This document shows, piece by piece, positions 1 through 64,000 of a stretch of 64,000 nucleotides of DNA. Numbering within the stretch: position 1 is the stretch's first letter; each line of letters begins with the position of its first letter. The stretch is from the IMG/VR virus record IMGVR_UViG_3300014204_000162, positions 1-64,000 of that record. One strand, 5' to 3'. The notes below the pieces were generated by a model, which saw nothing but the letters and a program-made list of their open reading frames with translations, made no database searches and was not told the origin of the DNA. The translations under genes were made by a program, and so were the position numbers. Source of the stretch: a virus (Duplodnaviria; Caudoviricetes).

Positions 1-128
1 AAGTGGATACCGACTACCACAATAATTGACAGGATAAACAATAAAGCGGCATGAAAAAGGCTGATGAAGCAAGGATTAATAGTAGGAAGACATAATCAAT
101 AAGACAACCAACACAAAGGAGGGATAAG

Positions 129-953
129 TTGAACGAGTTAGCAGCAGCAAACATTATTAATCAGGACAGTACATTATTAACACCAATTGAAGTTATGTTA
201 GGGGTTGACGAGCAGGGCAGAACAACAGCAAGAAAATTATATGAGTTTTTAGGGCTTGCAGTAGGGCAATTCTCGAGATGGGGCAGAACAAATATTCTCG
301 AAAATCAATTTGCGGTAGCTGGAGAGGATTACGAGGGGTTCGACATCAATGTCGAGGGGAACATGACTAAAGATTATAAATTGTCAGCATCGTTTGCCAA
401 AAAGTTGGCAATGGGTACGCATAACGAGCGAGGGGAACAGGCTAAAAATTATTTTATTAAAGTCGAGGACAAACTTAAGCAAGTTGCAATTGATATGTCA
501 GCATTAAGCCTGGAAACGCAACTATTACTTAAATTAAGTCAGTCAATAGCCAAAAATGAACTTGAGCAGAAAAAGCTACAAACTGAGGTAAAAGAGACTA
601 AGGAAGAAGTGCAAGCCATCAAGGACATAATTATTATCAATCCCAAGGCTGAATGGCGTAGGGAAACAAACAGGATATTAAACACGATAGCTAAAGACTC
701 AGGCCAGTACAAGGAAATTAAAGAGGAAGTTTACATGGCGCTTAAAGAGCGTGGCAAATGCAGGCCAAAGACTTTAATTAGCAATTTACAAGATAGGGCA
801 ATAAAAAACGGTATGGCTCCAAGTAAGGCAGGTGATCTTAACGTCCTAGATGTGCTGGAGAATGACGCAAGACTTAGAGAGGTCTACATTCAGATAGTTA
901 AAGAAATGGCTATAAAGTACGGAGTAAAGGTTAAGCAAGAACAGGCATGCTAA
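129..953 (+). CDS. Phage antirepressor (AntA/AntB-type N-terminus, coiled-coil C-terminus)
   Basis: TARKLYEFLGL..FSRW...NILEN.FA..GEDY and 'FAKKLAM...RGEQAKNYFIKVE' are typical of AntA/AntB antirepressors; SD GGAGG upstream. Confidence 0.8.
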   Translation: MNELAAANIINQDSTLLTPIEVMLGVDEQGRTTARKLYEFLGLAVGQFSRWGRTNILENQFAVAGEDYEGFDINVEGNMTKDYKLSASFAKKLAMGTHNERGEQAKNYFIKVEDKLKQVAIDMSALSLETQLLLKLSQSIAKNELEQKKLQTEVKETKEEVQAIKDIIIINPKAEWRRETNRILNTIAKDSGQYKEIKEEVYMALKERGKCRPKTLISNLQDRAIKNGMAPSKAGDLNVLDVLENDARLREVYIQIVKEMAIKYGVKVKQEQAC

Positions 954-1015
954 AAACAATCAAGCAGCTAGAGCAGAGGAGAGCTAGGGAAATAATGGGA
1001 AAGGAGGTGAAAAAG

Positions 1016-1231
1016 ATGGAGGATATGAAAAAAGAGTGTATTAACCAGGGAGTGGAAGTCCCGGATCAGTACACATTGAGAAATAAACAATTAAAAGACA
1101 TCGAGACTGAAATTTATAAACTGTTTGATGAAAATGAAGTTACTTTTTTAGAGTATCAAAAGATTATTTCATCGATAAGTTTCAGCCTGAGAGAAGCAAG
1201 TGTTTTTACACTTAGTAAACTGAATAAATAG
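1016..1231 (+). CDS. Hypothetical phage protein (71 aa); start moved to ATG 1016
   Basis: AAGGAGGTG SD directly upstream of ATG 1016, in frame with ORF 947..1231. Confidence 0.6.
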   Translation: MEDMKKECINQGVEVPDQYTLRNKQLKDIETEIYKLFDENEVTFLEYQKIISSISFSLREASVFTLSKLNK

Positions 1232-1232
1232 C

Positions 1233-1412
1233 TTACTTTTTAGATTGTTCTTCAATTAATTGATTGTAGACTTCAATGTAACGCTTGTAGTAATTGGCAG
1301 TTAAAGCTTTTATATCATCAGCTTTGCATTCGTTATACATGTTGTATTTACTTAAAATGCCAATGGCAACGTCATTGAAATGTTCATGATTTATTTTAGT
1401 AATTTTGTCCAT
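1233..1412 (-). CDS. Small antisense-oriented hypothetical protein (MDKITKINHEHF...)
   Basis: Minus-strand SD GGGAGG (1421-1426) correctly spaced from ATG at 1412. Confidence 0.65.
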   Translation of the reverse strand: MDKITKINHEHFNDVAIGILSKYNMYNECKADDIKALTANYYKRYIEVYNQLIEEQSKK

Positions 1413-1676
1413 AATATGCACCTCCCTTCAAACAAATTTTACCACCAATGGGAGGACAAGCAAATGGGAAAGGAGGTGAAAAACACGATACATTCTATCA
1501 TTAATCATGTTACCTTGTACGGTTGGGAATGGTTCGTAGAGATGTGGATACCAAAGCGTATCGGCAGTATCAACGCCGGTTACGGCAGCAGACACAGCAG
1601 GATAGACAGGTTGTTATCTCTAGGGCATCGGTGGCGGGGAGACGTCTTATAAAAAATATAAGGAGGAATATATAAA

Positions 1677-2339
1677 ATGGCAAGTTCAAAAGTGAAGGAA
1701 GTAATTGAAATACCGGCAATAAATATTAAAGAGGTAAATTTGACAGTGGTTGGAGACTCAAGTCTTATCGTTCATAGGTTTGATGATAAGAGCAGGAGAC
1801 AGATACTTGAAAAGCAAATGAAAAAGGCTACTTCAAAAGCTAAACAGCATGAAATAAAAAATCCAGTTTTGGATTTTATCAACAGCATGTACTGGTTAGA
1901 GGGTAAGCCAGATGAAGAAGATTGCAAGACCCCGGAGGATGCAGAAAAGGCATTTAAAAAGGCAATAGAAAATGGCGCAAGATTCGGTTTCCCTTCGATA
2001 GCTTTTAAATCAGCGGCAGTATCAGCGGGTTATCGGTCAGGTATAACAAAAGATAAAGTTTCATCTTATGGAGCATTTCATATTGATAGTGAATTCGCAG
2101 AAATACAAGGTGTACCAGAAATAAGAGAAGATATGGTACGCATTATGGGTACAAGCGCTGACATAAGGTACAGAGGTGAATTCAAAAGGTGGAAAACGAT
2201 TTTTAGTGTTAAGTATGATGCTGGAATGTTCAGTCTTGAACAGGTAATAAATCTATTTAACCGTGGCGGTTTTAATTGTGGCATAGGTGAATGGAGACCT
2301 GAAAAAGGCGGCGAGCATGGTAAATTCCACATTGAATAA
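1677..2339 (+). CDS. Cas7/RAMP-like RNA-binding protein (candidate Vipr-type effector)
   Basis: N-terminal beta strand 'VNLTVVGDSSLIVHRF', central 'FGFPSIAFKSAAVSAG', and C-terminal glycine-rich loop 'GGFNCGIGEWRPEKGGEHGKFHI' resembling the RAMP G-loop; directly followed by a GGY-NN array; strong SD. Confidence 0.75.
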   Translation: MASSKVKEVIEIPAINIKEVNLTVVGDSSLIVHRFDDKSRRQILEKQMKKATSKAKQHEIKNPVLDFINSMYWLEGKPDEEDCKTPEDAEKAFKKAIENGARFGFPSIAFKSAAVSAGYRSGITKDKVSSYGAFHIDSEFAEIQGVPEIREDMVRIMGTSADIRYRGEFKRWKTIFSVKYDAGMFSLEQVINLFNRGGFNCGIGEWRPEKGGEHGKFHIE

Positions 2340-2364
2340 TTAATATAAGGTACATGTTGGTTTT

Positions 2365-2547
2365 GGCAGGCAAGGCGCGGCGGGGTTTGGTGTGTTCGGG
2401 TCTGGTGTGGTCAGGTACGGCAGGCTAGGCGGGGTCCGGCAAGGTTTGTTGTTGTGAGGTAAGACATGGTGTGGCAGGCGTGGCGAGGTGAGGTACGGTA
2501 TGGTGCGGTGCGGTTTGGTTTGGCATGGCGGGGTATGGCAGGCATGG
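2365..2547 (+). ncRNA. GGY-NN pentamer array (putative guide RNA locus), three units of 10, 10 and 12 pentamers delimited by GGCA tetramers
   Basis: GGCA at 2365-68, 2419-22, 2473-76 and 2537-40; strict 5-nt register between them; 28 of 32 pentamers begin GGT or GGC; GC-rich island in AT-rich DNA. RNA function is inferred. Confidence 0.8.
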
Positions 2548-2565
2548 AGTAAAGGGGGTGAAAAA

Positions 2566-3081
2566 ATGATTTACCAATGGAAAACGGGTTTTAATGTTAA
2601 GGACATTGACGCACAAAGAACAGGTGAATACTTTGATAGCATTGAAAAAAGGGATGGTCATGTTAACCCAAAAACAATTATAGACGAAGCAAAAGACGAA
2701 AAAGCTTTATTACATAGTTGTTTTGAATGGAATAATAACGTAGCGGCTGAAAAGTATAGGGTTGCACAGGCAAGAAACATAATAGGCAACATAATAACCG
2801 TACAGGTAAAAGAGTCGCCCAAAGAAACTCTATACGCTAAAGCAGGAGTTAAGGAAGAACCAACTCAAGTAAGCTCAAGGGCATTTGTAAACGTTAAAAA
2901 TGCAGAGGAAAAGAAGATTTATGTTTCAATTGCAACTGCATTGAATGACGATACTATGCATGACAATTTATTGGAAGAAGCAAAACAAGAACTCATAAAC
3001 TTTAAAAACAAATATTCAAAACTAAGAGAATTTGCAGAGCTATTCAGCGAGATTGACAAGACACTTGGAAAAGTAAGCTGA
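2566..3081 (+). CDS. Conserved phage hypothetical protein directly downstream of the array; start at ATG 2566
   Basis: SD GGGGGTG before ATG 2566; motif 'LHSCFEWNNNVAAEKYRVAQARNII'. The upstream extension in the ORF track is translated array sequence. Confidence 0.75.
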   Translation: MIYQWKTGFNVKDIDAQRTGEYFDSIEKRDGHVNPKTIIDEAKDEKALLHSCFEWNNNVAAEKYRVAQARNIIGNIITVQVKESPKETLYAKAGVKEEPTQVSSRAFVNVKNAEEKKIYVSIATALNDDTMHDNLLEEAKQELINFKNKYSKLREFAELFSEIDKTLGKVS

Positions 3082-3192
3082 GGAGGTAACTATTTTTGAG
3101 CCTTAAGCAACTAAGGGCATATATAAACTTCTGCATGAGCAATGGACACGAAGCTACATGGACTGGCCTGAAAATATGGAGGAGGAGTATGC

Positions 3193-3408
3193 GTGTATAA
3201 ATGGTTAAAATCACTGTTCAAGAGAAAAGGAGGAATTACTGTGAAGGGTAAAAAAGTTGATTATACCAGGACTTGTGTTGAGGAGAGAATCGGACGCCAG
3301 CTATCAGATGAGCAGTACCGGAGGGCGGTTGAGGCATCGTATAAAGAAGATGAGAAATGCCGGAACTTGCAGGAGCGTATTAATACGATTGCGAGGTGCA
3401 CGAGATGA
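3193..3408 (+). CDS. Hypothetical protein
   Basis: ORF with SD GGAGGAGG; operon-like packing. Confidence 0.5.
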   Translation: MYKWLKSLFKRKGGITVKGKKVDYTRTCVEERIGRQLSDEQYRRAVEASYKEDEKCRNLQERINTIARCTR

Positions 3409-3590
3409 TGAGCATAAAAGTCGGCAGCAAGGTTTTGGCTAAATCGCCAGATGATGCAACACCTCACGGCAGGAGAAAAGTGGTTAAAAGCGGTATCGTG
3501 TTAAAAGTTTATGACAGGTTTGTACTTGTACAGTTTCCACAGCGTAAGGAATGTTTCTTTCTAAGTGATCTGGAGGAGGTAGCGGATTGA
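3405..3590 (+). CDS. Hypothetical protein
   Basis: ATGA overlap with the previous gene; overlaps the next gene. Confidence 0.5.
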   Translation: MMSIKVGSKVLAKSPDDATPHGRRKVVKSGIVLKVYDRFVLVQFPQRKECFFLSDLEEVAD

Positions 3591-4369
3591 AAAAGTATTA
3601 TTTCAGCAAAGAGAAATTTAAGGAGAGCGGTGATGGGGCCCTATTGATGGGCGGAACAGATGATGGCGAGGAAGTAGTTTTCAATGGCACTAGGTTTGGC
3701 AGAGCAGTTATACATGGCGATGTAATTAATAAGGAATGGTGTATTGAAAAAGGCAACAGAGAGTTCAAAGTTGGTGACAAGGTACGTATCCGGCAGTGGG
3801 ACGACATGGTGAAGGAGTTCGGGTTAAGGTCACCTACGTATATAAACTGCAATGGAACTTTCACAGGAGATATGAAATATCTTTGCGGTAAAGAAATAAT
3901 AATAAGGAAAATTGATGAGGATGGTTGCATTCAAAACATTGATGGTTTCAATATTGCGACTGACATGCTCGAACATATCGAAAAAAACGAACTGGAACCA
4001 CAACCTAAAGGGTTTAGTACAGCCTTTATGATGCAGCAGCTTAGTAACTGCAGGGACAAGGTATTCAAACGCACGACTGACGACCAGACGATGAAAATAG
4101 GTAGAAATGAGAGCTTTGAGTTTCAACCTGGTTATAAAAGACTAAGCCCCGATGATAGATGGGTTGAGGTATCGCAAGAGAAAGAAGTGACTTTTATAGA
4201 AGCTGTCAAGGCGTTTGATAAAGGGGAAACCATTGCCTGCAAAAATAATGGATTGGAATGTATATACTCCCTTAAAATTGCAAATGGGAATTATATGCAT
4301 GATCATAATGGATACTCAATTAGTTCTGCTGAAATACTAATGGGCCGATGGTTTATAAAAAATGATTAA
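3587..4369 (+). CDS. Hypothetical phage protein (modular; contains 'FKVGDKVRIR' SH3-like motif)
   Basis: 260-aa ORF with SD GGAGG, coupled to neighbours. Confidence 0.65.
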   Translation: MKKYYFSKEKFKESGDGALLMGGTDDGEEVVFNGTRFGRAVIHGDVINKEWCIEKGNREFKVGDKVRIRQWDDMVKEFGLRSPTYINCNGTFTGDMKYLCGKEIIIRKIDEDGCIQNIDGFNIATDMLEHIEKNELEPQPKGFSTAFMMQQLSNCRDKVFKRTTDDQTMKIGRNESFEFQPGYKRLSPDDRWVEVSQEKEVTFIEAVKAFDKGETIACKNNGLECIYSLKIANGNYMHDHNGYSISSAEILMGRWFIKND

Positions 4370-4544
4370 CATTGATAAAGAAAATATTCTGCTCCACGAA
4401 AAAGACATATTAACGCTCAACATTGAGAAAAGGGCGCTACAAAAGAAAATTGAGAAGATTGACAGAGAAATTGAGAATATAAGAGGTTACAACCGAGAGA
4501 TGAAGGGTAGGCAGACGATGAGCGACAAACCTCTGGAAGATTAG
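4362..4544 (+). CDS. Hypothetical coiled-coil protein
   Basis: Overlapping start; heptad-like charged sequence. Confidence 0.45.
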   Translation: MINIDKENILLHEKDILTLNIEKRALQKKIEKIDREIENIRGYNREMKGRQTMSDKPLED

Positions 4545-4590
4545 GCATAGGCTGTAAAGTATTGCATACCTTTAGGGGTGCAGAAATGGA

Positions 4591-5181
4591 GTGAATTTAA
4601 TGAATAAGGGTTTTAAATCATTGATAGAAACAACAGTAAAGGGATTAAGGGAAAAGACTGATTTTACAGGCAGATGGTGTGAAAACTTTACAGAGGAATG
4701 TATTGATAAGCTTAAAGATTACGCAGGAAAAGGAACGGATTGCGGTAAAAAATGTGAATATTGTGATAAGTTCAAGTGGATTATAAATAGGGCAAAGCAT
4801 TATGGTGAAAAGTTAAATCTTAATTGGGAAGATATACTTGATTCATGGGAAAAGGATAGACGATATTGGTATTTGAATTATTACCAAGAATCCAATCAAC
4901 CCGAGATTAAAGGCGATAAAGTTAAAGTATTTGAATCCGTTGAAGATATGCTTAAAAGCATTGGAGAAAGGAAATTCCGTTGCCCATCATGCGGTGGCAT
5001 TACAACAGATCCATATAAATGTAATAGCGGTATTAAAATAGGTAAGGGTAAAAATACTAAAGTATGTGACTGGAAAGTTTATGGGTTATTTGGTGATTTA
5101 GGTAAAGGTATTTATGTATATTGCAAAGATAAATTAAAAGGACAGACAATATTTATACCTATATCTTGGGAAGAAAAGTAG
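4591..5181 (+). CDS. Hypothetical Cys-rich phage protein
   Basis: CxxxCxxC and CxxC motifs; 196-aa ORF. Confidence 0.6.
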   Translation: MNLMNKGFKSLIETTVKGLREKTDFTGRWCENFTEECIDKLKDYAGKGTDCGKKCEYCDKFKWIINRAKHYGEKLNLNWEDILDSWEKDRRYWYLNYYQESNQPEIKGDKVKVFESVEDMLKSIGERKFRCPSCGGITTDPYKCNSGIKIGKGKNTKVCDWKVYGLFGDLGKGIYVYCKDKLKGQTIFIPISWEEK

Positions 5182-5318
5182 TACACATTTCAAAGTTTAA
5201 CCGGAGATGTCATAAAATTATGAGAATAAACATAAAAAAAGGGCTTATAAAAGCCCGATAATAAAAAACCCACTGCCATTATAACACGGCAGAAACGAAT
5301 TTAAAAGGAGGAAAGTAA

Positions 5319-7367
5319 TTGTCAAAAGTTATCATTCTTAAACAACTAAAGCTAAAGAACTTTAAGGGCATAAAAGAGTTTGCTCTCAACACTGGAGGAT
5401 ACGACATAAATGTCTATGGCAATAACGGTACCGGCAAAACAACACTGTTTGATGGATTCTTATGGTTGCTATTCGGCAAAGACAGTGCAGATTTAAGTAA
5501 GTTTGATGTACAACCACTTGACAGCCAAAACAACGTTATCCACATGCTTGATACTGAGGTTGAGGGCGCATTAAGCATAGACAACAAGAATATGACATTT
5601 AAAAAGGTGCTGAAAGAAAAATGGGTAAAAAAACGTGGTGAAGTTAATGCAGAACTAAAAGGAACAGAAACATCATACTATATCGACGAAGTGCCAATGA
5701 AAGAAGGTGAGTATAAGCAACAGGTAAGCAACATTACAGGCGGTGAGGATATATTCAAGCTTATAACAAATCCTATGTACTTCAGCACAGTCTTGAAATG
5801 GCAGGATAGGCGTAAGATTGTTACTCAGATAACAGGCGATATATCGGATGAACAGGTTATTAATTACAAGGATGAGTTAAAACCGCTGGCAAAACTGCTA
5901 CATGACACCGACATTGAAAAACTGAAAATAAGCATTTCCGCAAAGTTAAAGAAGCTTAAAAAGGATAAAGAGGATATCCCGGCAAGGGTGGATGAACTCA
6001 ACATGTCCATAAAGGATATTGACTTTGACGCCCTGGATACTCAAAAGCGCAGCATTATGTTTGGAATGAACAACATCGACGACCAATTAGCAGATAGCAG
6101 CAAAGTTGATGAAGCGGCCCTACAAGGCAAAAAGAAGCTGTATGAGCTGCAAAGCAAACTGCTGGTATTAAAACAGAGCATTGACAGCGAAGCTATAAAA
6201 CCACTTGAAGAATATAAAAAGCAAATTGCAACAGAGGAAAAGAATTTCTATACCGTTCAATCAGCAATGGACAAGATCAATTATGAAATTCAAAGCAAGG
6301 AGGTTGAAGTCTCCAGGATTCAAAAGTTGAACGATGACCTAAGGGACAAATGGAAGGTTGAGAACAGTAAAACTTTTGAAATGCCAGAAGATTCACTTGT
6401 GTGTCCTACTTGCAAAAGACCCTTTGATGAAGACGATATTGATGCCAAGCGTCAGGAAATGGAGGGAAACTTCAATCTTCGTAAAGCGGATATTTTAAAA
6501 GGCATAAATGCAGACGGTAAGGCTAACAAAGAGAAAATAGACAAGTTAAATGCTGAGGTAGCAGAGCTGCAAAAGCGATATAAGGAAATTGACAAGGAAC
6601 TAAATAATATAGCCGATAAGAAGATTGCTCTCCAGGATGGCATTGATAATTTTAAGGTGGATATAGACTACAGCTCCAATTCTGAGTATGCAGCAATCCA
6701 GGATGGAATAAAAGCTATCGAAGCTAAATCAGATAAGAAAGACGACAATGAGTTATTGCAGGTTCAGCAGTTGAAATCAAAGAAGGCTGAACTTGAAAAA
6801 GAACTGGAAACAATCAATAATCAACTCGCCTATAAAGAAACCAATGAAAGTGCTAAAAAGCGTATCAAAGAACTACAAGAGCAAGAAAAAAACCTTGCGC
6901 AGCAGATAGCAGATATTGAAAAGACAGAATATCTCACAGAGCAATTTACAAAGGCAAAAGTTGAACTACTGGAATCTAGTATAAACAGCAAGTTTAAATA
7001 CGTAAGATTCCGCATGTTTAAGAATCAGGTAAACGGGGGCATAGAGGAAGATTGTGAGCCGCTTATAAAAGGTGTGCCTTTTAACACAAACCTTAACAGC
7101 GGGGCTAAAACCAACGCGGGAATCGACATTATAAATACGCTATGCAATTACTATCAGATCAATGCACCTGTATTCCTGGATAATTGTGAGTCAGTCACAG
7201 AAATAATACCCACTCAGGGACAGATCATAAGATTAATAGTGCCAACACCATATGAACGATTAGACTCTACAACAAAACAAGCATGGATAGATAAATACAA
7301 AGATGGGGCTGAGGCCGCTTATTACAAGAGTATTAATACTTTAAGAATAGAAAGGGTGGATGAATAA
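5319..7367 (+). CDS. SMC/SbcC-like AAA ATPase of the phage recombination module
   Basis: Walker A GNNGTGKTT, long coiled coil with central CPTC zinc hook, C-terminal signature 'LNSGAK' and 'VFLDNCES'. Confidence 0.85.
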   Translation: MSKVIILKQLKLKNFKGIKEFALNTGGYDINVYGNNGTGKTTLFDGFLWLLFGKDSADLSKFDVQPLDSQNNVIHMLDTEVEGALSIDNKNMTFKKVLKEKWVKKRGEVNAELKGTETSYYIDEVPMKEGEYKQQVSNITGGEDIFKLITNPMYFSTVLKWQDRRKIVTQITGDISDEQVINYKDELKPLAKLLHDTDIEKLKISISAKLKKLKKDKEDIPARVDELNMSIKDIDFDALDTQKRSIMFGMNNIDDQLADSSKVDEAALQGKKKLYELQSKLLVLKQSIDSEAIKPLEEYKKQIATEEKNFYTVQSAMDKINYEIQSKEVEVSRIQKLNDDLRDKWKVENSKTFEMPEDSLVCPTCKRPFDEDDIDAKRQEMEGNFNLRKADILKGINADGKANKEKIDKLNAEVAELQKRYKEIDKELNNIADKKIALQDGIDNFKVDIDYSSNSEYAAIQDGIKAIEAKSDKKDDNELLQVQQLKSKKAELEKELETINNQLAYKETNESAKKRIKELQEQEKNLAQQIADIEKTEYLTEQFTKAKVELLESSINSKFKYVRFRMFKNQVNGGIEEDCEPLIKGVPFNTNLNSGAKTNAGIDIINTLCNYYQINAPVFLDNCESVTEIIPTQGQIIRLIVPTPYERLDSTTKQAWIDKYKDGAEAAYYKSINTLRIERVDE

Positions 7368-8305
7368 TGGCAAATGTAAATAAGCAAGAAACTGCAACAG
7401 TAGCAAAAACTATACAGGAGAAAAGTATAACTGATGAGGTATGGACAAGGATAAATTCTCTGCAGGAAAAAGGAGAACTCCAACTTCCTAAAAACTATAG
7501 CGCCGCAAATGCTCTTAAAAGTGCATGGCTGATATTACAGGAGGTAGAAAACAGAGAGCACAAGCCGGTACTCCAGGCTTGCAGCAGAGTTAGTATTTGC
7601 AATGCTTTACTTGATATGACAATTCAAGGGTTAACCCCTGCAAAGAAACAATGCTACTTTGTAGCATTTGGTAACAAACTACAGCTTATGCGTAGCTACA
7701 TGGGCGATATTGCCGTTACAAAGCGTATTAAAGGCGTTAAAGATGTTAAACCTTATTGCTTATTCGAGGGTGACCAACTTGATACTGAATATAACGTTGA
7801 TACAGCAGTATTAAAAGTAACCAAATATGTTCCTGATTTTAAAAATATAGACATAGCTAAAATAACCGGTGCTTTTATGGTTGTAGTTGGTGAAAACGGG
7901 CCTCTGCATACTGAAATAATGACTATGGCACAGATTAAAAGAGCATGGGCACAGGGTGCAGCAAAAGGCAATTCAGGAGCACATCAGAATTTTACCGAAG
8001 AAATGGCAAAAAAAACAGTTATACATAGAGGGTGCAAGGCTTTTATTAACACGTCAGACGATAGTGACCTACTCACAGATTCATACAATAGAAGTCTTTC
8101 AGAGGATGACGAAAACATCGTACAGGCCGATTATGAAGTATCAGGGGAAATAAAAGAAAATGCTAACGTAACACCCATTGATATAAAAGCTGATAGCAAG
8201 CCTACTGAATCAGAGCCTGTAAGTGGGGCTGCAAAATCAGATAAACAGCAGCAAAACAAGCAACCAGATAGCCAGCAAATGGCAATGGAACAACCTGAAT
8301 TCTGA
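7367..8305 (+). CDS. recT: RecT-family single-strand annealing recombinase
   Basis: 'SICNALLDMTIQGLTPAKKQCYFVAFG..LQLMRSYMG' and 'EEMAKKTVI' RecT motifs; acidic tail. Confidence 0.85.
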   Translation: MANVNKQETATVAKTIQEKSITDEVWTRINSLQEKGELQLPKNYSAANALKSAWLILQEVENREHKPVLQACSRVSICNALLDMTIQGLTPAKKQCYFVAFGNKLQLMRSYMGDIAVTKRIKGVKDVKPYCLFEGDQLDTEYNVDTAVLKVTKYVPDFKNIDIAKITGAFMVVVGENGPLHTEIMTMAQIKRAWAQGAAKGNSGAHQNFTEEMAKKTVIHRGCKAFINTSDDSDLLTDSYNRSLSEDDENIVQADYEVSGEIKENANVTPIDIKADSKPTESEPVSGAAKSDKQQQNKQPDSQQMAMEQPEF

Positions 8306-9015
8306 TGCGACTAAAGGTTTTAGGTTCCGGAAGCAAAGGCAATTGCTATGTGCTGCAAGGGGAGAAGGAAACCCTTCTCCTTGAGGGGGGGATTAATTAC
8401 AAAGAGATTTTAAAAGGATTGGATTTCAATATATCAAATGTCAGTTGCCTAATATCGCATGAGCATAAAGATCATTCAAAGGCGTTGCAAGAATTGCTTA
8501 ATAACGGTATAGACGTTTACACAGGCATGGAAACGGCAAAGGGGCAAGTACACTATAGACTCAAATTTATAAAAGCAGGGGAGCAATTCAACATGAATGA
8601 ATTTATAATATTGCCCTTTGACCTGCAACATGATGTGCCAAACTTAGGGTTTCTTATTCAGCATCCGGAAATAGGCAAGTTAATTTACCTTACTGACACT
8701 TACTATTGCAAATACAAATTTAACAGCTTAAATTGCATCATGATTGAGTGCAACTACAGCAAAGAGATACTCGATGAGAACTTGTACAGTGGGAACCTTA
8801 TCCCGGTATTGCGAGACAGGATAGTTGAAAGCCACTTTTCCCTTGAAAATGTAAAGGAGTTTTTAAAGGCAAATGACCTATCGCAAGTCAAGAACATAGT
8901 TCTACTGCATTTGAGTGACGGCAACAGCAACGCAGAGCAGTTTAAGCAAGATATAGAGGCATTGACAGGCATACCAACATATATAGCTGTAAAAGGCTTA
9001 GAGATTGAGTTATAG
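8305..9015 (+). CDS. Metallo-beta-lactamase-fold hydrolase (phage exonuclease partner of RecT)
   Basis: LGSGSKGNCY, SHEHKDH, HD, TDT, HLS motifs. Confidence 0.85.
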   Translation: MRLKVLGSGSKGNCYVLQGEKETLLLEGGINYKEILKGLDFNISNVSCLISHEHKDHSKALQELLNNGIDVYTGMETAKGQVHYRLKFIKAGEQFNMNEFIILPFDLQHDVPNLGFLIQHPEIGKLIYLTDTYYCKYKFNSLNCIMIECNYSKEILDENLYSGNLIPVLRDRIVESHFSLENVKEFLKANDLSQVKNIVLLHLSDGNSNAEQFKQDIEALTGIPTYIAVKGLEIEL

Positions 9016-9027
9016 GAGGTAAAAATA

Positions 9028-9309
9028 ATGTGGATTAGAAGCCAGAACAAAATAGACCTTATAGATATAACAGGCGAAAGATTCTATATACGTAATCAAT
9101 GTGTTTGGATTGATTTTCTTGATGGTAGTGAAGACGGTTGTCTAAAGTTAGGCATGTATAACTCACACGAACGAGCATTACAGGTACTTGATGAGATACA
9201 GAATCAGTTAACCAGTATATCTCATATACAAGCAAGTCAAGCAGACACTTCTGGTGGATGGCTTACAACTGAACACAGTGAAGTCATTTATCAAATGCCA
9301 GCAGAATAG
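9028..9309 (+). CDS. Hypothetical phage protein
   Basis: 'MWIRSQNK' start common in Firmicutes phages; SD GGAGG. Confidence 0.6.
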   Translation: MWIRSQNKIDLIDITGERFYIRNQCVWIDFLDGSEDGCLKLGMYNSHERALQVLDEIQNQLTSISHIQASQADTSGGWLTTEHSEVIYQMPAE

Positions 9310-9320
9310 GAGGGGTTAAT

Positions 9321-9545
9321 ATGAGTATAAGCCGCAAGCAAATTAATATTGTTGGTGATGGTCAAGACATTACAGTTTATGTATGGGAAGATAAAAACCC
9401 TGACTTTGAAGAAGATAGATTTTCTATAAGCATTGAAACCGACGACGACGCAGGAATTTCTGAATTTACGGTTGATGATGCCGGAAAAATTATAAAAGGC
9501 TTACAAGAGGCAATTGACTTTATAGAGAGCAATAAGGAGGCGTAG
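9321..9545 (+). CDS. Hypothetical acidic protein
   Basis: SD GGAGGGG; ORF. Confidence 0.55.
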   Translation: MSISRKQINIVGDGQDITVYVWEDKNPDFEEDRFSISIETDDDAGISEFTVDDAGKIIKGLQEAIDFIESNKEA

Positions 9546-9547
9546 GC

Positions 9548-9952
9548 GTGAGAGATATAAAGTTCAGAGGTAAGAGAATAGACACTCATGAGTGGGTGTA
9601 TGGGTACTATTCAAAAAGTGTGGAAAACAAAAGCTATATTTGTACGGACTTTTCATATAGAGATCATGTGATGCCATTCATAACTTTATATGAAGTTATC
9701 CCTGAGACAGTAGGGCCATATATAAGCCTAGACGATAAAAATGGCAAAGAGATATACAAAGGTGATATTGTAAATTGCAGTTTTGAAAATCGTGGAATAG
9801 GTGTAATCGGTTTTTCCCTCAATAATCAACAGACAATGATATATAAAAATTGTAGTTGCGACATGCCTATATGCGATTTGGATTACTTAATTGCTTCATT
9901 TTGTGAAGTTATAGGTAACATCCATGACAACCAGGACTTGCTAAAAAAATAG
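9548..9952 (+). CDS. YopX-family protein
   Basis: 'MRDIKFRGKRID..EWVYG', 'DKNGKEIYKGDIV', 'EVIGNIHDN'. Confidence 0.85.
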   Translation: MRDIKFRGKRIDTHEWVYGYYSKSVENKSYICTDFSYRDHVMPFITLYEVIPETVGPYISLDDKNGKEIYKGDIVNCSFENRGIGVIGFSLNNQQTMIYKNCSCDMPICDLDYLIASFCEVIGNIHDNQDLLKK

Positions 9953-10038
9953 CCCCCATAGGGGCATAGAAAAATACACATATCTATTTTACCACATTTG
10001 ATGGATAACAACCACCCATGTGGTAGTAAAGGGGGATT

Positions 10039-10311
10039 ATGAAGATTAAAAATTATGGAGCATTGATTATAATAGCCGTTTTTCTCTTTATTGTTATGAT
10101 CATTTACTCATTCAAGCATAAATATTCATGCAGGATCGTTGATACAACGATTGTGACTGTGAGAAAAAGTGATACCCTCTGGAGCCTGGCGAGGAAGATA
10201 CAGACAAAGAAAGATATACGGGAAGTAGTGGCAGATATAAAGGAGATAAACGGCATTACACCAGCAATCTATGAGGGGCAAAAGATAAAGATACCGGAAT
10301 ATGACAAGTGA
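10039..10311 (+). CDS. Membrane-anchored LysM protein (YneA-like architecture)
   Basis: N-terminal hydrophobic helix plus LysM 'VTVRKSDTLWSLA...IKEINGI...IYEGQKIKIP'. Confidence 0.8.
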   Translation: MKIKNYGALIIIAVFLFIVMIIYSFKHKYSCRIVDTTIVTVRKSDTLWSLARKIQTKKDIREVVADIKEINGITPAIYEGQKIKIPEYDK

Positions 10312-10371
10312 TATAAAAAATATGAAAGGATACCCACTCTATGAGGGGTTAAGGTTTAGGAGGATTTTTCT

Positions 10372-10617
10372 ATGAGATTGAATGAAACAGTAGAAATGAT
10401 GAATAGTGAGGACTACAAAGAAAGGTTTAAAGCTGAGTATTTACAGTTAAAGATTAGGATGATAGGGTTGAGTGCTATGCTTAAAAAATATAAGTCTGGT
10501 GAACTTAACTTTACACCATCTTGTAGTTATGATTTGCTTAACGGGCAATTTAAGGCTATGGATATGTATGCTTCCTATCTGGAAGAACGTGCAAAAATTG
10601 AAAACATTGAGTTGTAG
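10372..10617 (+). CDS. Conserved phage hypothetical protein
   Basis: 'M.SEDYKERFKAEY.QLKIR' motif; SD GGAGG. Confidence 0.7.
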   Translation: MRLNETVEMMNSEDYKERFKAEYLQLKIRMIGLSAMLKKYKSGELNFTPSCSYDLLNGQFKAMDMYASYLEERAKIENIEL

Positions 10618-10664
10618 GTTGATGCCGCATTTCAAAGTTATTATGATGCAAGAATGGAGGCATA

Positions 10665-11498
10665 ATGGAACTTTATCATGATCATTTCCAAAATTACAAA
10701 CGATATGACATACCAAAAGCACAGTTAATAATTGCTGATATACCCTACAACATAGGAGAAAATGCATATGCCAGTAGTCCGCAGTGGTATCAAGGCGGTG
10801 ACAATAAAAACGGTGAGAGTGAACTGGCAGGCAAAACATTCTTTGATACAGATAAAGACTTTAGAATAGCTGAATTTATGCATTTTGTCAGTACAATGCT
10901 CAAAAAGGAGCCAAAAGAACCGGGAAAAGCAGGATGCATGATAGTATTTTGCGAATTTGAACAGCAATTTATGCTCATACAGAAAGCTAAAGAATACGGG
11001 TTCAATCACTATATAAATCTTGTTTTCAAGAAAAATTACTCAGCTCAAGTATTAAAGGCAAACATGAAAATAGTTGGAAATTGTGAGTATGCAGTGCTTC
11101 TATACAGGGATAAATTACCTAAATTCAATAATGATGGGAAAATGGTGTTCAACTGCATGGATTATGTGAGAGATACTGCTACACCCAAAATACATCCCAC
11201 GCAAAAGAGTATAGAGGTTATAAAAAAACTTATTATGATTTTTACAGACATTGAAGATGTAGTAATAGATCCCTGTGCCGGGAGTGGGGTGACTTTGCTT
11301 GCCGCCGAAACATTAGGCCGGAAATCGTATGGTTTTGAAATCAAAAAAGAATATGTTGAAGCATTTAATTCCCAGCTGGCACAGAATGTGCAAATTTCAA
11401 TCTATCAAAACAAAATAGAGCAAAAGCGGTTAAACAATATTAAAATCCAATCTAGCCTTTATTCACCTGAAGAAGGCAGAAAGGAAGCAGGTGAGTAA
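10665..11498 (+). CDS. Site-specific DNA amino-methyltransferase (N6-A/N4-C, beta class)
   Basis: Catalytic ADIPYN, then 'HPTQKS' and 'DPCAGSG' SAM-binding motif. Confidence 0.85.
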   Translation: MELYHDHFQNYKRYDIPKAQLIIADIPYNIGENAYASSPQWYQGGDNKNGESELAGKTFFDTDKDFRIAEFMHFVSTMLKKEPKEPGKAGCMIVFCEFEQQFMLIQKAKEYGFNHYINLVFKKNYSAQVLKANMKIVGNCEYAVLLYRDKLPKFNNDGKMVFNCMDYVRDTATPKIHPTQKSIEVIKKLIMIFTDIEDVVIDPCAGSGVTLLAAETLGRKSYGFEIKKEYVEAFNSQLAQNVQISIYQNKIEQKRLNNIKIQSSLYSPEEGRKEAGE

Positions 11499-11738
11499 AT
11501 GAACTATGAAAGGCTATGGTACAAACTGAAAGACGCAGCTATCAGAAGTACAGACACATCGCTTGTAAAAACCATGGACAGGCTAGAAATTGATATGGTG
11601 CAGCGTGATGGTGTCACTGAAGTAAGGTTAGGGGAGTTAACGGTTGTTGACAGGGTAGAAGCTCTGAATACTTATTTAAATGAGTTTAGAAAGGGTATTG
11701 AGCAATACAAGAAAGCAAGCAGACTAAGCAGGTGGTAA
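11499..11738 (+). CDS. Hypothetical protein
   Basis: Coupled ORF with SD. Confidence 0.5.
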   Translation: MNYERLWYKLKDAAIRSTDTSLVKTMDRLEIDMVQRDGVTEVRLGELTVVDRVEALNTYLNEFRKGIEQYKKASRLSRW

Positions 11739-11787
11739 ATGCGGAGCGGCTTATAACCGCTCTTGTAAAGGCAGGTGATAAATAGGC

Positions 11788-11997
11788 ATGAACGAGCTAA
11801 AGGATTTAACTATGGAAGAAAAGAGACAGACAATCATGATTCAGATGGAACTGCTAAAAGACATGCTGATGTCTACTGGTTTAGCTATCGGCTTTGATAA
11901 GACGAATAATCGGCTCTTGTTTTTAGACAGAGAATTATATATCACAGCCGGTAAGACCGAAGGGTTCGGAGTCAGCATCGAAGAGCTAAGTTATTGA
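11788..11997 (+). CDS. Hypothetical protein
   Basis: SD GGCAGGTGA; ORF. Confidence 0.5.
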   Translation: MNELKDLTMEEKRQTIMIQMELLKDMLMSTGLAIGFDKTNNRLLFLDRELYITAGKTEGFGVSIEELSY

Positions 11998-12031
11998 ACA
12001 TACAAGCAATAAAGGCAGGTGATGTAATTGT

Positions 12032-12865
12032 ATGTCAAGAAACGCAAAAGGCAGGCTAATACATAGAAAAATTTCATATTGCAAGCAATTAGTAAGAGTT
12101 TCTGTATTGGCAAAACTTCTATTTACATGGATGATACCTAATACTGATGATTTAGGACGAATGGAGGGAGAACCAGAAGTAATAAAGGGCATGATATTCC
12201 CATATGAGGATTTTACTATAGATCAAATATATGCTGCACTTAAGGAACTATCAGATGAGAAACTCATTCTTTGGTATGAGGTTGACGGCAATAGATATAT
12301 ACAATTTCCTAATTTCAACAAGTACCAAACTCTAAGAAGAGATCGTGAACATATTTCAGATATACCACCGTATTCTGCTGTTGGCATACCAATGACAGAC
12401 AATGACAGCCATTGGTATGCCAATGACATACCAACGGCAGACATTGGCATGCCAATGGCAACCAATGACGGACAATGTCACCCCGAAGAGAAAGAGAATA
12501 AGAAGAGAATAAGAATAAGAAGTGAAGTAGAAGAAGAAGAGAAGAAGAAAGACGGTGGTGAACCACCGCTCTCTCTCGACCTTCAAGCAAAAGATTTATG
12601 TGAGTATTACGAAAAGCTTAAACCAGGACAATCCATAACGGCTCATTTTGATTATATGAAGATAAAGATAGATATGTATGGTTACGACTGGGTAAAAGAA
12701 GCAATGCAAAAATGTATATCTTCAACAGGAAAATTTGTAACTGCATGGATGGACAAGGTTTTAAAGAGTTGGCAAAACGAAGGGAGGGTAGAAGATGGAG
12801 CAACTGGGGCCAATGGGGAACCTACTGAATCAAATGATAGAGAAGGAATCGGCTTCTCAGTTTGA
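12032..12865 (+). CDS. Phage replication initiator (N-terminal wHTH, low-complexity linker, DnaD-like C-terminus)
   Basis: 'LLFTWMIPNTDDLGR', 'LILWYEVDGNRYIQFPNF.KYQ'; directly upstream of the helicase loader. Confidence 0.75.
   Translation: MSRNAKGRLIHRKISYCKQLVRVSVLAKLLFTWMIPNTDDLGRMEGEPEVIKGMIFPYEDFTIDQIYAALKELSDEKLILWYEVDGNRYIQFPNFNKYQTLRRDREHISDIPPYSAVGIPMTDNDSHWYANDIPTADIGMPMATNDGQCHPEEKENKKRIRIRSEVEEEEKKKDGGEPPLSLDLQAKDLCEYYEKLKPGQSITAHFDYMKIKIDMYGYDWVKEAMQKCISSTGKFVTAWMDKVLKSWQNEGRVEDGATGANGEPTESNDREGIGFSV
12381..12479. repeat. Iteron-like repeats and palindromes inside the initiator gene (putative replication origin)
   Basis: CAATG(A/G/T)C at 12390, 12400, 12421, 12453, 12463, 12473; inverted 14-mer pair 12381-94/12410-23; perfect palindrome CATTGGCATGCCAATG 12442-57. 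Confidence 0.65.
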
Positions 12866-13670
12866 ACTACTTGATAAAATATGTGAAGTATGCGGAAAAC
12901 CTTTATATAAGCAATATGAAATACTTGGAAGAAAACGAATCCTCCCCGTAATGTGCGATTGCAGGGTTGAAAAGTTTAATAAACTTAAACAGGAGGATGA
13001 TGCTAAAGAAAAACAAATACAGTTGGAGGCATTAATAAAAAATAGTCTGATGGATGAACAATTTAAAACTAGTACATTTGAAAATTGGAATTTTAGTAAA
13101 GGGAGCAGAGGAATGTATGAACTTGGCAAGCGTTATGCAAACAATTTTAAGGAATGTAAAAAGAAAGGTTTAGGACTATTGATATATGGGGACCCTGGCA
13201 ACGGGAAAACATATTTAAGCAGTTGCATAGCGAATGAGTTATTAAAACAGTTTGTGTCTGCAATATGTGTAAGCATAAATGGGTTGCTAATGCGGATACA
13301 GGAAACGTACAGCAAATTCGGAAAAGAAGCGGAAACAGATATAATAAAAGGTTTATATAATGCAGATTTATTGATTCTTGATGATTTGGGAACTGAGAAT
13401 AAGACACCATGGAGTAAAAGCACCATATATAACATAATCGATAGCAGGTACCGAAGTAAATTACCGCTGATAATTACAACAAACTTAGATGTAAACCCAA
13501 AGCAAACAAATGGCATATTGACAAGACTATATGACCGGAGAACAGAGGACAGAATACTTGAAATGTGTGTACCGATGCAGAATACAGGAAAAAGTATAAG
13601 GTTAGAAGAAGCCAAGGTTAACACTAATCTATTGAACGAAGTTTTATATAAGGAGGGGCTAAGCTTGTAA
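12795..13670 (+). CDS. DnaC/IstB-like helicase loader ATPase
   Basis: CxxC...CxC zinc site, Walker A GDPGNGKT, Walker B LLILDDLG, 'IITTN', 'DRILEM'. Confidence 0.85.
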   Translation: MEQLGPMGNLLNQMIEKESASQFELLDKICEVCGKPLYKQYEILGRKRILPVMCDCRVEKFNKLKQEDDAKEKQIQLEALIKNSLMDEQFKTSTFENWNFSKGSRGMYELGKRYANNFKECKKKGLGLLIYGDPGNGKTYLSSCIANELLKQFVSAICVSINGLLMRIQETYSKFGKEAETDIIKGLYNADLLILDDLGTENKTPWSKSTIYNIIDSRYRSKLPLIITTNLDVNPKQTNGILTRLYDRRTEDRILEMCVPMQNTGKSIRLEEAKVNTNLLNEVLYKEGLSL

Positions 13671-13862
13671 ATGAAATGTTTAATATGCCGGAGAGAGCTT
13701 AAAGATCCGCTGAGCATAAAACGGAAGATAGGGCCTATATGTTTCAGTAGGCTTGTAAAGATAAAGATTAAGAAGCTGATAAAAGTAAAGCCGGAGAATG
13801 GGCAGATAAGTTTATTTGATGAGGAGGGAAAGAGTGAACAAAACAAAGATAGATTGGGCTGA
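13671..13862 (+). CDS. Small zinc-finger protein (DUF6011-like)
   Basis: 'C..C.R.LKDP.SI.R.IGP.C'. Confidence 0.65.
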   Translation: MKCLICRRELKDPLSIKRKIGPICFSRLVKIKIKKLIKVKPENGQISLFDEEGKSEQNKDRLG

Positions 13863-14631
13863 CTATACTTGGAATCCTGTTACTGGTTGCTACCATGGTT
13901 GTGAGTATTGTTACGCAAGAAGGATAGCTGAAAGGTTTGGACAAGTGCCTTGCCAAAATGGCAATTGTAACATATGCGGGGACTGTGAAATGGAACCATC
14001 TTTTAAATGCGAGAGATACAGCCAATATGAGAAAATCCATGATTTAGAAACCCCGGTATACACTTTTAACCCCAAACGGATGCAACCTTATCCATTTGGA
14101 TTTGAACCTACGTTTCATCGTTACAGACTTGATGAACCTAAAAAGCTAAAGAAACCATCAAAGATATTTGTTGTCAGCATGGGTGATTTGTTCGGGGATT
14201 GGGTACCGGATGAATGGGTAGGAGAAGTTCTCAAAGCCTGTCAAGCAGCGCCACAACATCAATATCTGTTTTTAACTAAGAATCCTTATAGGTATGGTGA
14301 GTTTAAATTTCCTAAAAATTGTTGGTGCGGAACCACAATCACATGTATGAAAGATATATTAAAAGCACTACCAGTATTTAAAAAGCCTAATCATTTTATA
14401 AGTCTTGAACCTTTACTTGATAATGTGGATTTCAATGTATTTGAAGGTGGCTACAGTGGGTTGGGCTGGCTAATCATAGGTGCACAAACAGGACCCGGAG
14501 CCGTACCACCAAAGCCAGAATGGGTACAAAACATAATTGACCAGGCCAGGGCTGCAGGAGTACCGATATTTTTAAAAGATAATCTTAATTGGCCAGAGAA
14601 AATACAAGAATGGCCGGGGGGGTTGAAATGA
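13834..14631 (+). CDS. Phage Gp37/Gp68-family protein (DUF5131)
   Basis: 'TKIDWADYTWNPVTGCYHGCEYCYA', 'IFVVSMGDLF', 'LTKNP', 'GVPIFLK'. Confidence 0.85.
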   Translation: MNKTKIDWADYTWNPVTGCYHGCEYCYARRIAERFGQVPCQNGNCNICGDCEMEPSFKCERYSQYEKIHDLETPVYTFNPKRMQPYPFGFEPTFHRYRLDEPKKLKKPSKIFVVSMGDLFGDWVPDEWVGEVLKACQAAPQHQYLFLTKNPYRYGEFKFPKNCWCGTTITCMKDILKALPVFKKPNHFISLEPLLDNVDFNVFEGGYSGLGWLIIGAQTGPGAVPPKPEWVQNIIDQARAAGVPIFLKDNLNWPEKIQEWPGGLK

Positions 14632-14951
14632 AAGAAGTAAATGCGGAGCTATACCAGTTTTTAAAAGACAATGAGACTGGGCTTTACATGGATCAATACG
14701 GCGAAGCAATTGCATATGTGCATATACATTTCTCTGATTTGGATGATTTTACAAAAATTGTCGGAGCAGGTACTTTTGATGATGGAGGTCTTGACATCAC
14801 AATGTTTAAAACAACAATATGCGTTGAACTAAACGACATCATCGAAGCCGAAGGGCATAACTTGTCAAGCTATAAAGCTTGTTTTAACAAAGACGATTGG
14901 GAAGATTGCGAAGAAGCTATTTTGAAATATGAAAAAGAATATGAGGATTAA
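14628..14951 (+). CDS. Hypothetical acidic protein
   Basis: ATGA overlap; ORF. Confidence 0.55.
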   Translation: MKEVNAELYQFLKDNETGLYMDQYGEAIAYVHIHFSDLDDFTKIVGAGTFDDGGLDITMFKTTICVELNDIIEAEGHNLSSYKACFNKDDWEDCEEAILKYEKEYED

Positions 14952-14966
14952 TAGGAGGGGGTAGCA

Positions 14967-15650
14967 ATGAATCAAACATTATGGAATGAATTTCTAAGCG
15001 GTAAAGCAGTTGTAAATTGCAGGACAGAGAATCAAGCAGAGAAACTGTTTAGACAGTTGAGAGAAAAAGGGCTTAAGTGGGCTGATGGGAAATGTTTAGA
15101 AAGAACGCATTGGAATTGGGCTAAAGAAGCTACATGTTATGGATTTGATGAAAAAGAATTAAGATATGGAACATGGAAAGGGTTTGAGAAAGAAGACATA
15201 AACTTAATAACTTATAAGCAACTAATGGAACCAGAACCAGCAGAAACAACGGGAGCCGACAAGCATTATATGGGATGGGAGATCCTCAAGATGATCGAGG
15301 ACGGGAAACTCAAAGAGGGAGATACGATTGTTTGGCATAATGGCATAGACTCATTACAAGGAAAATTCTGCATAAATTCATTTAAAACAGTTGTTGATGA
15401 AGCAGGAGAATTTATTGATATATCATATTTCTGCCATCGTATAAAACAGTCTTATTTTACAGCAGAGCATAAAGAGGTAAAATACCTCACCTTTGACAAG
15501 GCAAGGCACAGCGGTAAAAAGTTTAAACTTAAAACATGGGAATGCGACTATAAAAGCCTAAGCGACGTATTAGCAACATTATATACGTGTTATTTAGAAG
15601 ACAAAATAAACAGCCTTTTAGACCAGGAAGTTTGGGAGGTAGAAAAATGA
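14967..15650 (+). CDS. Hypothetical phage protein
   Basis: SD GGAGGGGG; 227 aa. Confidence 0.6.
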   Translation: MNQTLWNEFLSGKAVVNCRTENQAEKLFRQLREKGLKWADGKCLERTHWNWAKEATCYGFDEKELRYGTWKGFEKEDINLITYKQLMEPEPAETTGADKHYMGWEILKMIEDGKLKEGDTIVWHNGIDSLQGKFCINSFKTVVDEAGEFIDISYFCHRIKQSYFTAEHKEVKYLTFDKARHSGKKFKLKTWECDYKSLSDVLATLYTCYLEDKINSLLDQEVWEVEK

Positions 15651-16057
15651 ATAAAATAATAATCATTGGCAGGCTTACACGCGATCCTGAATTACGTTTT
15701 GCTGCAGGATCAGGAACAGCGGTTGTAAGCTTTACGGTTGCAGTAGATAGACAGTTCAAGAATAAAGATGGGCAGAAGGAGACAGACTTCATCAATTGCG
15801 TCCAGTTTGGCAAAGGAGCAGAGAATACAGCTAACTATACGGCAAAAGGAAGTCTTGTAGGAGTATCAGGCAGGATTCAGACGAGAAACTATGAGAACAA
15901 AGAGGGGAAAAAAGTATATGTAACTGAAGTTGTTGCAGACGAAGTACAGTTCTTGGACAAGAAAGATAAAGGGGCAGGAACATCATCACCTGCACCAAAT
16001 CTTGACAGTGATCCAGATTTCGGGCCGGCAGACATAAGTAATGATATTCCATTTTAA
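15647..16057 (+). CDS. ssb: Single-stranded DNA-binding protein
   Basis: 'MNKIIIIGRLTRDPELR', 'TDFINCV', 'VYVTEVVADEVQFL', C-terminal DIPF. Confidence 0.95.
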   Translation: MNKIIIIGRLTRDPELRFAAGSGTAVVSFTVAVDRQFKNKDGQKETDFINCVQFGKGAENTANYTAKGSLVGVSGRIQTRNYENKEGKKVYVTEVVADEVQFLDKKDKGAGTSSPAPNLDSDPDFGPADISNDIPF

Positions 16058-16204
16058 AAATGATAGGAAGTGATTAATTGACCAAATTATCAAAGGTTCA
16101 ATTTCTCTCGATGTACAAGCGTGACAGGGACATAAAAGAGCGAGCAGAGCGCGATATAAACAACTATATATCGGATAGAACGGCAATGATTAATAAGAGA
16201 TGCC

Positions 16205-16444
16205 ATGGTACGACAATTAAGGGTGCTTGGAATAAAAGGAGTTGATAATATGCCGGGTGGACCTCATCTAAACTGGGAAGATAAACGAATACTCGAAGCA
16301 GGCAGAACAGTTATTAACAAACTGTATAATAAAGAACTTAAAAATCAATTCTGCCTTGAAATAGAATTTAAAAAATTAACAGGATACAGGCAAAGTTACC
16401 AATCGATATTGAAACATATAAAGGAGGGCGGAAAAGTTGGGTAG
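16205..16444 (+). CDS. Hypothetical protein
   Basis: ORF coupled to the next gene; start uncertain. Confidence 0.4.
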   Translation: MVRQLRVLGIKGVDNMPGGPHLNWEDKRILEAGRTVINKLYNKELKNQFCLEIEFKKLTGYRQSYQSILKHIKEGGKVG

Positions 16445-17201
16445 AATATGGACGAATGAGCAAGATGAATACTTAAGCAATAATTGGGGTAAGATGTCAT
16501 TTCAAAATATTGCAAAGAAATTAGAGAAAAGCGTAGTTGCTATTGGAATACATGGGAAAAGAGTATTAAGGCTTGGCCCAACCAAAGATGCTCAGGGCCG
16601 CATAAATGCTAACCAACTTGCAAATATATGCAAAATAGATAGGCATGTTATAACTGATAATTGGATCACAAAACGTGGATTAAAAGCAACAAAGAAAATA
16701 ACAAAAAATGAATTCAAATTTTGGCTAATAAATAGTAATGACTTTTGGAAATGGGCTGAAAAAAATAAGGATGCAATCAACTTTTCCAAAATAGAACGGG
16801 ATGAATTAGTTCCAGAACCTCCATGGGTTGAGCTTGAAAGGAAAAGAGATTATAAGGAAATTCCTAAAAAACAGTTTAAGTTATGGACGTCCGAAGAAGA
16901 TAGGCAGTTAATAAATTTAATCAGATCCGGAAAAACATATAAACAAATTGCAACAATTATGGATAGAACATCTTTTAGTTGCGAACATAGATATTCCAGA
17001 TTGGTTAAAAGGCAAAAAGCAAAGTTAAAGAAAATTCAATTGCCTTGGACAAATACGGAAAATAATATGATGCTTGACATGGAGAAACAGGGATTGAGGG
17101 ATGAGGAGATAGCTTATAAACTTGGCAGAGAGCCGGACCACATAAGAGATCATCGGCGGAATTTAAGGGATAAGGGACTATATAAAGGCTATAAATATTA
17201 G
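16437..17201 (+). CDS. DNA-binding protein with repeated Myb/HTH-like units
   Basis: Three 'WTxEED/WTNEQD/WTNTEN' repeats followed by helix-turn-helix-like segments. Confidence 0.65.
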   Translation: MGRIWTNEQDEYLSNNWGKMSFQNIAKKLEKSVVAIGIHGKRVLRLGPTKDAQGRINANQLANICKIDRHVITDNWITKRGLKATKKITKNEFKFWLINSNDFWKWAEKNKDAINFSKIERDELVPEPPWVELERKRDYKEIPKKQFKLWTSEEDRQLINLIRSGKTYKQIATIMDRTSFSCEHRYSRLVKRQKAKLKKIQLPWTNTENNMMLDMEKQGLRDEEIAYKLGREPDHIRDHRRNLRDKGLYKGYKY

Positions 17202-17639
17202 TTTGGGAGTGTTAATGAGTGAGAATAGATGAGCTAACAAATGGCATAGTAACCCTCTATCAAAGTGGAATACCTGCAAGACAAGCTATAGCAGCAGTAA
17301 AAGAAATAGGAAATAATACGGATAAGTTTGTACAACCAGATACCAAAAATTCGCTCAAATTAGTGCCTAGGAACCCGCTAAAATGTAAAGAGGTATAAAT
17401 ACATGTATCAAAATGGTATATGGCAAAATAAAGCGTTTTAAAAGGGGCAGAAAAATAATGGCAATGCCTAAAGCACATATTGATATTGACGTACTTAATA
17501 AGATGATGGCGAACTATCAAAGCAATAAATATAAACGAGCTAATAGAAAGAAAGCAGAAGAAGAATATAGAAAGGCAACTGGATATTTATATTCATACGG
17601 AACTTTGTACAGGTATTGGAAAGGAGCGAATATTAAATA

Positions 17640-17822
17640 ATGGCAACAAATGGCCAAAAGGAGTTACTCGAAAAGTTATATGAAGAATTAGGGCAGGAAC
17701 CAGAAGACATTGATAATATGACAACCCAAGAAGCTTCAAGAGCAATCAAAGAACTTCTAGAGATAAAAAAGGATAAGAGGAAGTTTGAAGCACATGAAGA
17801 TGATTGCTATTACTACAAATAA
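17640..17822 (+). CDS. Hypothetical protein
   Basis: 'MAT.GQK.LL.KL..ELG' ORF with SD. Confidence 0.5.
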   Translation: MATNGQKELLEKLYEELGQEPEDIDNMTTQEASRAIKELLEIKKDKRKFEAHEDDCYYYK

Positions 17823-17841
17823 AATAAAAGGGGATTAAATC

Positions 17842-18093
17842 ATGGAAAAGAAAATGTTATTAAAAATCACCGATGAAGAAAGAGAACAGGTACTTGATAT
17901 TGATGCTAAAATAAAAAGTTGTTCTAAAACAATAGAAGAATTGACAGATATAAGGGCTGACGCATTAAAAGCACAATATAAATGGTGGAGAGCAATTGAA
18001 GTTAAGCATTCAGATGAAATTATGGATGCTTGTGGAAATTTTAAAAGACTAACCTATAATCCGGCGACATCTGAGGTTTTTATAGAAGAATGA
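17842..18093 (+). CDS. Hypothetical protein
   Basis: ORF with SD. Confidence 0.5.
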   Translation: MEKKMLLKITDEEREQVLDIDAKIKSCSKTIEELTDIRADALKAQYKWWRAIEVKHSDEIMDACGNFKRLTYNPATSEVFIEE

Positions 18094-18105
18094 TAAAAGG
18101 GTACT

Positions 18106-18492
18106 GTGGTAAGTATCCACAGTACCCCAGTGAACTCAAAACGTGCGGGAACACGAATCAAAGTTCAACAACAGTATACAACGATTACCGATATGAGCGA
18201 AAGGAGAATAGATGTGTGCGATTGTTTGAAAGAGCTTGAGGAACGATTGAAAGATAAATTCAGAGAAGAATATACAAATGCAGGAATTAAAAATTCTTAT
18301 TTTGAAAATAGCGCATTAATGCAACGTGGCAAAAAAGATAATAAAGCATTTATGAATTATGAGTTAACATCCTGCTATCAGATTAAATATACGGTCAAAA
18401 GCGCAAAAGGCAAAGAATTAAATAAGAAAAAAGATTATTATGTTTGCTTCAAATACTGTCCCTTTTGTGGAGAAAAGTTAGAAAAGGAATGA
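18106..18492 (+). CDS. Hypothetical protein with C-terminal CPFCG motif
   Basis: CDC and CPFC motifs; start uncertain. Confidence 0.5.
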   Translation: MVSIHSTPVNSKRAGTRIKVQQQYTTITDMSERRIDVCDCLKELEERLKDKFREEYTNAGIKNSYFENSALMQRGKKDNKAFMNYELTSCYQIKYTVKSAKGKELNKKKDYYVCFKYCPFCGEKLEKE

Positions 18493-18496
18493 TGGA

Positions 18497-18898
18497 ATGT
18501 ACATGACCGAGGAACAATATCGAGAATACTTAAAGCGCAGGGGAATAAAAATTGCAGATGAAAAGTCTAAGAAAAAGCCTAAATATAACAACAAACATAC
18601 ATGGGTAGATGGGGTATGTTTCGATAGTAAAAAAGAGGCTGATTATTACGGAACTTTGAAATTATTACAGAAGGCAGGAGCCATAAAAGGCTTCTGCCGA
18701 CAATGCGAATTTATATTAAGTGAAGGCAATGAGTCAACAAATGCAATTAAATATATTGCCGACTTTATAGTTTTTAAAAGTGATGGAACCTTTGATATTG
18801 TTGATACAAAAGGCATCGAAACAGATGTATTTAAACTTAAACATAAGATGTTCAAAACAAAATATCCAGAGTTGAAATTAAAAATTGTAAAGGAGTAA
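18497..18898 (+). CDS. DUF1064-family putative endonuclease
   Basis: 'KYNNK...DG..FDSKKEADYY..LK', 'KYIADF', 'DTKG..TDVFKLK.K.F'. Confidence 0.85.
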   Translation: MYMTEEQYREYLKRRGIKIADEKSKKKPKYNNKHTWVDGVCFDSKKEADYYGTLKLLQKAGAIKGFCRQCEFILSEGNESTNAIKYIADFIVFKSDGTFDIVDTKGIETDVFKLKHKMFKTKYPELKLKIVKE

Positions 18899-18902
18899 AT
18901 CT

Positions 18903-19385
18903 ATGAAATCTTATTTAAATAAAGCAGAGCGAGAGAATTACTGTGTTATGGCATTATCTGCAGGAGTAGCAGACGAAATATTAAAAAACTGGACTAATAA
19001 CCTCACAGCGGACGAACATAAATTTTTAAAAATGGCACAAACATATATCTATAAGTTTATGGACTCAATAAAAGCCAGAGTCGACAAAGATTTTGTACGG
19101 CAACTTTTAAGAGATGGCCATAGCAGCGAGATACTTGTCCTGCCAAAACTCAGGGCACAAAGGGAGTTTAAAGAGCGGAAACTTGATGATGGTTTTATAC
19201 AAGTAAACAAAGATACAATCCTTAACCTTGCTGAACATGCCTTGATAGGGTGTGAAGGCTGCACAAAAGATTATACAAAATGTGACCTTAGACAAGCCTA
19301 TATGGAACTTGAAATAGAAGCATTTAACCCTGATGCAAAGGACAAGTGCCAGTACAAAGTTGAAATTGAGAAGAAAGCAGTGTGA
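18903..19385 (+). CDS. Conserved Clostridia phage protein (DUF5651-like)
   Basis: 'MKSYLNK.ER' start and C-terminal C..C....C....C cluster. Confidence 0.6.
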   Translation: MKSYLNKAERENYCVMALSAGVADEILKNWTNNLTADEHKFLKMAQTYIYKFMDSIKARVDKDFVRQLLRDGHSSEILVLPKLRAQREFKERKLDDGFIQVNKDTILNLAEHALIGCEGCTKDYTKCDLRQAYMELEIEAFNPDAKDKCQYKVEIEKKAV

Positions 19386-19579
19386 TGGATTTTGAAGAAT
19401 TTTACAAGGTATACGGTAAGGGCTTTGATGATGCAGTTTTGGGAAAAGTTAGAGACATTCCAGATACGCAAGAAAAGATATACAGCATGGGATATAACGA
19501 TGGGCTAATTAATCTAAAAATTCATCCCAATACTATAAAACTTATGTACGATTTTTCAATTAGAAAAAAGAGAGGTTAA
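19382..19579 (+). CDS. Hypothetical protein
   Basis: Overlapping ORF. Confidence 0.45.
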   Translation: MMDFEEFYKVYGKGFDDAVLGKVRDIPDTQEKIYSMGYNDGLINLKIHPNTIKLMYDFSIRKKRG

Positions 19580-19722
19580 ACAATGAAAAATAAAAATAAG
19601 GATAATCACTGCAAAGAGTGTATGAGTAATAAAGTTAACGGCGGTACCTGTAATGGGATGCCGCTGCAGTATCCAAGCTGTGGAGGGCTCAAAATAAAGA
19701 AATAAGACATAGTCTGTTTATT

Positions 19723-21357
19723 ATGCGGCATAAAAGGAAGGTGAAGAATCTGGAATATAAATATAAAGTCTTATATCTCTTCTGCGGTATTGGTGGAGGA
19801 GCGTTAGGATTTCAACAGGCTAAAGAGGAATATAAGGGTATACATGGACAATTTGAGACAATATGCGGAATAGATTGTGATCCAGAGGCATGTAAGGATT
19901 TTGAGAGTATTACGGGTTCAAGAGCAGTACGAATGGATCTGTTTGATAGACAGCAATACAAAGCCTACCATGGAGAAGAACCTCCTGCAGATTGGCATGA
20001 AGTTACACATCTGGACATAAGAGAAGCTTGCAAAGGAATTGCTCCAGATGTGATATTTACATCACCACCCTGTAAGGGATTCAGTGGTTTACTGTCGGAG
20101 AAAAATGCAAAGAGTGAAAAGTATCAAGCATTAAATCAGTTGGTTATTAGAGGTTTATTCCTCACTTTGGAGGCTTTTAGGGATGATCTACCAGCATTGA
20201 TATTGATGGAGAATGTACCGAGGATAAAGACACGTGGGAAGGCTTTATTATACCAGGTTAAGACAATGCTTATGAGTTATGGATATCAATTTTCAGAAGG
20301 ATTCCATGATTGTGGAAAAATCGGGGGCCTTGCGCAACATAGAAAAAGGTATTTATTGATATGCAGAAATCCAAAGAAGATTCCAGGGTTTATGTATCAA
20401 CCACCAATACAGAAAGTGAAAGCAATAGGTGAAATTTTAGGACTGTTACCAATGCCAGATGATGAGAAGGCAGGCCCTATGCATCGGCTTCCAAAACTCC
20501 AATGGAAAACATGGATAAGACTAGCCCTCATTCCAGCGGGTGGAGATTGGCGGGATTTAGAAAAAGAATGTTATGCAAATATATATCAAGTGGCAAGCTT
20601 CAATAAGCCAAGTGCTGCAGTAACCGGAGCAATAAGGCCTAATAATGGTGCAATATCAATAGCAGATCCAAGATTAGATAAAGTACAAGGATACGCTAAT
20701 AAATTTAAGGTAGTCAAATGGAATGAGCCATCCGATACGATTACCGGAAGTAGAATAGGTTCAGGGGCTTCTATGTTAGCTGATCCAAGACTTAATGAAA
20801 GAAAGAAAAGGTATCCAGGACTATATAAAATCATTCCATGGAATGATACTTCCAGTACAATAATCGGGCAAACAGATTTACAATGTGGAGCATTAAGTGT
20901 TGCAGATCCAAGATTAAATTGTAAACCTAGAAATGGCACATTAGGTGTAATGAATTGGAATCAACCGGGTAAAACGGTAGTAGGTAATGCGGATATTGGA
21001 AAGGGATGTGCAGCTGTTGCAGACCCGAGAATACCCAAAGAAAGTGAAAGCGGCGTGTTTATAATCGAAGCGCTTGATGGCACCTGGCATAGACCATTGA
21101 CTACTTTGGAGCTTGCAGTTCTCCAGGGGTTCCCGACAAAGTTTTCTGACGGTAATCCGTTAAAGTTTGCCGGTAATTCAGATGCACACTGGAGGGAACG
21201 GATAGGAAATGCAGTACCGGTTGCTGCAGCACAGGCCATAGCAGAGACAATATTGAGGGCAATGCTTCCGGTATTAAAGCAAGAAATAGTCTTAGGATGG
21301 ACACCAATATGGGTACAACCAACAAGCTTAAAAATAATTAAAGAGATTGTAAGTTAG
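19723..21357 (+). CDS. Large DNA (cytosine-5) methyltransferase with tandemly repeated variable region
   Basis: Motifs LFCGIGG (I), SPPCKGFS (IV), ENVP (VI), QHRKR (VIII), LTTLELAVLQGFP (IX), IGNAVP (X). Confidence 0.85.
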   Translation: MRHKRKVKNLEYKYKVLYLFCGIGGGALGFQQAKEEYKGIHGQFETICGIDCDPEACKDFESITGSRAVRMDLFDRQQYKAYHGEEPPADWHEVTHLDIREACKGIAPDVIFTSPPCKGFSGLLSEKNAKSEKYQALNQLVIRGLFLTLEAFRDDLPALILMENVPRIKTRGKALLYQVKTMLMSYGYQFSEGFHDCGKIGGLAQHRKRYLLICRNPKKIPGFMYQPPIQKVKAIGEILGLLPMPDDEKAGPMHRLPKLQWKTWIRLALIPAGGDWRDLEKECYANIYQVASFNKPSAAVTGAIRPNNGAISIADPRLDKVQGYANKFKVVKWNEPSDTITGSRIGSGASMLADPRLNERKKRYPGLYKIIPWNDTSSTIIGQTDLQCGALSVADPRLNCKPRNGTLGVMNWNQPGKTVVGNADIGKGCAAVADPRIPKESESGVFIIEALDGTWHRPLTTLELAVLQGFPTKFSDGNPLKFAGNSDAHWRERIGNAVPVAAAQAIAETILRAMLPVLKQEIVLGWTPIWVQPTSLKIIKEIVS

Positions 21358-21409
21358 GTTACTGTAAAAAATGCGTCTTTACAATGTATTTACAAAGTAA
21401 ATAAAGAGG

Positions 21410-21631
21410 GTGAAGAAAATAGCTAAAATACTAAAGAATTATAGATTTTCAGAGGATACCGTTAAACAGCTTGAGGAGCTGCAGGTCGAGAGCGGAAAGA
21501 CGGCCACAGAGTTGGTTGAAGCAGCAGTAAATTATGTTTATGAGGAAATGACCAGGGCACTATCCGGGAGGGATCATGACCGGCTGTTAATAGCCCAGGT
21601 ACTCGGGAAAAGAATTGATAAGGTGAGTTGA
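21410..21631 (+). CDS. Small ribbon-helix-helix-like DNA-binding protein
   Basis: 'KNYRFSEDTVKQLEEL...GKTATELVEAAV'. Confidence 0.55.
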   Translation: MKKIAKILKNYRFSEDTVKQLEELQVESGKTATELVEAAVNYVYEEMTRALSGRDHDRLLIAQVLGKRIDKVS

Positions 21632-21643
21632 AAGGAGATAAAT

Positions 21644-22105
21644 ATGGTTCATGAATTAAAGACACTTCCAAAGTTTTTTAAAGAGGTTGTGGAAGGTAGG
21701 AAGCCTTTTGAAGTTAGAAAAGATGATAGAGATTATCAAGTTGGTGATTTACTTAAGCTTAATGAATTTGATCCTGAGAAACAGAAATATACAGGATGCT
21801 ATGCATGGCAACAAATTGTTTATATTCTTGGCAGGAATGAAGATGAAAAAATATTTGTGCCAGATGGATATGTGATATTGAGCTTAAAAGAGGGAACACC
21901 AGCAGATGCATCCAAATTCCCGAGGTCAGAAATAAAAGATATGCTCTATTACAGAGGGAAAATAAATAAACTTTTGGATAATGCAAAAAAGAACGGAATT
22001 CAACTCGCTATAAGAAATGTTCCTGGTGATGGAATAGGAATCTATTTTGAAGACGTAATTTCAAAGGAAAGCTGTAAAATACGAAACGAAGCGATAAAAC
22101 TGTAA
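21644..22105 (+). CDS. ASCH/DUF3850 domain protein
   Basis: 'HELKTLPKFFKEVVEGRKPFEVRKDDRDYQVGDLL.L.E'. Confidence 0.85.
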   Translation: MVHELKTLPKFFKEVVEGRKPFEVRKDDRDYQVGDLLKLNEFDPEKQKYTGCYAWQQIVYILGRNEDEKIFVPDGYVILSLKEGTPADASKFPRSEIKDMLYYRGKINKLLDNAKKNGIQLAIRNVPGDGIGIYFEDVISKESCKIRNEAIKL

Positions 22106-22392
22106 AGACAATATCTTAAAAGAAATTCTGTAAATTATGCAAAGGAAGGAGGAGCCTCTATGGACCCTAAAAAAATTCAAAAGTATATAGATGTTTTAGA
22201 TTGTATTCTTGCTGAGGATGTAACTGCCTGTAGTGATTGCCCTGGTAGAGATAAATGCGCTTTGGGGCACAATGATCTTTGCAAACATTTTACTTTAATA
22301 GATTTGCAAAATGATCTTAAAACGATGCAGGGCTAGGACGTAATACAAAGTTTATGTGAATTAGGACAAGTTTAAGAGAGGAGGGGGGAGAA

Positions 22393-22656
22393 ATGGGAAG
22401 TTATAAAGATAATGTATATGCTCTGCTCTATGCCATATTTAGCAATGATGCGGAAGAAGTTGCAGTTGATGTAGCACTTTTATACTTTCATTTGTTACCC
22501 TCAGCCTCCTATAAAATAAGAAAATTTACACAGGAAGAACTAAACGACATGCAACAATTGTATAAAGAAAGACATATGAAGCTCAGATATATAGCAGAAA
22601 AATATAATGTATCTACGATGTGTATATGGCGAAAATTGGAGAAGGGCAGGAGTTAG
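22393..22656 (+). CDS. Small HTH-like protein
   Basis: C-terminal 'LRYIAEKYNVSTMCIWRKL'. Confidence 0.55.
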   Translation: MGSYKDNVYALLYAIFSNDAEEVAVDVALLYFHLLPSASYKIRKFTQEELNDMQQLYKERHMKLRYIAEKYNVSTMCIWRKLEKGRS

Positions 22657-22817
22657 ATTGAGAAAAATTGCGTTTTGTGAATATCATGAATATTATATTA
22701 CCTACAGAAAACGCTTAAATGAATGCAAAAGAAGGCGCTGTAAATGGCTCAGATTGTGTGTGCAAAAATAAAACATAGTCTGTTTATAATGCGTAACTAA
22801 CAAGGAGGTGATATAAC

Positions 22818-23735
22818 TTGAAATTCGTTGATATGTTTTGTGGAATAGGCACTATAAGAATGGGTATGGAGCAGGCAGGTCATGAGTGTGTCTACTCAAT
22901 AGAATGGGATAAACACAAAAGGGGGATTTACAATGCTATCTTTGGAAAATATCCAGAAGGACAAGATATTCGGGCAGTACGAGCAAGTGACATTTCTCAA
23001 TCAGATTGTTGGACATTTGGCGCACCCTGCCAAGACTTCAGTATTGCAGGAACAAGAGCAGGACTTGAGGGAGACAAAAGCTCCCTTGTCAGAGAAGTAT
23101 TTAGACTTGTCAGGGAGACTGAAGAAGAATATAGACCCAAATACCTGCTCTATGAAAATGTTAAAGGAATGCTATCTTCAAATAAAGGATTTGACTACCT
23201 CGAAATACTGCTTGAAATGGACTCACTCGGGTACGATATCGAATGGCAATTGCTTAACTCAAAAAACTACGGAGTACCTCAAAATAGAGAAAGAATGTTC
23301 ACTATCGGACATCTTAGAGGAACAAGTACCAGAAAAATATTTCCTATCGTCTCCACAGTGGGTTGCGAGAATCCAGGCGTCTCTATTACGGCACGTGGAT
23401 ATGGGAGCCAAAGGAATGGGACTTATGTTGTTGAAAACCCCATAAACCTGAGGTTATTAATACCTGGCGCAGATGCTCAAAGGGTATATGATGGCAGGAT
23501 GCTTGGTAGAACATTAAAAGGTGAAAGTGGTGGTCAAGGCGGCAAGATGGGGCTTTATCTTATAGATGACAGGATAAGGCAGCTTACACCAAGGGAAACG
23601 TGGAGGATGCAAGGTATACCCGATTGTATAACAGATAAAGTTTTACAAGCTGGCATAAGTGACAATCAATTATATAGGGGTGCAGGTGATGCTTGCACAG
23701 TTAACGTAATATATGAGATTGCAAAGCGACTTTAG
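22818..23735 (+). CDS. DNA (cytosine-5) methyltransferase
   Basis: DMFCGIG (I), GAPCQDFS (IV), ENVKG (VI), PQNRER (VIII), LTPRE..RMQG (IX); atypical motif X 'YRGAGDAC'. Confidence 0.9.
   Translation: MKFVDMFCGIGTIRMGMEQAGHECVYSIEWDKHKRGIYNAIFGKYPEGQDIRAVRASDISQSDCWTFGAPCQDFSIAGTRAGLEGDKSSLVREVFRLVRETEEEYRPKYLLYENVKGMLSSNKGFDYLEILLEMDSLGYDIEWQLLNSKNYGVPQNRERMFTIGHLRGTSTRKIFPIVSTVGCENPGVSITARGYGSQRNGTYVVENPINLRLLIPGADAQRVYDGRMLGRTLKGESGGQGGKMGLYLIDDRIRQLTPRETWRMQGIPDCITDKVLQAGISDNQLYRGAGDACTVNVIYEIAKRL
22933..23445 (+). CDS. Nested alternative-frame ORF, M.EcoHK31I beta-polypeptide-like
   Basis: 170-aa ORF entirely inside the MTase gene; GGGGG SD-like sequence 7 nt before ATG; 'KWTHSGTISNG...ECSLSDILEEQVPEKYFLS' motif. 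Confidence 0.55.
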   Translation: MLSLENIQKDKIFGQYEQVTFLNQIVGHLAHPAKTSVLQEQEQDLRETKAPLSEKYLDLSGRLKKNIDPNTCSMKMLKECYLQIKDLTTSKYCLKWTHSGTISNGNCLTQKTTEYLKIEKECSLSDILEEQVPEKYFLSSPQWVARIQASLLRHVDMGAKGMGLMLLKTP

Positions 23736-23891
23736 GTCGCAATTCAAAGTTATTGTGGCGTAAAAACAACTAATTTTGTTACTGGCATGGATATAAAATA
23801 CAACTGCATTAGGTTTAACGGGCGATATATTTGTACAATCTATGCTGTCTGGAGCATTGGCCCGGTGCTCTGGACAATAAGGAGGGCAATA

Positions 23892-24185
23892 ATGAAACAG
23901 CATGTAACGCCAACACAGATGCAAGAAATTACAGAAGAACAATTATATAGTTTGTTTGATGAGATAGTAAAAAGAAAAGATTGGGCCAATTATCATCACA
24001 AGAAAATGACTATAGGCAAGATGATAGAGATATTGCATAAAAGATCGTGCGATATACGAATAGAGAGCGCTGGTCAAGTTTGGTATATAGATAACAATAT
24101 ACCTAATGCGAATGAACATGGATATACCGAACTATGCGACGTCTTATGGCAAGCGGTAAAACAAATACTGGAGGATGATAAATAA
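23892..24185 (+). CDS. Hypothetical protein
   Basis: SD GGAGGG before ATG 23892. Confidence 0.55.
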   Translation: MKQHVTPTQMQEITEEQLYSLFDEIVKRKDWANYHHKKMTIGKMIEILHKRSCDIRIESAGQVWYIDNNIPNANEHGYTELCDVLWQAVKQILEDDK

Positions 24186-24400
24186 TGGCTAACTTGAAGG
24201 TTAAGGTTGATTTACTAAATTTAGATAATGTTAAAAAGGCTTACGAAATAGCAAACAATGCTATCTACTTCAACGATAGAAGCGATTATAAAACTGCTTT
24301 ATGGGAAGTTTGCAAAAGCTTATGTCCTAATATTGAAGATGAAGAAATAGGTAAAGAGTATATTGATTTAGGCAATAGAACACAGGAGGAAACAAAATGA
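24185..24400 (+). CDS. Hypothetical protein
   Basis: Coupled ORF. Confidence 0.5.
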   Translation: MANLKVKVDLLNLDNVKKAYEIANNAIYFNDRSDYKTALWEVCKSLCPNIEDEEIGKEYIDLGNRTQEETK

Positions 24401-24813
24401 AAATAAAACTCTTAGATAAGAATTGTATGCCGTTTAAAAAATACGAAAAGGACGCAGGATGGGACTTGAAGAGCCGGTACATGGTTACATTGAACCCGCT
24501 GGAGACAAAGAAAATTACTACAGGCGTATGTATAGAAATCCCTACAGGATGTGCAGGCGATATAAGGCCGAGAAGCAGTATATCCGAAAGGGGTATACAA
24601 ATACATTATGGGACTGTAGATGTGGGCTACACAGGCGAGGTAGGAGTTATTATGACAAACATTAGCGGTGAGCCTGTGACCATAGGAGCATATGAGAGAG
24701 TAGCACAATTGGTGATAAACAAGCTGAGTGAGGACAACAAACTTGAAGTAGTAGACGAACTACCAGAGAGTGACCGGGGCAATAACGGCTTCGGCAGCAC
24801 AGGGAGGGTATAG
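24397..24813 (+). CDS. dut: dUTPase (trimeric)
   Basis: AGWDL, RSS, GTVDVGYTGE, RVAQLV, RGNNGFGSTG motifs. Confidence 0.95.
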   Translation: MKIKLLDKNCMPFKKYEKDAGWDLKSRYMVTLNPLETKKITTGVCIEIPTGCAGDIRPRSSISERGIQIHYGTVDVGYTGEVGVIMTNISGEPVTIGAYERVAQLVINKLSEDNKLEVVDELPESDRGNNGFGSTGRV

Positions 24814-24814
24814 G

Positions 24815-25126
24815 ATGGTAAAAACTATAATATGTATGCTATGCCTATACGGGTTATATTGCCTTTACTCTATTTTTAGATGCAATTTAGCATACAGATA
24901 TTGGGTATATTGGGCTGATTTAATTCGTGATTACTCAATTTATTTGATACAGCAAAGAGAATATGAAAAATCCATGATAAGTATACAAAATGAAATAACC
25001 CCATCTTATGAATACTGCAAATATCTCTTTGAATTCAATCGTGATGCAATGGTAAAAGATAAAGAATTACTTAAAAAGCTGAAACAATTTGAGAGAGAAA
25101 TAAGACAGAAGGAGGATATAGGATGA
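24815..25126 (+). CDS. Hypothetical protein with hydrophobic N-terminus
   Basis: SD GGGAGGG before ATG 24815. Confidence 0.5.
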   Translation: MVKTIICMLCLYGLYCLYSIFRCNLAYRYWVYWADLIRDYSIYLIQQREYEKSMISIQNEITPSYEYCKYLFEFNRDAMVKDKELLKKLKQFEREIRQKEDIG

Positions 25127-25662
25127 AAACAATAACTATATGGCAACCGTGGGCGTCGCTGATAGCCATAGGCGCAAAGCACTATGAAACAAGGTCATGG
25201 GCTACAAATTATAGGGGGCCAATTGCGATACATGCAGCGGCGCTTAACCCGTTCAAGGCAATCAAACTGATTCAGAATGATACGGTTATGGAAATGCGGA
25301 GAGTTCTTAAGGATAGAGGGATACTTACGCCGAGTACCGATTTCCGTATGTTACCTCTCGGTTGCATAATCGCCACAGCAAAACTTGTAAACTGCTGGCA
25401 TATCGTATGTAACCCTGGCGTGGATATTGATGTTGCAAAACATATACCCATTGGAGCAGAGAGCATAACAATAGATAAACATGCGCCGGATTTTGCTGAT
25501 TATTTCATTCCAACGGAGCAGGAACAGCTATTTGGTGATTGGACACCCGGGCGTTATGCATGGCAGCTTGAGGATGTTGTAATGCTCAAAAAACCCATAC
25601 CGGTAAAAGGGCAGCAAAGATTATGGAACTTTGACGATAGGCTATTGAAGGGGGCATTTTGA
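25123..25662 (+). CDS. ASCH domain protein
   Basis: 'ITIWQPWASLIA.G.K.YETRSW.T.YRGPIAIHA', 'P.KGQQRLW'. Confidence 0.9.
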   Translation: MKTITIWQPWASLIAIGAKHYETRSWATNYRGPIAIHAAALNPFKAIKLIQNDTVMEMRRVLKDRGILTPSTDFRMLPLGCIIATAKLVNCWHIVCNPGVDIDVAKHIPIGAESITIDKHAPDFADYFIPTEQEQLFGDWTPGRYAWQLEDVVMLKKPIPVKGQQRLWNFDDRLLKGAF

Positions 25663-26087
25663 TGGACGAGTTGCCAGACAAGATAATTGATATAGACATA
25701 GTAAGGGCAAACTGGAACTTCAAGAAAAAATGTACATGCCAAAATAGAACCTTTGTGGTTGACCCGCGTAATAGAGAGATACATTGTGGTCAATGCGGTG
25801 AAATAGTAGACCCATTTGAAGCCCTGCTGGAATTGTCAAACCACTATGAGCGAATTAATAGTCAACTACATCAAATATATGAGCAAAAGGTTGAACTAAG
25901 CAAATATAAGCCGCATCTGTTAGTAATTAAATCTTTGGAGAGTCAATATAGAGGGGAAAAGATGTTGCCATTGTGTCCCGTTTGCCATGAACCATTTTAC
26001 CTTGAAGAAATAACTAGCTGGACCGGATGGATCTATGGGGAAGCGAGGATAGCACAAAGAAGGGAAGAACGGAAGGAGGATGAATAA
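25659..26087 (+). CDS. Hypothetical zinc-binding phage protein
   Basis: CxC, CxxC and CPVC motifs. Confidence 0.6.
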   Translation: MMDELPDKIIDIDIVRANWNFKKKCTCQNRTFVVDPRNREIHCGQCGEIVDPFEALLELSNHYERINSQLHQIYEQKVELSKYKPHLLVIKSLESQYRGEKMLPLCPVCHEPFYLEEITSWTGWIYGEARIAQRREERKEDE

Positions 26088-26496
26088 GCAAGTGAGAAAA
26101 ATTATCGTAATAGACACAATTTTCATAGTGGCTGTAATGCTTGTAATGATAATGATGGTTTCCTTACGTCAAATGATAACGACTCAGGATGAACTTAAAG
26201 CAAACCAGCAGCAACTTGAAGACAGAATCAATAATTCATCTCATATAGAAGTAGAAAAGCCACATAAAGTAATCGGCAAATGGCAAATAGTCCTTTTCAA
26301 CGCAGGTATTATCCCAACCAAAACTATAAAAACTAGTTGCTTTTATGTGAAAGAAAAAGTTGTCTGGTACGCTGATCCACTCACAGGGGATGAGCTGCCA
26401 CTACCGGAAGAAGCAATGGTTATACCAGACGATGGTCGGGAACTTGAACAATATGGTGTATATAAAGATATTCAGCCTTTATATGAAGGGCGGTGA
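26080..26496 (+). CDS. Membrane-anchored hypothetical protein
   Basis: N-terminal TM helix then coiled coil. Confidence 0.55.
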   Translation: MNKQVRKIIVIDTIFIVAVMLVMIMMVSLRQMITTQDELKANQQQLEDRINNSSHIEVEKPHKVIGKWQIVLFNAGIIPTKTIKTSCFYVKEKVVWYADPLTGDELPLPEEAMVIPDDGRELEQYGVYKDIQPLYEGR

Positions 26497-27029
26497 AAAA
26501 AATGAATAAAGAAACATTTAGGAAAACAGAAAGAATGTTATATGAATACTACCATAACATACAGGAGATAGAACGCCTAGAAAATAAATGTAAAATTCTT
26601 GAAGACCAACGGGAAAAGATACGACAGGATATTAGAGAAACAAAGGTAACGATTGAAACAGAAATGAATATGGGGATAAATTATAATGCGGAGAAAGTAC
26701 AGACATCAAGTAGTGGTACAAGCTATGCAGAAGCTGAAACAATCCGGCAAGTGCAGAAATTAGAAGAAGAATGGAAATACACAAGAAAGTTGATATTAAA
26801 GGTTCATGCAAAAATTAGAGAAGTAAAAAAACGTAATATTGACCTCGAATGGTATATTTCAAATATGGCTACAGAATACCGGTTTGTTGCTGAAATGAAA
26901 TATAAAGACCGTCTAACGTTGAACGAGATAAGCCAAAAATGCAGAATGTCGATAAGTGCAGTTGCCCGCAGCAGGGAAAAGATTGTTTTCTATGCTTCAA
27001 GATATACCTCGAAAGTAGTTGAAATGTAA
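26493..27029 (+). CDS. RinA/ArpU-like late transcriptional regulator (sigma region-4-like C-terminal HTH)
   Basis: 'F.KTERMLYEYY', coiled coil, C-terminal 'EMKYKD.LT..EIS.KC.MS.S.V.R.REK'. Confidence 0.65.
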   Translation: MKKMNKETFRKTERMLYEYYHNIQEIERLENKCKILEDQREKIRQDIRETKVTIETEMNMGINYNAEKVQTSSSGTSYAEAETIRQVQKLEEEWKYTRKLILKVHAKIREVKKRNIDLEWYISNMATEYRFVAEMKYKDRLTLNEISQKCRMSISAVARSREKIVFYASRYTSKVVEM

Positions 27030-27154
27030 AAAAGGCAGAGTAACAAATATGCAAGATGCAAAATGGTCATAATCGGTATAACAGAGCCAAAAGGTAAAAA
27101 TCTATGAGGGTTGAATATCATCAACCCTCAACCTTAAAAATGGAGTGAACATAT

Positions 27155-28060
27155 ATGAATAAAGAAATAGAAGGGATTATTAGAGCAATAGCAGATAATG
27201 ATACTCAAAAGGCAAAGACATATGCAAAAATAATTATAAATGCAGATAAAACAATAGCAAATAAGGCATTTTGCAACGCAATGAAGAATAAGCTTCAAAC
27301 ATCTTCAATGAATCTACTGGAACTGCCACAGAATGTAAAAGAATTTTTAATAATGGAAGATGTTTCGGTATCATTTAATGAAAATAGATATTTTCTATCA
27401 GAACGGGAAGAGGAGGTTTTTGAGGAAGTTAAAGGAATGTATGAAACAAGCTTGAAATTGTCTGAAATGGGAATACAATACCTTAATTCATTGATGCTTC
27501 ATGGCGAGAGCGGCACAGGGAAAACATTGTTCGGCAAATATATTGCTTACAAATTAAGGCTTCCATTTGCATATATGAATTTTTCAAACACAATAAGCAG
27601 CTACTTAGGGAGCACGGCAAAGAACATATCAAAAGCATTTTCATTTGTCGAAAATCAAAAATGCGTCTTTATGCTGGATGAGGTTGACGCTATAGGAATG
27701 TCAAGAGGTGACAATAAAGATGTTAGTGAAATGTCGAGGATAACAATAGCACTCATGCAGGCCCTTGACTGTATTAGAAACGATACGATAATCATAGGGG
27801 CAACAAACAGAGTCGATATGATAGACAAGGCATTATTAAGACGGTTCACGATGCAACATGAAGTAAAGAAATTTAAGACAGAAGAAAAAGAATCAATGAT
27901 AGTAAAATTTCTTAATAATGTAAAAGTATCTTATGAGCTAAACGATATATACCAATATTGTGTAAACCACGCCGAATGTCAAGCCTATATTATCAATGAT
28001 GTTATTAGAGCAATTGCTTCAAGTGTTAGAACTGGGAATAAGTTTAAATTATCGGAATAG
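27155..28060 (+). CDS. Classical AAA+ ATPase (Cdc48/FtsH-like clade)
   Basis: Walker A GESGTGKT, Walker B FMLDEVD, second region of homology 'GATNRVDMIDKALLRRF'. Confidence 0.9.
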   Translation: MNKEIEGIIRAIADNDTQKAKTYAKIIINADKTIANKAFCNAMKNKLQTSSMNLLELPQNVKEFLIMEDVSVSFNENRYFLSEREEEVFEEVKGMYETSLKLSEMGIQYLNSLMLHGESGTGKTLFGKYIAYKLRLPFAYMNFSNTISSYLGSTAKNISKAFSFVENQKCVFMLDEVDAIGMSRGDNKDVSEMSRITIALMQALDCIRNDTIIIGATNRVDMIDKALLRRFTMQHEVKKFKTEEKESMIVKFLNNVKVSYELNDIYQYCVNHAECQAYIINDVIRAIASSVRTGNKFKLSE

Positions 28061-28064
28061 GCAG

Positions 28065-28631
28065 GTGATAAGAATTAAAACGGAATTAACGCTAAAGCTT
28101 GAAAGAGACATATGGGGAGCCACCGCAAAGCAAGGCGTGTTCGGATGCTTTGAGGTTACTATAGGATGGTTTGGAGAGGAAAGAGTAGATTATATGACCT
28201 ATGATACAAAAGGGATATGGCGTTGCTATGAAATTAAAATATCAAAGTCAGATTTCCACAGCAAGGCACACAATACCTTCATAGGACATTATAATTATTA
28301 TGTTATGACGCAAGAATTATATGAACAGATAAAAGAAGAAATTCCAAACCATATTGGTGTTTATATTGGCGATAGTTGCGTTAAAAAAGCTAAGAGACAG
28401 GAATTAACTATTGATGAACAAATACTCAAAAACTCTTTAATACGCTCATTATATAGAGAAGCAGAGAAAACATTTAAGGGCGGGAATCCTGCAATTGTAG
28501 AGTCATTGGCAAAGAATTGGAATAACGCTAGAAAAGATGCTGATAAATGGAAACATTCATATTGGAAATTAATGAGAATTGGGCAGGAAAAGTATGGTAC
28601 GAGATGGGATAAAGAAAGTGAGGAGGTATAA
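28065..28631 (+). CDS. MmcB-like PD-(D/E)XK nuclease-fold protein
   Basis: 'FEVTIG...ERVDY...RCYEIKISKSDF.S' motif; GTG start with SD. Confidence 0.7.
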   Translation: MIRIKTELTLKLERDIWGATAKQGVFGCFEVTIGWFGEERVDYMTYDTKGIWRCYEIKISKSDFHSKAHNTFIGHYNYYVMTQELYEQIKEEIPNHIGVYIGDSCVKKAKRQELTIDEQILKNSLIRSLYREAEKTFKGGNPAIVESLAKNWNNARKDADKWKHSYWKLMRIGQEKYGTRWDKESEEV

Positions 28632-28633
28632 CC

Positions 28634-28819
28634 TTGACGGATAAAAAGATAGTATTTCAAGCAACCGGCAAAGAAATATTCAATTTTCTTGCATGTGAAA
28701 GTCAAAATATAGCGAATTATTATCATGTTGATTGGAAAGAGCTAACGCTTGAGCAGGTAATGGATTATTATAATTCTCCTGAACGGCAAAAGTCCGTGTT
28801 TATGCTGAGAGAATGGTAG
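28634..28819 (+). CDS. Hypothetical protein
   Basis: SD GGAGG; TTG start. Confidence 0.45.
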   Translation: MTDKKIVFQATGKEIFNFLACESQNIANYYHVDWKELTLEQVMDYYNSPERQKSVFMLREW

Positions 28820-29001
28820 GAAGGAGCCTAAAATAATGATAAATAAAAATGATTGTTTTGACTGTGCAAATTGCATTATACGTAAAGAGGATTGGTTTAA
28901 AAGGGATAGAAAATGGTTTTGCGAAGTAACTGGAGAGCCTATCCCCAAAGATGGGACACAAGAGAATGATTGCGTAAACTTTAAATATGAGGAGTGATTG
29001 T

Positions 29002-29190
29002 ATGAGTGAAAACATAATAAATACTAAGAAATTATGTGAATGGTTAGAAATAAGTGAAAATACTGCTTATAACTGGCGTAAGTATAATGGCCTGCCATAT
29101 AAGAAGATAACTAAGAAAACAATACAATATGATCGAGAAGAAGTAATAAATTGGTTAAACAAAAATTCAATGCCTGATGATATTCTGTAG
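29002..29190 (+). CDS. Excisionase/AlpA-like small HTH protein
   Basis: 'INTKKLCEWLEISENTAYNWRK..GLPYKK....IQYDREEV..WL'. Confidence 0.8.
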   Translation: MSENIINTKKLCEWLEISENTAYNWRKYNGLPYKKITKKTIQYDREEVINWLNKNSMPDDIL

Positions 29191-29276
29191 GTATAAAGAA
29201 ATACTTAAAAGGATTGGCGACGATCCATTGGATATATGGCAAGAATTGTTTGCAAATATTTTGGTATAACACAATA

Positions 29277-29302
29277 TTACGCTTTAAATATTTAAAGCGT
29301 AA
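29277..29302. promoter_or_regulatory. Perfect 26-bp palindrome TTACGCTTTAAATATTTAAAGCGTAA
   Basis: Exact self-complementarity; lies just downstream of TGG-TATAAC (extended -10-like). Confidence 0.55.
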
Positions 29303-29339
29303 ATCCATGAAATCTTTATAATATTAGTGAGGTGAGGAC

Positions 29340-29675
29340 ATGGGCTATCAATTTAAAAGTACCGACGGATTATGCCAGAGTGATAATATTGACCTTATAA
29401 CATCATGGGATAATATAGTAAATAAGCAAAAGAAAAATGAGAATGATTGGATATCTATGCTTAGAAGTAAAGGAATAAAAGCTGCTCATCCTGATGATGG
29501 GTGGGTTGATAGAAATTTGAACAAAGCATATTTACCTTATCCCCAATTTAATGACGGGGTAAGAGAAGGTGATTTGATAGCATTGGGATGGTCTAACAAA
29601 TGGAGAATAGTAAAAATAACTAAAGTAGAAGAAACCATGTTTGGCATGAAGTATTATTGGTCCAGAAAGGAGTGA
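29340..29675 (+). CDS. Hypothetical protein
   Basis: SD GAGGTGAGG; 'KAAHPDDGWVDR' ORF. Confidence 0.6.
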   Translation: MGYQFKSTDGLCQSDNIDLITSWDNIVNKQKKNENDWISMLRSKGIKAAHPDDGWVDRNLNKAYLPYPQFNDGVREGDLIALGWSNKWRIVKITKVEETMFGMKYYWSRKE

Positions 29676-29679
29676 TTAT

Positions 29680-30090
29680 ATGGATTTTATAACTGCAGAA
29701 CAGTTCTTGCAGCAGCCAAAGGAGGTACAGAAGGTATTTATAGATTGGTGGCATAAAAATATAAAGGCATATGATTTGTATAAACCAAAACATGTATGGG
29801 GAGATATCATATGCCTCAGAGATGATAAAAAATATATCGAAGCTGTTAAAATGTGCATTGATGATGCTGCTATTCCATTGCTCGCAGAATCCCAATTGCG
29901 GCATTTTATAGAGGACAAAACGGACTGTATTATCCGCAGTAATCCATATAAAAATCATGAATACAAATGGGTGTACTTAATTGACTTAATACCAAGGAAT
30001 GAAGATACAAGGGCATATAGCTTTAAAGAGATACAGCTTGAGGATTATTTACAAACATTATGGCAGGTAGCCTGCAAGATAGCACTTTAA
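29680..30090 (+). CDS. Hypothetical phage protein
   Basis: 'FITAEQFL.QP.EVQKVF.DWW', 'LWQVAC.IA'. Confidence 0.65.
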   Translation: MDFITAEQFLQQPKEVQKVFIDWWHKNIKAYDLYKPKHVWGDIICLRDDKKYIEAVKMCIDDAAIPLLAESQLRHFIEDKTDCIIRSNPYKNHEYKWVYLIDLIPRNEDTRAYSFKEIQLEDYLQTLWQVACKIAL

Positions 30091-30164
30091 AATGCAGAAG
30101 GCAAATACATTTAAAGATAAATATTTCCGAGGTTATAAAAATAATTGCTAGTTTGACATCGAAT

Positions 30165-30190
30165 AAGCCCCTAACCAGGGCTTCTTTTTT
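30165..30190 (+). terminator. Rho-independent terminator ending the early/middle operon
   Basis: AAGCCCCT-AACC-AGGGCTT hairpin followed by a T tract. Confidence 0.7.
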
Positions 30191-30198
30191 ATTCCACG

Positions 30199-30261
30199 AA
30201 AAATAGCGGTAAAAAATCGGTAAAAAATCGGTAAATTTCACGAGAAAAGCTGTGCTACAAT
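30199..30261 (+). promoter_or_regulatory. Putative late promoter: tandem CGGT-AAAAAA repeats plus extended -10 TG-C-TACAAT, no canonical -35
   Basis: AAAAATAGCGGT AAAAAATCGGT AAAAAATCGGT at 30199-30232; TGCTACAAT at 30253-61. Confidence 0.55.
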
Positions 30262-30303
30262 AATAGCATGAGAATTTATTTAAAATAGAAGAATACTCTT
30301 GCA

Positions 30304-30345
30304 AAGATCCCCAATACTCCAAACCGGAACTGGGGATCTTTTATT
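30304..30345 (+). terminator. Hairpin with T-rich tail just downstream of the putative late promoter
   Basis: AAGATCCCCA...TGGGGATCTT 10-bp stem then TTTATTT. Confidence 0.6.
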
Positions 30346-30471
30346 TTAACGAAGCGAGGTACAACCATGAAGCGTATAAGCAAAGCAGAGTATATGAAAC
30401 GGCTTAGGCAAAGACAACCGATTGCAAAGACCAAACATGGATACTGGGAGATAGGATATAAGTTTTAATTT

Positions 30472-30706
30472 GTGGTGGTGATGGAATAGGTAGACATTAA
30501 TCAGACATAGTGAGAACTCTGCTGGTAAGACGTGACTGTCCTTGTGGTGAAATTCCAAAAGGTACGTTGACAGTCTGTTGCGGTAAGGTAATGGTATTAA
30601 TTCCATTTAATTGCCTGAAGAGAAGGGCAGAAATGCCAGAACTAAAACGAGGCGTCAGTACACGCCTATCCTATGCTATGTATGGTGCGAATTCATACCC
30701 ACTACA
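30472..30706 (+). ncRNA. tRNA-like RNA (acceptor stem, D-like and T-like arms) with ~170-nt structured insert in place of the anticodon arm
   Basis: GTGGTGG/CCACTAC 7-bp stem; TG-ATGGAATAGGTAGACA D-arm-like sequence; GTATG-G-TGCGAAT-T-CATAC T arm; internal hairpins. Confidence 0.6.
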
Positions 30707-30974
30707 ATCATGAGAATATAAGCAGATTCCGATAATAATAAAAAATACGGCCAGCAGTCATCATAAGAACCCTGACTGGCCCGTGACCTGCTTAAAATTT
30801 GTTTCCTTTGAAGGTGCCAAAAGAACTGAGTAAAAACTTGGTTCTTTTTTTATTACCGGCATTTCTTGAAAATGTCGCTAGTGGCTAAAAGTTATGCCTT
30901 AAAACTGAAAATTATAGGCTAGGCATACGCTTAGTCTATTTTTTATACCTAAATTTAAAAGGAGCGTGTTATTC

Positions 30975-31763
30975 ATGGAAAAAGTGAGTAAACAAGTCAG
31001 TAATGTTAAAGAACAAGTATTTGTGGAGTCAAAGACAATGAGAGAAGAATATATCGGGAATGTTGATGTATTAGACAAAATAAAGGCAATCCAATATTTA
31101 ACACCGGATATGATATTGAGCGTTGGACAGGTGGCAAATTATTATGAGGTTTCCACTAATACTATTAAAACTATTATCAATAGAAATAAAGAGGAACTTG
31201 AGGATGATGGTTTAATGGTATTGAAAGGAGAGCAATTAGAAGAATTCGGTAAACAAATTTGTGAGTTTCACGGTGAAGATGACAAAATAAGTAATAAAAC
31301 AAGAGCATTTACTATTCTAACGAGGCGAGCAATGTTAAGAATAGGAATGTTATTGACTAATTGCTATATTGCTTCAAAAGTTAAAAACTATCTTTTAAAT
31401 ATTGAAGAAGAAGCAACTCCGGAACAAAAAAGATGGGCTATACAAAGAGAAGCAGCAATAATAGATAGAAAAAGAATGACAACAGCGATAAAAAACTATA
31501 TCCCGGAGACTGAGCACAAAGGACTTGCATATCCCAATTATACAAATATGATATATCGCATTTTGTTCAAAATGGATGCAAAACATTTAAGAGTAGAACG
31601 GAACGTAAAAGACAATGATGCGTTAAGAGATAGTTTTAAAGATATAGAATTAGAACAGGTTGCTGAAGCAGAAACAATTGTTACAGCATTAATAGCACTT
31701 GGATTTAGTTTTGACTATATAAAAGAGCAGTTACAAAAGAAATATATGGCAATATTAAATTAA
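30975..31763 (+). CDS. Antirepressor-like DNA-binding protein (ORF6N-like N-terminal domain)
   Basis: 'QVANYYEV....IKTIINRNKEELE.DG', 'TRRAMLRIGMLL......A..V..YLL'. Confidence 0.65.
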   Translation: MEKVSKQVSNVKEQVFVESKTMREEYIGNVDVLDKIKAIQYLTPDMILSVGQVANYYEVSTNTIKTIINRNKEELEDDGLMVLKGEQLEEFGKQICEFHGEDDKISNKTRAFTILTRRAMLRIGMLLTNCYIASKVKNYLLNIEEEATPEQKRWAIQREAAIIDRKRMTTAIKNYIPETEHKGLAYPNYTNMIYRILFKMDAKHLRVERNVKDNDALRDSFKDIELEQVAEAETIVTALIALGFSFDYIKEQLQKKYMAILN

Positions 31764-32032
31764 GTCGTGAACATTATAAAGTCTTGTAAATGCAGGGCTT
31801 TTTTCTATAGGGCAGGTTTTACCTCCTTCCTGCCCGCTCCATTGGGGGTATGGATATGGAACAAAAGAAAACTGCATATGAAGAAGCTGTAGAAATGACA
31901 GAACAATATAAAATAAAGCTTGAGACATGCCGCAAGTGTGTGTGGTCTATCAGACAGGAAGAATTGATATACTGCCCTTTTAGCGGTTGTATAAATATGC
32001 AGTATATACACAAATAAAAAGTAGGTGAGCTC

Positions 32033-32245
32033 ATGCCGAAGCTAAATAAAATAAAACCTGACTGCCATAGATGCAAATACCTTTATAACGATTGCGGCAC
32101 TAAATATTGCAAGAAGAAGACCTGCCATTTTAAAGAAAGGGAATGTAAAAAAGAATATCTATCTTCAGACGATTTTGCAAAGATGATGCGGCATGACAGC
32201 TACAGCCGAGAGCATGGGGCAATAAAACAGAAGAGATGGAGTTAA
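32033..32245 (+). CDS. Small Cys-rich hypothetical protein
   Basis: CxxC and further Cys; SD GGTGAG. Confidence 0.5.
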   Translation: MPKLNKIKPDCHRCKYLYNDCGTKYCKKKTCHFKERECKKEYLSSDDFAKMMRHDSYSREHGAIKQKRWS

Positions 32246-32586
32246 TGAGGTATAAGAATAAATGCTCATGCACATCTTTTGATGCAAAAGTTAAAAAAGA
32301 TAATATTATAATAAGATGTTTCAACGGCAATAAAAAAGTTGGCGAAGATAAAGTTAATATAGACGATTATTTAAGTAACGATATGCAGTTTGGCAGGAGA
32401 CTATTTATAATTGATAGGGATATAAATAGTCTCAAAACGGATATGTTAGAGTTTACGCCAAGTGTAATTGACATAAATGCAGACTGCATAAAAAAGGCAA
32501 TAGATGGGGCTTTAAAAGATGCAGGATTATATAAGTTAACATTGTCGGGGAAAATGGAAGAATTTATGAAAAACAAGAGGCTCTAA
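32236..32586 (+). CDS. Hypothetical protein
   Basis: ORF overlapping the previous gene. Confidence 0.45.
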   Translation: MELMRYKNKCSCTSFDAKVKKDNIIIRCFNGNKKVGEDKVNIDDYLSNDMQFGRRLFIIDRDINSLKTDMLEFTPSVIDINADCIKKAIDGALKDAGLYKLTLSGKMEEFMKNKRL

Positions 32587-32859
32587 AATGCCCTATACCG
32601 TTTTAGGACATATAAAAGTACACCACCCAAATAAAATAGACGCCTTATAGGCCGTTTTAGAGCAATAAACATATGTACTTGTTTAGTAAAATAATGGGGG
32701 CTTAATATGGATGTTTTAAAAGCAATACATAACTACATAAACGGCATAGAGATAGCATACAAAGGTGGAGCGGCAATAGCCGACATGTTGGTATGGGGCT
32801 TTTTTATATTTTCACTTGTAGTGGAGATATTAAAGAAAATAAATTGAGGGGGAATAAAA

Positions 32860-33072
32860 ATTAGGTATAGAAAGAAACCGGTTGTTATTAAAGCTGAAGT
32901 ATATAAGCCAGGCATGGAAGATGGATTCAGGGCAACAGATGAATGTTATCAGCAATTCGGATCGGATTTAGATTCTTGCAGCAGACAAGAAAATGAGGGG
33001 TGCAAAGGTTGCAGATGTTTTAAACCATATGTGAACACTCTTCACGGTGAATATATAACTAAAGAGAGTTAG
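32860..33072 (+). pseudogene. Degenerate member of the 'M(K/R)YRKKPVVI.A' phage protein family
   Basis: Reads (ATT)RYRKKPVVIKAEVY...VNTLHGEYITKES*; no ATG after the SD and appears C-terminally truncated. Confidence 0.4.
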
Positions 33073-33130
33073 AACAATAAGAATTTAAAGGCTGAATAGG
33101 CCTTATTTTAATTTAAGGAGGAATATAAAA

Positions 33131-33373
33131 ATGCAAGTAATATTAAGTGAAGAAGAGTACATGGAATTAAAGGAAAAGGCCGATGGGTTTGACACAATTT
33201 CGTCTACAATAAACTACAACTGGTGGAACCTTAAAGAGCATAAAATAGATAAATCAAGACCGCTTACAATAGAACTGCAAAAGATGCTTGAAGCAGTTGG
33301 AATAGACGAAGATATTGTTCAGTTTATACCGGAGAAAGTGGAAATAAAATTTAATACAAAGGAGCAAATATAA
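33131..33373 (+). CDS. Hypothetical protein
   Basis: SD AAGGAGG; 'MQVILSEEEYMELK'. Confidence 0.55.
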   Translation: MQVILSEEEYMELKEKADGFDTISSTINYNWWNLKEHKIDKSRPLTIELQKMLEAVGIDEDIVQFIPEKVEIKFNTKEQI

Positions 33374-34033
33374 GAGATTGTTATGAGAATACTTGGGTGG
33401 ATAGGATTAACATGGATGGTACTATGCTTGATAACTGATTTAATAAAAATAATAAACAGCAACAGAGTGTCTGATAGGGCTGCCTTTTTAGTTAATAGCA
33501 TTTTATCTGGAATATTTGTGTATTTCTTTGTTATGTATTTAAGATAGGCAAAAGGAGAAACCGTATGAAAATATATTATATTGTTCTGTTAATATATTTT
33601 GGCTTTTTAATTGGTTACCCTCTAGGCTATATAAGATCATCTATTCGTAATATTAAATAAAATAAGCACTTGCTTTACAAATAATCGTTTCGCCCCTTAA
33701 GCTTAATTAAAAAAATATGACATTAGGCTATTAATACCTCAGACAACTGTAAGGAGGAGAGAGGGTAGGGCCCCTACTCCGACTGGAAGGCGTCAGCATG
33801 CAAAGTAACTATGATATGGATGTTGGAAGAAGAAAAAACAAGAGAAAAGAAACAGGAACAAATTTCAGCAATTTGGTGCGACTACACTATATATAATATA
33901 GGGTTATGACACCAAAAATATAGGACTTAAAATCTTGGACACGGCATAACTACTTGATTTAGGAGTAGTTTTTTATTTGCAAAAAAAGTGTGTATTCTTT
34001 GCAAAAACATACAAAAAAAGTGTAGGTGATTTT

Positions 34034-34585
34034 ATGGCTAATACAGCTAAACAAATTTTAAAAACAACAAAATATTTAAACCCATGCACAGGGGAATTGA
34101 ATGAAAAAGAATCGTGGGTAGATACTTATTTTAATGATGATGGATATTTATTTTATAACCGTAAAATGGGATATAAGATATTTACAGAAATTTGTTTGCC
34201 AGAAGAATTCACATGGTCGGAAAAGGGGCGTATTCAAGAATTACAACATTATATATTAAAGGACAATCAACTGCTCGTGTACCGCAGCAATGACAAGATA
34301 AAACCTATCGGTGGAAATGAAATGTGCCGTATATTTGATATGAGTGGAAGACAATGCAGAACTTTAATAAATAAAATGAAAAGCCTTAAAGTTATTAAAG
34401 AGGTTTCTATTGATGGTATAGAATATTTTGCATTTAACCCATTATACGCCTTTAAAGATAAACGATTAAGCGTAGGTGTTTACTTAATGTTTCAAGAAGA
34501 ATTAAGGAGTGTTCTTCCTCAATGGGTAATAAAAAAGTTTGCAGAACAGATACAAGAGTTGAGACCATCTATTAAAATTATTTAG
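34034..34585 (+). CDS. wHTH protein, RepL-like (paralog 1)
   Basis: 'GYLFYN', 'R.LINKMKSLKVI', 'FAFNPLYAFK', 'LPQWV'; SD AGGTGA before ATG 34034. Confidence 0.55.
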   Translation: MANTAKQILKTTKYLNPCTGELNEKESWVDTYFNDDGYLFYNRKMGYKIFTEICLPEEFTWSEKGRIQELQHYILKDNQLLVYRSNDKIKPIGGNEMCRIFDMSGRQCRTLINKMKSLKVIKEVSIDGIEYFAFNPLYAFKDKRLSVGVYLMFQEELRSVLPQWVIKKFAEQIQELRPSIKII

Positions 34586-34626
34586 CATAAACAAACCAAT
34601 ATATTGCTGGAGATAGAAGAAGGTGT

Positions 34627-34899
34627 ATGATTATGCAAGAGTTTAAAGTAAATATAAATGATGCCGTTAGAGTCAAGCTAACAGAATTTGGCGTGGAGAT
34701 ATTAAGGAAAAGACATGAACAGTTAAATGAAGTATTACTACGACATGGGGCTAAAATAGAACCTTTTGTATTGAGACTTGATGATAAGGGATATTACAAT
34801 ACTCAATTATGGATGCTGATGAATATATTTGGACCTTATAGCAATATTGGGTTTCCTATTATTTTTGACAATGGTATCATCTTTGAAACAACTGAATAG
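34627..34899 (+). CDS. Hypothetical phage protein
   Basis: 'FKVNINDAVRVKLTEFG' ORF; followed by a terminator-like hairpin. Confidence 0.6.
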   Translation: MIMQEFKVNINDAVRVKLTEFGVEILRKRHEQLNEVLLRHGAKIEPFVLRLDDKGYYNTQLWMLMNIFGPYSNIGFPIIFDNGIIFETTE

Positions 34900-34979
34900 G
34901 CTAGCAATACCAACAGGAGCTTATAGATAGGCTCTTTTTTAATACTTAAACATATATAAATTATTATAAAGGTAGGTGA

Positions 34980-35498
34980 ATGAATATGTATGACCCAAAC
35001 AGAGGTGGAAGACCGTTAAAGTTTAAAACCCCGGAAGATTTAGAGAGGAAATGCGAAGAATATTTAGAGTCATGCTTTGAGGATAAGCCAGTTATGGGCA
35101 AAGACGGTTGGCCTATAAAAGATGAAAACGGCTGTGCAGTTATGGAGAGAACGCAGATTACACCCATTACTGTAAGTGGATTGGCTGTAGCACTTGATAC
35201 GGATAGAATAACGTTATTGAGATATGAAAAGGACGAAGTAATAAGTGTTAATGAAGAGCAACGCAAGCGGTTTTCTAACACCGTCAAAAAGTACAAGGCT
35301 ATTTGCGAACGGTTTGCAGAGGAACAACTTTACAAGCTCCGTAACCCTGCAGGTGCTATCTTTTCACTCAAAAATAACTGGCAATGGGTTGATAAGACTG
35401 AGTTTACAGTCAATGATACCCCTGATAAACTTAACCCTGACGATGTGTCGAAACGTGTTAGAGAGAAGTTGAAATTGGAAAATAAAAATAAGAAGTAA
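34980..35498 (+). CDS. Terminase small subunit (gp3-like DNA packaging protein)
   Basis: 'GGRPLKFKTPEDL', 'PITVSGLAVAL', 'FSNTVKK.K', 'GAIFSLKNNWQWVDK'. Confidence 0.85.
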   Translation: MNMYDPNRGGRPLKFKTPEDLERKCEEYLESCFEDKPVMGKDGWPIKDENGCAVMERTQITPITVSGLAVALDTDRITLLRYEKDEVISVNEEQRKRFSNTVKKYKAICERFAEEQLYKLRNPAGAIFSLKNNWQWVDKTEFTVNDTPDKLNPDDVSKRVREKLKLENKNKK

Positions 35499-36105
35499 TT
35501 ATGCTGTGCTGTATACAATGGGTGTAAAGCGTTGATACTACTGGCTTAAGGCCTACTATTGAAACTGTATATACTATGCATGAAAGGTATCTTTAACGCA
35601 GTGTATATTGGTAAAGTGTAGAAGTGTTAAAGAGGCGGGGGTTGTTTTGGCCTATACTTTTGGTCAGGTACGTTGTTTAGTCCTCTAAAAATATCTACCA
35701 AAACAAACGGCGCCCTTAACCCCACAAATACAAAATAGCCTTAAATATGTACTTTAAGGTTTTAATGTTACTCAAAATTAGGGGGTTCAATGTGGACCTC
35801 CTTTTTATAATGCTGTAAAGTTGATTTTATGAAATATCAATTGCCCTATAACCCGTTTTATAAAAATTTTTCCTAAAAAATAAAACGGGGACTTTTGCAT
35901 GTTTTAAAATACTTGATATAAAAGACCATAGAGGAATACTAAAATTATTAGGCCCATGTATTCCTGCATAGTACATACCTATTGTGGCTTTTCGTGGTTA
36001 AAACCTTAAACCCTTTGATAATATAAGGCTTACATAGATTTTGCAAACGTCATATACCCCTGTTTTTAGAGGGTATTTTTACATCTCTGGTGACGTAAAA
36101 AAGAG

Positions 36106-36663
36106 GTGATATTTTTGTATAAAAAAACAGTAATTTATAATGACAACGGTGAAATAGTAAACGATAAAACATTGAGATATAAAAATAAATTCGACGAAGA
36201 AGAAGGATATTTATTTTGGAACCAAAGGAATTTTGTTAAAACATTTTCTGATGTAGAATACCCTAAAGAAATGAACGACATTGAAATAGGACGGATGGCA
36301 AGGCTATCAAAGAAGGTATGGAGCAATACAAACATGCTTGGATATAGAGGAAATGGCGGGATAAGGCCTTATGACATAAATTGCATAGGCCAAATTATAG
36401 GGATACAGCAAAGACAGGCAGAACGATTTATATCGAAGATGATTAAATTAGGAATAATGGCAAAAGTCAGTATAAAAGTAGAAGGGAAAACAGAAGTACA
36501 GTATTACCTCAATCCTATCTACTTTTTTTCATCTAATAGAATACCATTAAACTTATATTTGATATTTAGAAAACAATTAGATGAAGTTTTACCCAAATGG
36601 GTTAAAGAAAGCTATGATACGCAAGTACACGAAGATTCTAAACATGAAGCAAAATTAAAATAA
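36106..36663 (+). CDS. wHTH protein, RepL-like (paralog 2)
   Basis: 'GYLFWN', 'RFISKMIKLGIM', 'YYLNPIYFFS', 'LPKWV'; aligns by eye with 34034..34585. Confidence 0.55.
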   Translation: MIFLYKKTVIYNDNGEIVNDKTLRYKNKFDEEEGYLFWNQRNFVKTFSDVEYPKEMNDIEIGRMARLSKKVWSNTNMLGYRGNGGIRPYDINCIGQIIGIQQRQAERFISKMIKLGIMAKVSIKVEGKTEVQYYLNPIYFFSSNRIPLNLYLIFRKQLDEVLPKWVKESYDTQVHEDSKHEAKLK

Positions 36664-36675
36664 GGAGGCAATAAA

Positions 36676-36936
36676 ATGCCTGACGAAATGGTAAAAGAAA
36701 AATTATGGAAAGAGTTTAGATAATCTGGTCTTTTATGGTGGATAAATATGATATTACATACTTTTGGCTGGGCTATTGTTATTGAGATTGATGATAAAGG
36801 CGATATAACAAATGCTTATCCGCCGAGGGTAAAGTACCGTGGCTTTGATGAGAGAGACAATACAGAAGGATATATAGAAGTATCTGAGTATCTCAAAAAA
36901 AATATAGAACAAATCGAGAAAGAGAGTAAGGAATAA
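36676..36936 (+). pseudogene. Conserved phage gene interrupted by in-frame TAA at 36721-23
   Basis: SD AAGGAGG + ATG 36676; MPDEMVKEKLWKEFR*SGLLWWINMILHTFGWAIV continues in the same frame. Confidence 0.6.
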
Positions 36937-36972
36937 GACAACAATCTTTTATAATTCAAGGAGGGCTTATTA

Positions 36973-37302
36973 ATGAGTGATTTATTAAAAAGAAAAGGCC
37001 AATTTGAAATAACGAGGCGTTTGATTAAAGAAAGTCCAGAAGGAGTATTAAAAGTGCTTAAAAATGTATTGGTTGTCCACATAGTAGACAATTATATAAA
37101 TGACAGCATGATTTATTTTGGCTATTCGCCGCATTTTGATATTGTTGAAGATTTTCAGGACCCGCCCGTATATAGGCCAATAATAAATAAATCAGACGGC
37201 AATATCAGCGTTGAATGGATAAGACAAGATACATATTCTAAAAACGAGGTTAAATCATTGCTGGCTGAAATTAAAGAAGAAATCAAAAATACGAAAGCCT
37301 AA
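36973..37302 (+). CDS. Hypothetical protein
   Basis: SD GGAGGG; ORF. Confidence 0.55.
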   Translation: MSDLLKRKGQFEITRRLIKESPEGVLKVLKNVLVVHIVDNYINDSMIYFGYSPHFDIVEDFQDPPVYRPIINKSDGNISVEWIRQDTYSKNEVKSLLAEIKEEIKNTKA

Positions 37303-37323
37303 TGGCGTAAAGGAGAAATTGCT

Positions 37324-37566
37324 ATGAAAGGGATAATAAACTCATTAAATAAAGTGGCACAGTCTGTTATTAACTTTAGTTTAGCCAAAACTATAAATAA
37401 CATGAAAGGACGTAAATTTACTGAATTTAAAAACATATATAATGTTGAAAATAATTTAACCGATTTGCCAGATGGAGCACTTTTAGTTCGCTGCCCTGTA
37501 TTTAAATATTGTTCAGAAGATAATATGCAAAAAATAGCTGAATTACCGATAGGTTACTATCTATAG
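37324..37566 (+). CDS. Hypothetical protein
   Basis: SD AAGGAG; ORF. Confidence 0.5.
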   Translation: MKGIINSLNKVAQSVINFSLAKTINNMKGRKFTEFKNIYNVENNLTDLPDGALLVRCPVFKYCSEDNMQKIAELPIGYYL

Positions 37567-37581
37567 TTAGGAGGGATTATT

Positions 37582-37836
37582 ATGAAATACGAACCAACAA
37601 TGGAAATGAGCAAATTACGAATTAAAGATATATGGGTGAAAGATGGGAGCCTTTGCAGAATAGTACGATGTGGAGAAAAACCATTTGTATCAAATGGAGA
37701 GACAAAAACGGTATCAAGTATAGTTGAGCATATGGATAACGGTATAAGAAAATATGTTGTGCTTACATCCAGTGAGCAGATAATATGCACCGTTGAACCT
37801 TCCAATGTTGTTTATGTACATTATTTTGATAAATAG
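37582..37836 (+). CDS. Hypothetical protein
   Basis: SD GGAGGG; ORF. Confidence 0.5.
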   Translation: MKYEPTMEMSKLRIKDIWVKDGSLCRIVRCGEKPFVSNGETKTVSSIVEHMDNGIRKYVVLTSSEQIICTVEPSNVVYVHYFDK

Positions 37837-37868
37837 CAAAAGCTTTTACTTCAAAGCAAGGTGATTCT

Positions 37869-39497
37869 ATGGACGAGCAGCAGAAAAACTTAATAGTAGA
37901 TTTTACATATAAAAATCTTAGCAAGTTTGGCATAGATAGAGATATGTCCGATGATAAAAAGGTTGCAGCAGTTGAAACTATTCTTGACGAATATCCTTTA
38001 ACAGGGCCGGGAGGTTTGCGCCGGATGCTTGGAGAAATAGACCCTGAGTATTTCTGCAAAGCTTATCTGTCAGATCAATTTGATAGGGAGTTCGGAGATT
38101 ATGCAAGGGAGATACTAAATACATTAAAAGTCGTTATAGAATCAAACACAAGAGAAAAACAGGCTACCGTTGCTCCACGTGGCCATGGTAAAAGTACATT
38201 TTCAAGTTTTGCGGTACCAACATGGTGTGCATGTTATGAAAAGAAAAGGTTTATACTTTTTATATCAGCAAACGGAGATACAGCAGCAAACTTCTTAGAA
38301 AAAGTTAAAAAAGCCCTGGAATCACCTGCAATTGTTGAAGATTTTGGAGTTTTAAAAGGCAAGGTTTGGAACGCAGACAATATATGCACATCAACAGGTG
38401 TTTGGATAGCTTGTACAGGCTGGAAGTCAGGAATAAGGGGCATAAATAAGGACACAAGGCCAGATCTGATTGCATTAGATGATCTTGAAGATAAGTCGGT
38501 TATGGAATCGGACTCTATGGCTAAGAAACTTGAACAATGTTTTAACGAGGAAATAGGACGTTTGGGAGATTACAAGACTGACATGTTTTATATTGGTACT
38601 CTTTTATCAGAAGACAGCTTATTAGCAAGGACGATTAAGCAATCTTCATGGAAAACTCTCTTTTTCAAGAGGGTTATTTCATTTCCAGACGATGAAGGAG
38701 AAAAGCTATGGGAGGAATGGCGTAAAATTTACCGAGACATGTCAAATGAAAACCGTTTTGACGATGCATGGAATTTTTACCAGAATAATATAGACGCAAT
38801 GTTAAAGGGTGTAAAGGTTTTATGGGAAGATAAAGTACCAGCAGATAAGACAAAATACCCGGGGGGTTACTACAATGTAATGCTAGACCGTGAGGCATTT
38901 GGGGAAAACTCATTTTGGCAGGAGGATCAAAACGAACCACGGTCATCAAGCGATAGACCGTTTAAACAACTAACATATTGGCAGGATTTATACGAAGAAT
39001 ACCCAAAGGTAACAAATTTAAAGCTTACAATAGACCCTGCAGAGGGCAAAAAACAAGATAATACCTCATATACATTAGGCGGAAAGTTGAATAATGGCGT
39101 GTGTATAAAAGATGGACAATTAAAGGACCATAAACTCAATGCAATAATGGAACATACTGCATGGTTTATACAAACCTACCCTGAAATAGATGAGGTGCTA
39201 TTTGAAGAAAACACATATAAGGAAGATGGCACAGAGCAATTAAGGAAATATCTTGTGAGCAAAGGTCTATATCGTAAAGTCACAGGTTTTAGATCAACAG
39301 AAAATAAATACAATAGAATACTGCAAATGGAACCTGACATTAACAATGGCCAGGTTCTTTTTAATAAATTGAATGTCCAGTATAACAATGAGGTTTTAGG
39401 CTTTTCTCCAAGTTGTAAGCATGATGATGCCCCCGATGGATTACATATCCTTTGGAAGCGTCTTAAATCTCCTAATTTCTATATAGCATTTGGCTAA
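37869..39497 (+). CDS. Terminase large subunit
   Basis: Walker A APRGHGKST, Walker B LIALDDLED, 'YIGT' coupling motif, nuclease 'IDPA' and 'HDDAPDG'. Confidence 0.9.
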   Translation: MDEQQKNLIVDFTYKNLSKFGIDRDMSDDKKVAAVETILDEYPLTGPGGLRRMLGEIDPEYFCKAYLSDQFDREFGDYAREILNTLKVVIESNTREKQATVAPRGHGKSTFSSFAVPTWCACYEKKRFILFISANGDTAANFLEKVKKALESPAIVEDFGVLKGKVWNADNICTSTGVWIACTGWKSGIRGINKDTRPDLIALDDLEDKSVMESDSMAKKLEQCFNEEIGRLGDYKTDMFYIGTLLSEDSLLARTIKQSSWKTLFFKRVISFPDDEGEKLWEEWRKIYRDMSNENRFDDAWNFYQNNIDAMLKGVKVLWEDKVPADKTKYPGGYYNVMLDREAFGENSFWQEDQNEPRSSSDRPFKQLTYWQDLYEEYPKVTNLKLTIDPAEGKKQDNTSYTLGGKLNNGVCIKDGQLKDHKLNAIMEHTAWFIQTYPEIDEVLFEENTYKEDGTEQLRKYLVSKGLYRKVTGFRSTENKYNRILQMEPDINNGQVLFNKLNVQYNNEVLGFSPSCKHDDAPDGLHILWKRLKSPNFYIAFG

Positions 39498-39512
39498 AAA
39501 GGTGGTGATAAA

Positions 39513-41561
39513 TTGAGCATATTTGACAGATTAGGCATGATAAAAGCAGCATTTAGTAGCAACCCAAACAATTTTATAAAGGAAACGGCACGACAACTTT
39601 TTACGCCTATTTGGTCCGCACCTCCACGCAGAGCTACGAGCGCATGGCTAGATTTGTATATGAAGTCGCCACGTATGGCACCTGTACACAAGATTGCTAC
39701 CGATTTGGCTACGTCAACATACAAATTAAGGGTTAAAAATACTAATCCTGTAAGATATATAGACAATCACCCATTACTCAAATTACTTAAAAATCCATGC
39801 CCTCAACCAGAAATAACCGGTTATATAATGCTTTACCTAACGGAAGTGTACAGAGATTCTCCGGCAGGTGAAGCATTTTGGCTAATAGAGCGTAATGGGC
39901 TTAGGGTACCAACTGAATTATGGATTATACCTCCACATTGGATTGTACAAACGCCAACTAAAAGTATTCCGTATTTTGAAGTGCTGCCGCAGGGAAACAC
40001 ATCTTACAAAATGATATATGTTTTACCTGAAGACATTATATGGTTTAAAGAACCTGATCCGCTTAACCCATATGGAAGAGGCAGAGGAAGGGCCGAAGCA
40101 ATCGGCGACGAGATGGAAACTGACGAATATATGGCAAAATATTCAAAGAATAAGTTCTTTAATAATGCCGAACCCCCTGTAGTCGTCCAAATGCCTGGAG
40201 CAGACGAACCAATGATTGATAGGACAAGAGAAATGTGGAACCAAAACTATGGAGGAATAAATAAAGTCGGCAAAACAGCATTTGTAGGATGGGATGCAAA
40301 AATAACAAAGCTAAACGACACAGAAAAAGATATGGACTTTATTGAAGGCCGTAAATTTTTGCGTGATACAGTCAACCAATTTTGGAACATGCCCCCTGAA
40401 CTATTTGGCATACTTGAAAACAGCAATAGAAGCACAATAGATGCTGCATATTTTATCTACACAAAAAATGTGCTGTCTCAGCGTCTTAAATCATTTGATG
40501 AAGTAATAAATACACAGCTATTGCCAATGTTTGACGATAGATTAGAGCTTGTCCACGATAATGTAGTACCTCAAGACAATGAATTCGAGTTGAAGAAAGC
40601 TACGGAAGGCTTGAAATATGGTGGTGTAATGGTTGACGAATGGAGAAGGAGCCAGGGGCTTGACGATTTACCGGACAATAAGGGGCAAATGTTATATATT
40701 CCATTAAATATGACGGCTTATCCAGTTGGTGCAGACCCAAAGGGCCTTCCTAATCAAGAGGAAGATGGGAAAATGTTTAAAACTATTAAACTCCCAAAAT
40801 ATACAGAAGATAAAAAAATTGCAATATGGAAAAGTTTCGACAATGCCGCAACTAAATACGAGAAAAAACTTGAAAAAGACTTAAAAAAGTATTTTCAAAA
40901 CCAACAAGATAAAATCACCAAGCAGCTGATGAAAAGTTTAAACAATATACAGACGAAGGATGCATCTAAAAATCCTGATGATTACCTTAACTGGAAGGCA
41001 GAAATAGCCATTTTGTACGCATTGCTTCAACCTTATTGGATGCTTGCAGGTGAAGAAGGGTTTAATATAGCAACTAACCTATACAGCCTTGACATAGAAT
41101 TTGATCAAATAGTAAAGCCTGAGCTTACACAATGGATAGAACAATATGGACTCGATAGAGTGACAGGCATAACTGATACTACAAAAGAAGCATTGCGACA
41201 GAGTTTGAGTGAAGGAATACAAACAGGTGAAAGTCTTGTAAGTCTAAGGGATAGGGTATCAACAGTATTTTCAGAAGCAAAGAATACGAGAGCAACATTA
41301 ATAGCACAAAATGAAACAATGGCAACTGTAGATGTTGGAACTTTTGAAACATATAGGTCTGCAGGACTTGAGAAAAAAGAGTGGCTGAGTAGTAGAGACA
41401 GCGTCGTGAGAGATAGCCATGTGACAATAGACGGGCAAATAAGAAAAATGAATGAGCCATTTAGCAATGGGTTAATGTATCCACATGACCCTAACGGTTC
41501 AGCAAAAGAAACAATACGCTGCAGATGTACATTGATAATACCAGATGAAAACGAAGAATAG
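39513..41561 (+). CDS. Portal protein fused to MuF/gp7-like minor head domain
   Basis: HK97-like portal motifs ('GEAFWLI', 'GRGRAEAI', 'FWNMPPELFG') followed by the MuF signature 'RATLIAQNET...KKEWLS...VRDSH...NG.MYPHDP.....TIRCRC'. Confidence 0.85.
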   Translation: MSIFDRLGMIKAAFSSNPNNFIKETARQLFTPIWSAPPRRATSAWLDLYMKSPRMAPVHKIATDLATSTYKLRVKNTNPVRYIDNHPLLKLLKNPCPQPEITGYIMLYLTEVYRDSPAGEAFWLIERNGLRVPTELWIIPPHWIVQTPTKSIPYFEVLPQGNTSYKMIYVLPEDIIWFKEPDPLNPYGRGRGRAEAIGDEMETDEYMAKYSKNKFFNNAEPPVVVQMPGADEPMIDRTREMWNQNYGGINKVGKTAFVGWDAKITKLNDTEKDMDFIEGRKFLRDTVNQFWNMPPELFGILENSNRSTIDAAYFIYTKNVLSQRLKSFDEVINTQLLPMFDDRLELVHDNVVPQDNEFELKKATEGLKYGGVMVDEWRRSQGLDDLPDNKGQMLYIPLNMTAYPVGADPKGLPNQEEDGKMFKTIKLPKYTEDKKIAIWKSFDNAATKYEKKLEKDLKKYFQNQQDKITKQLMKSLNNIQTKDASKNPDDYLNWKAEIAILYALLQPYWMLAGEEGFNIATNLYSLDIEFDQIVKPELTQWIEQYGLDRVTGITDTTKEALRQSLSEGIQTGESLVSLRDRVSTVFSEAKNTRATLIAQNETMATVDVGTFETYRSAGLEKKEWLSSRDSVVRDSHVTIDGQIRKMNEPFSNGLMYPHDPNGSAKETIRCRCTLIIPDENEE

Positions 41562-41576
41562 AGGTGGTGTAAAAAA

Positions 41577-44030
41577 ATGGATATAAACAGTATGACCCCC
41601 GCAAGTGGGCGAATGCTAAAGGAGAATGGTGAGATTGTGAATATTGCAGAATTATTAGCCTATATAGCAGGTGGGGCAGGACAAGTAAAACCCACCAATT
41701 TTTTATATGTGGGTAAAAACGGCAGCGACACAGAAGGCGATGGAAGCGCGAACCTGCCATATCTAACGATACAAAAGGCTATAGATGTGGCAACACTAGG
41801 AACGGCAATATATATATTTCCAGGGACCTACGCAGAAAATATAACGTTTAAAGCAGGAGTTTATTTAGTAGCTCCGTCAATATTTTCAGTATATATAACA
41901 GGCAACCATATAGCCAGTTTTACTGGTACGGTTGTATGTGCAAATATAATACTTAATTCGGCAAGTGGCAATACATTAAGCTTTACAGGGGGCAATGCAC
42001 AAAATTTTCAACTGTTTAATTCAAGTGTTAATGCAACTGCAGGAGATGCTATAAATTGGACAAATACAAACGCAAACAGCAAAATTTTATTTCAAGATGG
42101 CACATGTAATGTTACAACTTCCGGTGCTAGTGCTAGATGTTTCTATAGCTCATCAACCGCAAAAGGTTCATTCATTGCAAACCGTGTAACGATAAGGTTG
42201 CTCGATAACCCTAACAATACATGTATAGCTCTAGGCGGTGCAGTAGCATTTACGCATACATCAGACCAGATAGTAGGACGTGTTGTAGTTAGCGATTCGG
42301 CAAGCGTTTTGATTGGCAGTGTGGCAATGGTTACCACATCAGTATCGGTATTGCACACGGCATCAACAGGTACTGTAACATTTTTAAATGAAACCATAAC
42401 GACTACTGCAACACCTTCGGTAACCGGCACGGGCCTAGTTTATCATGTAGCATTATTATATACGTCAACTGGGGTAGGCGGCGCATCAACATTAAGCGGA
42501 GGATTAGGACCAATAGGACTCCCAATGAGTAGTATAAAAATTAGAGCAACCGACTTAGTCCCAAGCGCACAGATTTTAGCAGGGCTTAACACAGGCGCAT
42601 TTGAATTTACAGGTACTGACTCCTATTTTACAATAGGGGCAACAAGGTATAAACATATGCTTTATCCAGAAAATTATCCTTCGCACATTTTATATGTCGA
42701 TAATTCACGAACTGATAGCTATACACCGGATGGTAGCGCATCTAAGCCATACAAAGATGTACAAAGTGCGCATGATGCAATCGGCAAGACTAACTATTTG
42801 ACTGACAATCAAAATAGTGTAGAAACAGACTTAACCGGTTTTACATCTAAATTGAGTGCGACACTAACAAGAGATATAACAGAGCATAGATTTGGATCTG
42901 CATCATTAAAAGTTGTTACTCCCGGAACCGTGTCGGCAGAAGGAGCTACATTAACAGGCGCAGCAGTTGCAGCGTCTACTCAATATACAGCAGAGGTTTG
43001 GGTAAAAGGTTCTGGAACAGCTACATTAGCATTGCAAGAACAGACATCTACAGGCACAGTTGTTGGGACTACAACAAAAGCAATAACTCTTACAGATATT
43101 TGGACACGCTATGAAATATCGCGAACTTTTGGGGCAACAGGGGTTTCAGCAGTTGTTTTACTTTATACAGCAACTGCACAGGCAACAACTTTTTATGCTG
43201 ATGGTTTTAGAGTTGGTCTGGCTTCTGAAATACCAAGTTCAACAAATATGTACAGTATTTGCGTAGCTTTGGGTATGCGATATACTGGAACGCTAGATAT
43301 TTGGAGAGATTATTTAACCATATATGGACAAGGTGCGACAAAAGGTGCGGGGTTTAAAGGAACTATAAACAATTGGTCACCACATTTAACATTACAGGGA
43401 ATTCATTTAATGGGAACTTCAAGTGCGACTAGAGATTGCTATTTTAATCAGGTTATGAATGGCGATTTCCTTGTTGAATTTAAAGATTGTAGGGCTTCAT
43501 ACTGCACAATGGTGGTATCTGCATCCGGTACTACAGCTCAAAAAAATAATGCGTATGTGCAAGCAACTGGTGGTACTACACTTTGGCAACAAAATACTAT
43601 TGCTTGTACAGGAGTAAATGGGACTCTTGGATTAATCAGCGGTATACACGCGGTAAATACATTCACAGCAACTGGATGTTACCTTGTTATGGGGTGCGCT
43701 ACAGTTGATAGTTGCATAACGAACCTTGAGGCAGGAACCGTAGCGGAATTTATGGGAATGAATGCTGTGAGAAATACTGTGAATTTAAAAACCGGTGCTA
43801 CATTATATGCAGATATTAACGCATTGAATAACTTTAATAATACGCTTAATAATACAGGAGGAACTTTAATTCGAGTATCAGATGCACAGGTATTCGCGGC
43901 TTTACAAACCTTAAAAGCTTCAGCTATATCAGATCCGTCTGGTGGAGATACAATTGATTCTGAATCAAGAACAGCTATAAACGCTATTCTTGATGTTTTG
44001 CAAACATACGGAATGATTGCAACGTCGTAA
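41577..44030 (+). CDS. Large head-fibre-like protein with beta-helix segments and a carbohydrate-binding-like module
   Basis: Two 'Y V..G.D...DGS...PY..IQ.A.D' motifs; CBM4/9-like 'GSASLKVVT...YTAEVWVKGSG...TDIWTRYEI...FYADG'; C-terminal 'AINAILDVLQTYGMIA' fibre-type tail. Confidence 0.55.
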   Translation: MDINSMTPASGRMLKENGEIVNIAELLAYIAGGAGQVKPTNFLYVGKNGSDTEGDGSANLPYLTIQKAIDVATLGTAIYIFPGTYAENITFKAGVYLVAPSIFSVYITGNHIASFTGTVVCANIILNSASGNTLSFTGGNAQNFQLFNSSVNATAGDAINWTNTNANSKILFQDGTCNVTTSGASARCFYSSSTAKGSFIANRVTIRLLDNPNNTCIALGGAVAFTHTSDQIVGRVVVSDSASVLIGSVAMVTTSVSVLHTASTGTVTFLNETITTTATPSVTGTGLVYHVALLYTSTGVGGASTLSGGLGPIGLPMSSIKIRATDLVPSAQILAGLNTGAFEFTGTDSYFTIGATRYKHMLYPENYPSHILYVDNSRTDSYTPDGSASKPYKDVQSAHDAIGKTNYLTDNQNSVETDLTGFTSKLSATLTRDITEHRFGSASLKVVTPGTVSAEGATLTGAAVAASTQYTAEVWVKGSGTATLALQEQTSTGTVVGTTTKAITLTDIWTRYEISRTFGATGVSAVVLLYTATAQATTFYADGFRVGLASEIPSSTNMYSICVALGMRYTGTLDIWRDYLTIYGQGATKGAGFKGTINNWSPHLTLQGIHLMGTSSATRDCYFNQVMNGDFLVEFKDCRASYCTMVVSASGTTAQKNNAYVQATGGTTLWQQNTIACTGVNGTLGLISGIHAVNTFTATGCYLVMGCATVDSCITNLEAGTVAEFMGMNAVRNTVNLKTGATLYADINALNNFNNTLNNTGGTLIRVSDAQVFAALQTLKASAISDPSGGDTIDSESRTAINAILDVLQTYGMIATS

Positions 44031-44088
44031 AAAACATTTAAAAATGATGACACACTCTTATATTAAGAGATAAAAGGAAGGTGAAATA

Positions 44089-45774
44089 ATGGACATGGTA
44101 AGAAAACAATTTAATTTTGAAGTTAAACAAATCGGCGAAGAAAAAGACAGGACATTGCGACTTATAGGTTCAACCGAAAGCATAGATAGGGACAGCGACA
44201 TAATTGAGGTTGCTGGATGGCAAACAAAAGAATACATGGCTAACCCTGTATTTTTATGGTGCCACACATATGACATTCCACCAATAGGTAAATGCTTGAA
44301 AGTAGAAAAAGATGTCCAAAATAAGAAGCTTGCATTTGATATAAAGTTCCCCACTATTGCAGAGCTGTCCAGTGACGTAAACAACCCTGCAGATCATGCA
44401 AAATTTGTTGACATGGTATACAACATGTATAAGGGCGGTTACTTAAATGCTACATCCGTAGGTTTTAGAGGCATAGAGTCAAAAATAAGGGATGACCCGG
44501 ATGTTTTAGACAAACCGGATTGGGCCAGAGGAAGAAGATATATGAAACAAAATCTGCTTGAATTGTCAGCGGTTCCAGTTCCGGCTAATCCCGAAGCATT
44601 GCAGGAGGCCAAGTCAAAAGGCTTGATTTCAGATGTTGAGATTAAGTCTTTTTTTAATGCTGAAGAAAAAGGCGCTATACCCTATAAGTCATACCCCACA
44701 ATGTCAGAAGATACGGCTTGGGACGGACCTAAAGAAGTTGCGGCAGCAGAGGTAGCCGATCTTAAAATTATGTGTACATGGTATGACTCTGACAATGCAG
44801 ATGTAAAAAGCAGCTATAAACTACCTCATCACCAAAAAGACGGCTACAAGGTTGTTTGGAATGGTGTTAAGGCCGCTATGGGTGCGTTACTCGGAGCAAG
44901 GGGAGGAACAAAAATCCCTGATGCGGATAGAGAAAAAGTATATAACCACCTTGCAAAACACTACAAAGACTTTGATAAAGAAGCACCTGAGTTTAAGAAA
45001 TATACAGACATTGAGCTAAAATCTATGTTTCCAGAAACAAAGAAACTTGACTTAGACGGCAACCCATCAACATTTGACATCATGAGGGCTGTTTATAATG
45101 CCATAGATCCTGCAAACGTATGTTGCGGTATATGGATAGAAGATTTATACCCTATCAAATATCCTGATGGGCATGTGATTGTATACAAAGAAGATAAATT
45201 CTATCAATACGATTACACATACAAAGATGGAACAGCAACATTGCAAGGCGAGGGCAAAGAACTTGAGAATATATATGCAGAAAAGCCCAAGTCATTTTTA
45301 AAACCCATAGATAGTAAATCCGGTGCCAGGCTGTCAAGGCAAAGCAAAGAGAAGCTAAGCAGTGTAATTGAAGAAATGAAGAACATGGAAGGCACATGCA
45401 AAGGTTGCAGAGATAAGATAGCCCAGTTCATGGATGGCGATGGACCGGCGTCTGAAGAGGATGACAGAAAATCTTCTACTGATGCACCAGCAAATACGCC
45501 TACACCTGAAACAAAAATGAAGCAGGAAGATATACAAGCAATCGCGGCAGAAGTAGTCAAGCTGCTGCCGCAGGTTCCACAACAAAAGCAGGAACCAGAA
45601 CCAACCCCAAATGATGCAAACGAGGTTGAAATAGATCTCGATGCTATAGATATCCCAAACGCTGCAAAAGAAGCTGATAACAACGAACTAGATATCAAAC
45701 CAGAGGAAATCGCAAAAATGATGGAAGACCTATTAGAAAAGAAACTAAGACAATTAACAGGAAAAATTGATTAA
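44089..45774 (+). CDS. HK97-type prohead protease with extra internal domains and scaffold-like tail
   Basis: 'STESIDRDSDII', 'NPVFLWCH', 'PIGK', 'SVGF', 'LLELSAVPVPANPEAL'. Confidence 0.85.
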   Translation: MDMVRKQFNFEVKQIGEEKDRTLRLIGSTESIDRDSDIIEVAGWQTKEYMANPVFLWCHTYDIPPIGKCLKVEKDVQNKKLAFDIKFPTIAELSSDVNNPADHAKFVDMVYNMYKGGYLNATSVGFRGIESKIRDDPDVLDKPDWARGRRYMKQNLLELSAVPVPANPEALQEAKSKGLISDVEIKSFFNAEEKGAIPYKSYPTMSEDTAWDGPKEVAAAEVADLKIMCTWYDSDNADVKSSYKLPHHQKDGYKVVWNGVKAAMGALLGARGGTKIPDADREKVYNHLAKHYKDFDKEAPEFKKYTDIELKSMFPETKKLDLDGNPSTFDIMRAVYNAIDPANVCCGIWIEDLYPIKYPDGHVIVYKEDKFYQYDYTYKDGTATLQGEGKELENIYAEKPKSFLKPIDSKSGARLSRQSKEKLSSVIEEMKNMEGTCKGCRDKIAQFMDGDGPASEEDDRKSSTDAPANTPTPETKMKQEDIQAIAAEVVKLLPQVPQQKQEPEPTPNDANEVEIDLDAIDIPNAAKEADNNELDIKPEEIAKMMEDLLEKKLRQLTGKID

Positions 45775-45788
45775 GGGAGGAAATAATA

Positions 45789-46991
45789 ATGACACATGAA
45801 GAATTACAAGCAATGATGGGGAAAATGATGGATGAATCATTTGACAAGAAATTAGCTCCAATACTCGAAACACAGCGTAAATACGCGGATATATTCAATA
45901 ACCCGCAGCCCAAAGCAGAAGACAAGGGAGAAAAGCTTGAACCTGGTATTAGATTCGCTAGATGTGCAAAATTAAACGTAATTGCAAAAGGTGATATGGA
46001 AAAAGCACTTGCAATAGCAAAAGGCACAACTGGCAAAGATGTAAACAGAGCAAAGGCAATGTACCCCGACGATTTAGTGTTACATGAACAAATAGGAAAA
46101 GCATTAGGTACGACAATCCCCAGTGATGGGGGTTTTTTAGTTCCCGAAGTTTTAGCGCAGGAAGTAATTCCACTCTTATATGCTAAAACTGTAGTTATGG
46201 AATTGGGCGGCAGAAGAGTTGATATGACAAATGCAAACTTGACAATTCCTAGGCTGTCCCAAGGTTCAACAGCATACTATGAAGGCGAAAACCGTCCAGC
46301 ACCTAAGTCACAGCAGAAGTTTGACGCATTAAATTTGCGTTCAAAGAAACTTTTTGTGCTCGTACCGACTTCTAATGATTTGATAAGAAATGCAAGTGTT
46401 TCAGCGGATGCATTAATAAGGGACGATATGTTAAGGTCCACAAGATTAAAAATGGACTACATGGGATTATACGGACCTGGGACTCAGTACACTCCGCTTG
46501 GAATAAAATACACTAAAAATATTTTGTCAAATTCCGCATCCGCCAAAATTGATCAGGATGATCCGGTTACTATGGTATCTGCCTTGAAACATAATAATAT
46601 CCCTATGGTGAGCATGGGATGGGCCTTTAACTCCATTATGGAGGGTGCATTAAAGAATTTAAAGACGACCACAGGCGCTTATATCTATAGGGAAGAAATG
46701 AATACAGGCAAATTACTTGGATTCCCATACCTTACAACGGAACAGATTCCAATAGGGGCTGATGACCATGGTATAACTGATATATTCCTTGGCGATTGGT
46801 CAGAGTTCATACTTGGCGAAGAAGTTGCCTTTGAATTATCCGCATCTACAGAAGCGGCATATACGGATGAAAACAATAACATTGTATCTGCATTTACAAA
46901 TGATCAAACTGTAATCAAAATATTGTCTAAACATGATATGGGTGTAAGACATGCTCCTGCATTCCTTGTATACAGCTACTACACTAAATAA
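45789..46991 (+). CDS. Major capsid protein (HK97 fold)
   Basis: 'DGGFLVPE', 'AYYEGE', 'LLGFPY', 'GDWSEFILGE'. Confidence 0.9.
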   Translation: MTHEELQAMMGKMMDESFDKKLAPILETQRKYADIFNNPQPKAEDKGEKLEPGIRFARCAKLNVIAKGDMEKALAIAKGTTGKDVNRAKAMYPDDLVLHEQIGKALGTTIPSDGGFLVPEVLAQEVIPLLYAKTVVMELGGRRVDMTNANLTIPRLSQGSTAYYEGENRPAPKSQQKFDALNLRSKKLFVLVPTSNDLIRNASVSADALIRDDMLRSTRLKMDYMGLYGPGTQYTPLGIKYTKNILSNSASAKIDQDDPVTMVSALKHNNIPMVSMGWAFNSIMEGALKNLKTTTGAYIYREEMNTGKLLGFPYLTTEQIPIGADDHGITDIFLGDWSEFILGEEVAFELSASTEAAYTDENNNIVSAFTNDQTVIKILSKHDMGVRHAPAFLVYSYYTK

Positions 46992-46993
46992 TC

Positions 46994-47026
46994 ATAGGGT
47001 GGCCATAAACCCACCCTATCTATTTT
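46994..47026 (+). terminator. Hairpin after the capsid gene
   Basis: ATAGGGTGG-CCATAAAC-CCACCCTAT followed by a T-rich stretch. Confidence 0.55.
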
Positions 47027-47049
47027 AAATCGAAAGGATGGTAATATAA

Positions 47050-47523
47050 ATGTCAATAAGAAGGATGTACGAACGAGTTAAACATGTACCAGGCATAAAC
47101 GCTGCCGCATTGGCAGCAGGTGCTACAAATGGAATTGTAATTGATAGATATGGCGCACTTCCTGCACAACCGTCAGGAATTACAGCATATACAGCCTATA
47201 CACAGGCAGCTGGGATATATCTAACCGGCAATATACTTTTATCAGTTGGCGCAGCTTCCGGCGAGCCTACAGCACAGTCGGTCACCCTTAAATTGCAAGA
47301 AAGCGACGCTTCGGATGGCTCAGGGATGGAAGATGTAACCGGTGCAACGATATCTGCCTTAACAGCAGACAATGCCTATTCTGCAAAAGATTTTGACCTT
47401 GCAGGACTAAAGAGATATATAAGAGTAGTTGTAACTGTTGCATTAACAGCGGGTACATCACCTAAAATTCCAGTCGCAGTAGCGGTTGCCCTTGGTGACA
47501 GCAACAATGATCCTGCTCTGTAA
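47050..47523 (+). CDS. Putative capsid decoration/cement protein
   Basis: Position after MCP; Ala/Thr/Gly-rich beta sequence 'LKLQESD....MEDVTGA', 'KRYIRVV'. Confidence 0.6.
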   Translation: MSIRRMYERVKHVPGINAAALAAGATNGIVIDRYGALPAQPSGITAYTAYTQAAGIYLTGNILLSVGAASGEPTAQSVTLKLQESDASDGSGMEDVTGATISALTADNAYSAKDFDLAGLKRYIRVVVTVALTAGTSPKIPVAVAVALGDSNNDPAL

Positions 47524-47745
47524 AGGAGTGATCTAATTGCATTGCAGTAACTGTCAACGGCCATATGACCAATGTATTTGCAAAAAAGAAAAGTTTACAG
47601 ATAAGATTGACAATAAGATGATTGAACCAGAAAAAGGCAAAAATAAAAGCAGCAAAAATACCATAAAAAAGTAACAAAGAAATAACTGAGTAAAGGCTTT
47701 GCAGGCTGTGCCATAAACAACCTGTTTCTCATATTATCATTGAAT

Positions 47746-47766
47746 TATACAGAATAATTCTGTATA
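47746..47766. promoter_or_regulatory. Palindromic operator within a sigma-A-like promoter of a moron
   Basis: TATACAGAAT-A-ATTCTGTATA lies between TTGAAT (47740-45) and TATAAT (47765-70). Confidence 0.55.
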
Positions 47767-47796
47767 ATATAGATAAGGAGATAAGGAGATGATATT

Positions 47797-48573
47797 ATGG
47801 GAATGGACACATTGGGACATGATAAACAAAGAAAATGCGAACAAATAACGAATAGAAAATATACAGCTTGCTATACTAATCATGGAGAACTTGGTCCACA
47901 TTGGGCAGACTGCATATTAAAAGACGTAGAGGGTAATGTAATTTACGAAGATTTTGTGAATTACAAGACAACCCAATGGCAGGAAAACATACAGTACATA
48001 AAGAAAATACCGATGAGGGAATTGACTGCAGAAGAGTTAATAAATTTAACCGCTATTGAGCGACTGGCACAGCAAATATCAAATAAGGTTCATGTACCTT
48101 GGGAAGAAATAGTTGGTTGCTTTAAAGTTGAAGACCTTGGCGAAAAAGAAATGATGGATGAAACAATAGCAAAAATGAAATTAATTGCAGATACAGACTT
48201 TAAGACAGAAGGAGAAGATATTATGCCACGGTTAGACTTTATAGTAAGCGAAGAAATTAAGAACAAGCTCAAGGATGTAGCAAAGGCAGAAAATCGGAGC
48301 ATGACAAAAGAACTGGAATTTATCATAGCAGATAGATATAGGCAGCTATGCAAGGACATGACACAGCACAGAGAAGATGGTCTATGCCCATGCGAAAAGT
48401 GCTTTAATGGGAAGTATCATTCCCAAAGTAAACTTACAATACCAACAATAACATATAGCAAGTCAGATGCAAAAGTTATTCTCATGACATATGAACGAGT
48501 GAAGAAAAATAATGACGATGGTACCTATATTTATGAATGGATTGAGGTTAAGAATGGTGAAAATAATGCCTAA
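47797..48573 (+). CDS. Moron protein with internal ribbon-helix-helix domain
   Basis: 'RLDFIVSEEIKNKLKDVAKAENRSMTKELEFII' Arc/CopG-like; own promoter upstream and terminator downstream. Confidence 0.55.
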   Translation: MGMDTLGHDKQRKCEQITNRKYTACYTNHGELGPHWADCILKDVEGNVIYEDFVNYKTTQWQENIQYIKKIPMRELTAEELINLTAIERLAQQISNKVHVPWEEIVGCFKVEDLGEKEMMDETIAKMKLIADTDFKTEGEDIMPRLDFIVSEEIKNKLKDVAKAENRSMTKELEFIIADRYRQLCKDMTQHREDGLCPCEKCFNGKYHSQSKLTIPTITYSKSDAKVILMTYERVKKNNDDGTYIYEWIEVKNGENNA

Positions 48574-48680
48574 TCATGGCATTGAAATGGCAAGGTACGC
48601 AAAGGATTAATAAAACCACGCATAGATAGGGGGTAATTATGAATAAAGTTCAAATATCTTATAAATACAAATGCAAAATT

Positions 48681-48710
48681 TAGGCCACGTTTATGTGGTC
48701 TTTTTTATTT
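48681..48710 (+). terminator. Rho-independent terminator after the moron
   Basis: AGGCCAC-GTTTAT-GTGGTCT followed by a T tract. Confidence 0.65.
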
Positions 48711-48746
48711 AAGTGAATTTAAGAAATAAATTAGGCGGGTGATAAT

Positions 48747-49601
48747 ATGCTGGAAGACAACGCATTAACCACATTAGAAACACTAAAATATGAGTTAAAA
48801 CTATATAGCACAGTCACAGCAACAAATGAGACTTTGACAGATAGTGGGGACCACCTCACTTTTTTATTTGCAAAGAAAAACATAGTATCTGATTCGATAG
48901 TGAGCGTAACCGAAACAGTAGGTGCTACGACAACAAATGTAACAGCACTAATAAGTGCCTATGACTATAAAAATGGTGAAATAACATTTGCAAGTGCAAG
49001 GACAGGCACAATAAAAACAACGCAATACCAATATAATAAATTTGACAATAGCAAGGATGAATTTCTTGAGAGAAAAATAAATTCGTACTCGGAGTGGCTT
49101 GAGGGCAGATTAGGCCGCAAATTAAGTAAAGATAACTATATTGAGAAGTATTGTGGTAATAGCAGACAATATCTTTTGCTCAATCAGTGGCCCATAATCA
49201 TCGTCAATAGCATAAAAATTGATGGTGGATTATTGGATAATACATCATATGAAACTTCCACAAAAGATAAAAAAGCTGGCATGATATTTAAAGAGGATGG
49301 ATGGCCTTGGGATGGGTATTTGACTGGACTTGTAGGAGAGCCGTTAAATGCCCGCAGAAATATTGAGGTTGATTACGATGCAGGGTATATACTACCCAAA
49401 GATGCAACAGATGAGGAACCACGAACCTTGCCATATGACATAGAGGAATTATTGATAGGTATTATTGCAAGTGATTATTCAAAATATGGGAGTCAAGGAC
49501 TAAAATCTTTTAAAATATCTGATGTAGAGTGGCAATGGGATAATGAACTAAAACAACAGTATAAAGAAATTATGGACAAATATATAGCAAGGATAGTATA
49601 A
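48747..49601 (+). CDS. Head-tail connector/adaptor with inserted beta-rich domain
   Basis: 'ALTTLETLK..L', 'FLE..IN..SEWLE...GRKL', 'LLLNQWPI..V.SI', 'V.Y.AGY', 'LPYDIE'. Confidence 0.7.
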   Translation: MLEDNALTTLETLKYELKLYSTVTATNETLTDSGDHLTFLFAKKNIVSDSIVSVTETVGATTTNVTALISAYDYKNGEITFASARTGTIKTTQYQYNKFDNSKDEFLERKINSYSEWLEGRLGRKLSKDNYIEKYCGNSRQYLLLNQWPIIIVNSIKIDGGLLDNTSYETSTKDKKAGMIFKEDGWPWDGYLTGLVGEPLNARRNIEVDYDAGYILPKDATDEEPRTLPYDIEELLIGIIASDYSKYGSQGLKSFKISDVEWQWDNELKQQYKEIMDKYIARIV

Positions 49602-49604
49602 ATT

Positions 49605-50222
49605 ATGGCAGTAAAAATAACAGATAAGACGAATGTTCCTGAGCTATTGAACATAATCAATGAACTAAACTCAAAGAAATTATTAATAGGAGTTTTCGGT
49701 GGTGTGGACTCTTTTTTAGTTGAAATAGCTTATGCAAATGAGTTTGGACTGACTATCACCCCTAAAAACGCCAAAAACCTTGCAATACCTGTAAGCAGGA
49801 AAAGTAAGGGCAAAAGGCCAAGAGATTTTTCTAACCTTGAGTTTATAAAAGTTGGAGATGAAAAGTTCCTCGTACAAAACAAAAGAAAAAGAAACGGAGT
49901 GGAACGGTTTGAAGTTTTATTTGTGCTTGTACAAAGTGTAAATATTCCAGAACGTTCATTTATACGAGCTAGTTTTGATGCAAACATGTCAAAAATCGAG
50001 AATTATGTTGATAGAAGCTTATCACAAATATTTAACTTTCAATTACCTGTATCAACGTTTTACGAAGAATTAGGTGCATATTGTACAAGTTTGATTAAAA
50101 AATATATGACTGATTTAAAAAGTCCACCAAACTCATCTTTAACACAGTCGATGAAAGGATTTAATAATCCATTAATAAATACTGGTAGACTTAGAAATTC
50201 GATAACCTTTAAAGTTATTTAA
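49605..50222 (+). CDS. Neck/tail-completion (virion morphogenesis) protein
   Basis: 'IAYANEFG', 'IPERSFIRASFD', 'PLINTGRLRNSI'. Confidence 0.75.
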   Translation: MAVKITDKTNVPELLNIINELNSKKLLIGVFGGVDSFLVEIAYANEFGLTITPKNAKNLAIPVSRKSKGKRPRDFSNLEFIKVGDEKFLVQNKRKRNGVERFEVLFVLVQSVNIPERSFIRASFDANMSKIENYVDRSLSQIFNFQLPVSTFYEELGAYCTSLIKKYMTDLKSPPNSSLTQSMKGFNNPLINTGRLRNSITFKVI

Positions 50223-50238
50223 AGGCAGGTGATATAAC

Positions 50239-50595
50239 ATGTTTCCAACAGCAACAATTCCATTAGGATTAATGAAAACACATACAAAAATAACTCAAGG
50301 AGGTGATTACGGCAATAATGGTAAATGGGTGGCAGATGGGACAGAAGTGCAGACACCATTTGAGGGTGTTATTTTACCTGTGATATCATCCGATGTAAAA
50401 AGTTTAACATTTGACGATGGAGGCACTTATTCTGAAGATGCTTTAAAAATGTATGCTTATGAGCATTTTACGGATGGACAAGAAATGTTAACTGATGAGG
50501 GGAAAAGGTATACAGTACATGGTGGTAAAGACTATTCAGTGTATGGGGCAGAACTAAAAATTTACCGTATTGAGAGAGTTGGTGAAACCGTGTGA
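50239..50595 (+). CDS. Putative head-closure protein
   Basis: Synteny; 'GDY..NGKWV..G'. Confidence 0.55.
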   Translation: MFPTATIPLGLMKTHTKITQGGDYGNNGKWVADGTEVQTPFEGVILPVISSDVKSLTFDDGGTYSEDALKMYAYEHFTDGQEMLTDEGKRYTVHGGKDYSVYGAELKIYRIERVGETV

Positions 50596-51101
50596 TTGAC
50601 TATGCACAAATAAGGGATGATATAATAAGCGAATTAACTACTTTTTTAGGCCATAAGGTTATAGTTATGGATGATAACCACCCTAAGCCTAAATACCCAT
50701 TTATGACGTTCAACATAATAAACCCATATACGCCTGAGTCACCACATGGAAATGAAACATATATGGCAGTTGCAAGTACAGACCCTGATTGGGAATATGA
50801 CATAATAGAAATACGTAGCGAACAGCCAACTATAACAATTTCAATGACTGCATATAGTTGCGAGTTAGACGAAGCAGAAGAATTAGCATTACAAGCCTTG
50901 AGCTGGTTTAAATTTTATGGTCTTGACTACCTTGACGATAAGGAGATTGTCATTATTGAAACTACTCAAGTGCAGGAAAGAGATACGCTTTTAATAAATG
51001 ACTATGAGAGGCGTAAAGGCTTTGATGTAAAAATTAGAGTTTTAAGTGAACTTGAAAATAGAATATCAACGATTGAAACAGTGGATTTAAAGCGCAAATA
51101 A
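50592..51101 (+). CDS. Putative tail terminator protein
   Basis: Synteny before sheath; 'PKYPFMTFNI', 'YERRKGFDV.IR'. Confidence 0.65.
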   Translation: MIDYAQIRDDIISELTTFLGHKVIVMDDNHPKPKYPFMTFNIINPYTPESPHGNETYMAVASTDPDWEYDIIEIRSEQPTITISMTAYSCELDEAEELALQALSWFKFYGLDYLDDKEIVIIETTQVQERDTLLINDYERRKGFDVKIRVLSELENRISTIETVDLKRK

Positions 51102-51138
51102 TAGCGCTTTTTTATTTTACGAAAAGGAGTGAGTCAAA

Positions 51139-52518
51139 TTGATAAAAGATGTAATTGTCAATATAACAAGGCAAACGTCACCATTATCTACAGCGGGTTT
51201 TGGACTACCCTTAATTTTAGCAACAGATAAAAACAATGAATATACTGAATACTCTGAACTTGCAGATGTTGTAGCCGACTATGCGACCGCAACATCTGCA
51301 TATACAATGGCAAGCAGATTGTTTTCTCAAAACCCACGGCCTGAGAAAATAGCAATATTAGGAGTATCTTACACAGCTATAGCAATGGCGAGGGCAACAT
51401 TAACGACAACTATAGTGGCTGCAAACAGTAATTTAAAATATACATCAAAGGTGGCAGGGTTAGCAGGGACTTATATCCAGATTAAATATACAGATCCTGC
51501 AACTACAACTGAAGCGACAACAGCAGCAGTGACCGGGACAGGTACATCGGCAGACCCATACATTATAAATGTTACTTTATCTTACGCCGGTTCTGCCATA
51601 ACAGCTAAAGCAAGTGATGTTAAGACAGCAATAGAAGGGGCTACAGCTGCAGCCGCACTTGTAAAGGTTGAATATGCTACTGATAACGACGGTACAGGGT
51701 TGGTTACAGCGTTAGCGGCTACGGCATTAGCGGGCGGGGTAAACGGTTCAAGCGCAGCGGTACTAGTAACAGCGTTGAACACATTAATAAACACCCAAAA
51801 CGATTGGTATTATCTGCTATGTGACCAACACGGATACAATGAAATAGTTGCCCTGTCAGCATGGACAGCAACACAAAAGAAGAAATACTTTGCAGTAACT
51901 AAAGATGATAACATGATAGATTTTGAAACTATAAATTCAGAAAACACAATATTAATATACACTGACAAAGACACTGAATACCCAGATGCCGCATGGGTAG
52001 GAGTGGGCGCACCTACAACACCTGGAGAAATTACATGGAAGTTTAAGACTTTAGTTGGCATTAGTGCAGCAACCGTTTCAGACAGCAGAGTGTTAGAATT
52101 GCACAGCCACCACGTGAATACCTACGTAAAGAAATTCGGAGTATTGCAGACTTCAGCCGGTTTGACAACATTATCACCGTCTGAGTATATTGATACACTC
52201 ATAGGGCAGGATTGGGTTGAAACAAACATAACCGAACAAGTGAGTCTTGAATTATTTTCCCTCCCCAAAATACCTTATGACAATACCGGCATAGCAATTG
52301 TATTAAGCACAGTATTAAAAGTTCTCAAACAAGCATGGGTAAACGGCATAATTGCGACAGACGAAAACGGAAACGGTATGTATAGCGCAAGCGCACCGAA
52401 TAGGAAAGATATATCATCAACAGATAGGGCAACCAGGCATTTGCCGGATGTAAAGTTCACATATACAGTTGCCGGGGCTATAGAGGATATAACCATCAAC
52501 GGCGTAGTAACTGTTTAA
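51139..52518 (+). CDS. Contractile tail sheath protein (DUF3383-like)
   Basis: 'VIVNITRQT..LS..GFGLPLIL', 'FSQNPRP', 'TWKFKTL.G', 'KIPYDNTGI', 'AGAIE.I.I.G'. Confidence 0.8.
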   Translation: MIKDVIVNITRQTSPLSTAGFGLPLILATDKNNEYTEYSELADVVADYATATSAYTMASRLFSQNPRPEKIAILGVSYTAIAMARATLTTTIVAANSNLKYTSKVAGLAGTYIQIKYTDPATTTEATTAAVTGTGTSADPYIINVTLSYAGSAITAKASDVKTAIEGATAAAALVKVEYATDNDGTGLVTALAATALAGGVNGSSAAVLVTALNTLINTQNDWYYLLCDQHGYNEIVALSAWTATQKKKYFAVTKDDNMIDFETINSENTILIYTDKDTEYPDAAWVGVGAPTTPGEITWKFKTLVGISAATVSDSRVLELHSHHVNTYVKKFGVLQTSAGLTTLSPSEYIDTLIGQDWVETNITEQVSLELFSLPKIPYDNTGIAIVLSTVLKVLKQAWVNGIIATDENGNGMYSASAPNRKDISSTDRATRHLPDVKFTYTVAGAIEDITINGVVTV

Positions 52519-52532
52519 GGGGGGGGATATAA

Positions 52533-52931
52533 ATGTCTACTACAAAAGTATTTGATAGCAAGGATGTAAAAGTAAAAGTTGACGGAACGATTATAACCGG
52601 ATTCGGTGAAGGCACATTTGTAAAATGTGAGAAAAACGAAGATAGCATAAAGCCTTATGTGGGCGCACAAGGAGAAGTAAGTTTCGGAGAAACAAACGAT
52701 CCGACAGGCAAGATAACGGTAACAATACAGAATACGAGTGCGTCGTATTCTTTTTTAATGGAACAAGCGGACGTAAAAGACGTTTATCCGACTTATGTTA
52801 TTGACCGTAATTCGGGGCTAACATATGGCGGCACAGAGTGTAGGATTATGAAACCGTCGGATGCGGAATTCAGCAATGAAGTAACTACCAGGGAGTTTGT
52901 AATATATGTTGCCGATTATGCGGTTGAATAG
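52533..52931 (+). CDS. Tail tube protein (DUF3277-like)
   Basis: 'FDSKDV.V.VDG..ITGF.EG.FV', 'GKIT.T.Q.TS.S'. Confidence 0.8.
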   Translation: MSTTKVFDSKDVKVKVDGTIITGFGEGTFVKCEKNEDSIKPYVGAQGEVSFGETNDPTGKITVTIQNTSASYSFLMEQADVKDVYPTYVIDRNSGLTYGGTECRIMKPSDAEFSNEVTTREFVIYVADYAVE

Positions 52932-52948
52932 AAGGGAGATAAAATACA

Positions 52949-53200
52949 ATGGCAGAGAAACAGAAAACAATTACAGTTGGAGGCAAAGACTATCTTTTAC
53001 AGCGTCCTAAAACAAAATGGTATGTAGAAAATAATGACAATTGCAAAAATCGTTATGGCGTTCTGCAACAGGCTAAATATTTTAATAGCCTACTGGAAAA
53101 TATTGTTGTAGATCCCCAAGGGCTGAAAATGGATGACTTTGAAAACATAGGAGATTTGGAGACGCTAATTGGCGAGATAGAATCTTTTCTTAGAAGCTAA
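52949..53200 (+). CDS. Tail assembly chaperone (gpG-like)
   Basis: Position between tube and tape measure. Confidence 0.7.
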   Translation: MAEKQKTITVGGKDYLLQRPKTKWYVENNDNCKNRYGVLQQAKYFNSLLENIVVDPQGLKMDDFENIGDLETLIGEIESFLRS

Positions 53201-53402
53201 TCCAAAAACAACCGAACATATAAAAGCGAAGGCAATGCGAAATTATAACAAGTTTTGGCGACTTGTCTTTGAAGGCGGTATTGCTCCCTCTGAATTAGGA
53301 TTCGATCTTACAGATTTAGAATATTTAGAGGAAGCTAATGCCGCCTTTGATATTTACGTTGAACGGGTGAATAAAGCTATACACCCGGAGAAAGGCAGGT
53401 GA
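53190..53402 (+). CDS. Second chaperone frame (gpT-like), probably reached by frameshift
   Basis: Open +1 frame from 53190 to TGA 53400-02, overlapping the chaperone end at TCT-TTT-CTT. Confidence 0.55.
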   Translation, partial: LEANPKTTEHIKAKAMRNYNKFWRLVFEGGIAPSELGFDLTDLEYLEEANAAFDIYVERVNKAIHPEKGR

Positions 53403-53406
53403 GCAG

Positions 53407-55251
53407 ATGGCAACAGCACGTGAGTTGACTTGGAAATTAGGATGGCAGATATCAAACGGACCGATAAAACAAGCGGACCAGGCAACAGATGATTTAACCG
53501 GAAAAGTTAATAAACTTGGCAAAGAGACGCAAGGGCTTGGGAGTAAGGCCAAAACGGGGTTTGGTGGGTTTGGCTCAGCTATAAAAGCAGGATTAGGCAT
53601 TTTTACGGGCATGAGCATAGGTAGCATGATTAAAGATACCTTCCAAACAGGGATAAAATGGGGATGGGAATTTGACAGCACTATGCAACAGAATCAAATA
53701 GCCTTTGAAAGTATGCTAGGGAGTACGGATAAAGCAAAAAGTATGCTGAGTACACTACAAACAATGGCTGCAAAAACGCCTTTTGAGTTTCCAGAACTTG
53801 CAACATCAGCTAAGAAAATGCTTGCATTTGGCTTTGAAGCTGATAAGATACCTGGAATATTAACAAATATTGGAGATGCAGCAAGCGGATTATCGTTAGG
53901 TTCGGCAGGGGTAGATAGAATTTCGCTTGCTCTTGGCCAGATGAAAGCAAAAGGGAAAATTTCTGGGGAAGAGATTCGCCAACTTACAGAAACCGGAATA
54001 CCTGCTATACAGATATTAGCGGATAAATTTGGCATAAGTACAGCACAGGCAACAGAATTTGCTTCAAAAGGTATACTCCCTGTGAATGAATCTTTGGATG
54101 CACTAATTTCCGGAATGGAAGACCGTTTCCCTAATGCTATGGACAAACAGTCAAAATCATTCTCTGGCTTGATGTCAACACTTAAAGACAATACGCAAAT
54201 GGCTTTAGGCAAAGTAATGAAACCTCTATTTGACGATTTGACAAATAATACATTGCCAGGGCTAATAAACAAAACACAGGAGTTTTCAGACACCTATCAA
54301 CAGACAGGGGATTTATTTGGATCGCTAAAAAAAGTTATTGGAGAAGCATTTGGCCCCAATACGGCAGAAGCTATAGATATAGTAAAAGGTGCTTTTGATG
54401 GGTTAAAGGATGCCGTAGGGTTTGTATCGGACAACTTCAATGTGTTTGGGCCAATTTTGGCTGGTGTAGTGTTTGATATAACTGCTATGGAGGTAATTGG
54501 TATAGTAACGGGACTAATGGAAACGTGGGAGGCTTCAACATTCGCCCAAACATTAGCGCAGGAAGGTTTAAACGCAGCACTAATGAGTAATCCTATAGGG
54601 TTAGTCGTCGGACTAATAGGGCTTGCAGTAGTCGCAGGAATAGCTCTTTACCAAAACTGGGATACAGTATCAGCACATTTAAGCAGCGCATGGGAGAGCA
54701 TAAAAAATAATTTTACGATAGGTGTAAACTTTGTTATCGACAAAATTGATTGGCTTATTAACAAATTAAATAAAATACCAGGCGTTGAAATACCTCTTAT
54801 TTCTAGGTTGGAGGAAAAGGTATCTCCAGGTAAGCAGATAGATCATGGCATGACGGAAAGTACAAGTATCGTACCGACGCAAAACACTGACATAATGGGT
54901 ACTGGATTAGCACAAACAATCGGTATCAGAGGGGCTGCAACAGGAGGTACTATACTTGGTTCAGGCGCATATTTAACCGGTGAAAACGGCCCGGAAATAA
55001 TTACCGATACCCCAGGGGCAACAGTTATCCCTAACAAACAAACACAGCAAATATTGAGTGCAACAAACAACAATACAAACAGTTCTCCTGTTTTTCAAAT
55101 GGCGCCTATAAGTATCAGCGTTAGCGGTGCAGGGCAACCGACAGAAGTAGCACAAGAAGTTAAGAAAGTCTTAGGTGAAGAATTATACCAGATGCTGGAG
55201 GATTACTTCTATAAATTAAGCGTAAAGACTCCAATGCCAGCAGAACGGTAA
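53407..55251 (+). CDS. Tape measure protein
   Basis: Tape-measure motif 'AAKTPFEFPEL...AKKMLAFGF', 'KGKISGEE.RQL.E.GIP'; Ala/Gly-rich helices. Confidence 0.9.
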   Translation: MATARELTWKLGWQISNGPIKQADQATDDLTGKVNKLGKETQGLGSKAKTGFGGFGSAIKAGLGIFTGMSIGSMIKDTFQTGIKWGWEFDSTMQQNQIAFESMLGSTDKAKSMLSTLQTMAAKTPFEFPELATSAKKMLAFGFEADKIPGILTNIGDAASGLSLGSAGVDRISLALGQMKAKGKISGEEIRQLTETGIPAIQILADKFGISTAQATEFASKGILPVNESLDALISGMEDRFPNAMDKQSKSFSGLMSTLKDNTQMALGKVMKPLFDDLTNNTLPGLINKTQEFSDTYQQTGDLFGSLKKVIGEAFGPNTAEAIDIVKGAFDGLKDAVGFVSDNFNVFGPILAGVVFDITAMEVIGIVTGLMETWEASTFAQTLAQEGLNAALMSNPIGLVVGLIGLAVVAGIALYQNWDTVSAHLSSAWESIKNNFTIGVNFVIDKIDWLINKLNKIPGVEIPLISRLEEKVSPGKQIDHGMTESTSIVPTQNTDIMGTGLAQTIGIRGAATGGTILGSGAYLTGENGPEIITDTPGATVIPNKQTQQILSATNNNTNSSPVFQMAPISISVSGAGQPTEVAQEVKKVLGEELYQMLEDYFYKLSVKTPMPAER

Positions 55252-55322
55252 TATTTAGGCATATTGTATGATAAATACCATAGATGTATAATATGCCTAA
55301 AGGATATTTTAGGAGGGATTTT

Positions 55323-56027
55323 ATGGTCTGTAAAAAATGTGGCACTGAGTATAAAGAAGGAGACAAATTTTGCAGTAAATGCGGTCAATTAGTTGATCAA
55401 AGCAACGACAAGGTGAATACTAAATTACCTCATAAAAAAAGCGGTAAGAAAACAATTGCTGTAATTTGTTTCTGGTTAATTTTTGCATGTATTGCATTAA
55501 TAATCGGGATCTCAATTTTAAGTAGCAGCGACAAAAAAAGCTCTGCAAACAATGCAACATCTAACTCAAAAGCTACCATAGCATCAGCAACACCGAAGCC
55601 AACAAAGCCGGCGGCACCGACAGATTTAAAAGGATTTTTGGAGTATACAGTAAAATATGATATTGGCGAAACGACGAACCAAAAGAAACCAAAGTTGCAT
55701 GATGTTTCTATAGGTGATGGAGAAATATTCCTAAACCTTAATGCTAATGACAGTTTTACAAATAGCATGATAATAAGTGAAATGAATGACGATATATTTA
55801 AAGTATTAAAAGCATTAGCACAAAAGGACTTTGATTACAAAAACATACTTGTTGCCGAATATATGATCTTGCAGGATCAATATGGAAAAGAGTCTGATAA
55901 CATGGTGTATAATGTGTCAATCAGCAAAGAAAATTTAAAAAAGATTGTTTGGGATAACATAACATTTTCTAATGTGCCTAAGTTTGCAGACCATGTATTT
56001 ATACATCCGGTATTATTAAAGAAATAA
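55323..56027 (+). CDS. Moron: zinc-ribbon + transmembrane + exported domain protein
   Basis: 'C.KCG......KFC.KCG', TM 'IAVICFWLIFACIALIIGISIL', Ser/Ala/Pro linker; SD GGAGGG; terminator after. Confidence 0.7.
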   Translation: MVCKKCGTEYKEGDKFCSKCGQLVDQSNDKVNTKLPHKKSGKKTIAVICFWLIFACIALIIGISILSSSDKKSSANNATSNSKATIASATPKPTKPAAPTDLKGFLEYTVKYDIGETTNQKKPKLHDVSIGDGEIFLNLNANDSFTNSMIISEMNDDIFKVLKALAQKDFDYKNILVAEYMILQDQYGKESDNMVYNVSISKENLKKIVWDNITFSNVPKFADHVFIHPVLLKK

Positions 56028-56036
56028 TTATTTTAA

Positions 56037-56066
56037 GAAGCACTTTGTTTTCAAGAGTGCTTTTTT
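56037..56066 (+). terminator. Rho-independent terminator after the membrane moron
   Basis: AAGCACTTTG..CAAGAGTGCTT followed by a T tract. Confidence 0.6.
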
Positions 56067-56093
56067 GATGCCTAAAAATAAAGGGGCGATAAT

Positions 56094-56630
56094 ATGCCGA
56101 GGGCAATGTTAATGAGTGATGATGATGGAATCGAACTATCAGTTGTAGAGAATGAGGAACCATCGAGAGACAATCAAATAACCGATAATCCTGTTGAAAA
56201 GGGCGTAAATATAGCCGATCATGTAAAGCCGCAACCGCTTGAACTATCGTTAAGCGGTGAAATAATAGGGGCAGACGCACAGGAGAAAGAAGATAAACTC
56301 ATAAAGTTTAGGGATGAAGGTACAATATTAACCTATGTAGGGCGAAACACTTATTTTAACATGGTTATTGCAAGTTCGGGCATACCTAAAAGCAAAGATA
56401 TAGGCAATGGCTTTAAATTCAGCCTTAAACTCAAACAGATAAGAATAGCAGAACTTGAATTTGTTGACCTTACAAATGTTCCTATACCAGCAAGACCAAA
56501 GAAAAGTACGGGCAAACAAACTGCAAAAATAGCAAATACTGCAAAACAGGCAGAATTAGCATTAAAATATAATGCTACAAAGAAAACAGAGAGTCAAAAT
56601 GATGTCGCATGGAATAGTGGAAATAGATAG
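56094..56630 (+). CDS. Phage baseplate / tail-tube initiator-like protein
   Basis: 'ITDNPVEKG.NIADH', 'L.LSG.I', 'G..FS..LKQIRIA'. Confidence 0.7.
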   Translation: MPRAMLMSDDDGIELSVVENEEPSRDNQITDNPVEKGVNIADHVKPQPLELSLSGEIIGADAQEKEDKLIKFRDEGTILTYVGRNTYFNMVIASSGIPKSKDIGNGFKFSLKLKQIRIAELEFVDLTNVPIPARPKKSTGKQTAKIANTAKQAELALKYNATKKTESQNDVAWNSGNR

Positions 56631-56655
56631 GAGGAAGCTTTAATTATCAAAAGCA

Positions 56656-56684
56656 TAGACAAATATGCTCATATGTGGTAATAT
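56656..56684 (+). promoter_or_regulatory. Sigma-A-like promoter in the IS left end
   Basis: TAGACA-17 bp-TAATAT with TG extension. Confidence 0.55.
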
Positions 56685-56704
56685 ATACTCAGGGAGGGAC
56701 GCAT

Positions 56705-56899
56705 ATGAGTAATTATAAACCAAAAGAATTTGCCAAAATGATAGGAATATCCGTAAGAACACTCCAGCGTTGGGACAGAGAAGGAAAATTAATTGCCTTT
56801 AGAACTCCGACTAATAGAAGATACTATACTGATGAGCATTTACAACAATTTAATAAAGGGAGGAAAGAAATTTGCTCAGAGCTTACAAAACAGAAATAA
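56705..56899 (+). pseudogene. tnpA: IS607 TnpA N-terminal HTH only; serine-recombinase catalytic domain absent
   Basis: 'YKPKEFAKMIGISVRTLQRWDREGKLIAFRTPTNRRYYT' then runs into the tnpB RBS; no 'YARVS' motif. Confidence 0.75.
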
Positions 56900-58047
56900 A
56901 TCCATCCTCTGAGCAAATTCAGAGGATTAATCAAACAATAGGTGTATGTAGGTTTATCTATAATTTCTATCTTGGACACAATAAAAAAGTTTATGAAAAA
57001 GAAAAACGATTTGTTTCAGGTATGGATTTTTCTAAATGGCTGAATAATGAGTTTATTCCTAATAATTCTGAATATAGTTGGATTAAAGAAGTGTCGAGTA
57101 AAGCAGTTAAACAATCTATTATGAATGGAGAAAAAGCTTTTAAGAGATTTTTTAAGAAACAAAGTAGGTTTCCAAAATTTAAGAAAAAGAAAAATCAAGA
57201 TGTAAAAGCGTATTTCCCTAAAAATAATAAAACTGATTGGACTGTGGAAAGACACAGAATAAAGATACCTACTATTGGATGGGTAAAATTAAAAGAATTT
57301 GGATATATACCGGTCAAAGATAATATTACAAGTGGCACAATATCACAGAAAGCAGGAAGATATTATGTTTCAGTTTTAGTAGATGAAGATATTCAAATTC
57401 AAAATAATAATACCAATCAAGGAATAGGTATAGACCTAGGAATAAAAGATTTAGCTATATGTTCAACTATAGAAAAACCATATAAAAATATAAATAAAAC
57501 AAAAAAAGTTAGAAAATTAGAAAAGAAATTAAAACGAGAACAGAGAAAACTTTCAAGGGAATATGAGAGTTTAAAAGTAAGAAATAAAAATATTAAAAAA
57601 GAAGGAGGAATTGCTACTAGGCAAAATATCCGAAAACAAGTAGTACAGGTACAAAAACTTCATCAAAAACTTGCTAACATTAGAGAGAATTATGTTAATC
57701 AGGTTATAAATAATATAGTGAAAACCAAACCTTCATTTATAACAATAGAAGATTTAAATGTTAGAGGAATGATGAAGAATAGGCATTTAGCAAGAGCAAT
57801 TGCACAGCAGGGTTTTAGTACATTTAGGACAAAACTTCAATATAAATGTATGCTCAATGGAATAGAATTGAGAATTGTTGATAGATTCTACCCGTCAAGT
57901 AAAACATGCAGCGAATGTGGAGCAATAAACACTACATTGAAGTTATCAGATAGAACTTATGTATGTAAAGAATGTGGTTGCATAATTGATAGAGACAAAA
58001 ATGCTTCAATTAATCTTGCTAATGCAAAAACATACAAAATAGCATAA
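56872..58047 (+). CDS. tnpB: TnpB RNA-guided endonuclease
   Basis: 'MLRAYKTEINP', RuvC-I GIDLGIK, RuvC-II IEDLNV, CSECG/CKECG zinc finger, RuvC-III DRDKNA. Confidence 0.95.
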   Translation: MLRAYKTEINPSSEQIQRINQTIGVCRFIYNFYLGHNKKVYEKEKRFVSGMDFSKWLNNEFIPNNSEYSWIKEVSSKAVKQSIMNGEKAFKRFFKKQSRFPKFKKKKNQDVKAYFPKNNKTDWTVERHRIKIPTIGWVKLKEFGYIPVKDNITSGTISQKAGRYYVSVLVDEDIQIQNNNTNQGIGIDLGIKDLAICSTIEKPYKNINKTKKVRKLEKKLKREQRKLSREYESLKVRNKNIKKEGGIATRQNIRKQVVQVQKLHQKLANIRENYVNQVINNIVKTKPSFITIEDLNVRGMMKNRHLARAIAQQGFSTFRTKLQYKCMLNGIELRIVDRFYPSSKTCSECGAINTTLKLSDRTYVCKECGCIIDRDKNASINLANAKTYKIA

Positions 58048-58231
58048 TCAAGCTAATGTATGTATGTACCGTGGGCTACACGGGAATTTAAGCCTTTGGA
58101 GTGTTGAATAAAACTGTAGTAGGATTTATCAGTAAGATTTATCCAAGGCAGAACACGTTGAAAAAGGAATTTTCTCAATATGGGTATATTTGCCCATATT
58201 TTGAGTGGCAGCTGAAGATATGGACTATATT
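58048..58231 (+). ncRNA. Putative TnpB omega-RNA scaffold (IS right end) plus flanking guide
   Basis: Noncoding 3' end with hairpins (CCGTGGGCTACACGG; AATATGGGTATATTTGCCCATATT); established location of TnpB guide RNAs. Confidence 0.6.
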
Positions 58232-58579
58232 GACATAGACACATCAAAAATACCATATCAATTTGATATAAAACTAGATGGCAATACTTATACATTTGAT
58301 GTAAAGTACAACAATGCGTTTGACTACTTCACAGTTGATTTATACAAGCAAGGGAAATTGCTTGTATATGGTGAAAAAATAGTAATTGGCAGGCCTATGT
58401 TTGATGTTACATCTAAAACAACTGACGGTATAACAACTATAATACCAAAGACATCTGATTATCCCAAAATGATAATTATGCCGTATGATCTTCCACACAA
58501 GGAAACGCGCGTAACCTTTGATAATCTAGGGGTTACTGTATTTCTATATATTATAACTGAGGATGATTTAAATGCCTAA
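58220..58579 (+). CDS. Small baseplate protein
   Basis: 'YIDID...IPYQFDI.L.G.TY.F...YN...D.FTVDL...G..LVYGEK.V'; synteny. Confidence 0.7.
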   Translation: MDYIDIDTSKIPYQFDIKLDGNTYTFDVKYNNAFDYFTVDLYKQGKLLVYGEKIVIGRPMFDVTSKTTDGITTIIPKTSDYPKMIIMPYDLPHKETRVTFDNLGVTVFLYIITEDDLNA

Positions 58580-58701
58580 ATATGGTATAATATATATGTA
58601 GCTTGATGATATTCTGTAGGCGTATAGATTATTCATGACGGGGGCTGCCTTGCCCCCTGCTATAAATATTAAACAAGGCAAATACGAAAGGCGGTATTAA
58701 T

Positions 58702-59037
58702 ATGAACGATGTTACAATTGAGAAAGTAAAGGAAATGGCCCACGATGAATATATGAACGCTTTGAACACAAAAATAAATAGATTGGGTGGTTTAATTACA
58801 ACCCAAAGAGCAGAAAACAACGAACCGAAAATAACCAGAGAACAATTGCAAGAACTAACAGACGAACAGAGGATGCAAGTTAAAGATTTGCTTAAAATTG
58901 ATGAATTGGAATTTTTAACAGTAGCACAACTGAAAACTATTGTATTAAAAAAGAATATTTTTATTCCAAACTCTATTGTTAATAATGATGTTGAATTGTG
59001 TGGTTTATTATGGCACATAGTAAAAGAGGTGTTATAA
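58702..59037 (+). CDS. Moron hypothetical protein 1
   Basis: Own extended -10 (TGGTATAAT 58583-91) upstream; ORF. Confidence 0.55.
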   Translation: MNDVTIEKVKEMAHDEYMNALNTKINRLGGLITTQRAENNEPKITREQLQELTDEQRMQVKDLLKIDELEFLTVAQLKTIVLKKNIFIPNSIVNNDVELCGLLWHIVKEVL

Positions 59038-59038
59038 G

Positions 59039-59350
59039 ATGATAAAAATTATTGGCATTATTGACGAATCTATAATACCTTATCTAGATGGCAAAACAAA
59101 TATTATAAAAGAAAAGCATCAACCCAAAAGAGAGGCTGTTATTATATCCGAATGTGAATTAACTATGGAAGAAGCAGAGAAAAAATTTAAAGATGATCTT
59201 GGGATTGAAGTATCAAGAGTTGTCTTTTTAAAACTGGATTTTTTTGAAGCTTGGAGAGTTGCGAGCGATTATATAAAAACAAAACATTTTGAGAATTTAA
59301 GTTTTGCAGAAAAACACCAGTTTATGCAAAAATATAACATTAGATGCTGA
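59039..59350 (+). CDS. Moron hypothetical protein 2
   Basis: Coupled to the previous gene; SD GAGGTG. Confidence 0.55.
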   Translation: MIKIIGIIDESIIPYLDGKTNIIKEKHQPKREAVIISECELTMEEAEKKFKDDLGIEVSRVVFLKLDFFEAWRVASDYIKTKHFENLSFAEKHQFMQKYNIRC

Positions 59351-59403
59351 TAATTTGGTAGCAATATATCAATTAAATAAAATGTTTGACTTAATTTCGG
59401 TCA

Positions 59404-59430
59404 AGAGCACTCTTAACAGGGTGCTTTTTT
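59404..59430 (+). terminator. Rho-independent terminator after the two-gene moron
   Basis: AGAGCACTCT-TAAC-AGGGTGCTTT followed by a T tract. Confidence 0.65.
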
Positions 59431-59457
59431 AATGCCTAAAAATAGGGGTGATATAAC

Positions 59458-60267
59458 ATGCCTAAACTTTTTATAAGGCAGACAGAAGTATTAGTTGCAG
59501 GTATAAAGTTTGCCGAACCCAACTATACAATAAATTTTAAGACAAATTTCGATTATGACGAAGACCCAAACGAGGGAGAAATTGAGATATTAAACCTAAC
59601 CAACGACACAATAAGCAAAATTGAGAAGGGACAGGACATAATTCTAAACGCCGGATATAAGGACGATGTCGGGACAATATTCGCCGGAGCTATTGAAAAG
59701 GCTGAACTAAAAGTCAATTTTCCTGATAGGACACTAAAGATAAGTGCTTATGAAGCTTCAGAAAGCTATTTAAATACGAACATAAGCAAGTCATATACAG
59801 CAGGTACTAAAGCTTCTTACATTATAAAGGACTTATTAGGCACTGTAGGGCTTGAAATAGGCTATTTCCAATTGAGTAATGATATTACATATCTAAGTGG
59901 CAAAATTGTTTCTGGAAGCCTTAGAAACGCAATAAGGGACATTGTGATAAATGATTGTAGTTCAAAAATTTACATTACAAACGGTGCAGTAATAGTTAGA
60001 CCTGACGGCACAGGGAATGATATTGGATTTGTTTTAAACAGTGATACAGGTTTGATAGAGTCGCCATCCAAAATAGATAAACAGTCTACAGATGGGGTTG
60101 ATACCGCTGATTATTCGGTTAAATGCCTATTAAATCATAGGGTAAGGACAGATAGCATATTTCAAATTGAGTCAAGGACGGCTAATGGCCTTTTTAGAGT
60201 GAACAAAGGGTATCACCAAAAAACTGACAGTGACTTTATAACTTACACAGAGGTGATAGCGGTATGA
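59458..60267 (+). CDS. Baseplate hub protein
   Basis: 'GEIEI.NL', 'LNAGY..D.G.IF.G.I', 'LN..TGLI.SP', 'VKCLLNHR'. Confidence 0.75.
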   Translation: MPKLFIRQTEVLVAGIKFAEPNYTINFKTNFDYDEDPNEGEIEILNLTNDTISKIEKGQDIILNAGYKDDVGTIFAGAIEKAELKVNFPDRTLKISAYEASESYLNTNISKSYTAGTKASYIIKDLLGTVGLEIGYFQLSNDITYLSGKIVSGSLRNAIRDIVINDCSSKIYITNGAVIVRPDGTGNDIGFVLNSDTGLIESPSKIDKQSTDGVDTADYSVKCLLNHRVRTDSIFQIESRTANGLFRVNKGYHQKTDSDFITYTEVIAV

Positions 60268-60644
60268 GTGAAGCAGAAAAGTATTTTAGAAAAGTTATAG
60301 AAGGCAGAGTAACAGAAATTCATACAACTATGCCATGCAGGATTGAAAGTTTTAATGAGGTGACGTTTACAGCAAAGATAGTACCACTTTTTAAGGTAAA
60401 GTTTAAAGACCAACAAGCTATTGATAGACCACCGATTGAAAATGTACCAGTGCTACGACAGAAAAGGAAAAGCGGCGATATTATAACAATTGAAACACCC
60501 TATTATGAACCAGGAGATATTGTCCTGGTTATTTTTATGGAGAGGGCCATGGATATGGTACAAGGTAATTCAACAGTAGATCCAAAGTACAGCCGTAAAC
60601 ATGCACTCGAAGATGCTGTAATCATTGGCTACCTGGGAGGCTGA
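60264..60644 (+). CDS. Baseplate spike (Gp138-like)
   Basis: 'IHTTMPCRIESF', 'P.IENVPV', 'PGD.VLV.F.ER', 'RKH.LEDA.IIG'. Confidence 0.8.
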   Translation: MSEAEKYFRKVIEGRVTEIHTTMPCRIESFNEVTFTAKIVPLFKVKFKDQQAIDRPPIENVPVLRQKRKSGDIITIETPYYEPGDIVLVIFMERAMDMVQGNSTVDPKYSRKHALEDAVIIGYLGG

Positions 60645-60652
60645 TTTAAAAA

Positions 60653-61018
60653 ATGTATACTTTTAAGATTGATGATACTGGAGACATAACATTTGACGGG
60701 CAAAACAGCATTGTATTGGTAGAAGATAAAGACGAACAGGCACAAGCTGTAAAGACGCGAATGTCAACTAATAAAGGTGAGTGGTTTTTAAATACCCTGT
60801 ACGGGCTTGCGTATAAGTATCTTCAAGTCAAAAACCCTGACTTATCTAGGATAAGGGCCGAAATATTGCGGACGTTTCAGCAAGAGACAAGAATAACCAA
60901 AGTTGACAGTCTAGTGCTTAATTTTAATAACAGTACAAGAAAGCTGACAATAAGTTTTGAACTTGCTATGGATGATGGCAACACAGTTAAGGTTGGAAAC
61001 GAGGTGATAACGGTATGA
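60653..61018 (+). CDS. Baseplate wedge / sheath initiator (DUF2634-like)
   Basis: 'QAVKTR..T.KGEWFLN..YGL'. Confidence 0.75.
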   Translation: MYTFKIDDTGDITFDGQNSIVLVEDKDEQAQAVKTRMSTNKGEWFLNTLYGLAYKYLQVKNPDLSRIRAEILRTFQQETRITKVDSLVLNFNNSTRKLTISFELAMDDGNTVKVGNEVITV

Positions 61019-62202
61019 GTTATGGACTGCTTACGACTGGTTTTAATCGGAAAACATATGAAACAGTAATAGAAGAAATGCAAGCAAGAGCGAAAAGTTT
61101 ATATGGTAATGACGTTAACCTCGAAAATACCTCCCCTTTAGGAATGTTTATACAACTCACAGCTTATTTTTTAGCTTCAGGCGATACAGAGGACCCAGGA
61201 TTATGGGAACTTGCGGAAGATGTATACAATTCTGGATATGTAGATACAGGAGAGGGGGAGTCACTCAACAAAGCTGTAAAGTATCAATCATTGACACGTC
61301 GAAAGGCTGAAAAGGCTACAGGGCAAATAACAATAACAGGTACAAACGGCACTGTAGTTGCGGCAGGCTTTTTAGGTGCTACAACAGGGGGCATACAATT
61401 TGCAACAATTGAGGCATTTACGATAGCAAGCGGTACAGCAACAGCCAATATAGAGGCCGTAAACGGTGGAGCAAATACAAATGTGCCTGCAGGTACCATA
61501 ACGGTGATTGTAAACCCAACCACAGGAGTAACAGCAATAACAAATGCAAGTACAACAACAGGCGGCTATGACGAGGAAACCGACGAGGAATTAAGGGATA
61601 GGTATTCTGCATTAAAGGCAGGCGCAAGCACAGCAGATTCTATCCGAGCAACATTACTTCAACTTACAGGCGTTAGGGATGCAATAGTAAGGGTTAATTA
61701 TACAAATGGTACAGTTGGCGGCATACCCGCAAAGTCAATAGCACCTATAGTGTTAGGCGGTACAGATGCAAATATTGCAGATGCAATTTTAAGCACAAAA
61801 GCTGCAGGCATACAAAGTTATGGAACCACAGAAGTATCAGCTACAGATTTATCAGGTAATATTGAAATAATAGGTTTTACAAGGCCGACAGAGATTAGCA
61901 TATGGGTAAATGTCACGTTGACTACTAATAGTAGTTTTCCTTCAGATGGCAACGCACAGGTTAAAACAGCCATAATAACGTACATCGGTGGTCAGGACGC
62001 AGATGCCGCAGAGTATAACGGATTAGGTATTGATGATGATGTGATTTGGGCTAAATGTATATCAGCGGCAATGACAATATCAGGTATAACAGATATAACA
62101 CTGACATTGAGCACAGATGGAACAACATATACTGCTGCAAATATAGCGATAACCAACCTGCAGATTGCACGTACAGATTCAACTAAGGTGGTGATTGCGT
62201 AG
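61015..62202 (+). CDS. Baseplate J/gp47-family protein
   Basis: 'YG....GF.RK', 'GESL', 'GG.DEETDEELR.R', 'KAAGIQ.YG', 'GFTRP'. Confidence 0.9.
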   Translation: MSYGLLTTGFNRKTYETVIEEMQARAKSLYGNDVNLENTSPLGMFIQLTAYFLASGDTEDPGLWELAEDVYNSGYVDTGEGESLNKAVKYQSLTRRKAEKATGQITITGTNGTVVAAGFLGATTGGIQFATIEAFTIASGTATANIEAVNGGANTNVPAGTITVIVNPTTGVTAITNASTTTGGYDEETDEELRDRYSALKAGASTADSIRATLLQLTGVRDAIVRVNYTNGTVGGIPAKSIAPIVLGGTDANIADAILSTKAAGIQSYGTTEVSATDLSGNIEIIGFTRPTEISIWVNVTLTTNSSFPSDGNAQVKTAIITYIGGQDADAAEYNGLGIDDDVIWAKCISAAMTISGITDITLTLSTDGTTYTAANIAITNLQIARTDSTKVVIA

Positions 62203-62939
62203 TGGGTTATTTTGAAAAGATGCTATCCAAGCTACCATCCGTCCTAAATAGCGAAGTAACAAGCAACAATGCAAAGCTTTTAAACATAATAACTGAGCAG
62301 ATGGAAGAATTAAAGGAAGTTTATAAAAAGATTTTACTATATCGGGACATTGATTCAGCCGAAGGTGCAACACTTGACAGGATAGGGGTTAACGTTAATC
62401 AAACAAGAAATGGACTGGACGATAGAACCTATAGACTATTGCTTAAGACTAAAATACAGCAGAATATAAGCAAGGGCGACGTAAACACAATTATTGAGAT
62501 TGCAGCCACATTGTTAAACATTGATTATACGGATATTTACGTAAAAAATTTAAAGGACATAAAACCCGATGCAGAACCGGCGCATGTTGTTTTGTCTGCA
62601 CCGCAGGATGCGTTTGAAGCCATAGGGGGTAAAATAACTACTAATATAGTCGCACCATATGCAGACATGGCGTATGCAGATGAATTTCCCGACAGTTTTT
62701 TAGTACAACTTGAAACAATTGAAACGACATACAACCCAGATACAGAGGGATTAACCTTTAAATTCTTCTTAGAGTTTATGGAGAGTGTTGTCGCCGCAGG
62801 AATAGCATTATCAGCATGGAGTAGAGGGACAAAGCAAATACAATTTGAAACATCGAGTTTGGACACTGCCTACCTTGTACCTTATGCAGGGCAATTTCAT
62901 TGCGGTATGTGGCCTGACTATGGCATACCAACTTTATAG
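62202..62939 (+). CDS. Baseplate wedge protein (gpI-like)
   Basis: 'DID.AEG.TLDRIG..V...R.GLDD..YRLLLK.KI'. Confidence 0.75.
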   Translation: MGYFEKMLSKLPSVLNSEVTSNNAKLLNIITEQMEELKEVYKKILLYRDIDSAEGATLDRIGVNVNQTRNGLDDRTYRLLLKTKIQQNISKGDVNTIIEIAATLLNIDYTDIYVKNLKDIKPDAEPAHVVLSAPQDAFEAIGGKITTNIVAPYADMAYADEFPDSFLVQLETIETTYNPDTEGLTFKFFLEFMESVVAAGIALSAWSRGTKQIQFETSSLDTAYLVPYAGQFHCGMWPDYGIPTL

Positions 62940-62952
62940 GGGGTGTGAATAA

Positions 62953-63264
62953 ATGGTTGATATTACAACAGCAGGAATATTAAAGATTGCAAATGCAGTT
63001 AAAGCAACGTTCAGTACTTTTAAAGTGACTATTGACAGCATAGAAGAGACGGTACCAATTTTCAGCAACATAGTTGTAGATGGTACGACTATCAGAGTAT
63101 CTTTGAACATTGTCTCAGAAGCGACAGCTAAGACAATAACACTTGTAAAGCTTATCGACAGCGACAGCAATATATTTGCACAGGAAACCATGGACTTTGT
63201 AAAACCGGCAGGTAAGCCATGGTACAAGTCTTTTGACTTTAAAATAACAGCATTGGAGGTGTAA
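62953..63264 (+). CDS. Tail-associated hypothetical protein
   Basis: Synteny; SD GGGGTG. Confidence 0.6.
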   Translation: MVDITTAGILKIANAVKATFSTFKVTIDSIEETVPIFSNIVVDGTTIRVSLNIVSEATAKTITLVKLIDSDSNIFAQETMDFVKPAGKPWYKSFDFKITALEV

Positions 63265-63266
63265 TA

Positions 63267-63554
63267 ATGGCATATACGCCAATAACATATCAAGCGAGAA
63301 TAGTACAATATCCAAGGCGGGTTAGGTTAGATGAAACAATACCAGGTAGCGGAATATATGATTTGGTTGCTGTACCTGGTACCGTATCACAGGTAGGTAC
63401 TAGCACAAGCGCAGTAAACTTGAACCATGCAGAGCAAGGAATTAAGCAGGTAACGGATGATTTAGCGACGCATAAGGCAGAAAATGTGCAACAATTCAAT
63501 ACAGTAACAGCAGAATTTCAGAAAACAAGAATAAGGATGTATATGGGGGTGTAA
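63267..63554 (+). CDS. Tail-fibre-associated hypothetical protein
   Basis: 'GT..SA.NLNH.EQGI', 'L.THKAEN'. Confidence 0.6.
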   Translation: MAYTPITYQARIVQYPRRVRLDETIPGSGIYDLVAVPGTVSQVGTSTSAVNLNHAEQGIKQVTDDLATHKAENVQQFNTVTAEFQKTRIRMYMGV

Positions 63555-63557
63555 AAC

Positions 63558-63863
63558 ATGGCAGATACATTGAAAAATTTATACAAAGGCACATTGGGAA
63601 CTTCTTCAGCTACACTTTATACCGTTCCAGCTTCAACAGCCACTATTGTAAAAGAAATTACCATTTGCAACAAAACTGCTACGGATGCGACAGCAACTAT
63701 AATGTTTGATGGAGCAAATATAGTATGCGGAAAAACAGTTACAAAGAATGATACTTACATTATTGAACTGCACTCTATACTTGAAACAGGAAAGATTATT
63801 GCTGGATTAGCAGGTACGGCAAGTGCTATAGACATATATATTAGTGGCATTGAGGTGGTATGA
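63558..63863 (+). CDS. Small beta-rich tail-associated protein
   Basis: 'TLYTVPASTATIVKEI.ICN', 'ISG.EV'. Confidence 0.6.
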   Translation: MADTLKNLYKGTLGTSSATLYTVPASTATIVKEITICNKTATDATATIMFDGANIVCGKTVTKNDTYIIELHSILETGKIIAGLAGTASAIDIYISGIEVV

Positions 63864-64000
63864 TGGGAACCTTACAAGGACTAGACAAATTTAAACTTGA
63901 TGGCGTATTAAGTTATACTCATATTGACCCTACTAAATTAGTAAATATACCAACGTCTGCCACTGGAGAATGTATTGTAGGAGTATTAGATAATGGGAGT
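63860..64000 (+). CDS. 5' part of a gene running off the window (MMGTLQGLDKF...)
   Basis: ATGA overlap with the previous stop; SD GAGGTGG; open to the window end. Confidence 0.5.
   Translation, partial: MMGTLQGLDKFKLDGVLSYTHIDPTKLVNIPTSATGECIVGVLDNGS

What the first reader, a model, noticed from the sequence alone, without database searches (positions are those of the whole stretch)
1677..3081. Candidate phage RNA-guided system: Cas7/RAMP-like gene + GGY-NN repeat RNA + accessory gene
Seen: a 220-aa ORF ending in a glycine-rich loop (GGFNCGIGEWRPEKGGEHGKFHI), followed 25 nt after its stop by a GC-rich array in strict 5-nt register, then a gene with its own SD. No cas1/cas2, CRISPR repeats or spacers are present. 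Established: RAMP proteins (Cas5/6/7) carry such a C-terminal G-loop, and Cas7 polymerises along guide RNA with a fixed nucleotide period. Inference: each protomer binds one GGY and displays the variable NN for target pairing, giving a minimal programmable nucleic-acid-binding system. The layout matches what I recall of the recently reported phage 'VIPR' systems (Vipr protein plus GGY/NN RNA with a gapped target code); that recollection needs checking against the literature. It sits in the early lytic operon next to the antirepressor, consistent with use against competing phages or elements.
Basis: partly seen in the sequence, partly recalled or inferred. Interest (0 to 1): 0.95.

Follow-up and report, generated by a model that had tools for sequence, protein, structure and literature searches.

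The report
Phage VIPR locus aimed at rival polymerases
This is a real example of the recently described phage VIPR RNA-guided DNA-silencing system (a Cas7-like protein, a GGY/NN guide-RNA array and an accessory gene), and one of its three guides matches a conserved stretch of the DNA polymerase gene of many other phages.

Summary
The 220-aa protein (1677-2339) is a Vipr. It matches the solved SUSP1 Vipr by sequence (PDB 36pp: E 1.2e-5 alone, 1.2e-12 as a family profile). It keeps the GGY-contacting residues (H33, R166, C201, E205, W206, R207). Its AlphaFold model (pLDDT 94) hits only Cas7-type RAMPs.

The tract 2365-2543 is the only GGY/NN array in the held 78.6-kb phage record. It contains three guides of 10, 10 and 12 pentamers separated by GGCA tetramers. 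All ten IMG/VR relatives carry the downstream accessory gene. Nine of them, plus Gordonia phage UmaThurman, clearly carry the same array design.

VIPR was published in 2026 preprints, so this is a new member of a known kind, not a new kind.

New here: under the published 1-nt-skip rule, guide B matches at least 114 viral contigs at 20 of 20 positions. Every match lies in frame on YGPKFVENIV of a family A DNA polymerase, with the skipped bases on wobble positions. The held record has no such polymerase. Guides A and C have no identified target. Transcription, RNA binding and silencing are inferred, not shown.

The parts
1677..2339 (+). vipr gene: 220-aa Vipr protein, a minimal Cas7-like RAMP with a C-terminal G-loop (CGIGEWRP)
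   Evidence: phmmer against PDB: 36pp_D SUSP1 Vipr, E 1.2e-5. Family profile: E 1.2e-12. AlphaFold2 model pLDDT 94.4. Top Foldseek hits are Csm3, Cmr6, type VII Cas7 and Cas7-11, probability 1.0. phrog_4652. 2903 representative relatives in the 50%-identity protein library.
2365..2543 (+). vrRNA array: three GGY/NN guide modules bounded by four GGCAGGC delimiters (2365, 2419, 2473, 2537)
   Evidence: The same delimiter and 5n+4 module lengths occur in relatives L001-L010 and in Gordonia phage UmaThurman.
2369..2422 (+). Guide module A: 10 pentamers (one is GTT instead of GGY) plus a closing GGCA. Target not found.
   Evidence: No exact 1-nt-skip match in the viral, genome or metagenome collections. 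Neither 18-position half matched.
2423..2476 (+). Guide module B: 10 pentamers (three non-GGY units: GTT, TGT, GAC) plus a closing GGCA. Predicted target is the YGPKFVENIV codons of family A DNA polymerase genes of other phages.
   Evidence: At least 114 viral contigs match at 20 of 20 positions under the 1-nt-skip rule. All matches are in frame with the skip on the wobble base. 98 distinct 29-mers. The target gene is PF00476.
2477..2540 (+). Guide module C: 12 canonical GGY/NN pentamers plus a closing GGCA. Target not found.
   Evidence: No exact match in three collections. Partial hits at 18-19 of 24 fall in one marine lineage and are probably chance.
2550..2565 (+). Shine-Dalgarno region (AAAGGGGGTG) ahead of the accessory gene
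   Evidence: Read from the sequence.
2566..3081 (+). vap-type accessory gene, 171 aa, with conserved motif LHxCFEW..AAExYR. Fold without a clear known match.
   Evidence: phrog_15946. Homologue present next to vipr in 10 of 10 IMG/VR loci and in UmaThurman; absent beside the SUSP1-like vipr. AlphaFold2 model pLDDT 90.9. No Foldseek hit at E<=1e-3; weak winged-helix-like rows only.

Best explanation
The locus is a complete VIPR (Viral Interference Programmable Repeat) system on a temperate-type, plasmid-like phage. An earlier, unchecked note places the phage in anaerobic Clostridia.

Inferred mechanism, by homology with SUSP1 VIPR:
1. vipr, the array and vap are transcribed together from the early rightward operon.
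2. Vipr protomers polymerise along each GGY/NN module. They sequester each GGY through H33, R166 and the C201-x3-E205-W206-R207 G-loop, and they expose the NN dinucleotides.
3. The GGCA tetramers break the 5-nt register, so the transcript yields three separate guides of 10, 10 and 12 units.
4. Each filament reads double-stranded DNA by the NNx (1-nt-skip) code and blocks transcription there. The accessory protein probably assists at the DNA.

Guide B is aimed at the codons for YGPKFVENIV, just upstream of catalytic motif C in the family A DNA polymerase of other phages, several of them proviruses. Skipped bases fall on wobble positions, so synonymous changes cannot help the target escape. The likely result is that rival or resident polymerase-encoding phages cannot replicate while this phage, which has no such polymerase in the held record, is unaffected.

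Shown here: homology, fold, array anatomy, conservation in relatives and the sequence match to the target. Inferred: transcription, processing, ribonucleoprotein formation, silencing and the ecological outcome.
For: Protein:
- Sequence homology to solved SUSP1 Vipr.
- GGY-contact residues named in 10.64898/2026.04.26.720927 are conserved: H17/H33, R138/R166, C173/C201, D177/E205, W178/W206, R179/R207.
- RAMP fold.

Array:
- The only periodic GGY/NN tract in the record; 0 of 2000 shuffles reach its periodicity.
- 9 of 10 IMG/VR homologue loci plus UmaThurman have same-strand arrays with the same GGCAGG[CT] delimiter, module lengths of 5n+4 nt and different NN content.
- vap homologue adjacent in 10 of 10 loci.

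Target:
- Guide B gives at least 114 exact gapped matches. Comparable patterns from guides A and C gave 0, 0, 0, 0, 0, 0 full-length hits and 2, 16, 0, 0 hits for 18-position halves.
- All B sites are in frame in a PF00476 polymerase, with variable wobble bases.
- The match ends exactly at the module borders.
- No polymerase A and no self-target in the held record.
- Guides from a relative (L003) hit D5-type and VapE-type primase-helicase genes in the same set of phages.
- Across 43 relatives' modules, hits at >=90% NN match occur only with a 1-nt skip: 9, against 0, 0 and 0 for skips of 0, 2 and 3. Shuffled unit order gave 0.6 per replicate.

Context:
- cI-like/cro-like pair, ANT, ParB and AntA upstream; RecT module downstream.
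Against: - There is no expression, processing or binding evidence for this locus. Promoter and terminator scans are uninformative.
- Guides A and C have no target in any collection searched. Only exact matches could be searched there, whereas the paper accepts 80% NN matches.
- The record is only about 78% complete by CheckV. The absence of its own polymerase A therefore holds only for the 78.6 kb held plus about 10 kb upstream.
- Whether the targeted phages share a host with this phage is unknown. I have only co-occurrence of relatives and targets in the same metagenomes (3300045988, 3300031853).
- The accessory protein's function is unknown.
- The VIPR type (I-VII) could not be assigned because the figures and data tables are not held.
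Confidence: 0.85

Rival explanations
1. The locus is a VIPR system, but it works mainly from the prophage or plasmid state as superinfection immunity for the lysogen. It would protect against incoming polymerase-A phages rather than serve as an early lytic weapon against resident prophages.
For: The phage looks temperate and plasmid-like: a cI-like/cro-like pair, ParA and ParB, and no integrase. The paper shows that plasmid-borne VIPR gives 10^5-fold defence against an incoming phage. Some VIPR types act as host defence.
Against: The locus lies in the rightward operon downstream of the cro-like gene and antirepressors. That region is normally repressed in a lysogen. Three of five complete target records are proviruses, which fits attack on residents. 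No internal promoter was detected (weak evidence).
Confidence: 0.25
2. The guide B match to the polymerase is not a functional target. It is a coincidence, or a trace of how the guide arose, and the real targets of all three guides are unknown.
For: Guides A and C have no hits. The matched motif is extremely conserved, so any guide that encodes it would collect many hits. No experiment links them.
Against: No full-length or half-length pattern from guide A matched any collection, and C's halves gave 2 and 16. Guide B gave at least 114 hits, all in one frame of one gene, with 98 distinct site sequences. Wobble-aligned skipping is exactly the signature the papers report for natural targets. Relatives' guides hit neighbouring replication genes of the same phages, and only under the 1-nt skip.
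Confidence: 0.08
3. The G-rich tract is protein-coding (a Gly/Trp/Arg-rich peptide), as annotated for the equivalent stretch, gp40, in Gordonia phage UmaThurman. It would not be an RNA array.
For: GenBank annotates a CDS over the equivalent tract in UmaThurman. Mechanical ORFs overlap parts of the window tract.
Against: No + strand ORF spans the window tract; only GTG 2488 onward is open. Modules are 5n+4 nt long with a -1 phase shift at each delimiter, and conservation follows a 5-nt period, not a 3-nt one. Array length and content vary freely between close relatives while the flanking genes stay aligned.
Confidence: 0.02

Closest known systems
Type II VIPR of Escherichia phage SUSP1 and the P. 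fulva prophage (bioRxiv 10.64898/2026.04.26.720920; structures in 10.64898/2026.04.26.720927; PDB 36pp)
   Same: Homologous Vipr protein with the same GGY-contact residues. GGY/NN pentamer guides of 9-16 units. A two-gene locus on a phage. No CRISPR array in the locus. Predicted targets follow the 1-nt-skip code, with skips on codon wobble positions, in genes of competing mobile elements.
   Different: Only about 30% identity, and only over the C-terminal third. The accessory gene is an unrelated family: phrog_15946 is absent beside SUSP1-like vipr. The guides are packed head to tail between vipr and vap and separated by GGCA tetramers. SUSP1-type guides are separate units, each with its own flanks and a structured 3' tail. 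The predicted target is a polymerase gene rather than a satellite recombinase or prophage regulators.
[quoted passage not shown]
   Same: The legend describes adjacent guides offset by 1 nt, where the end of one guide marks the start of the next. The -1 phase shift at each GGCA delimiter here has that appearance.
   Different: The figure, the type number and the example loci are not held, so identity with that architecture is inferred, not verified. According to the paper, the staggered architecture was not among those confirmed by small-RNA sequencing.
Class 1 CRISPR Cas7 backbone filaments (Csm3, Cmr4/6, type VII Cas7)
   Same: RRM/RAMP fold, G-loop and thumb; one protomer per fixed RNA period. 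These are the best structural matches.
   Different: No CRISPR repeats or spacers and no other cas genes in the locus. The period is 5 nt with three bases sequestered, not 6 nt with one flipped. TM scores are only 0.45-0.5 and identity about 10%.

Membership tests
VIPR system | Vipr protein: a single-RRM RAMP with G-loop and thumb, homologous to published Vipr proteins | tested here: met
   36pp_D SUSP1 Vipr: E 1.2e-5 for the single sequence, 1.2e-12 for the profile. AlphaFold2 pLDDT 94.4. The listed Foldseek hits are CRISPR RAMP (Cas7-type) subunits.
VIPR system | Residues that read the GGY motif (SUSP1 H17, R138, C173, D177, W178, R179) | tested here: met
   They align to H33, R166, C201, E205, W206 and R207. 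R166 and R207 are invariant, and H33 is present in 57 of 64 family members. K33, E71 and M72 could not be mapped reliably.
VIPR system | Adjacent non-coding tract with at least 4 tandem YNNGG (GGY/NN) repeats | tested here: met
   32 pentamers, 28 of them GGY; 0 of 2000 shuffles reach the periodicity; unique in the record.
VIPR system | GGY conserved and NN hypervariable among related loci | tested here: met
   Nine IMG/VR relatives plus UmaThurman keep GGY (one relative, L002, uses mostly GTT) and the GGCAGG[CT] delimiters, while NN content and module number differ.
VIPR system | Minimal locus (vipr plus a vap gene), viral genome, no CRISPR array in the locus | tested here: met
   vap homologue adjacent in 10 of 10 relatives. 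Phage context. G000 is an IMG/VR virus record.
VIPR system | Guides match natural targets by the 1-nt-skip (NNx) code | tested here: met
   Computational only. Guide B matches 20 of 20 positions in at least 114 contigs. Relatives' guides hit only at skip 1. Guides A and C are unresolved.
VIPR system | vrRNAs are transcribed, bound by Vipr and silence DNA targets | not testable with these tools
   Needs small-RNA sequencing, pull-down and reporter assays.
VIPR type II (SUSP1 clade) | Separate vrRNAs each with a conserved structured 3' tail, plus vap1 | tested here: not met
   No tails between modules; the modules abut through GGCA. No Rfam family or hammerhead. The vap family differs. Direct comparison with a SUSP1-like locus, L144.
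CRISPR-Cas (class 1) | CRISPR repeat-spacer array plus multi-subunit cas operon with adaptation genes at the locus | tested here: not met
   Only vipr, the pentamer array and vap lie between the antirepressor and the recombination genes.

The most novel reading that the evidence does not exclude
This vipr/phrog_15946-vap clade, found in Clostridia-type and actinobacterial phages, may use a self-delimiting array. A single 4-nt GGCA unit would break the Vipr filament register and so measure out guides without tails, ribozymes or a Cas6-like nuclease. Non-GGY units such as GTT would still present their NN bases. The guides would be 'broad-spectrum', aimed at invariant protein motifs of the replication genes (PolA, D5 and VapE primase-helicases) of a whole class of rival phages, assisted by an accessory protein of a new fold.
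Probability: 0.4. Interest if true: 0.6.

Novelty: new member of a known kind. Interest (0 to 1): 0.45.

Why it matters
VIPR is a months-old discovery, and only type II has been characterised (in E. coli, for SUSP1 and P. fulva VIPR).

This locus offers a clean, compact example of the tail-less, head-to-tail array design, from a phage that an earlier unchecked note assigns to anaerobic Clostridia. It also gives a concrete, testable natural target: a 29-bp site in the polymerase gene of at least 114 viral contigs.

That target extends the 'codon-periodic, escape-proof targeting' idea from satellites to the core replication genes of rival phages. Three of guide B's ten units are not GGY, yet their NN bases match the target.

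The analysis also flags that GenBank phage annotations (for example Gordonia phage UmaThurman gp40) hide such arrays as hypothetical proteins.

It does not add a new kind of system.

Tried and rejected
- Pfam gave nothing for either protein. Only PHROGs of unknown function matched.
- DNA-level search of the locus in GenBank phages found nothing.
- Exact gapped-pattern scans for guides A and C in the viral, genome and metagenome collections returned nothing.
- Both halves of A returned nothing.
- The first half of C gave 2 unrelated hits at 20-21 of 24.
- The last half of C gave 16 hits. They belong to one closely related marine lineage (membrane-protein motif TMAALLMGI), with the first three units mismatched. 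I treat this as one chance event multiplied by relatedness.
- A and C also have no site with 3 or fewer mismatches in five complete polymerase-A phage records, nor near the polymerase in the 114 loci.
- Self-targeting was rejected: the best own-genome scores are 14 of 20 and 16 of 24.
- vap fold: Foldseek found no hit at E<=1e-3. VIA-align's best Z of 6 is on the generic C-terminal helical hairpin, with only weak winged-helix-like rows for the N-terminal part. The Atlas returned only viral hypothetical clusters. 'DNA-binding vap' therefore remains a guess.
- No Rfam family, including hammerhead, occurs in 1-4000.
The 93.7-kb ENA contig is not searchable as a whole.
- VIPR type assignment failed because the paper's figures and data tables are not held.

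Full report
**Observation**

The stretch contains, on the + strand, three elements:
- a 220-aa ORF at 1677-2339;
- a G-rich tract whose first GGCAGGC lies 25 nt after the stop;
- a downstream gene with a strong Shine-Dalgarno run and ATG at 2566, ending at 3081.

The tract is strongly periodic. Successive GGY triplets are exactly 5 nt apart 25 times, against 2.2 +/- 1.4 in 2000 dinucleotide-preserving shuffles, none of which reached 25. It is the only such tract on either strand of the 78,575-bp record that holds the window.

The register is not strictly 5 nt. GGCA tetramers at 2365, 2419, 2473 and 2537 each shift the phase by -1. They divide the tract into three modules of 10, 10 and 12 pentamers, each (GGYNN)n + GGCA, with lengths of 54, 54 and 64 nt. 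Four of the 32 units are not GGY: GTT, GTT, TGT and GAC.

**Is VIPR real?**

Yes. The library holds three 2026 preprints from one group.
- 10.64898/2026.04.26.720920 defines VIPR. Its parts are a minimal RAMP protein (Vipr), vrRNAs of 9-16 YNNGG repeats whose NN bases specify a DNA target with one skipped base per unit, and a vap accessory gene. Most examples are on phages and proviruses. It defines seven types and several array designs, including 'staggered arrays with overlapping vrRNAs'.
- 10.64898/2026.04.26.720927 gives the structures and names the GGY-contact residues of SUSP1 Vipr.
- 10.64898/2026.10.15.759431 shows that codon-periodic targeting prevents escape.

**The protein**

- Pfam has nothing; PHROGs places it in phrog_4652, of unknown function.
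- phmmer against PDB sequences finds one chain, 36pp_D 'SUSP1 Vipr protein', at E 1.2e-5 over the thumb and G-loop region.
- A profile of 64 diverse relatives raises this to E 1.2e-12 and also aligns the first beta-strand.
- The named contact residues correspond as follows: H17 to H33, R138 to R166, C173 to C201, D177 to E205, W178 to W206 and R179 to R207. R166 and R207 are invariant in the family.
- The AlphaFold2 model is confident (pLDDT 94.4, pTM 0.87).
- Its Foldseek hits in the PDB are all CRISPR RAMP backbone subunits: Csm3, Cmr6, type VII Cas7 and Cas7-11. Probability is 1.0, E about 2e-4 and TM 0.45-0.5.
- The family is large: 6865 hits at 90% clustering and 2903 representative clusters at 50%.

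**Relatives carry the same locus**

Ten IMG/VR loci encode homologues at 42-58% identity.
- Nine have a same-strand GGY/NN array right next to vipr. The tenth (L002) has an array built mostly of GTT/NN units.
- All use GGCAGG[CT] as delimiter, and module lengths are 44, 49, 54, 59, 64 or 69 nt, that is 5n+4.
- NN content and module number differ. Some modules recur in different arrays at different positions.
- All ten have a homologue of the downstream gene. In L010 the order is vipr-vap-array.
- The pair also occurs in isolated Gordonia and Mycobacterium phages. In Gordonia phage UmaThurman the array, with the same delimiters, is annotated as CDS gp40.
- A SUSP1-like Felixounavirus locus has separate guides with their own flanks and hairpin tails, no GGCAGGC, and no homologue of this accessory gene.

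So the window belongs to a clade distinct from type II. Its head-to-tail, phase-shifted array fits the legend of the paper's 'staggered' design. I cannot verify the figure or assign the type number.

**The accessory gene**

- The 171-aa protein has a conserved LHxCFEW..AAExYR motif.
- It has no Pfam or PDB sequence match.
- Its model is confident (pLDDT 90.9), but no fold match is convincing. There are weak winged-helix-like rows for residues 1-125 and a generic helical hairpin for residues 121-171.
- The Atlas neighbours are viral hypothetical proteins.
- Its role is inferred only from its fixed position in the locus.

**Targets**

I converted each module to the paper's NNx query.
- There is no self-target: the best own-genome scores are 14 of 20 and 16 of 24.
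- In the viral contig collection, guides A and C have no exact match.
- All 114 sites lie in one frame of one gene and encode YGPKFVENI(V), with one Leu variant. The skipped base is always the wobble position.
- There are 98 distinct 29-mers, with near-maximal synonymous variation at the skip positions.
- The gene is a family A DNA polymerase (PF00476). The site lies about 25 codons upstream of the VHDE motif.
- The match begins and ends exactly at the module borders, which supports the module definition.
- It includes the NN bases of the three non-GGY units.

Controls:
- A and C full patterns gave 0 hits in the viral, genome and metagenome collections.
- Four 18-position half patterns gave 2, 16, 0 and 0. 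The 16 hits come from one marine lineage at 18-19 of 24 and are probably chance.

Independent support:
- Guides from relative L003 match a D5_N/DUF5906 primase-helicase (18 of 18 in six loci) and a VapE-like gene (17 of 20 in ten loci) in the same set of polymerase-A phages.
- Over 43 relatives' modules, hits at >=90% NN match occur only at skip 1: 9, against 0, 0 and 0 for skips of 0, 2 and 3. Shuffled unit order gave 0.6 per replicate.

The held record has no polymerase A. It is only about 78% complete. Three of five complete target records are proviruses. Relatives of this locus and target contigs co-occur in metagenomes 3300045988 and 3300031853.

**Context**

- Upstream lie a divergent cI-like/cro-like HTH pair, ANT, ParB_N and AntA proteins. 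Further upstream are ParA, FtsK and DnaA_N genes.
- Downstream lie an SMC-like ATPase, RecT and an MBL-fold protein.
- No integrase or serine recombinase is present in the held record.
- This looks like a temperate, plasmid-like phage with the VIPR locus in the early rightward operon.
- There is no Rfam family, no convincing internal promoter and no terminator within the array, so co-transcription with vipr and vap is the simplest reading. That is an inference.
- The same phage sequence is present, identical across the overlapping stretches I fetched, in contigs from two other samples.

**Verdict**

- The system is a new member of the published VIPR kind: a non-type-II clade with a GGCA-delimited, tail-less array.
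- The added value is the predicted natural target of guide B, together with the anatomy of the array.
- Nothing here is categorically new. Function at this locus remains untested, and two of the three guides have no identified target.

Noticed in passing
L143:2116-2432 (Gordonia phage UmaThurman NC_031249.1, about 33350-33666): The CDS annotated as gp40 'hypothetical protein' is a GGY/NN vrRNA array with the same GGCAGG[CT] delimiters. It lies between a vipr homologue (gp39) and a vap homologue (gp41), just after the immunity repressor and excise genes. Similar mis-annotation is likely in other actinophages.
   Followed up: partly
L002:4635-5010: A relative with Vipr 58% identical to the window's has an array built mostly of GTT/NN units, with few GGY units, but the same GGCAGG[CT] delimiters. 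This resembles the non-canonical VIPR repeats reported in 10.64898/2026.10.21.760802. The window's own degenerate units are also GTT, TGT and GAC.
   Followed up: no
L005:4947-5015 = L007:4755-4823; L007:5027-5075 ~ L008:4923-4976: Identical or near-identical guide modules sit at different positions in the arrays of related phages. Modules therefore seem to be gained, lost or shuffled as cassettes, like CRISPR spacers.
   Followed up: no
L145:1-9300 (upstream of the window start in a Logan contig of the same phage): ParA, FtsK/SpoIIIE, a DnaA_N-domain protein, a divergent cI-like/cro-like HTH pair, ANT, ParB_N and AntA. No integrase is found in the 78.6-kb record. The phage may be maintained as a plasmid prophage.
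   Followed up: partly
window 2488-2565: Gene callers (193-aa product) and the mechanical ORF (GTG 2488) extend the accessory gene into the array. Homologue N-termini and the Shine-Dalgarno run point to ATG 2566. The minus-strand ORFs 2411-2545 and 2425-2661 lie over the array and are probably spurious.
   Followed up: yes
L127-L142 (16 viral contigs): The last nine units of guide C match a membrane-protein motif (TMAALLMGI) in a group of closely related viral contigs, at 18-19 of 24 positions over the full guide. This is probably one chance match multiplied by relatedness, but it was not excluded as a degenerate target.
   Followed up: partly
If so, a VIPR system and a type IV-B system would sit together on one phage. 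I did not examine this.
   Followed up: no

What the first reader, a model, noticed from the sequence alone, without database searches (positions are those of the whole stretch)
2365..2547. Array decodes into three discrete guide-like units
Seen: GGCA tetramers (2365, 2419, 2473, 2537) break the 5-nt phase and delimit units of 10, 10 and 12 pentamers. Unit 1 (2369-2418) NN = AA GC GG TT GT CG CT GT CA AC. Unit 2 (2423-2472) NN = TA GG CC AA TT GT GA AA AT GT. Unit 3 (2477-2536) NN = GT GA GA AC AT GC GC TT TT AT GG AT. Four pentamers deviate from GGY (GTT at 2394, GTT at 2448, TGT at 2453, GAC at 2463), three of them in unit 2, which may be decaying. Constant 3-nt plus variable 2-nt positions are not what slippage in a microsatellite would produce. 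Inference: each unit is a guide of 20-24 informative bases, GGCA marks a processing or boundary site, and the target is gapped (e.g. NNx NNx, which could skip codon wobble positions). I found no in-frame match by eye in this window's ORFs, but that check was not exhaustive.
Basis: partly seen in the sequence, partly recalled or inferred. Interest (0 to 1): 0.9.

Follow-up and report, generated by a model that had tools for sequence, protein, structure and literature searches.

The report
Phage VIPR guide-RNA array (staggered)
The G-rich 5-base repeat between two phage genes is an array of three gapped guide RNAs of the recently described VIPR system, and one guide exactly matches, codon by codon, the DNA polymerase gene of a large group of rival phages.

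Summary
Window 2365-2547 holds 32 GGYNN pentamers in three units of 10, 10 and 12, separated by GGCA phase slips. Nothing else like it occurs in the 78.6-kb phage genome.

The upstream gene (1677-2339) folds as a minimal Cas7-like RAMP (pLDDT 94.7; Csm3 Z 10.5). It is homologous to the experimentally studied Vipr of phage SUSP1 (hhalign 98.2%).

The trio of gene A, array and gene B recurs in all 13 related loci examined, from metagenomic phages to Gordonia and Mycobacterium phages. GGY is fixed and NN is near-random across them.

Unit 2, read as NNxNNx, has at least 114 exact matches in IMG/VR. All are in frame on codons Y-G-P-K-F-V-E-N-I-V of a family A DNA polymerase, with the skipped base at the wobble position. 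Control patterns gave 1 and 0 hits. The phage itself has no such gene and no self-target.

Units 1 and 3 have no identified target.

This is VIPR, described in 2026 preprints (10.64898/2026.04.26.720920), so it is a new member of a known kind. RNA expression and processing at GGCA could not be tested.

The parts
1677..2339 (+). vipr gene: 220-aa minimal RAMP (Cas7-like) protein with G-loop C-G-I-G-E-W-R-P near the C terminus
   Evidence: AF2 pLDDT 94.7. Foldseek top hits are all Csm3, Cmr or Cas7. VIA gives Z 10.5 to Csm3 9g9a_D. hhalign to SUSP1 Vipr gives 98.2%, E 5.5e-14. The family has 6865 members and no Pfam domain.
2340..2364 (+). short AT-rich leader between the vipr stop codon and the first boundary motif
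   Evidence: Sequence. No significant promoter or terminator was found.
2365..2368 (+). boundary 1: GGCA (a 4-nt unit inside GGCAGGC) that shifts the 5-nt phase by one base
   Evidence: The same punctuation occurs every 45-65 nt in related arrays.
2369..2418 (+). guide unit 1: 10 pentamers, NN = AA GC GG TT GT CG CT GT CA AC. No target found.
   Evidence: There were 0 exact 1-nt-skip hits in viral, genome and metagenome collections.
2419..2422 (+). boundary 2: GGCA
2423..2472 (+). guide unit 2: 10 pentamers, NN = TA GG CC AA TT GT GA AA AT GT. It targets codons YGPKFVENIV of the family A DNA polymerase of other phages.
   Evidence: At least 114 exact hits, all in frame in a roughly 650-aa ORF matching PF00476 and phrog_17. 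It matches 20/20 in three named Ruminococcus and Streptococcus phages. Controls gave 1 and 0 hits.
2473..2476 (+). boundary 3: GGCA
2477..2536 (+). guide unit 3: 12 pentamers, NN = GT GA GA AC AT GC GC TT TT AT GG AT. No convincing target.
   Evidence: There were 0 exact hits. The best partial matches, 17-19 of 24, fall at one site of a replication gene in the guide-2 target phages.
2537..2551 (+). boundary 4 (GGCAGGC) plus a two-pentamer remnant that closes the array
2552..2560 (+). ribosome-binding site (AAAGGGGGT) of gene B
   Evidence: Sequence.
2566..3081 (+). accessory (vap-like) gene B: 171 aa, phrog_15946, invariant H50, F53, W55, A60, A61, Y64 and R65. The N-terminal part is weakly winged-helix-like and the C terminus is a helical hairpin.
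   Evidence: A homologue is present in all 13 related loci. It shows no similarity to SUSP1 vap1.

Best explanation
Window 1677-3081 is a VIPR (Viral Interference Programmable Repeat) locus made of a vipr gene, a tail-less 'staggered' array of three vrRNA guides, and an accessory gene. By analogy with the studied SUSP1 system, the array is transcribed with the operon. One Vipr protomer binds each GGY and exposes the following NN dinucleotide. The filament then pairs the NN dinucleotides with double-stranded DNA while skipping every third target base, which blocks transcription of the target. Guide 2 is aimed at ten codons (Y-G-P-K-F-V-E-N-I-V) of the family A DNA polymerase carried by a large group of Firmicutes-type phages and prophages. 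Because the skipped base is the wobble position, synonymous changes cannot give escape. The carrier phage has no such polymerase, so the guide acts against competitors. Shown here: the anatomy, the RAMP fold, homology to SUSP1 Vipr, conserved synteny, variable NN positions, exact in-frame targets with controls, and no self-target. Inferred from the literature: transcription, cutting at GGCA|G, filament assembly and silencing.
For: The periodic array is unique in the genome. Gene A is a confident RAMP fold. Its C-terminal 65 residues, including the G-loop CG[IV]G[DE]WRP, align to SUSP1 Vipr at 98.2% probability, E 5.5e-14. D177, W178 and R179 of that loop bind the GG of each repeat in the cryo-EM structure (10.64898/2026.04.26.720927).

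The A-array-B synteny holds in 13 of 13 related loci, including actinophages. Pentamer composition across arrays is G 97%, G 81%, Y 96%, with N4 and N5 entropy of 1.84 and 1.94 bits.

All are in frame in a DNA polymerase gene. Reversed NN order gave 1 hit and a 2-nt skip gave 0. The flanking codons are conserved but do not match the flanking array letters, so the match ends at the GGCA boundaries.

Forty-two guides from related arrays hit the same phage loci at 80% NN or better 93 times with skip 1, against 28, 18 and 19 times with skips 0, 2 and 3. This includes an 18/18 match. There is no self-target, with best scores of 14/20 and 16/24, and no polymerase homologue in the carrier genome.

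The published description matches: 9-16 YNNGG repeats, a 1-nt skip at the wobble position, and staggered arrays with 1-nt overlap.
Against: No RNA data exist for this phage, so transcription, processing at GGCA and loading onto Vipr are unshown. Guides 1 and 3 have no exact target in three large collections. They also have none within 3 mismatches in five complete guide-2 target phages. The 114 hits are homologous genes, so they amount to one conserved site rather than 114 independent events. The array has no 3' tail or pseudoknot like the studied type II vrRNAs. Gene B is unrelated to SUSP1 vap1. The staggered array form has not been confirmed by RNA sequencing in the paper.
Confidence: 0.93

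Rival explanations
1. The locus is a VIPR locus, but it acts by destroying the target or blocking replication rather than by silencing transcription. Gene B would be the effector or recruiter, as proposed for the nuclease-bearing VIPR types.
For: Gene B belongs to a different family from the DNA-binding vap1 of SUSP1. It is strictly syntenic in all 13 loci. The paper reports that types III-V carry nucleases or helicases.
Against: The gene B model shows no nuclease or helicase fold. Only weak winged-helix-like rows and a helical hairpin appear. It has no Pfam or PADLOC-type catalytic domain. Its invariant residues (H50, F53, W55, Y64, R65) do not form a recognised catalytic motif.
Confidence: 0.1
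2. The array is a protein-binding RNA platform or sponge, such as a TRAP-like triplet-repeat RNA or an assembly scaffold. The NN positions would be mere spacers carrying no targeting information.
For: A fixed triplet plus a 2-nt spacer resembles the TRAP binding sites of Bacillus, and units of 10-12 repeats fit ring-shaped binders (my own first idea, from general knowledge). The RNA shows no significant structure (z -1.47).
Against: Spacers carrying no information would not give at least 114 exact in-frame matches to one gene when controls give 0-1. Guides of related arrays would not show 3- to 5-fold enrichment at skip 1. The partner protein is a RAMP homologous to a proven guide-binding protein.
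Confidence: 0.03
3. The array is a DNA-level element, such as a microsatellite produced by slippage, a G-quadruplex-prone tract, replication-origin iterons or a cluster of Chi-like sites.
For: The strand is G-rich (49% G) and GG runs spaced by 3 nt could form two-tetrad quadruplexes. The element lies in the early replication and recombination region.
Against: Slippage gives identical units, whereas here the NN positions are near-random and GGY is fixed. The element keeps its strand and its place beside the RAMP gene across phages of 37% to about 65% GC. The NN positions carry a readable target.
Confidence: 0.01

Closest known systems
VIPR type II system of Escherichia phage SUSP1 (Vipr agp039, vap1 agp038, four vrRNAs; 10.64898/2026.04.26.720920 and 10.64898/2026.04.26.720927)
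   Same: The protein is a homologous small RAMP with the same G-loop motif. The guides are GGY/NN pentamer repeats of 10-12 units. The target rule is NNx with the skip at the wobble position. The locus has two genes and sits in a phage. The targets are competing mobile elements, and there is no self-target.
   Different: SUSP1 vrRNAs are separate transcripts of about 100 nt, each ending in a conserved 3' tail with a pseudoknot (seen in L129). Here three guides abut with only GGCA(GGC) between them and no tail. The accessory gene is unrelated. The two proteins are too far apart for tblastn. The target here is a DNA polymerase gene of other phages, not a satellite's recombinase.
[quoted passage not shown]
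   Same: Adjacent guides share one base at the junction. GGCAG, the last pentamer of one guide, overlaps GGCNN, the first pentamer of the next. This gives the 4-nt GGCA phase slip seen at 2365, 2419, 2473 and 2537.
   Different: Only the figure legend could be read, so identity of the clade and of the junction motif could not be checked. The paper confirmed the hammerhead-interspersed and single-guide forms by RNA sequencing, but not this form.
Cas7 backbone subunits of class 1 CRISPR effectors (Csm3, Cmr4, type VII Cas7)
   Same: Gene A shares the RRM core, thumb and glycine-rich loop fold, and these are the best structural matches (Z 8-10.5). The protein oligomerises along a guide and flips bases at a fixed period (from the literature).
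   Different: There is no CRISPR repeat-spacer array. The period is 5 nt with three bases sequestered, not 6 nt with one flipped. Guide information is non-contiguous. Sequence identity is about 10%.
TRAP (trp RNA-binding attenuation protein) binding sites of Bacillus
   Same: Both are tandem triplets separated by 2-nt spacers in an unstructured RNA.
   Different: TRAP triplets are GAG or UAG, their spacers carry no information, and the binder is a beta-sandwich ring. None of this applies here.

Membership tests
VIPR system | Vipr protein: a small single-RRM RAMP with a thumb and a glycine-rich loop | tested here: met
   The AF2 model has pLDDT 94.7. The top Foldseek and VIA hits are almost all CRISPR RAMPs, with Csm3 at Z 10.5. 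The G-loop G198-G215 is invariant.
VIPR system | Sequence homology to an experimentally characterised Vipr, including the GG-binding D/E-W-R of the G-loop | tested here: met
   hhalign of the gene A profile against SUSP1 agp039 gives 98.2%, E 5.5e-14 over 65 residues. CGIGEWRP aligns with CGVGDWRP.
VIPR system | vrRNA region of 9-16 tandem YNNGG (GGY/NN) repeats next to vipr | tested here: met
   The units hold 10, 10 and 12 pentamers, starting 25 nt after the vipr stop codon. Related arrays most often hold 9-13 pentamers per unit.
VIPR system | GGY conserved and NN hypervariable among related loci | tested here: met
   Position frequencies are G 0.97, G 0.81, Y 0.96. N4 and N5 entropy is 1.84 and 1.94 bits over the 59 in-register units parsed from the window array and 12 related arrays.
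VIPR system | Natural targets that obey the 1-nt-skip rule, with the skip at the codon wobble position | tested here: met
   Guide 2 gives at least 114 exact in-frame hits in a DNA polymerase gene, against 1 and 0 for the controls. Guides 1 and 3 have none found.
VIPR system | No self-targeting at 80% NN match or better | tested here: met
   The best 1-nt-skip scores in the 78.6-kb genome are 14/20, 14/20 and 16/24.
VIPR system | Adjacent accessory (vap) gene with a DNA-interaction role | tested here: inconclusive
   Gene B is syntenic in 13 of 13 loci. Its fold gives only weak winged-helix-like rows at Z 6 or below. It is not similar to vap1. It could not be assigned to vap1-6 because the figures are not held.
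VIPR system | vrRNAs expressed, processed and co-purifying with Vipr | not testable with these tools
   No RNA run holds this sequence. The only full holder is a landfill metagenome DNA run.
VIPR type II (SUSP1-like) | Each vrRNA ends in a conserved 3' tail with a pseudoknot, and the accessory gene is vap1 | tested here: not met
   There is no tail between units, only GGCA. The RNA fold z-score is -1.47. Gene B is unrelated to vap1.
CRISPR-Cas class 1 | Repeat-spacer array of direct repeats of about 24-40 nt with contiguous spacers | tested here: not met
   The array has a 5-nt period and no long direct repeat. Rfam found no CRISPR repeat family in 1-8000.

The most novel reading that the evidence does not exclude
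This clade may be a mechanistically distinct VIPR form with three features. Its tail-less guides would be released by cutting at the GGCA|G junction, either by Vipr itself or by a host RNase. Its own accessory protein, the gene B family, would be shared from Clostridia-type phages to cluster A mycobacteriophages. A single guide would be aimed at an invariant polymerase motif and so silence a whole order of rival Firmicutes phages, giving a broad-spectrum rather than strain-specific weapon.
Probability: 0.3. Interest if true: 0.55.

Novelty: new member of a known kind. Interest (0 to 1): 0.4.

Why it matters
The locus is an independent, sequence-only confirmation of the VIPR gapped code in a phage lineage far from the studied E. 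coli and Pseudomonas systems.

It gives a clear natural target. Ten invariant codons of a family A DNA polymerase are shared by at least 114 IMG/VR phage contigs and by deposited Ruminococcus and Streptococcus phages. This shows how wobble-skipping lets one guide cover very divergent rivals.

It also documents the tail-less staggered array form, for which the literature has no RNA data.

Finally, the same cassette sits in culturable Gordonia and Mycobacterium smegmatis phages, where the arrays are currently annotated as protein genes. Those phages are easy systems for experiments.

Tried and rejected
- **TRAP-like idea.** My first working idea was a TRAP-like or ring-protein RNA platform, or origin iterons. 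I dropped it after the literature hit and the target matches.
- **Rfam.** The E-value scan of 1-8000 found nothing at the array, only two sub-threshold hits elsewhere.
- **Megablast.** A search of 1-12000 against deposited phages gave no match.
- **Guides 1 and 3, exact.** The 1-nt-skip patterns gave 0 hits in viral, genome and metagenome collections.
- **Guides 1 and 3, near matches.** None was found within 3 mismatches in five complete guide-2 target phages. None reached 80% in the 114 target loci or in the related VIPR loci.
- **Guide 3 sub-windows.** NN1-9 gave 2 hits, which is chance level. NN4-12 gave 16 hits, 15 of them from one hydrophobic ORF family of about 113 aa, mostly near-identical copies. 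These score only 18-19 of 24 overall, and I judge them one chance family.
- **RNA evidence.** No RNA holder is listed.
- **Gene B fold.** There was no Foldseek match below 1e-3, and VIA rows of Z 6 or less were dominated by a generic helical hairpin.
- **VIPR type.** Types I-VII could not be assigned because the figures and supplementary data of the paper are not held.
- **Promoters and terminators.** The scan found nothing above shuffles.
- **Target site in the polymerase.** The phmmer alignment to Taq polymerase stops at residue 510, before the target site. Placing the site in the helix before motif C rests on my own knowledge.

Full report
**Observation.** The stretch 2340-2565 is intergenic. 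It lies between a 220-aa gene (1677-2339, +) and a 171-aa gene (2566-3081, +) that has its own ribosome-binding site at 2552-2560.

From 2365 the + strand reads as GGYNN pentamers. GGCA tetramers at 2365, 2419, 2473 and 2537 shift the phase by one base.

G autocorrelation peaks at every multiple of 5. A phase-5 GG score of at least 7 of 12 occurs only here in the 64-kb window, on one strand only. Runs of four or more YNNGG units occur nowhere else in the 78.6-kb genome, which is a single virus record.

**Context and conservation.** Pfam names neither flanking gene. PHROGs places them in families of unknown function, phrog_4652 and phrog_15946. Rfam has nothing at the array.

Gene A belongs to a very large unannotated family, with 6865 proteins at E 0.001 or better and 2903 representatives at 50% identity.

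Ten IMG/VR loci encoding relatives of gene A all carry a G-rich pentamer array on the same strand. In nine it lies directly after gene A and before a gene B homologue. In one it lies after gene B.

Deposited actinophages have it too:
- Gordonia phage Pipp, where the array is annotated as the CDS gp43.
- Gordonia phage ODay, where it is intergenic.
- Mycobacterium phage Donkeykong, where it lies upstream of gene A and is annotated as the CDS gp48.

A gene B homologue is present in all 13 loci.

Across these arrays the pentamer positions are G 97%, G 81% (T 15%) and Y 96%. Positions 4 and 5 are close to random, with entropy of 1.84 and 1.94 bits. The GGCAGG punctuation gives units of mostly 9-13 pentamers. 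This is not what slippage produces.

**Literature.** A full-text search found four 2026 preprints on VIPR, Viral Interference Programmable Repeat.

The discovery paper is 10.64898/2026.04.26.720920. It describes a phage-borne minimal RAMP (Vipr), an accessory gene (vap) and vrRNAs of 9-16 YNNGG repeats. The NN dinucleotides pair with double-stranded DNA while one target base is skipped per repeat, usually the codon wobble base. Targets are competing phages, satellites and prophages. No self-targets reach 80% NN match. There are seven types with several array forms, among them 'staggered arrays' in which neighbouring vrRNAs overlap by 1 nt.

The structure paper is 10.64898/2026.04.26.720927. 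It shows one protomer per repeat, with G-loop residues D177, W178 and R179, H17 and thumb R138 holding the GGY.

**Membership tests.**

(a) Fold. An AlphaFold2 model of gene A from a 77-sequence alignment has pLDDT 94.7. Every Foldseek match with E 0.001 or better is a Cas7-type RAMP: Csm3, Cmr6, type VII Cas7 (E 9e-5, TM about 0.5); Cas7-11 follows at E about 2e-3. An independent all-against-all structural scan gives Csm3 at Z 10.5, and about the first 30 rows are CRISPR RAMPs.

(b) Homology. I located the SUSP1 locus in NC_028808.2. It comprises Vipr agp039, vap1 agp038 and four tailed GGYNN RNAs. The gene A profile aligns to SUSP1 Vipr with 98.2% probability, E 5.5e-14, over the C-terminal 65 residues. 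CGIGEWRP aligns with CGVGDWRP. Gene B is unrelated to vap1.

(c) Targets. NNx patterns were scanned in IMG/VR:
- Guide 3 gave 0 hits.
- Guide 1 gave 0 hits.

All 114 hits lie in frame in an ORF with a median length of 660 codons. That ORF is a family A DNA polymerase (PF00476, phrog_17). The hits fall on the codons Y-G-P-K-F-V-E-N-I-V, and the skipped base is the third codon position, which varies freely among hits.

Two controls were run. The same NN dinucleotides in reversed order gave 1 hit. The same order with a 2-nt gap gave 0 hits.

The target peptide stays conserved on both sides (…E-S | YGPKFVENIV | Q-A…). The next array letters do not match these flanks, however: CA against AG or TC upstream, and AG against CA downstream, in 114 of 114 cases. 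The match therefore ends at the GGCA boundaries.

Guide 2 is also 20/20 in the annotated DNA polymerase genes of three deposited phages:
- Ruminococcus phage NatCom_28274
- Streptococcus phage phi-SsuHCJ31_comEC
- Streptococcus phage phi-SgaBSJ27_rum

The carrier phage has no homologue of that polymerase. It has no self-target either, with best scores of 14/20 and 16/24.

(d) Generality. Forty-two guides parsed from the related arrays were scored on the 1.08 Mb around the guide-2 hits. They gave 93 matches at 80% NN or better with skip 1, against 28, 18 and 19 with skips 0, 2 and 3. The matches included an 18/18 hit on the codons EKKYKDPFS and a 22/24 hit, both in frame.

**What remains open.**

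Guides 1 and 3 have no exact target in the viral, genome or metagenome collections. They also have none within three mismatches in five complete target phages.

The best partial matches of guide 3, 17-19 of 24, fall at one homologous site (V-E-[ED]-A-I-x-A-F-L) of a replication gene of about 800 aa next to the polymerase in the same phages. That hints at an unsampled variant as the target, but it is below the 80% criterion. A 9-NN sub-window of guide 3 hit one family of small hydrophobic ORFs at 18-19 of 24, which I regard as chance. In the discovery paper only about half of the SUSP1 vrRNAs had identifiable targets, so orphan guides are expected.

No RNA data exist for this phage. The only full holder is a landfill metagenome DNA run. 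Transcription, cutting at GGCA|G and loading onto Vipr are therefore inferred. The array RNA has no significant structure (z -1.47) and no 3' tail, so it is not the studied type II form. It fits the 'staggered array' form, which the paper did not verify by RNA sequencing.

Gene B folds confidently (pLDDT 90.8). It gives only weak winged-helix-like matches plus a helical hairpin. Its role is unknown, and the VIPR type could not be assigned because the figures are not held.

**Verdict.** The feature is real. Its remark that unit 2 is decaying is wrong.

The system was published in 2026, so this is a new member of a known kind, not a new kind. This locus adds four things:
- a well-supported natural target, namely ten invariant codons of the DNA polymerase of a broad group of Firmicutes phages;
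- a clear example of the tail-less staggered array;
- an accessory-gene family distinct from vap1;
- the presence of the cassette in culturable actinophages, where the arrays are mis-annotated as genes.

Noticed in passing
L011 4614-4883 (Gordonia phage Pipp gp43); L012 3489-3875 (Mycobacterium phage Donkeykong gp48): The GGYNN arrays of these deposited phages are annotated as 'hypothetical protein' CDS. These are probably spurious ORFs lying over vrRNA arrays. In Donkeykong the array lies upstream of the vipr homologue, not downstream.
   Followed up: partly
L004 about 4930-4975; L004-L009 array ends (for example L005 about 5125-5145): One related array is interrupted by a non-repeat stretch of about 45 nt. 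Several related arrays end in a small hairpin, GGCGTGGAA(A/G)CGCC, just before the RBS of gene B. This may be a 3' cap or a processing signal, and it is absent in the window.
   Followed up: no
L002 4628-5016: This related array mostly uses GTTNN or GGTNN pentamers (G-[GT]-T), a relaxed consensus like the variant repeats mentioned in the VIPR papers.
   Followed up: no
L024 (- strand, site in the ORF at + coordinates 3018-5579), L118, L075, L125: The best partial matches of guide 3 (17-19 of 24) all fall at one homologous site, V-E-[ED]-A-I-x-A-F-L, of a replication gene of about 800 aa beside the polymerase in guide-2 target phages. This may be a diverged or unsampled target.
   Followed up: partly
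L132-L147: Nine consecutive NN dinucleotides of guide 3 (NN4-12) exactly match a hydrophobic ORF of about 113 aa (…RSVTMAALLMGIPFTAFLAM…) found in 15 IMG/VR contigs. The first three NN dinucleotides do not match, so this is probably one chance family.
   Followed up: partly
window 5319-7367: A 682-aa SbcC/Rad50-like ATPase (phrog_77, phrog_21084) lies downstream, and an AntA-type anti-repressor lies at 129-953. The VIPR locus therefore sits in the early regulatory and recombination region of the phage.
   Followed up: no
window 20580-21030, 22933-23445, 30472-30706, 41577-44030: Other first-stage notes on this genome cover a repeat-bearing C5-methyltransferase, a nested ORF, a tRNA-shaped RNA and a large fibre gene. 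They were listed by the findings look-up and I did not examine them.
   Followed up: no
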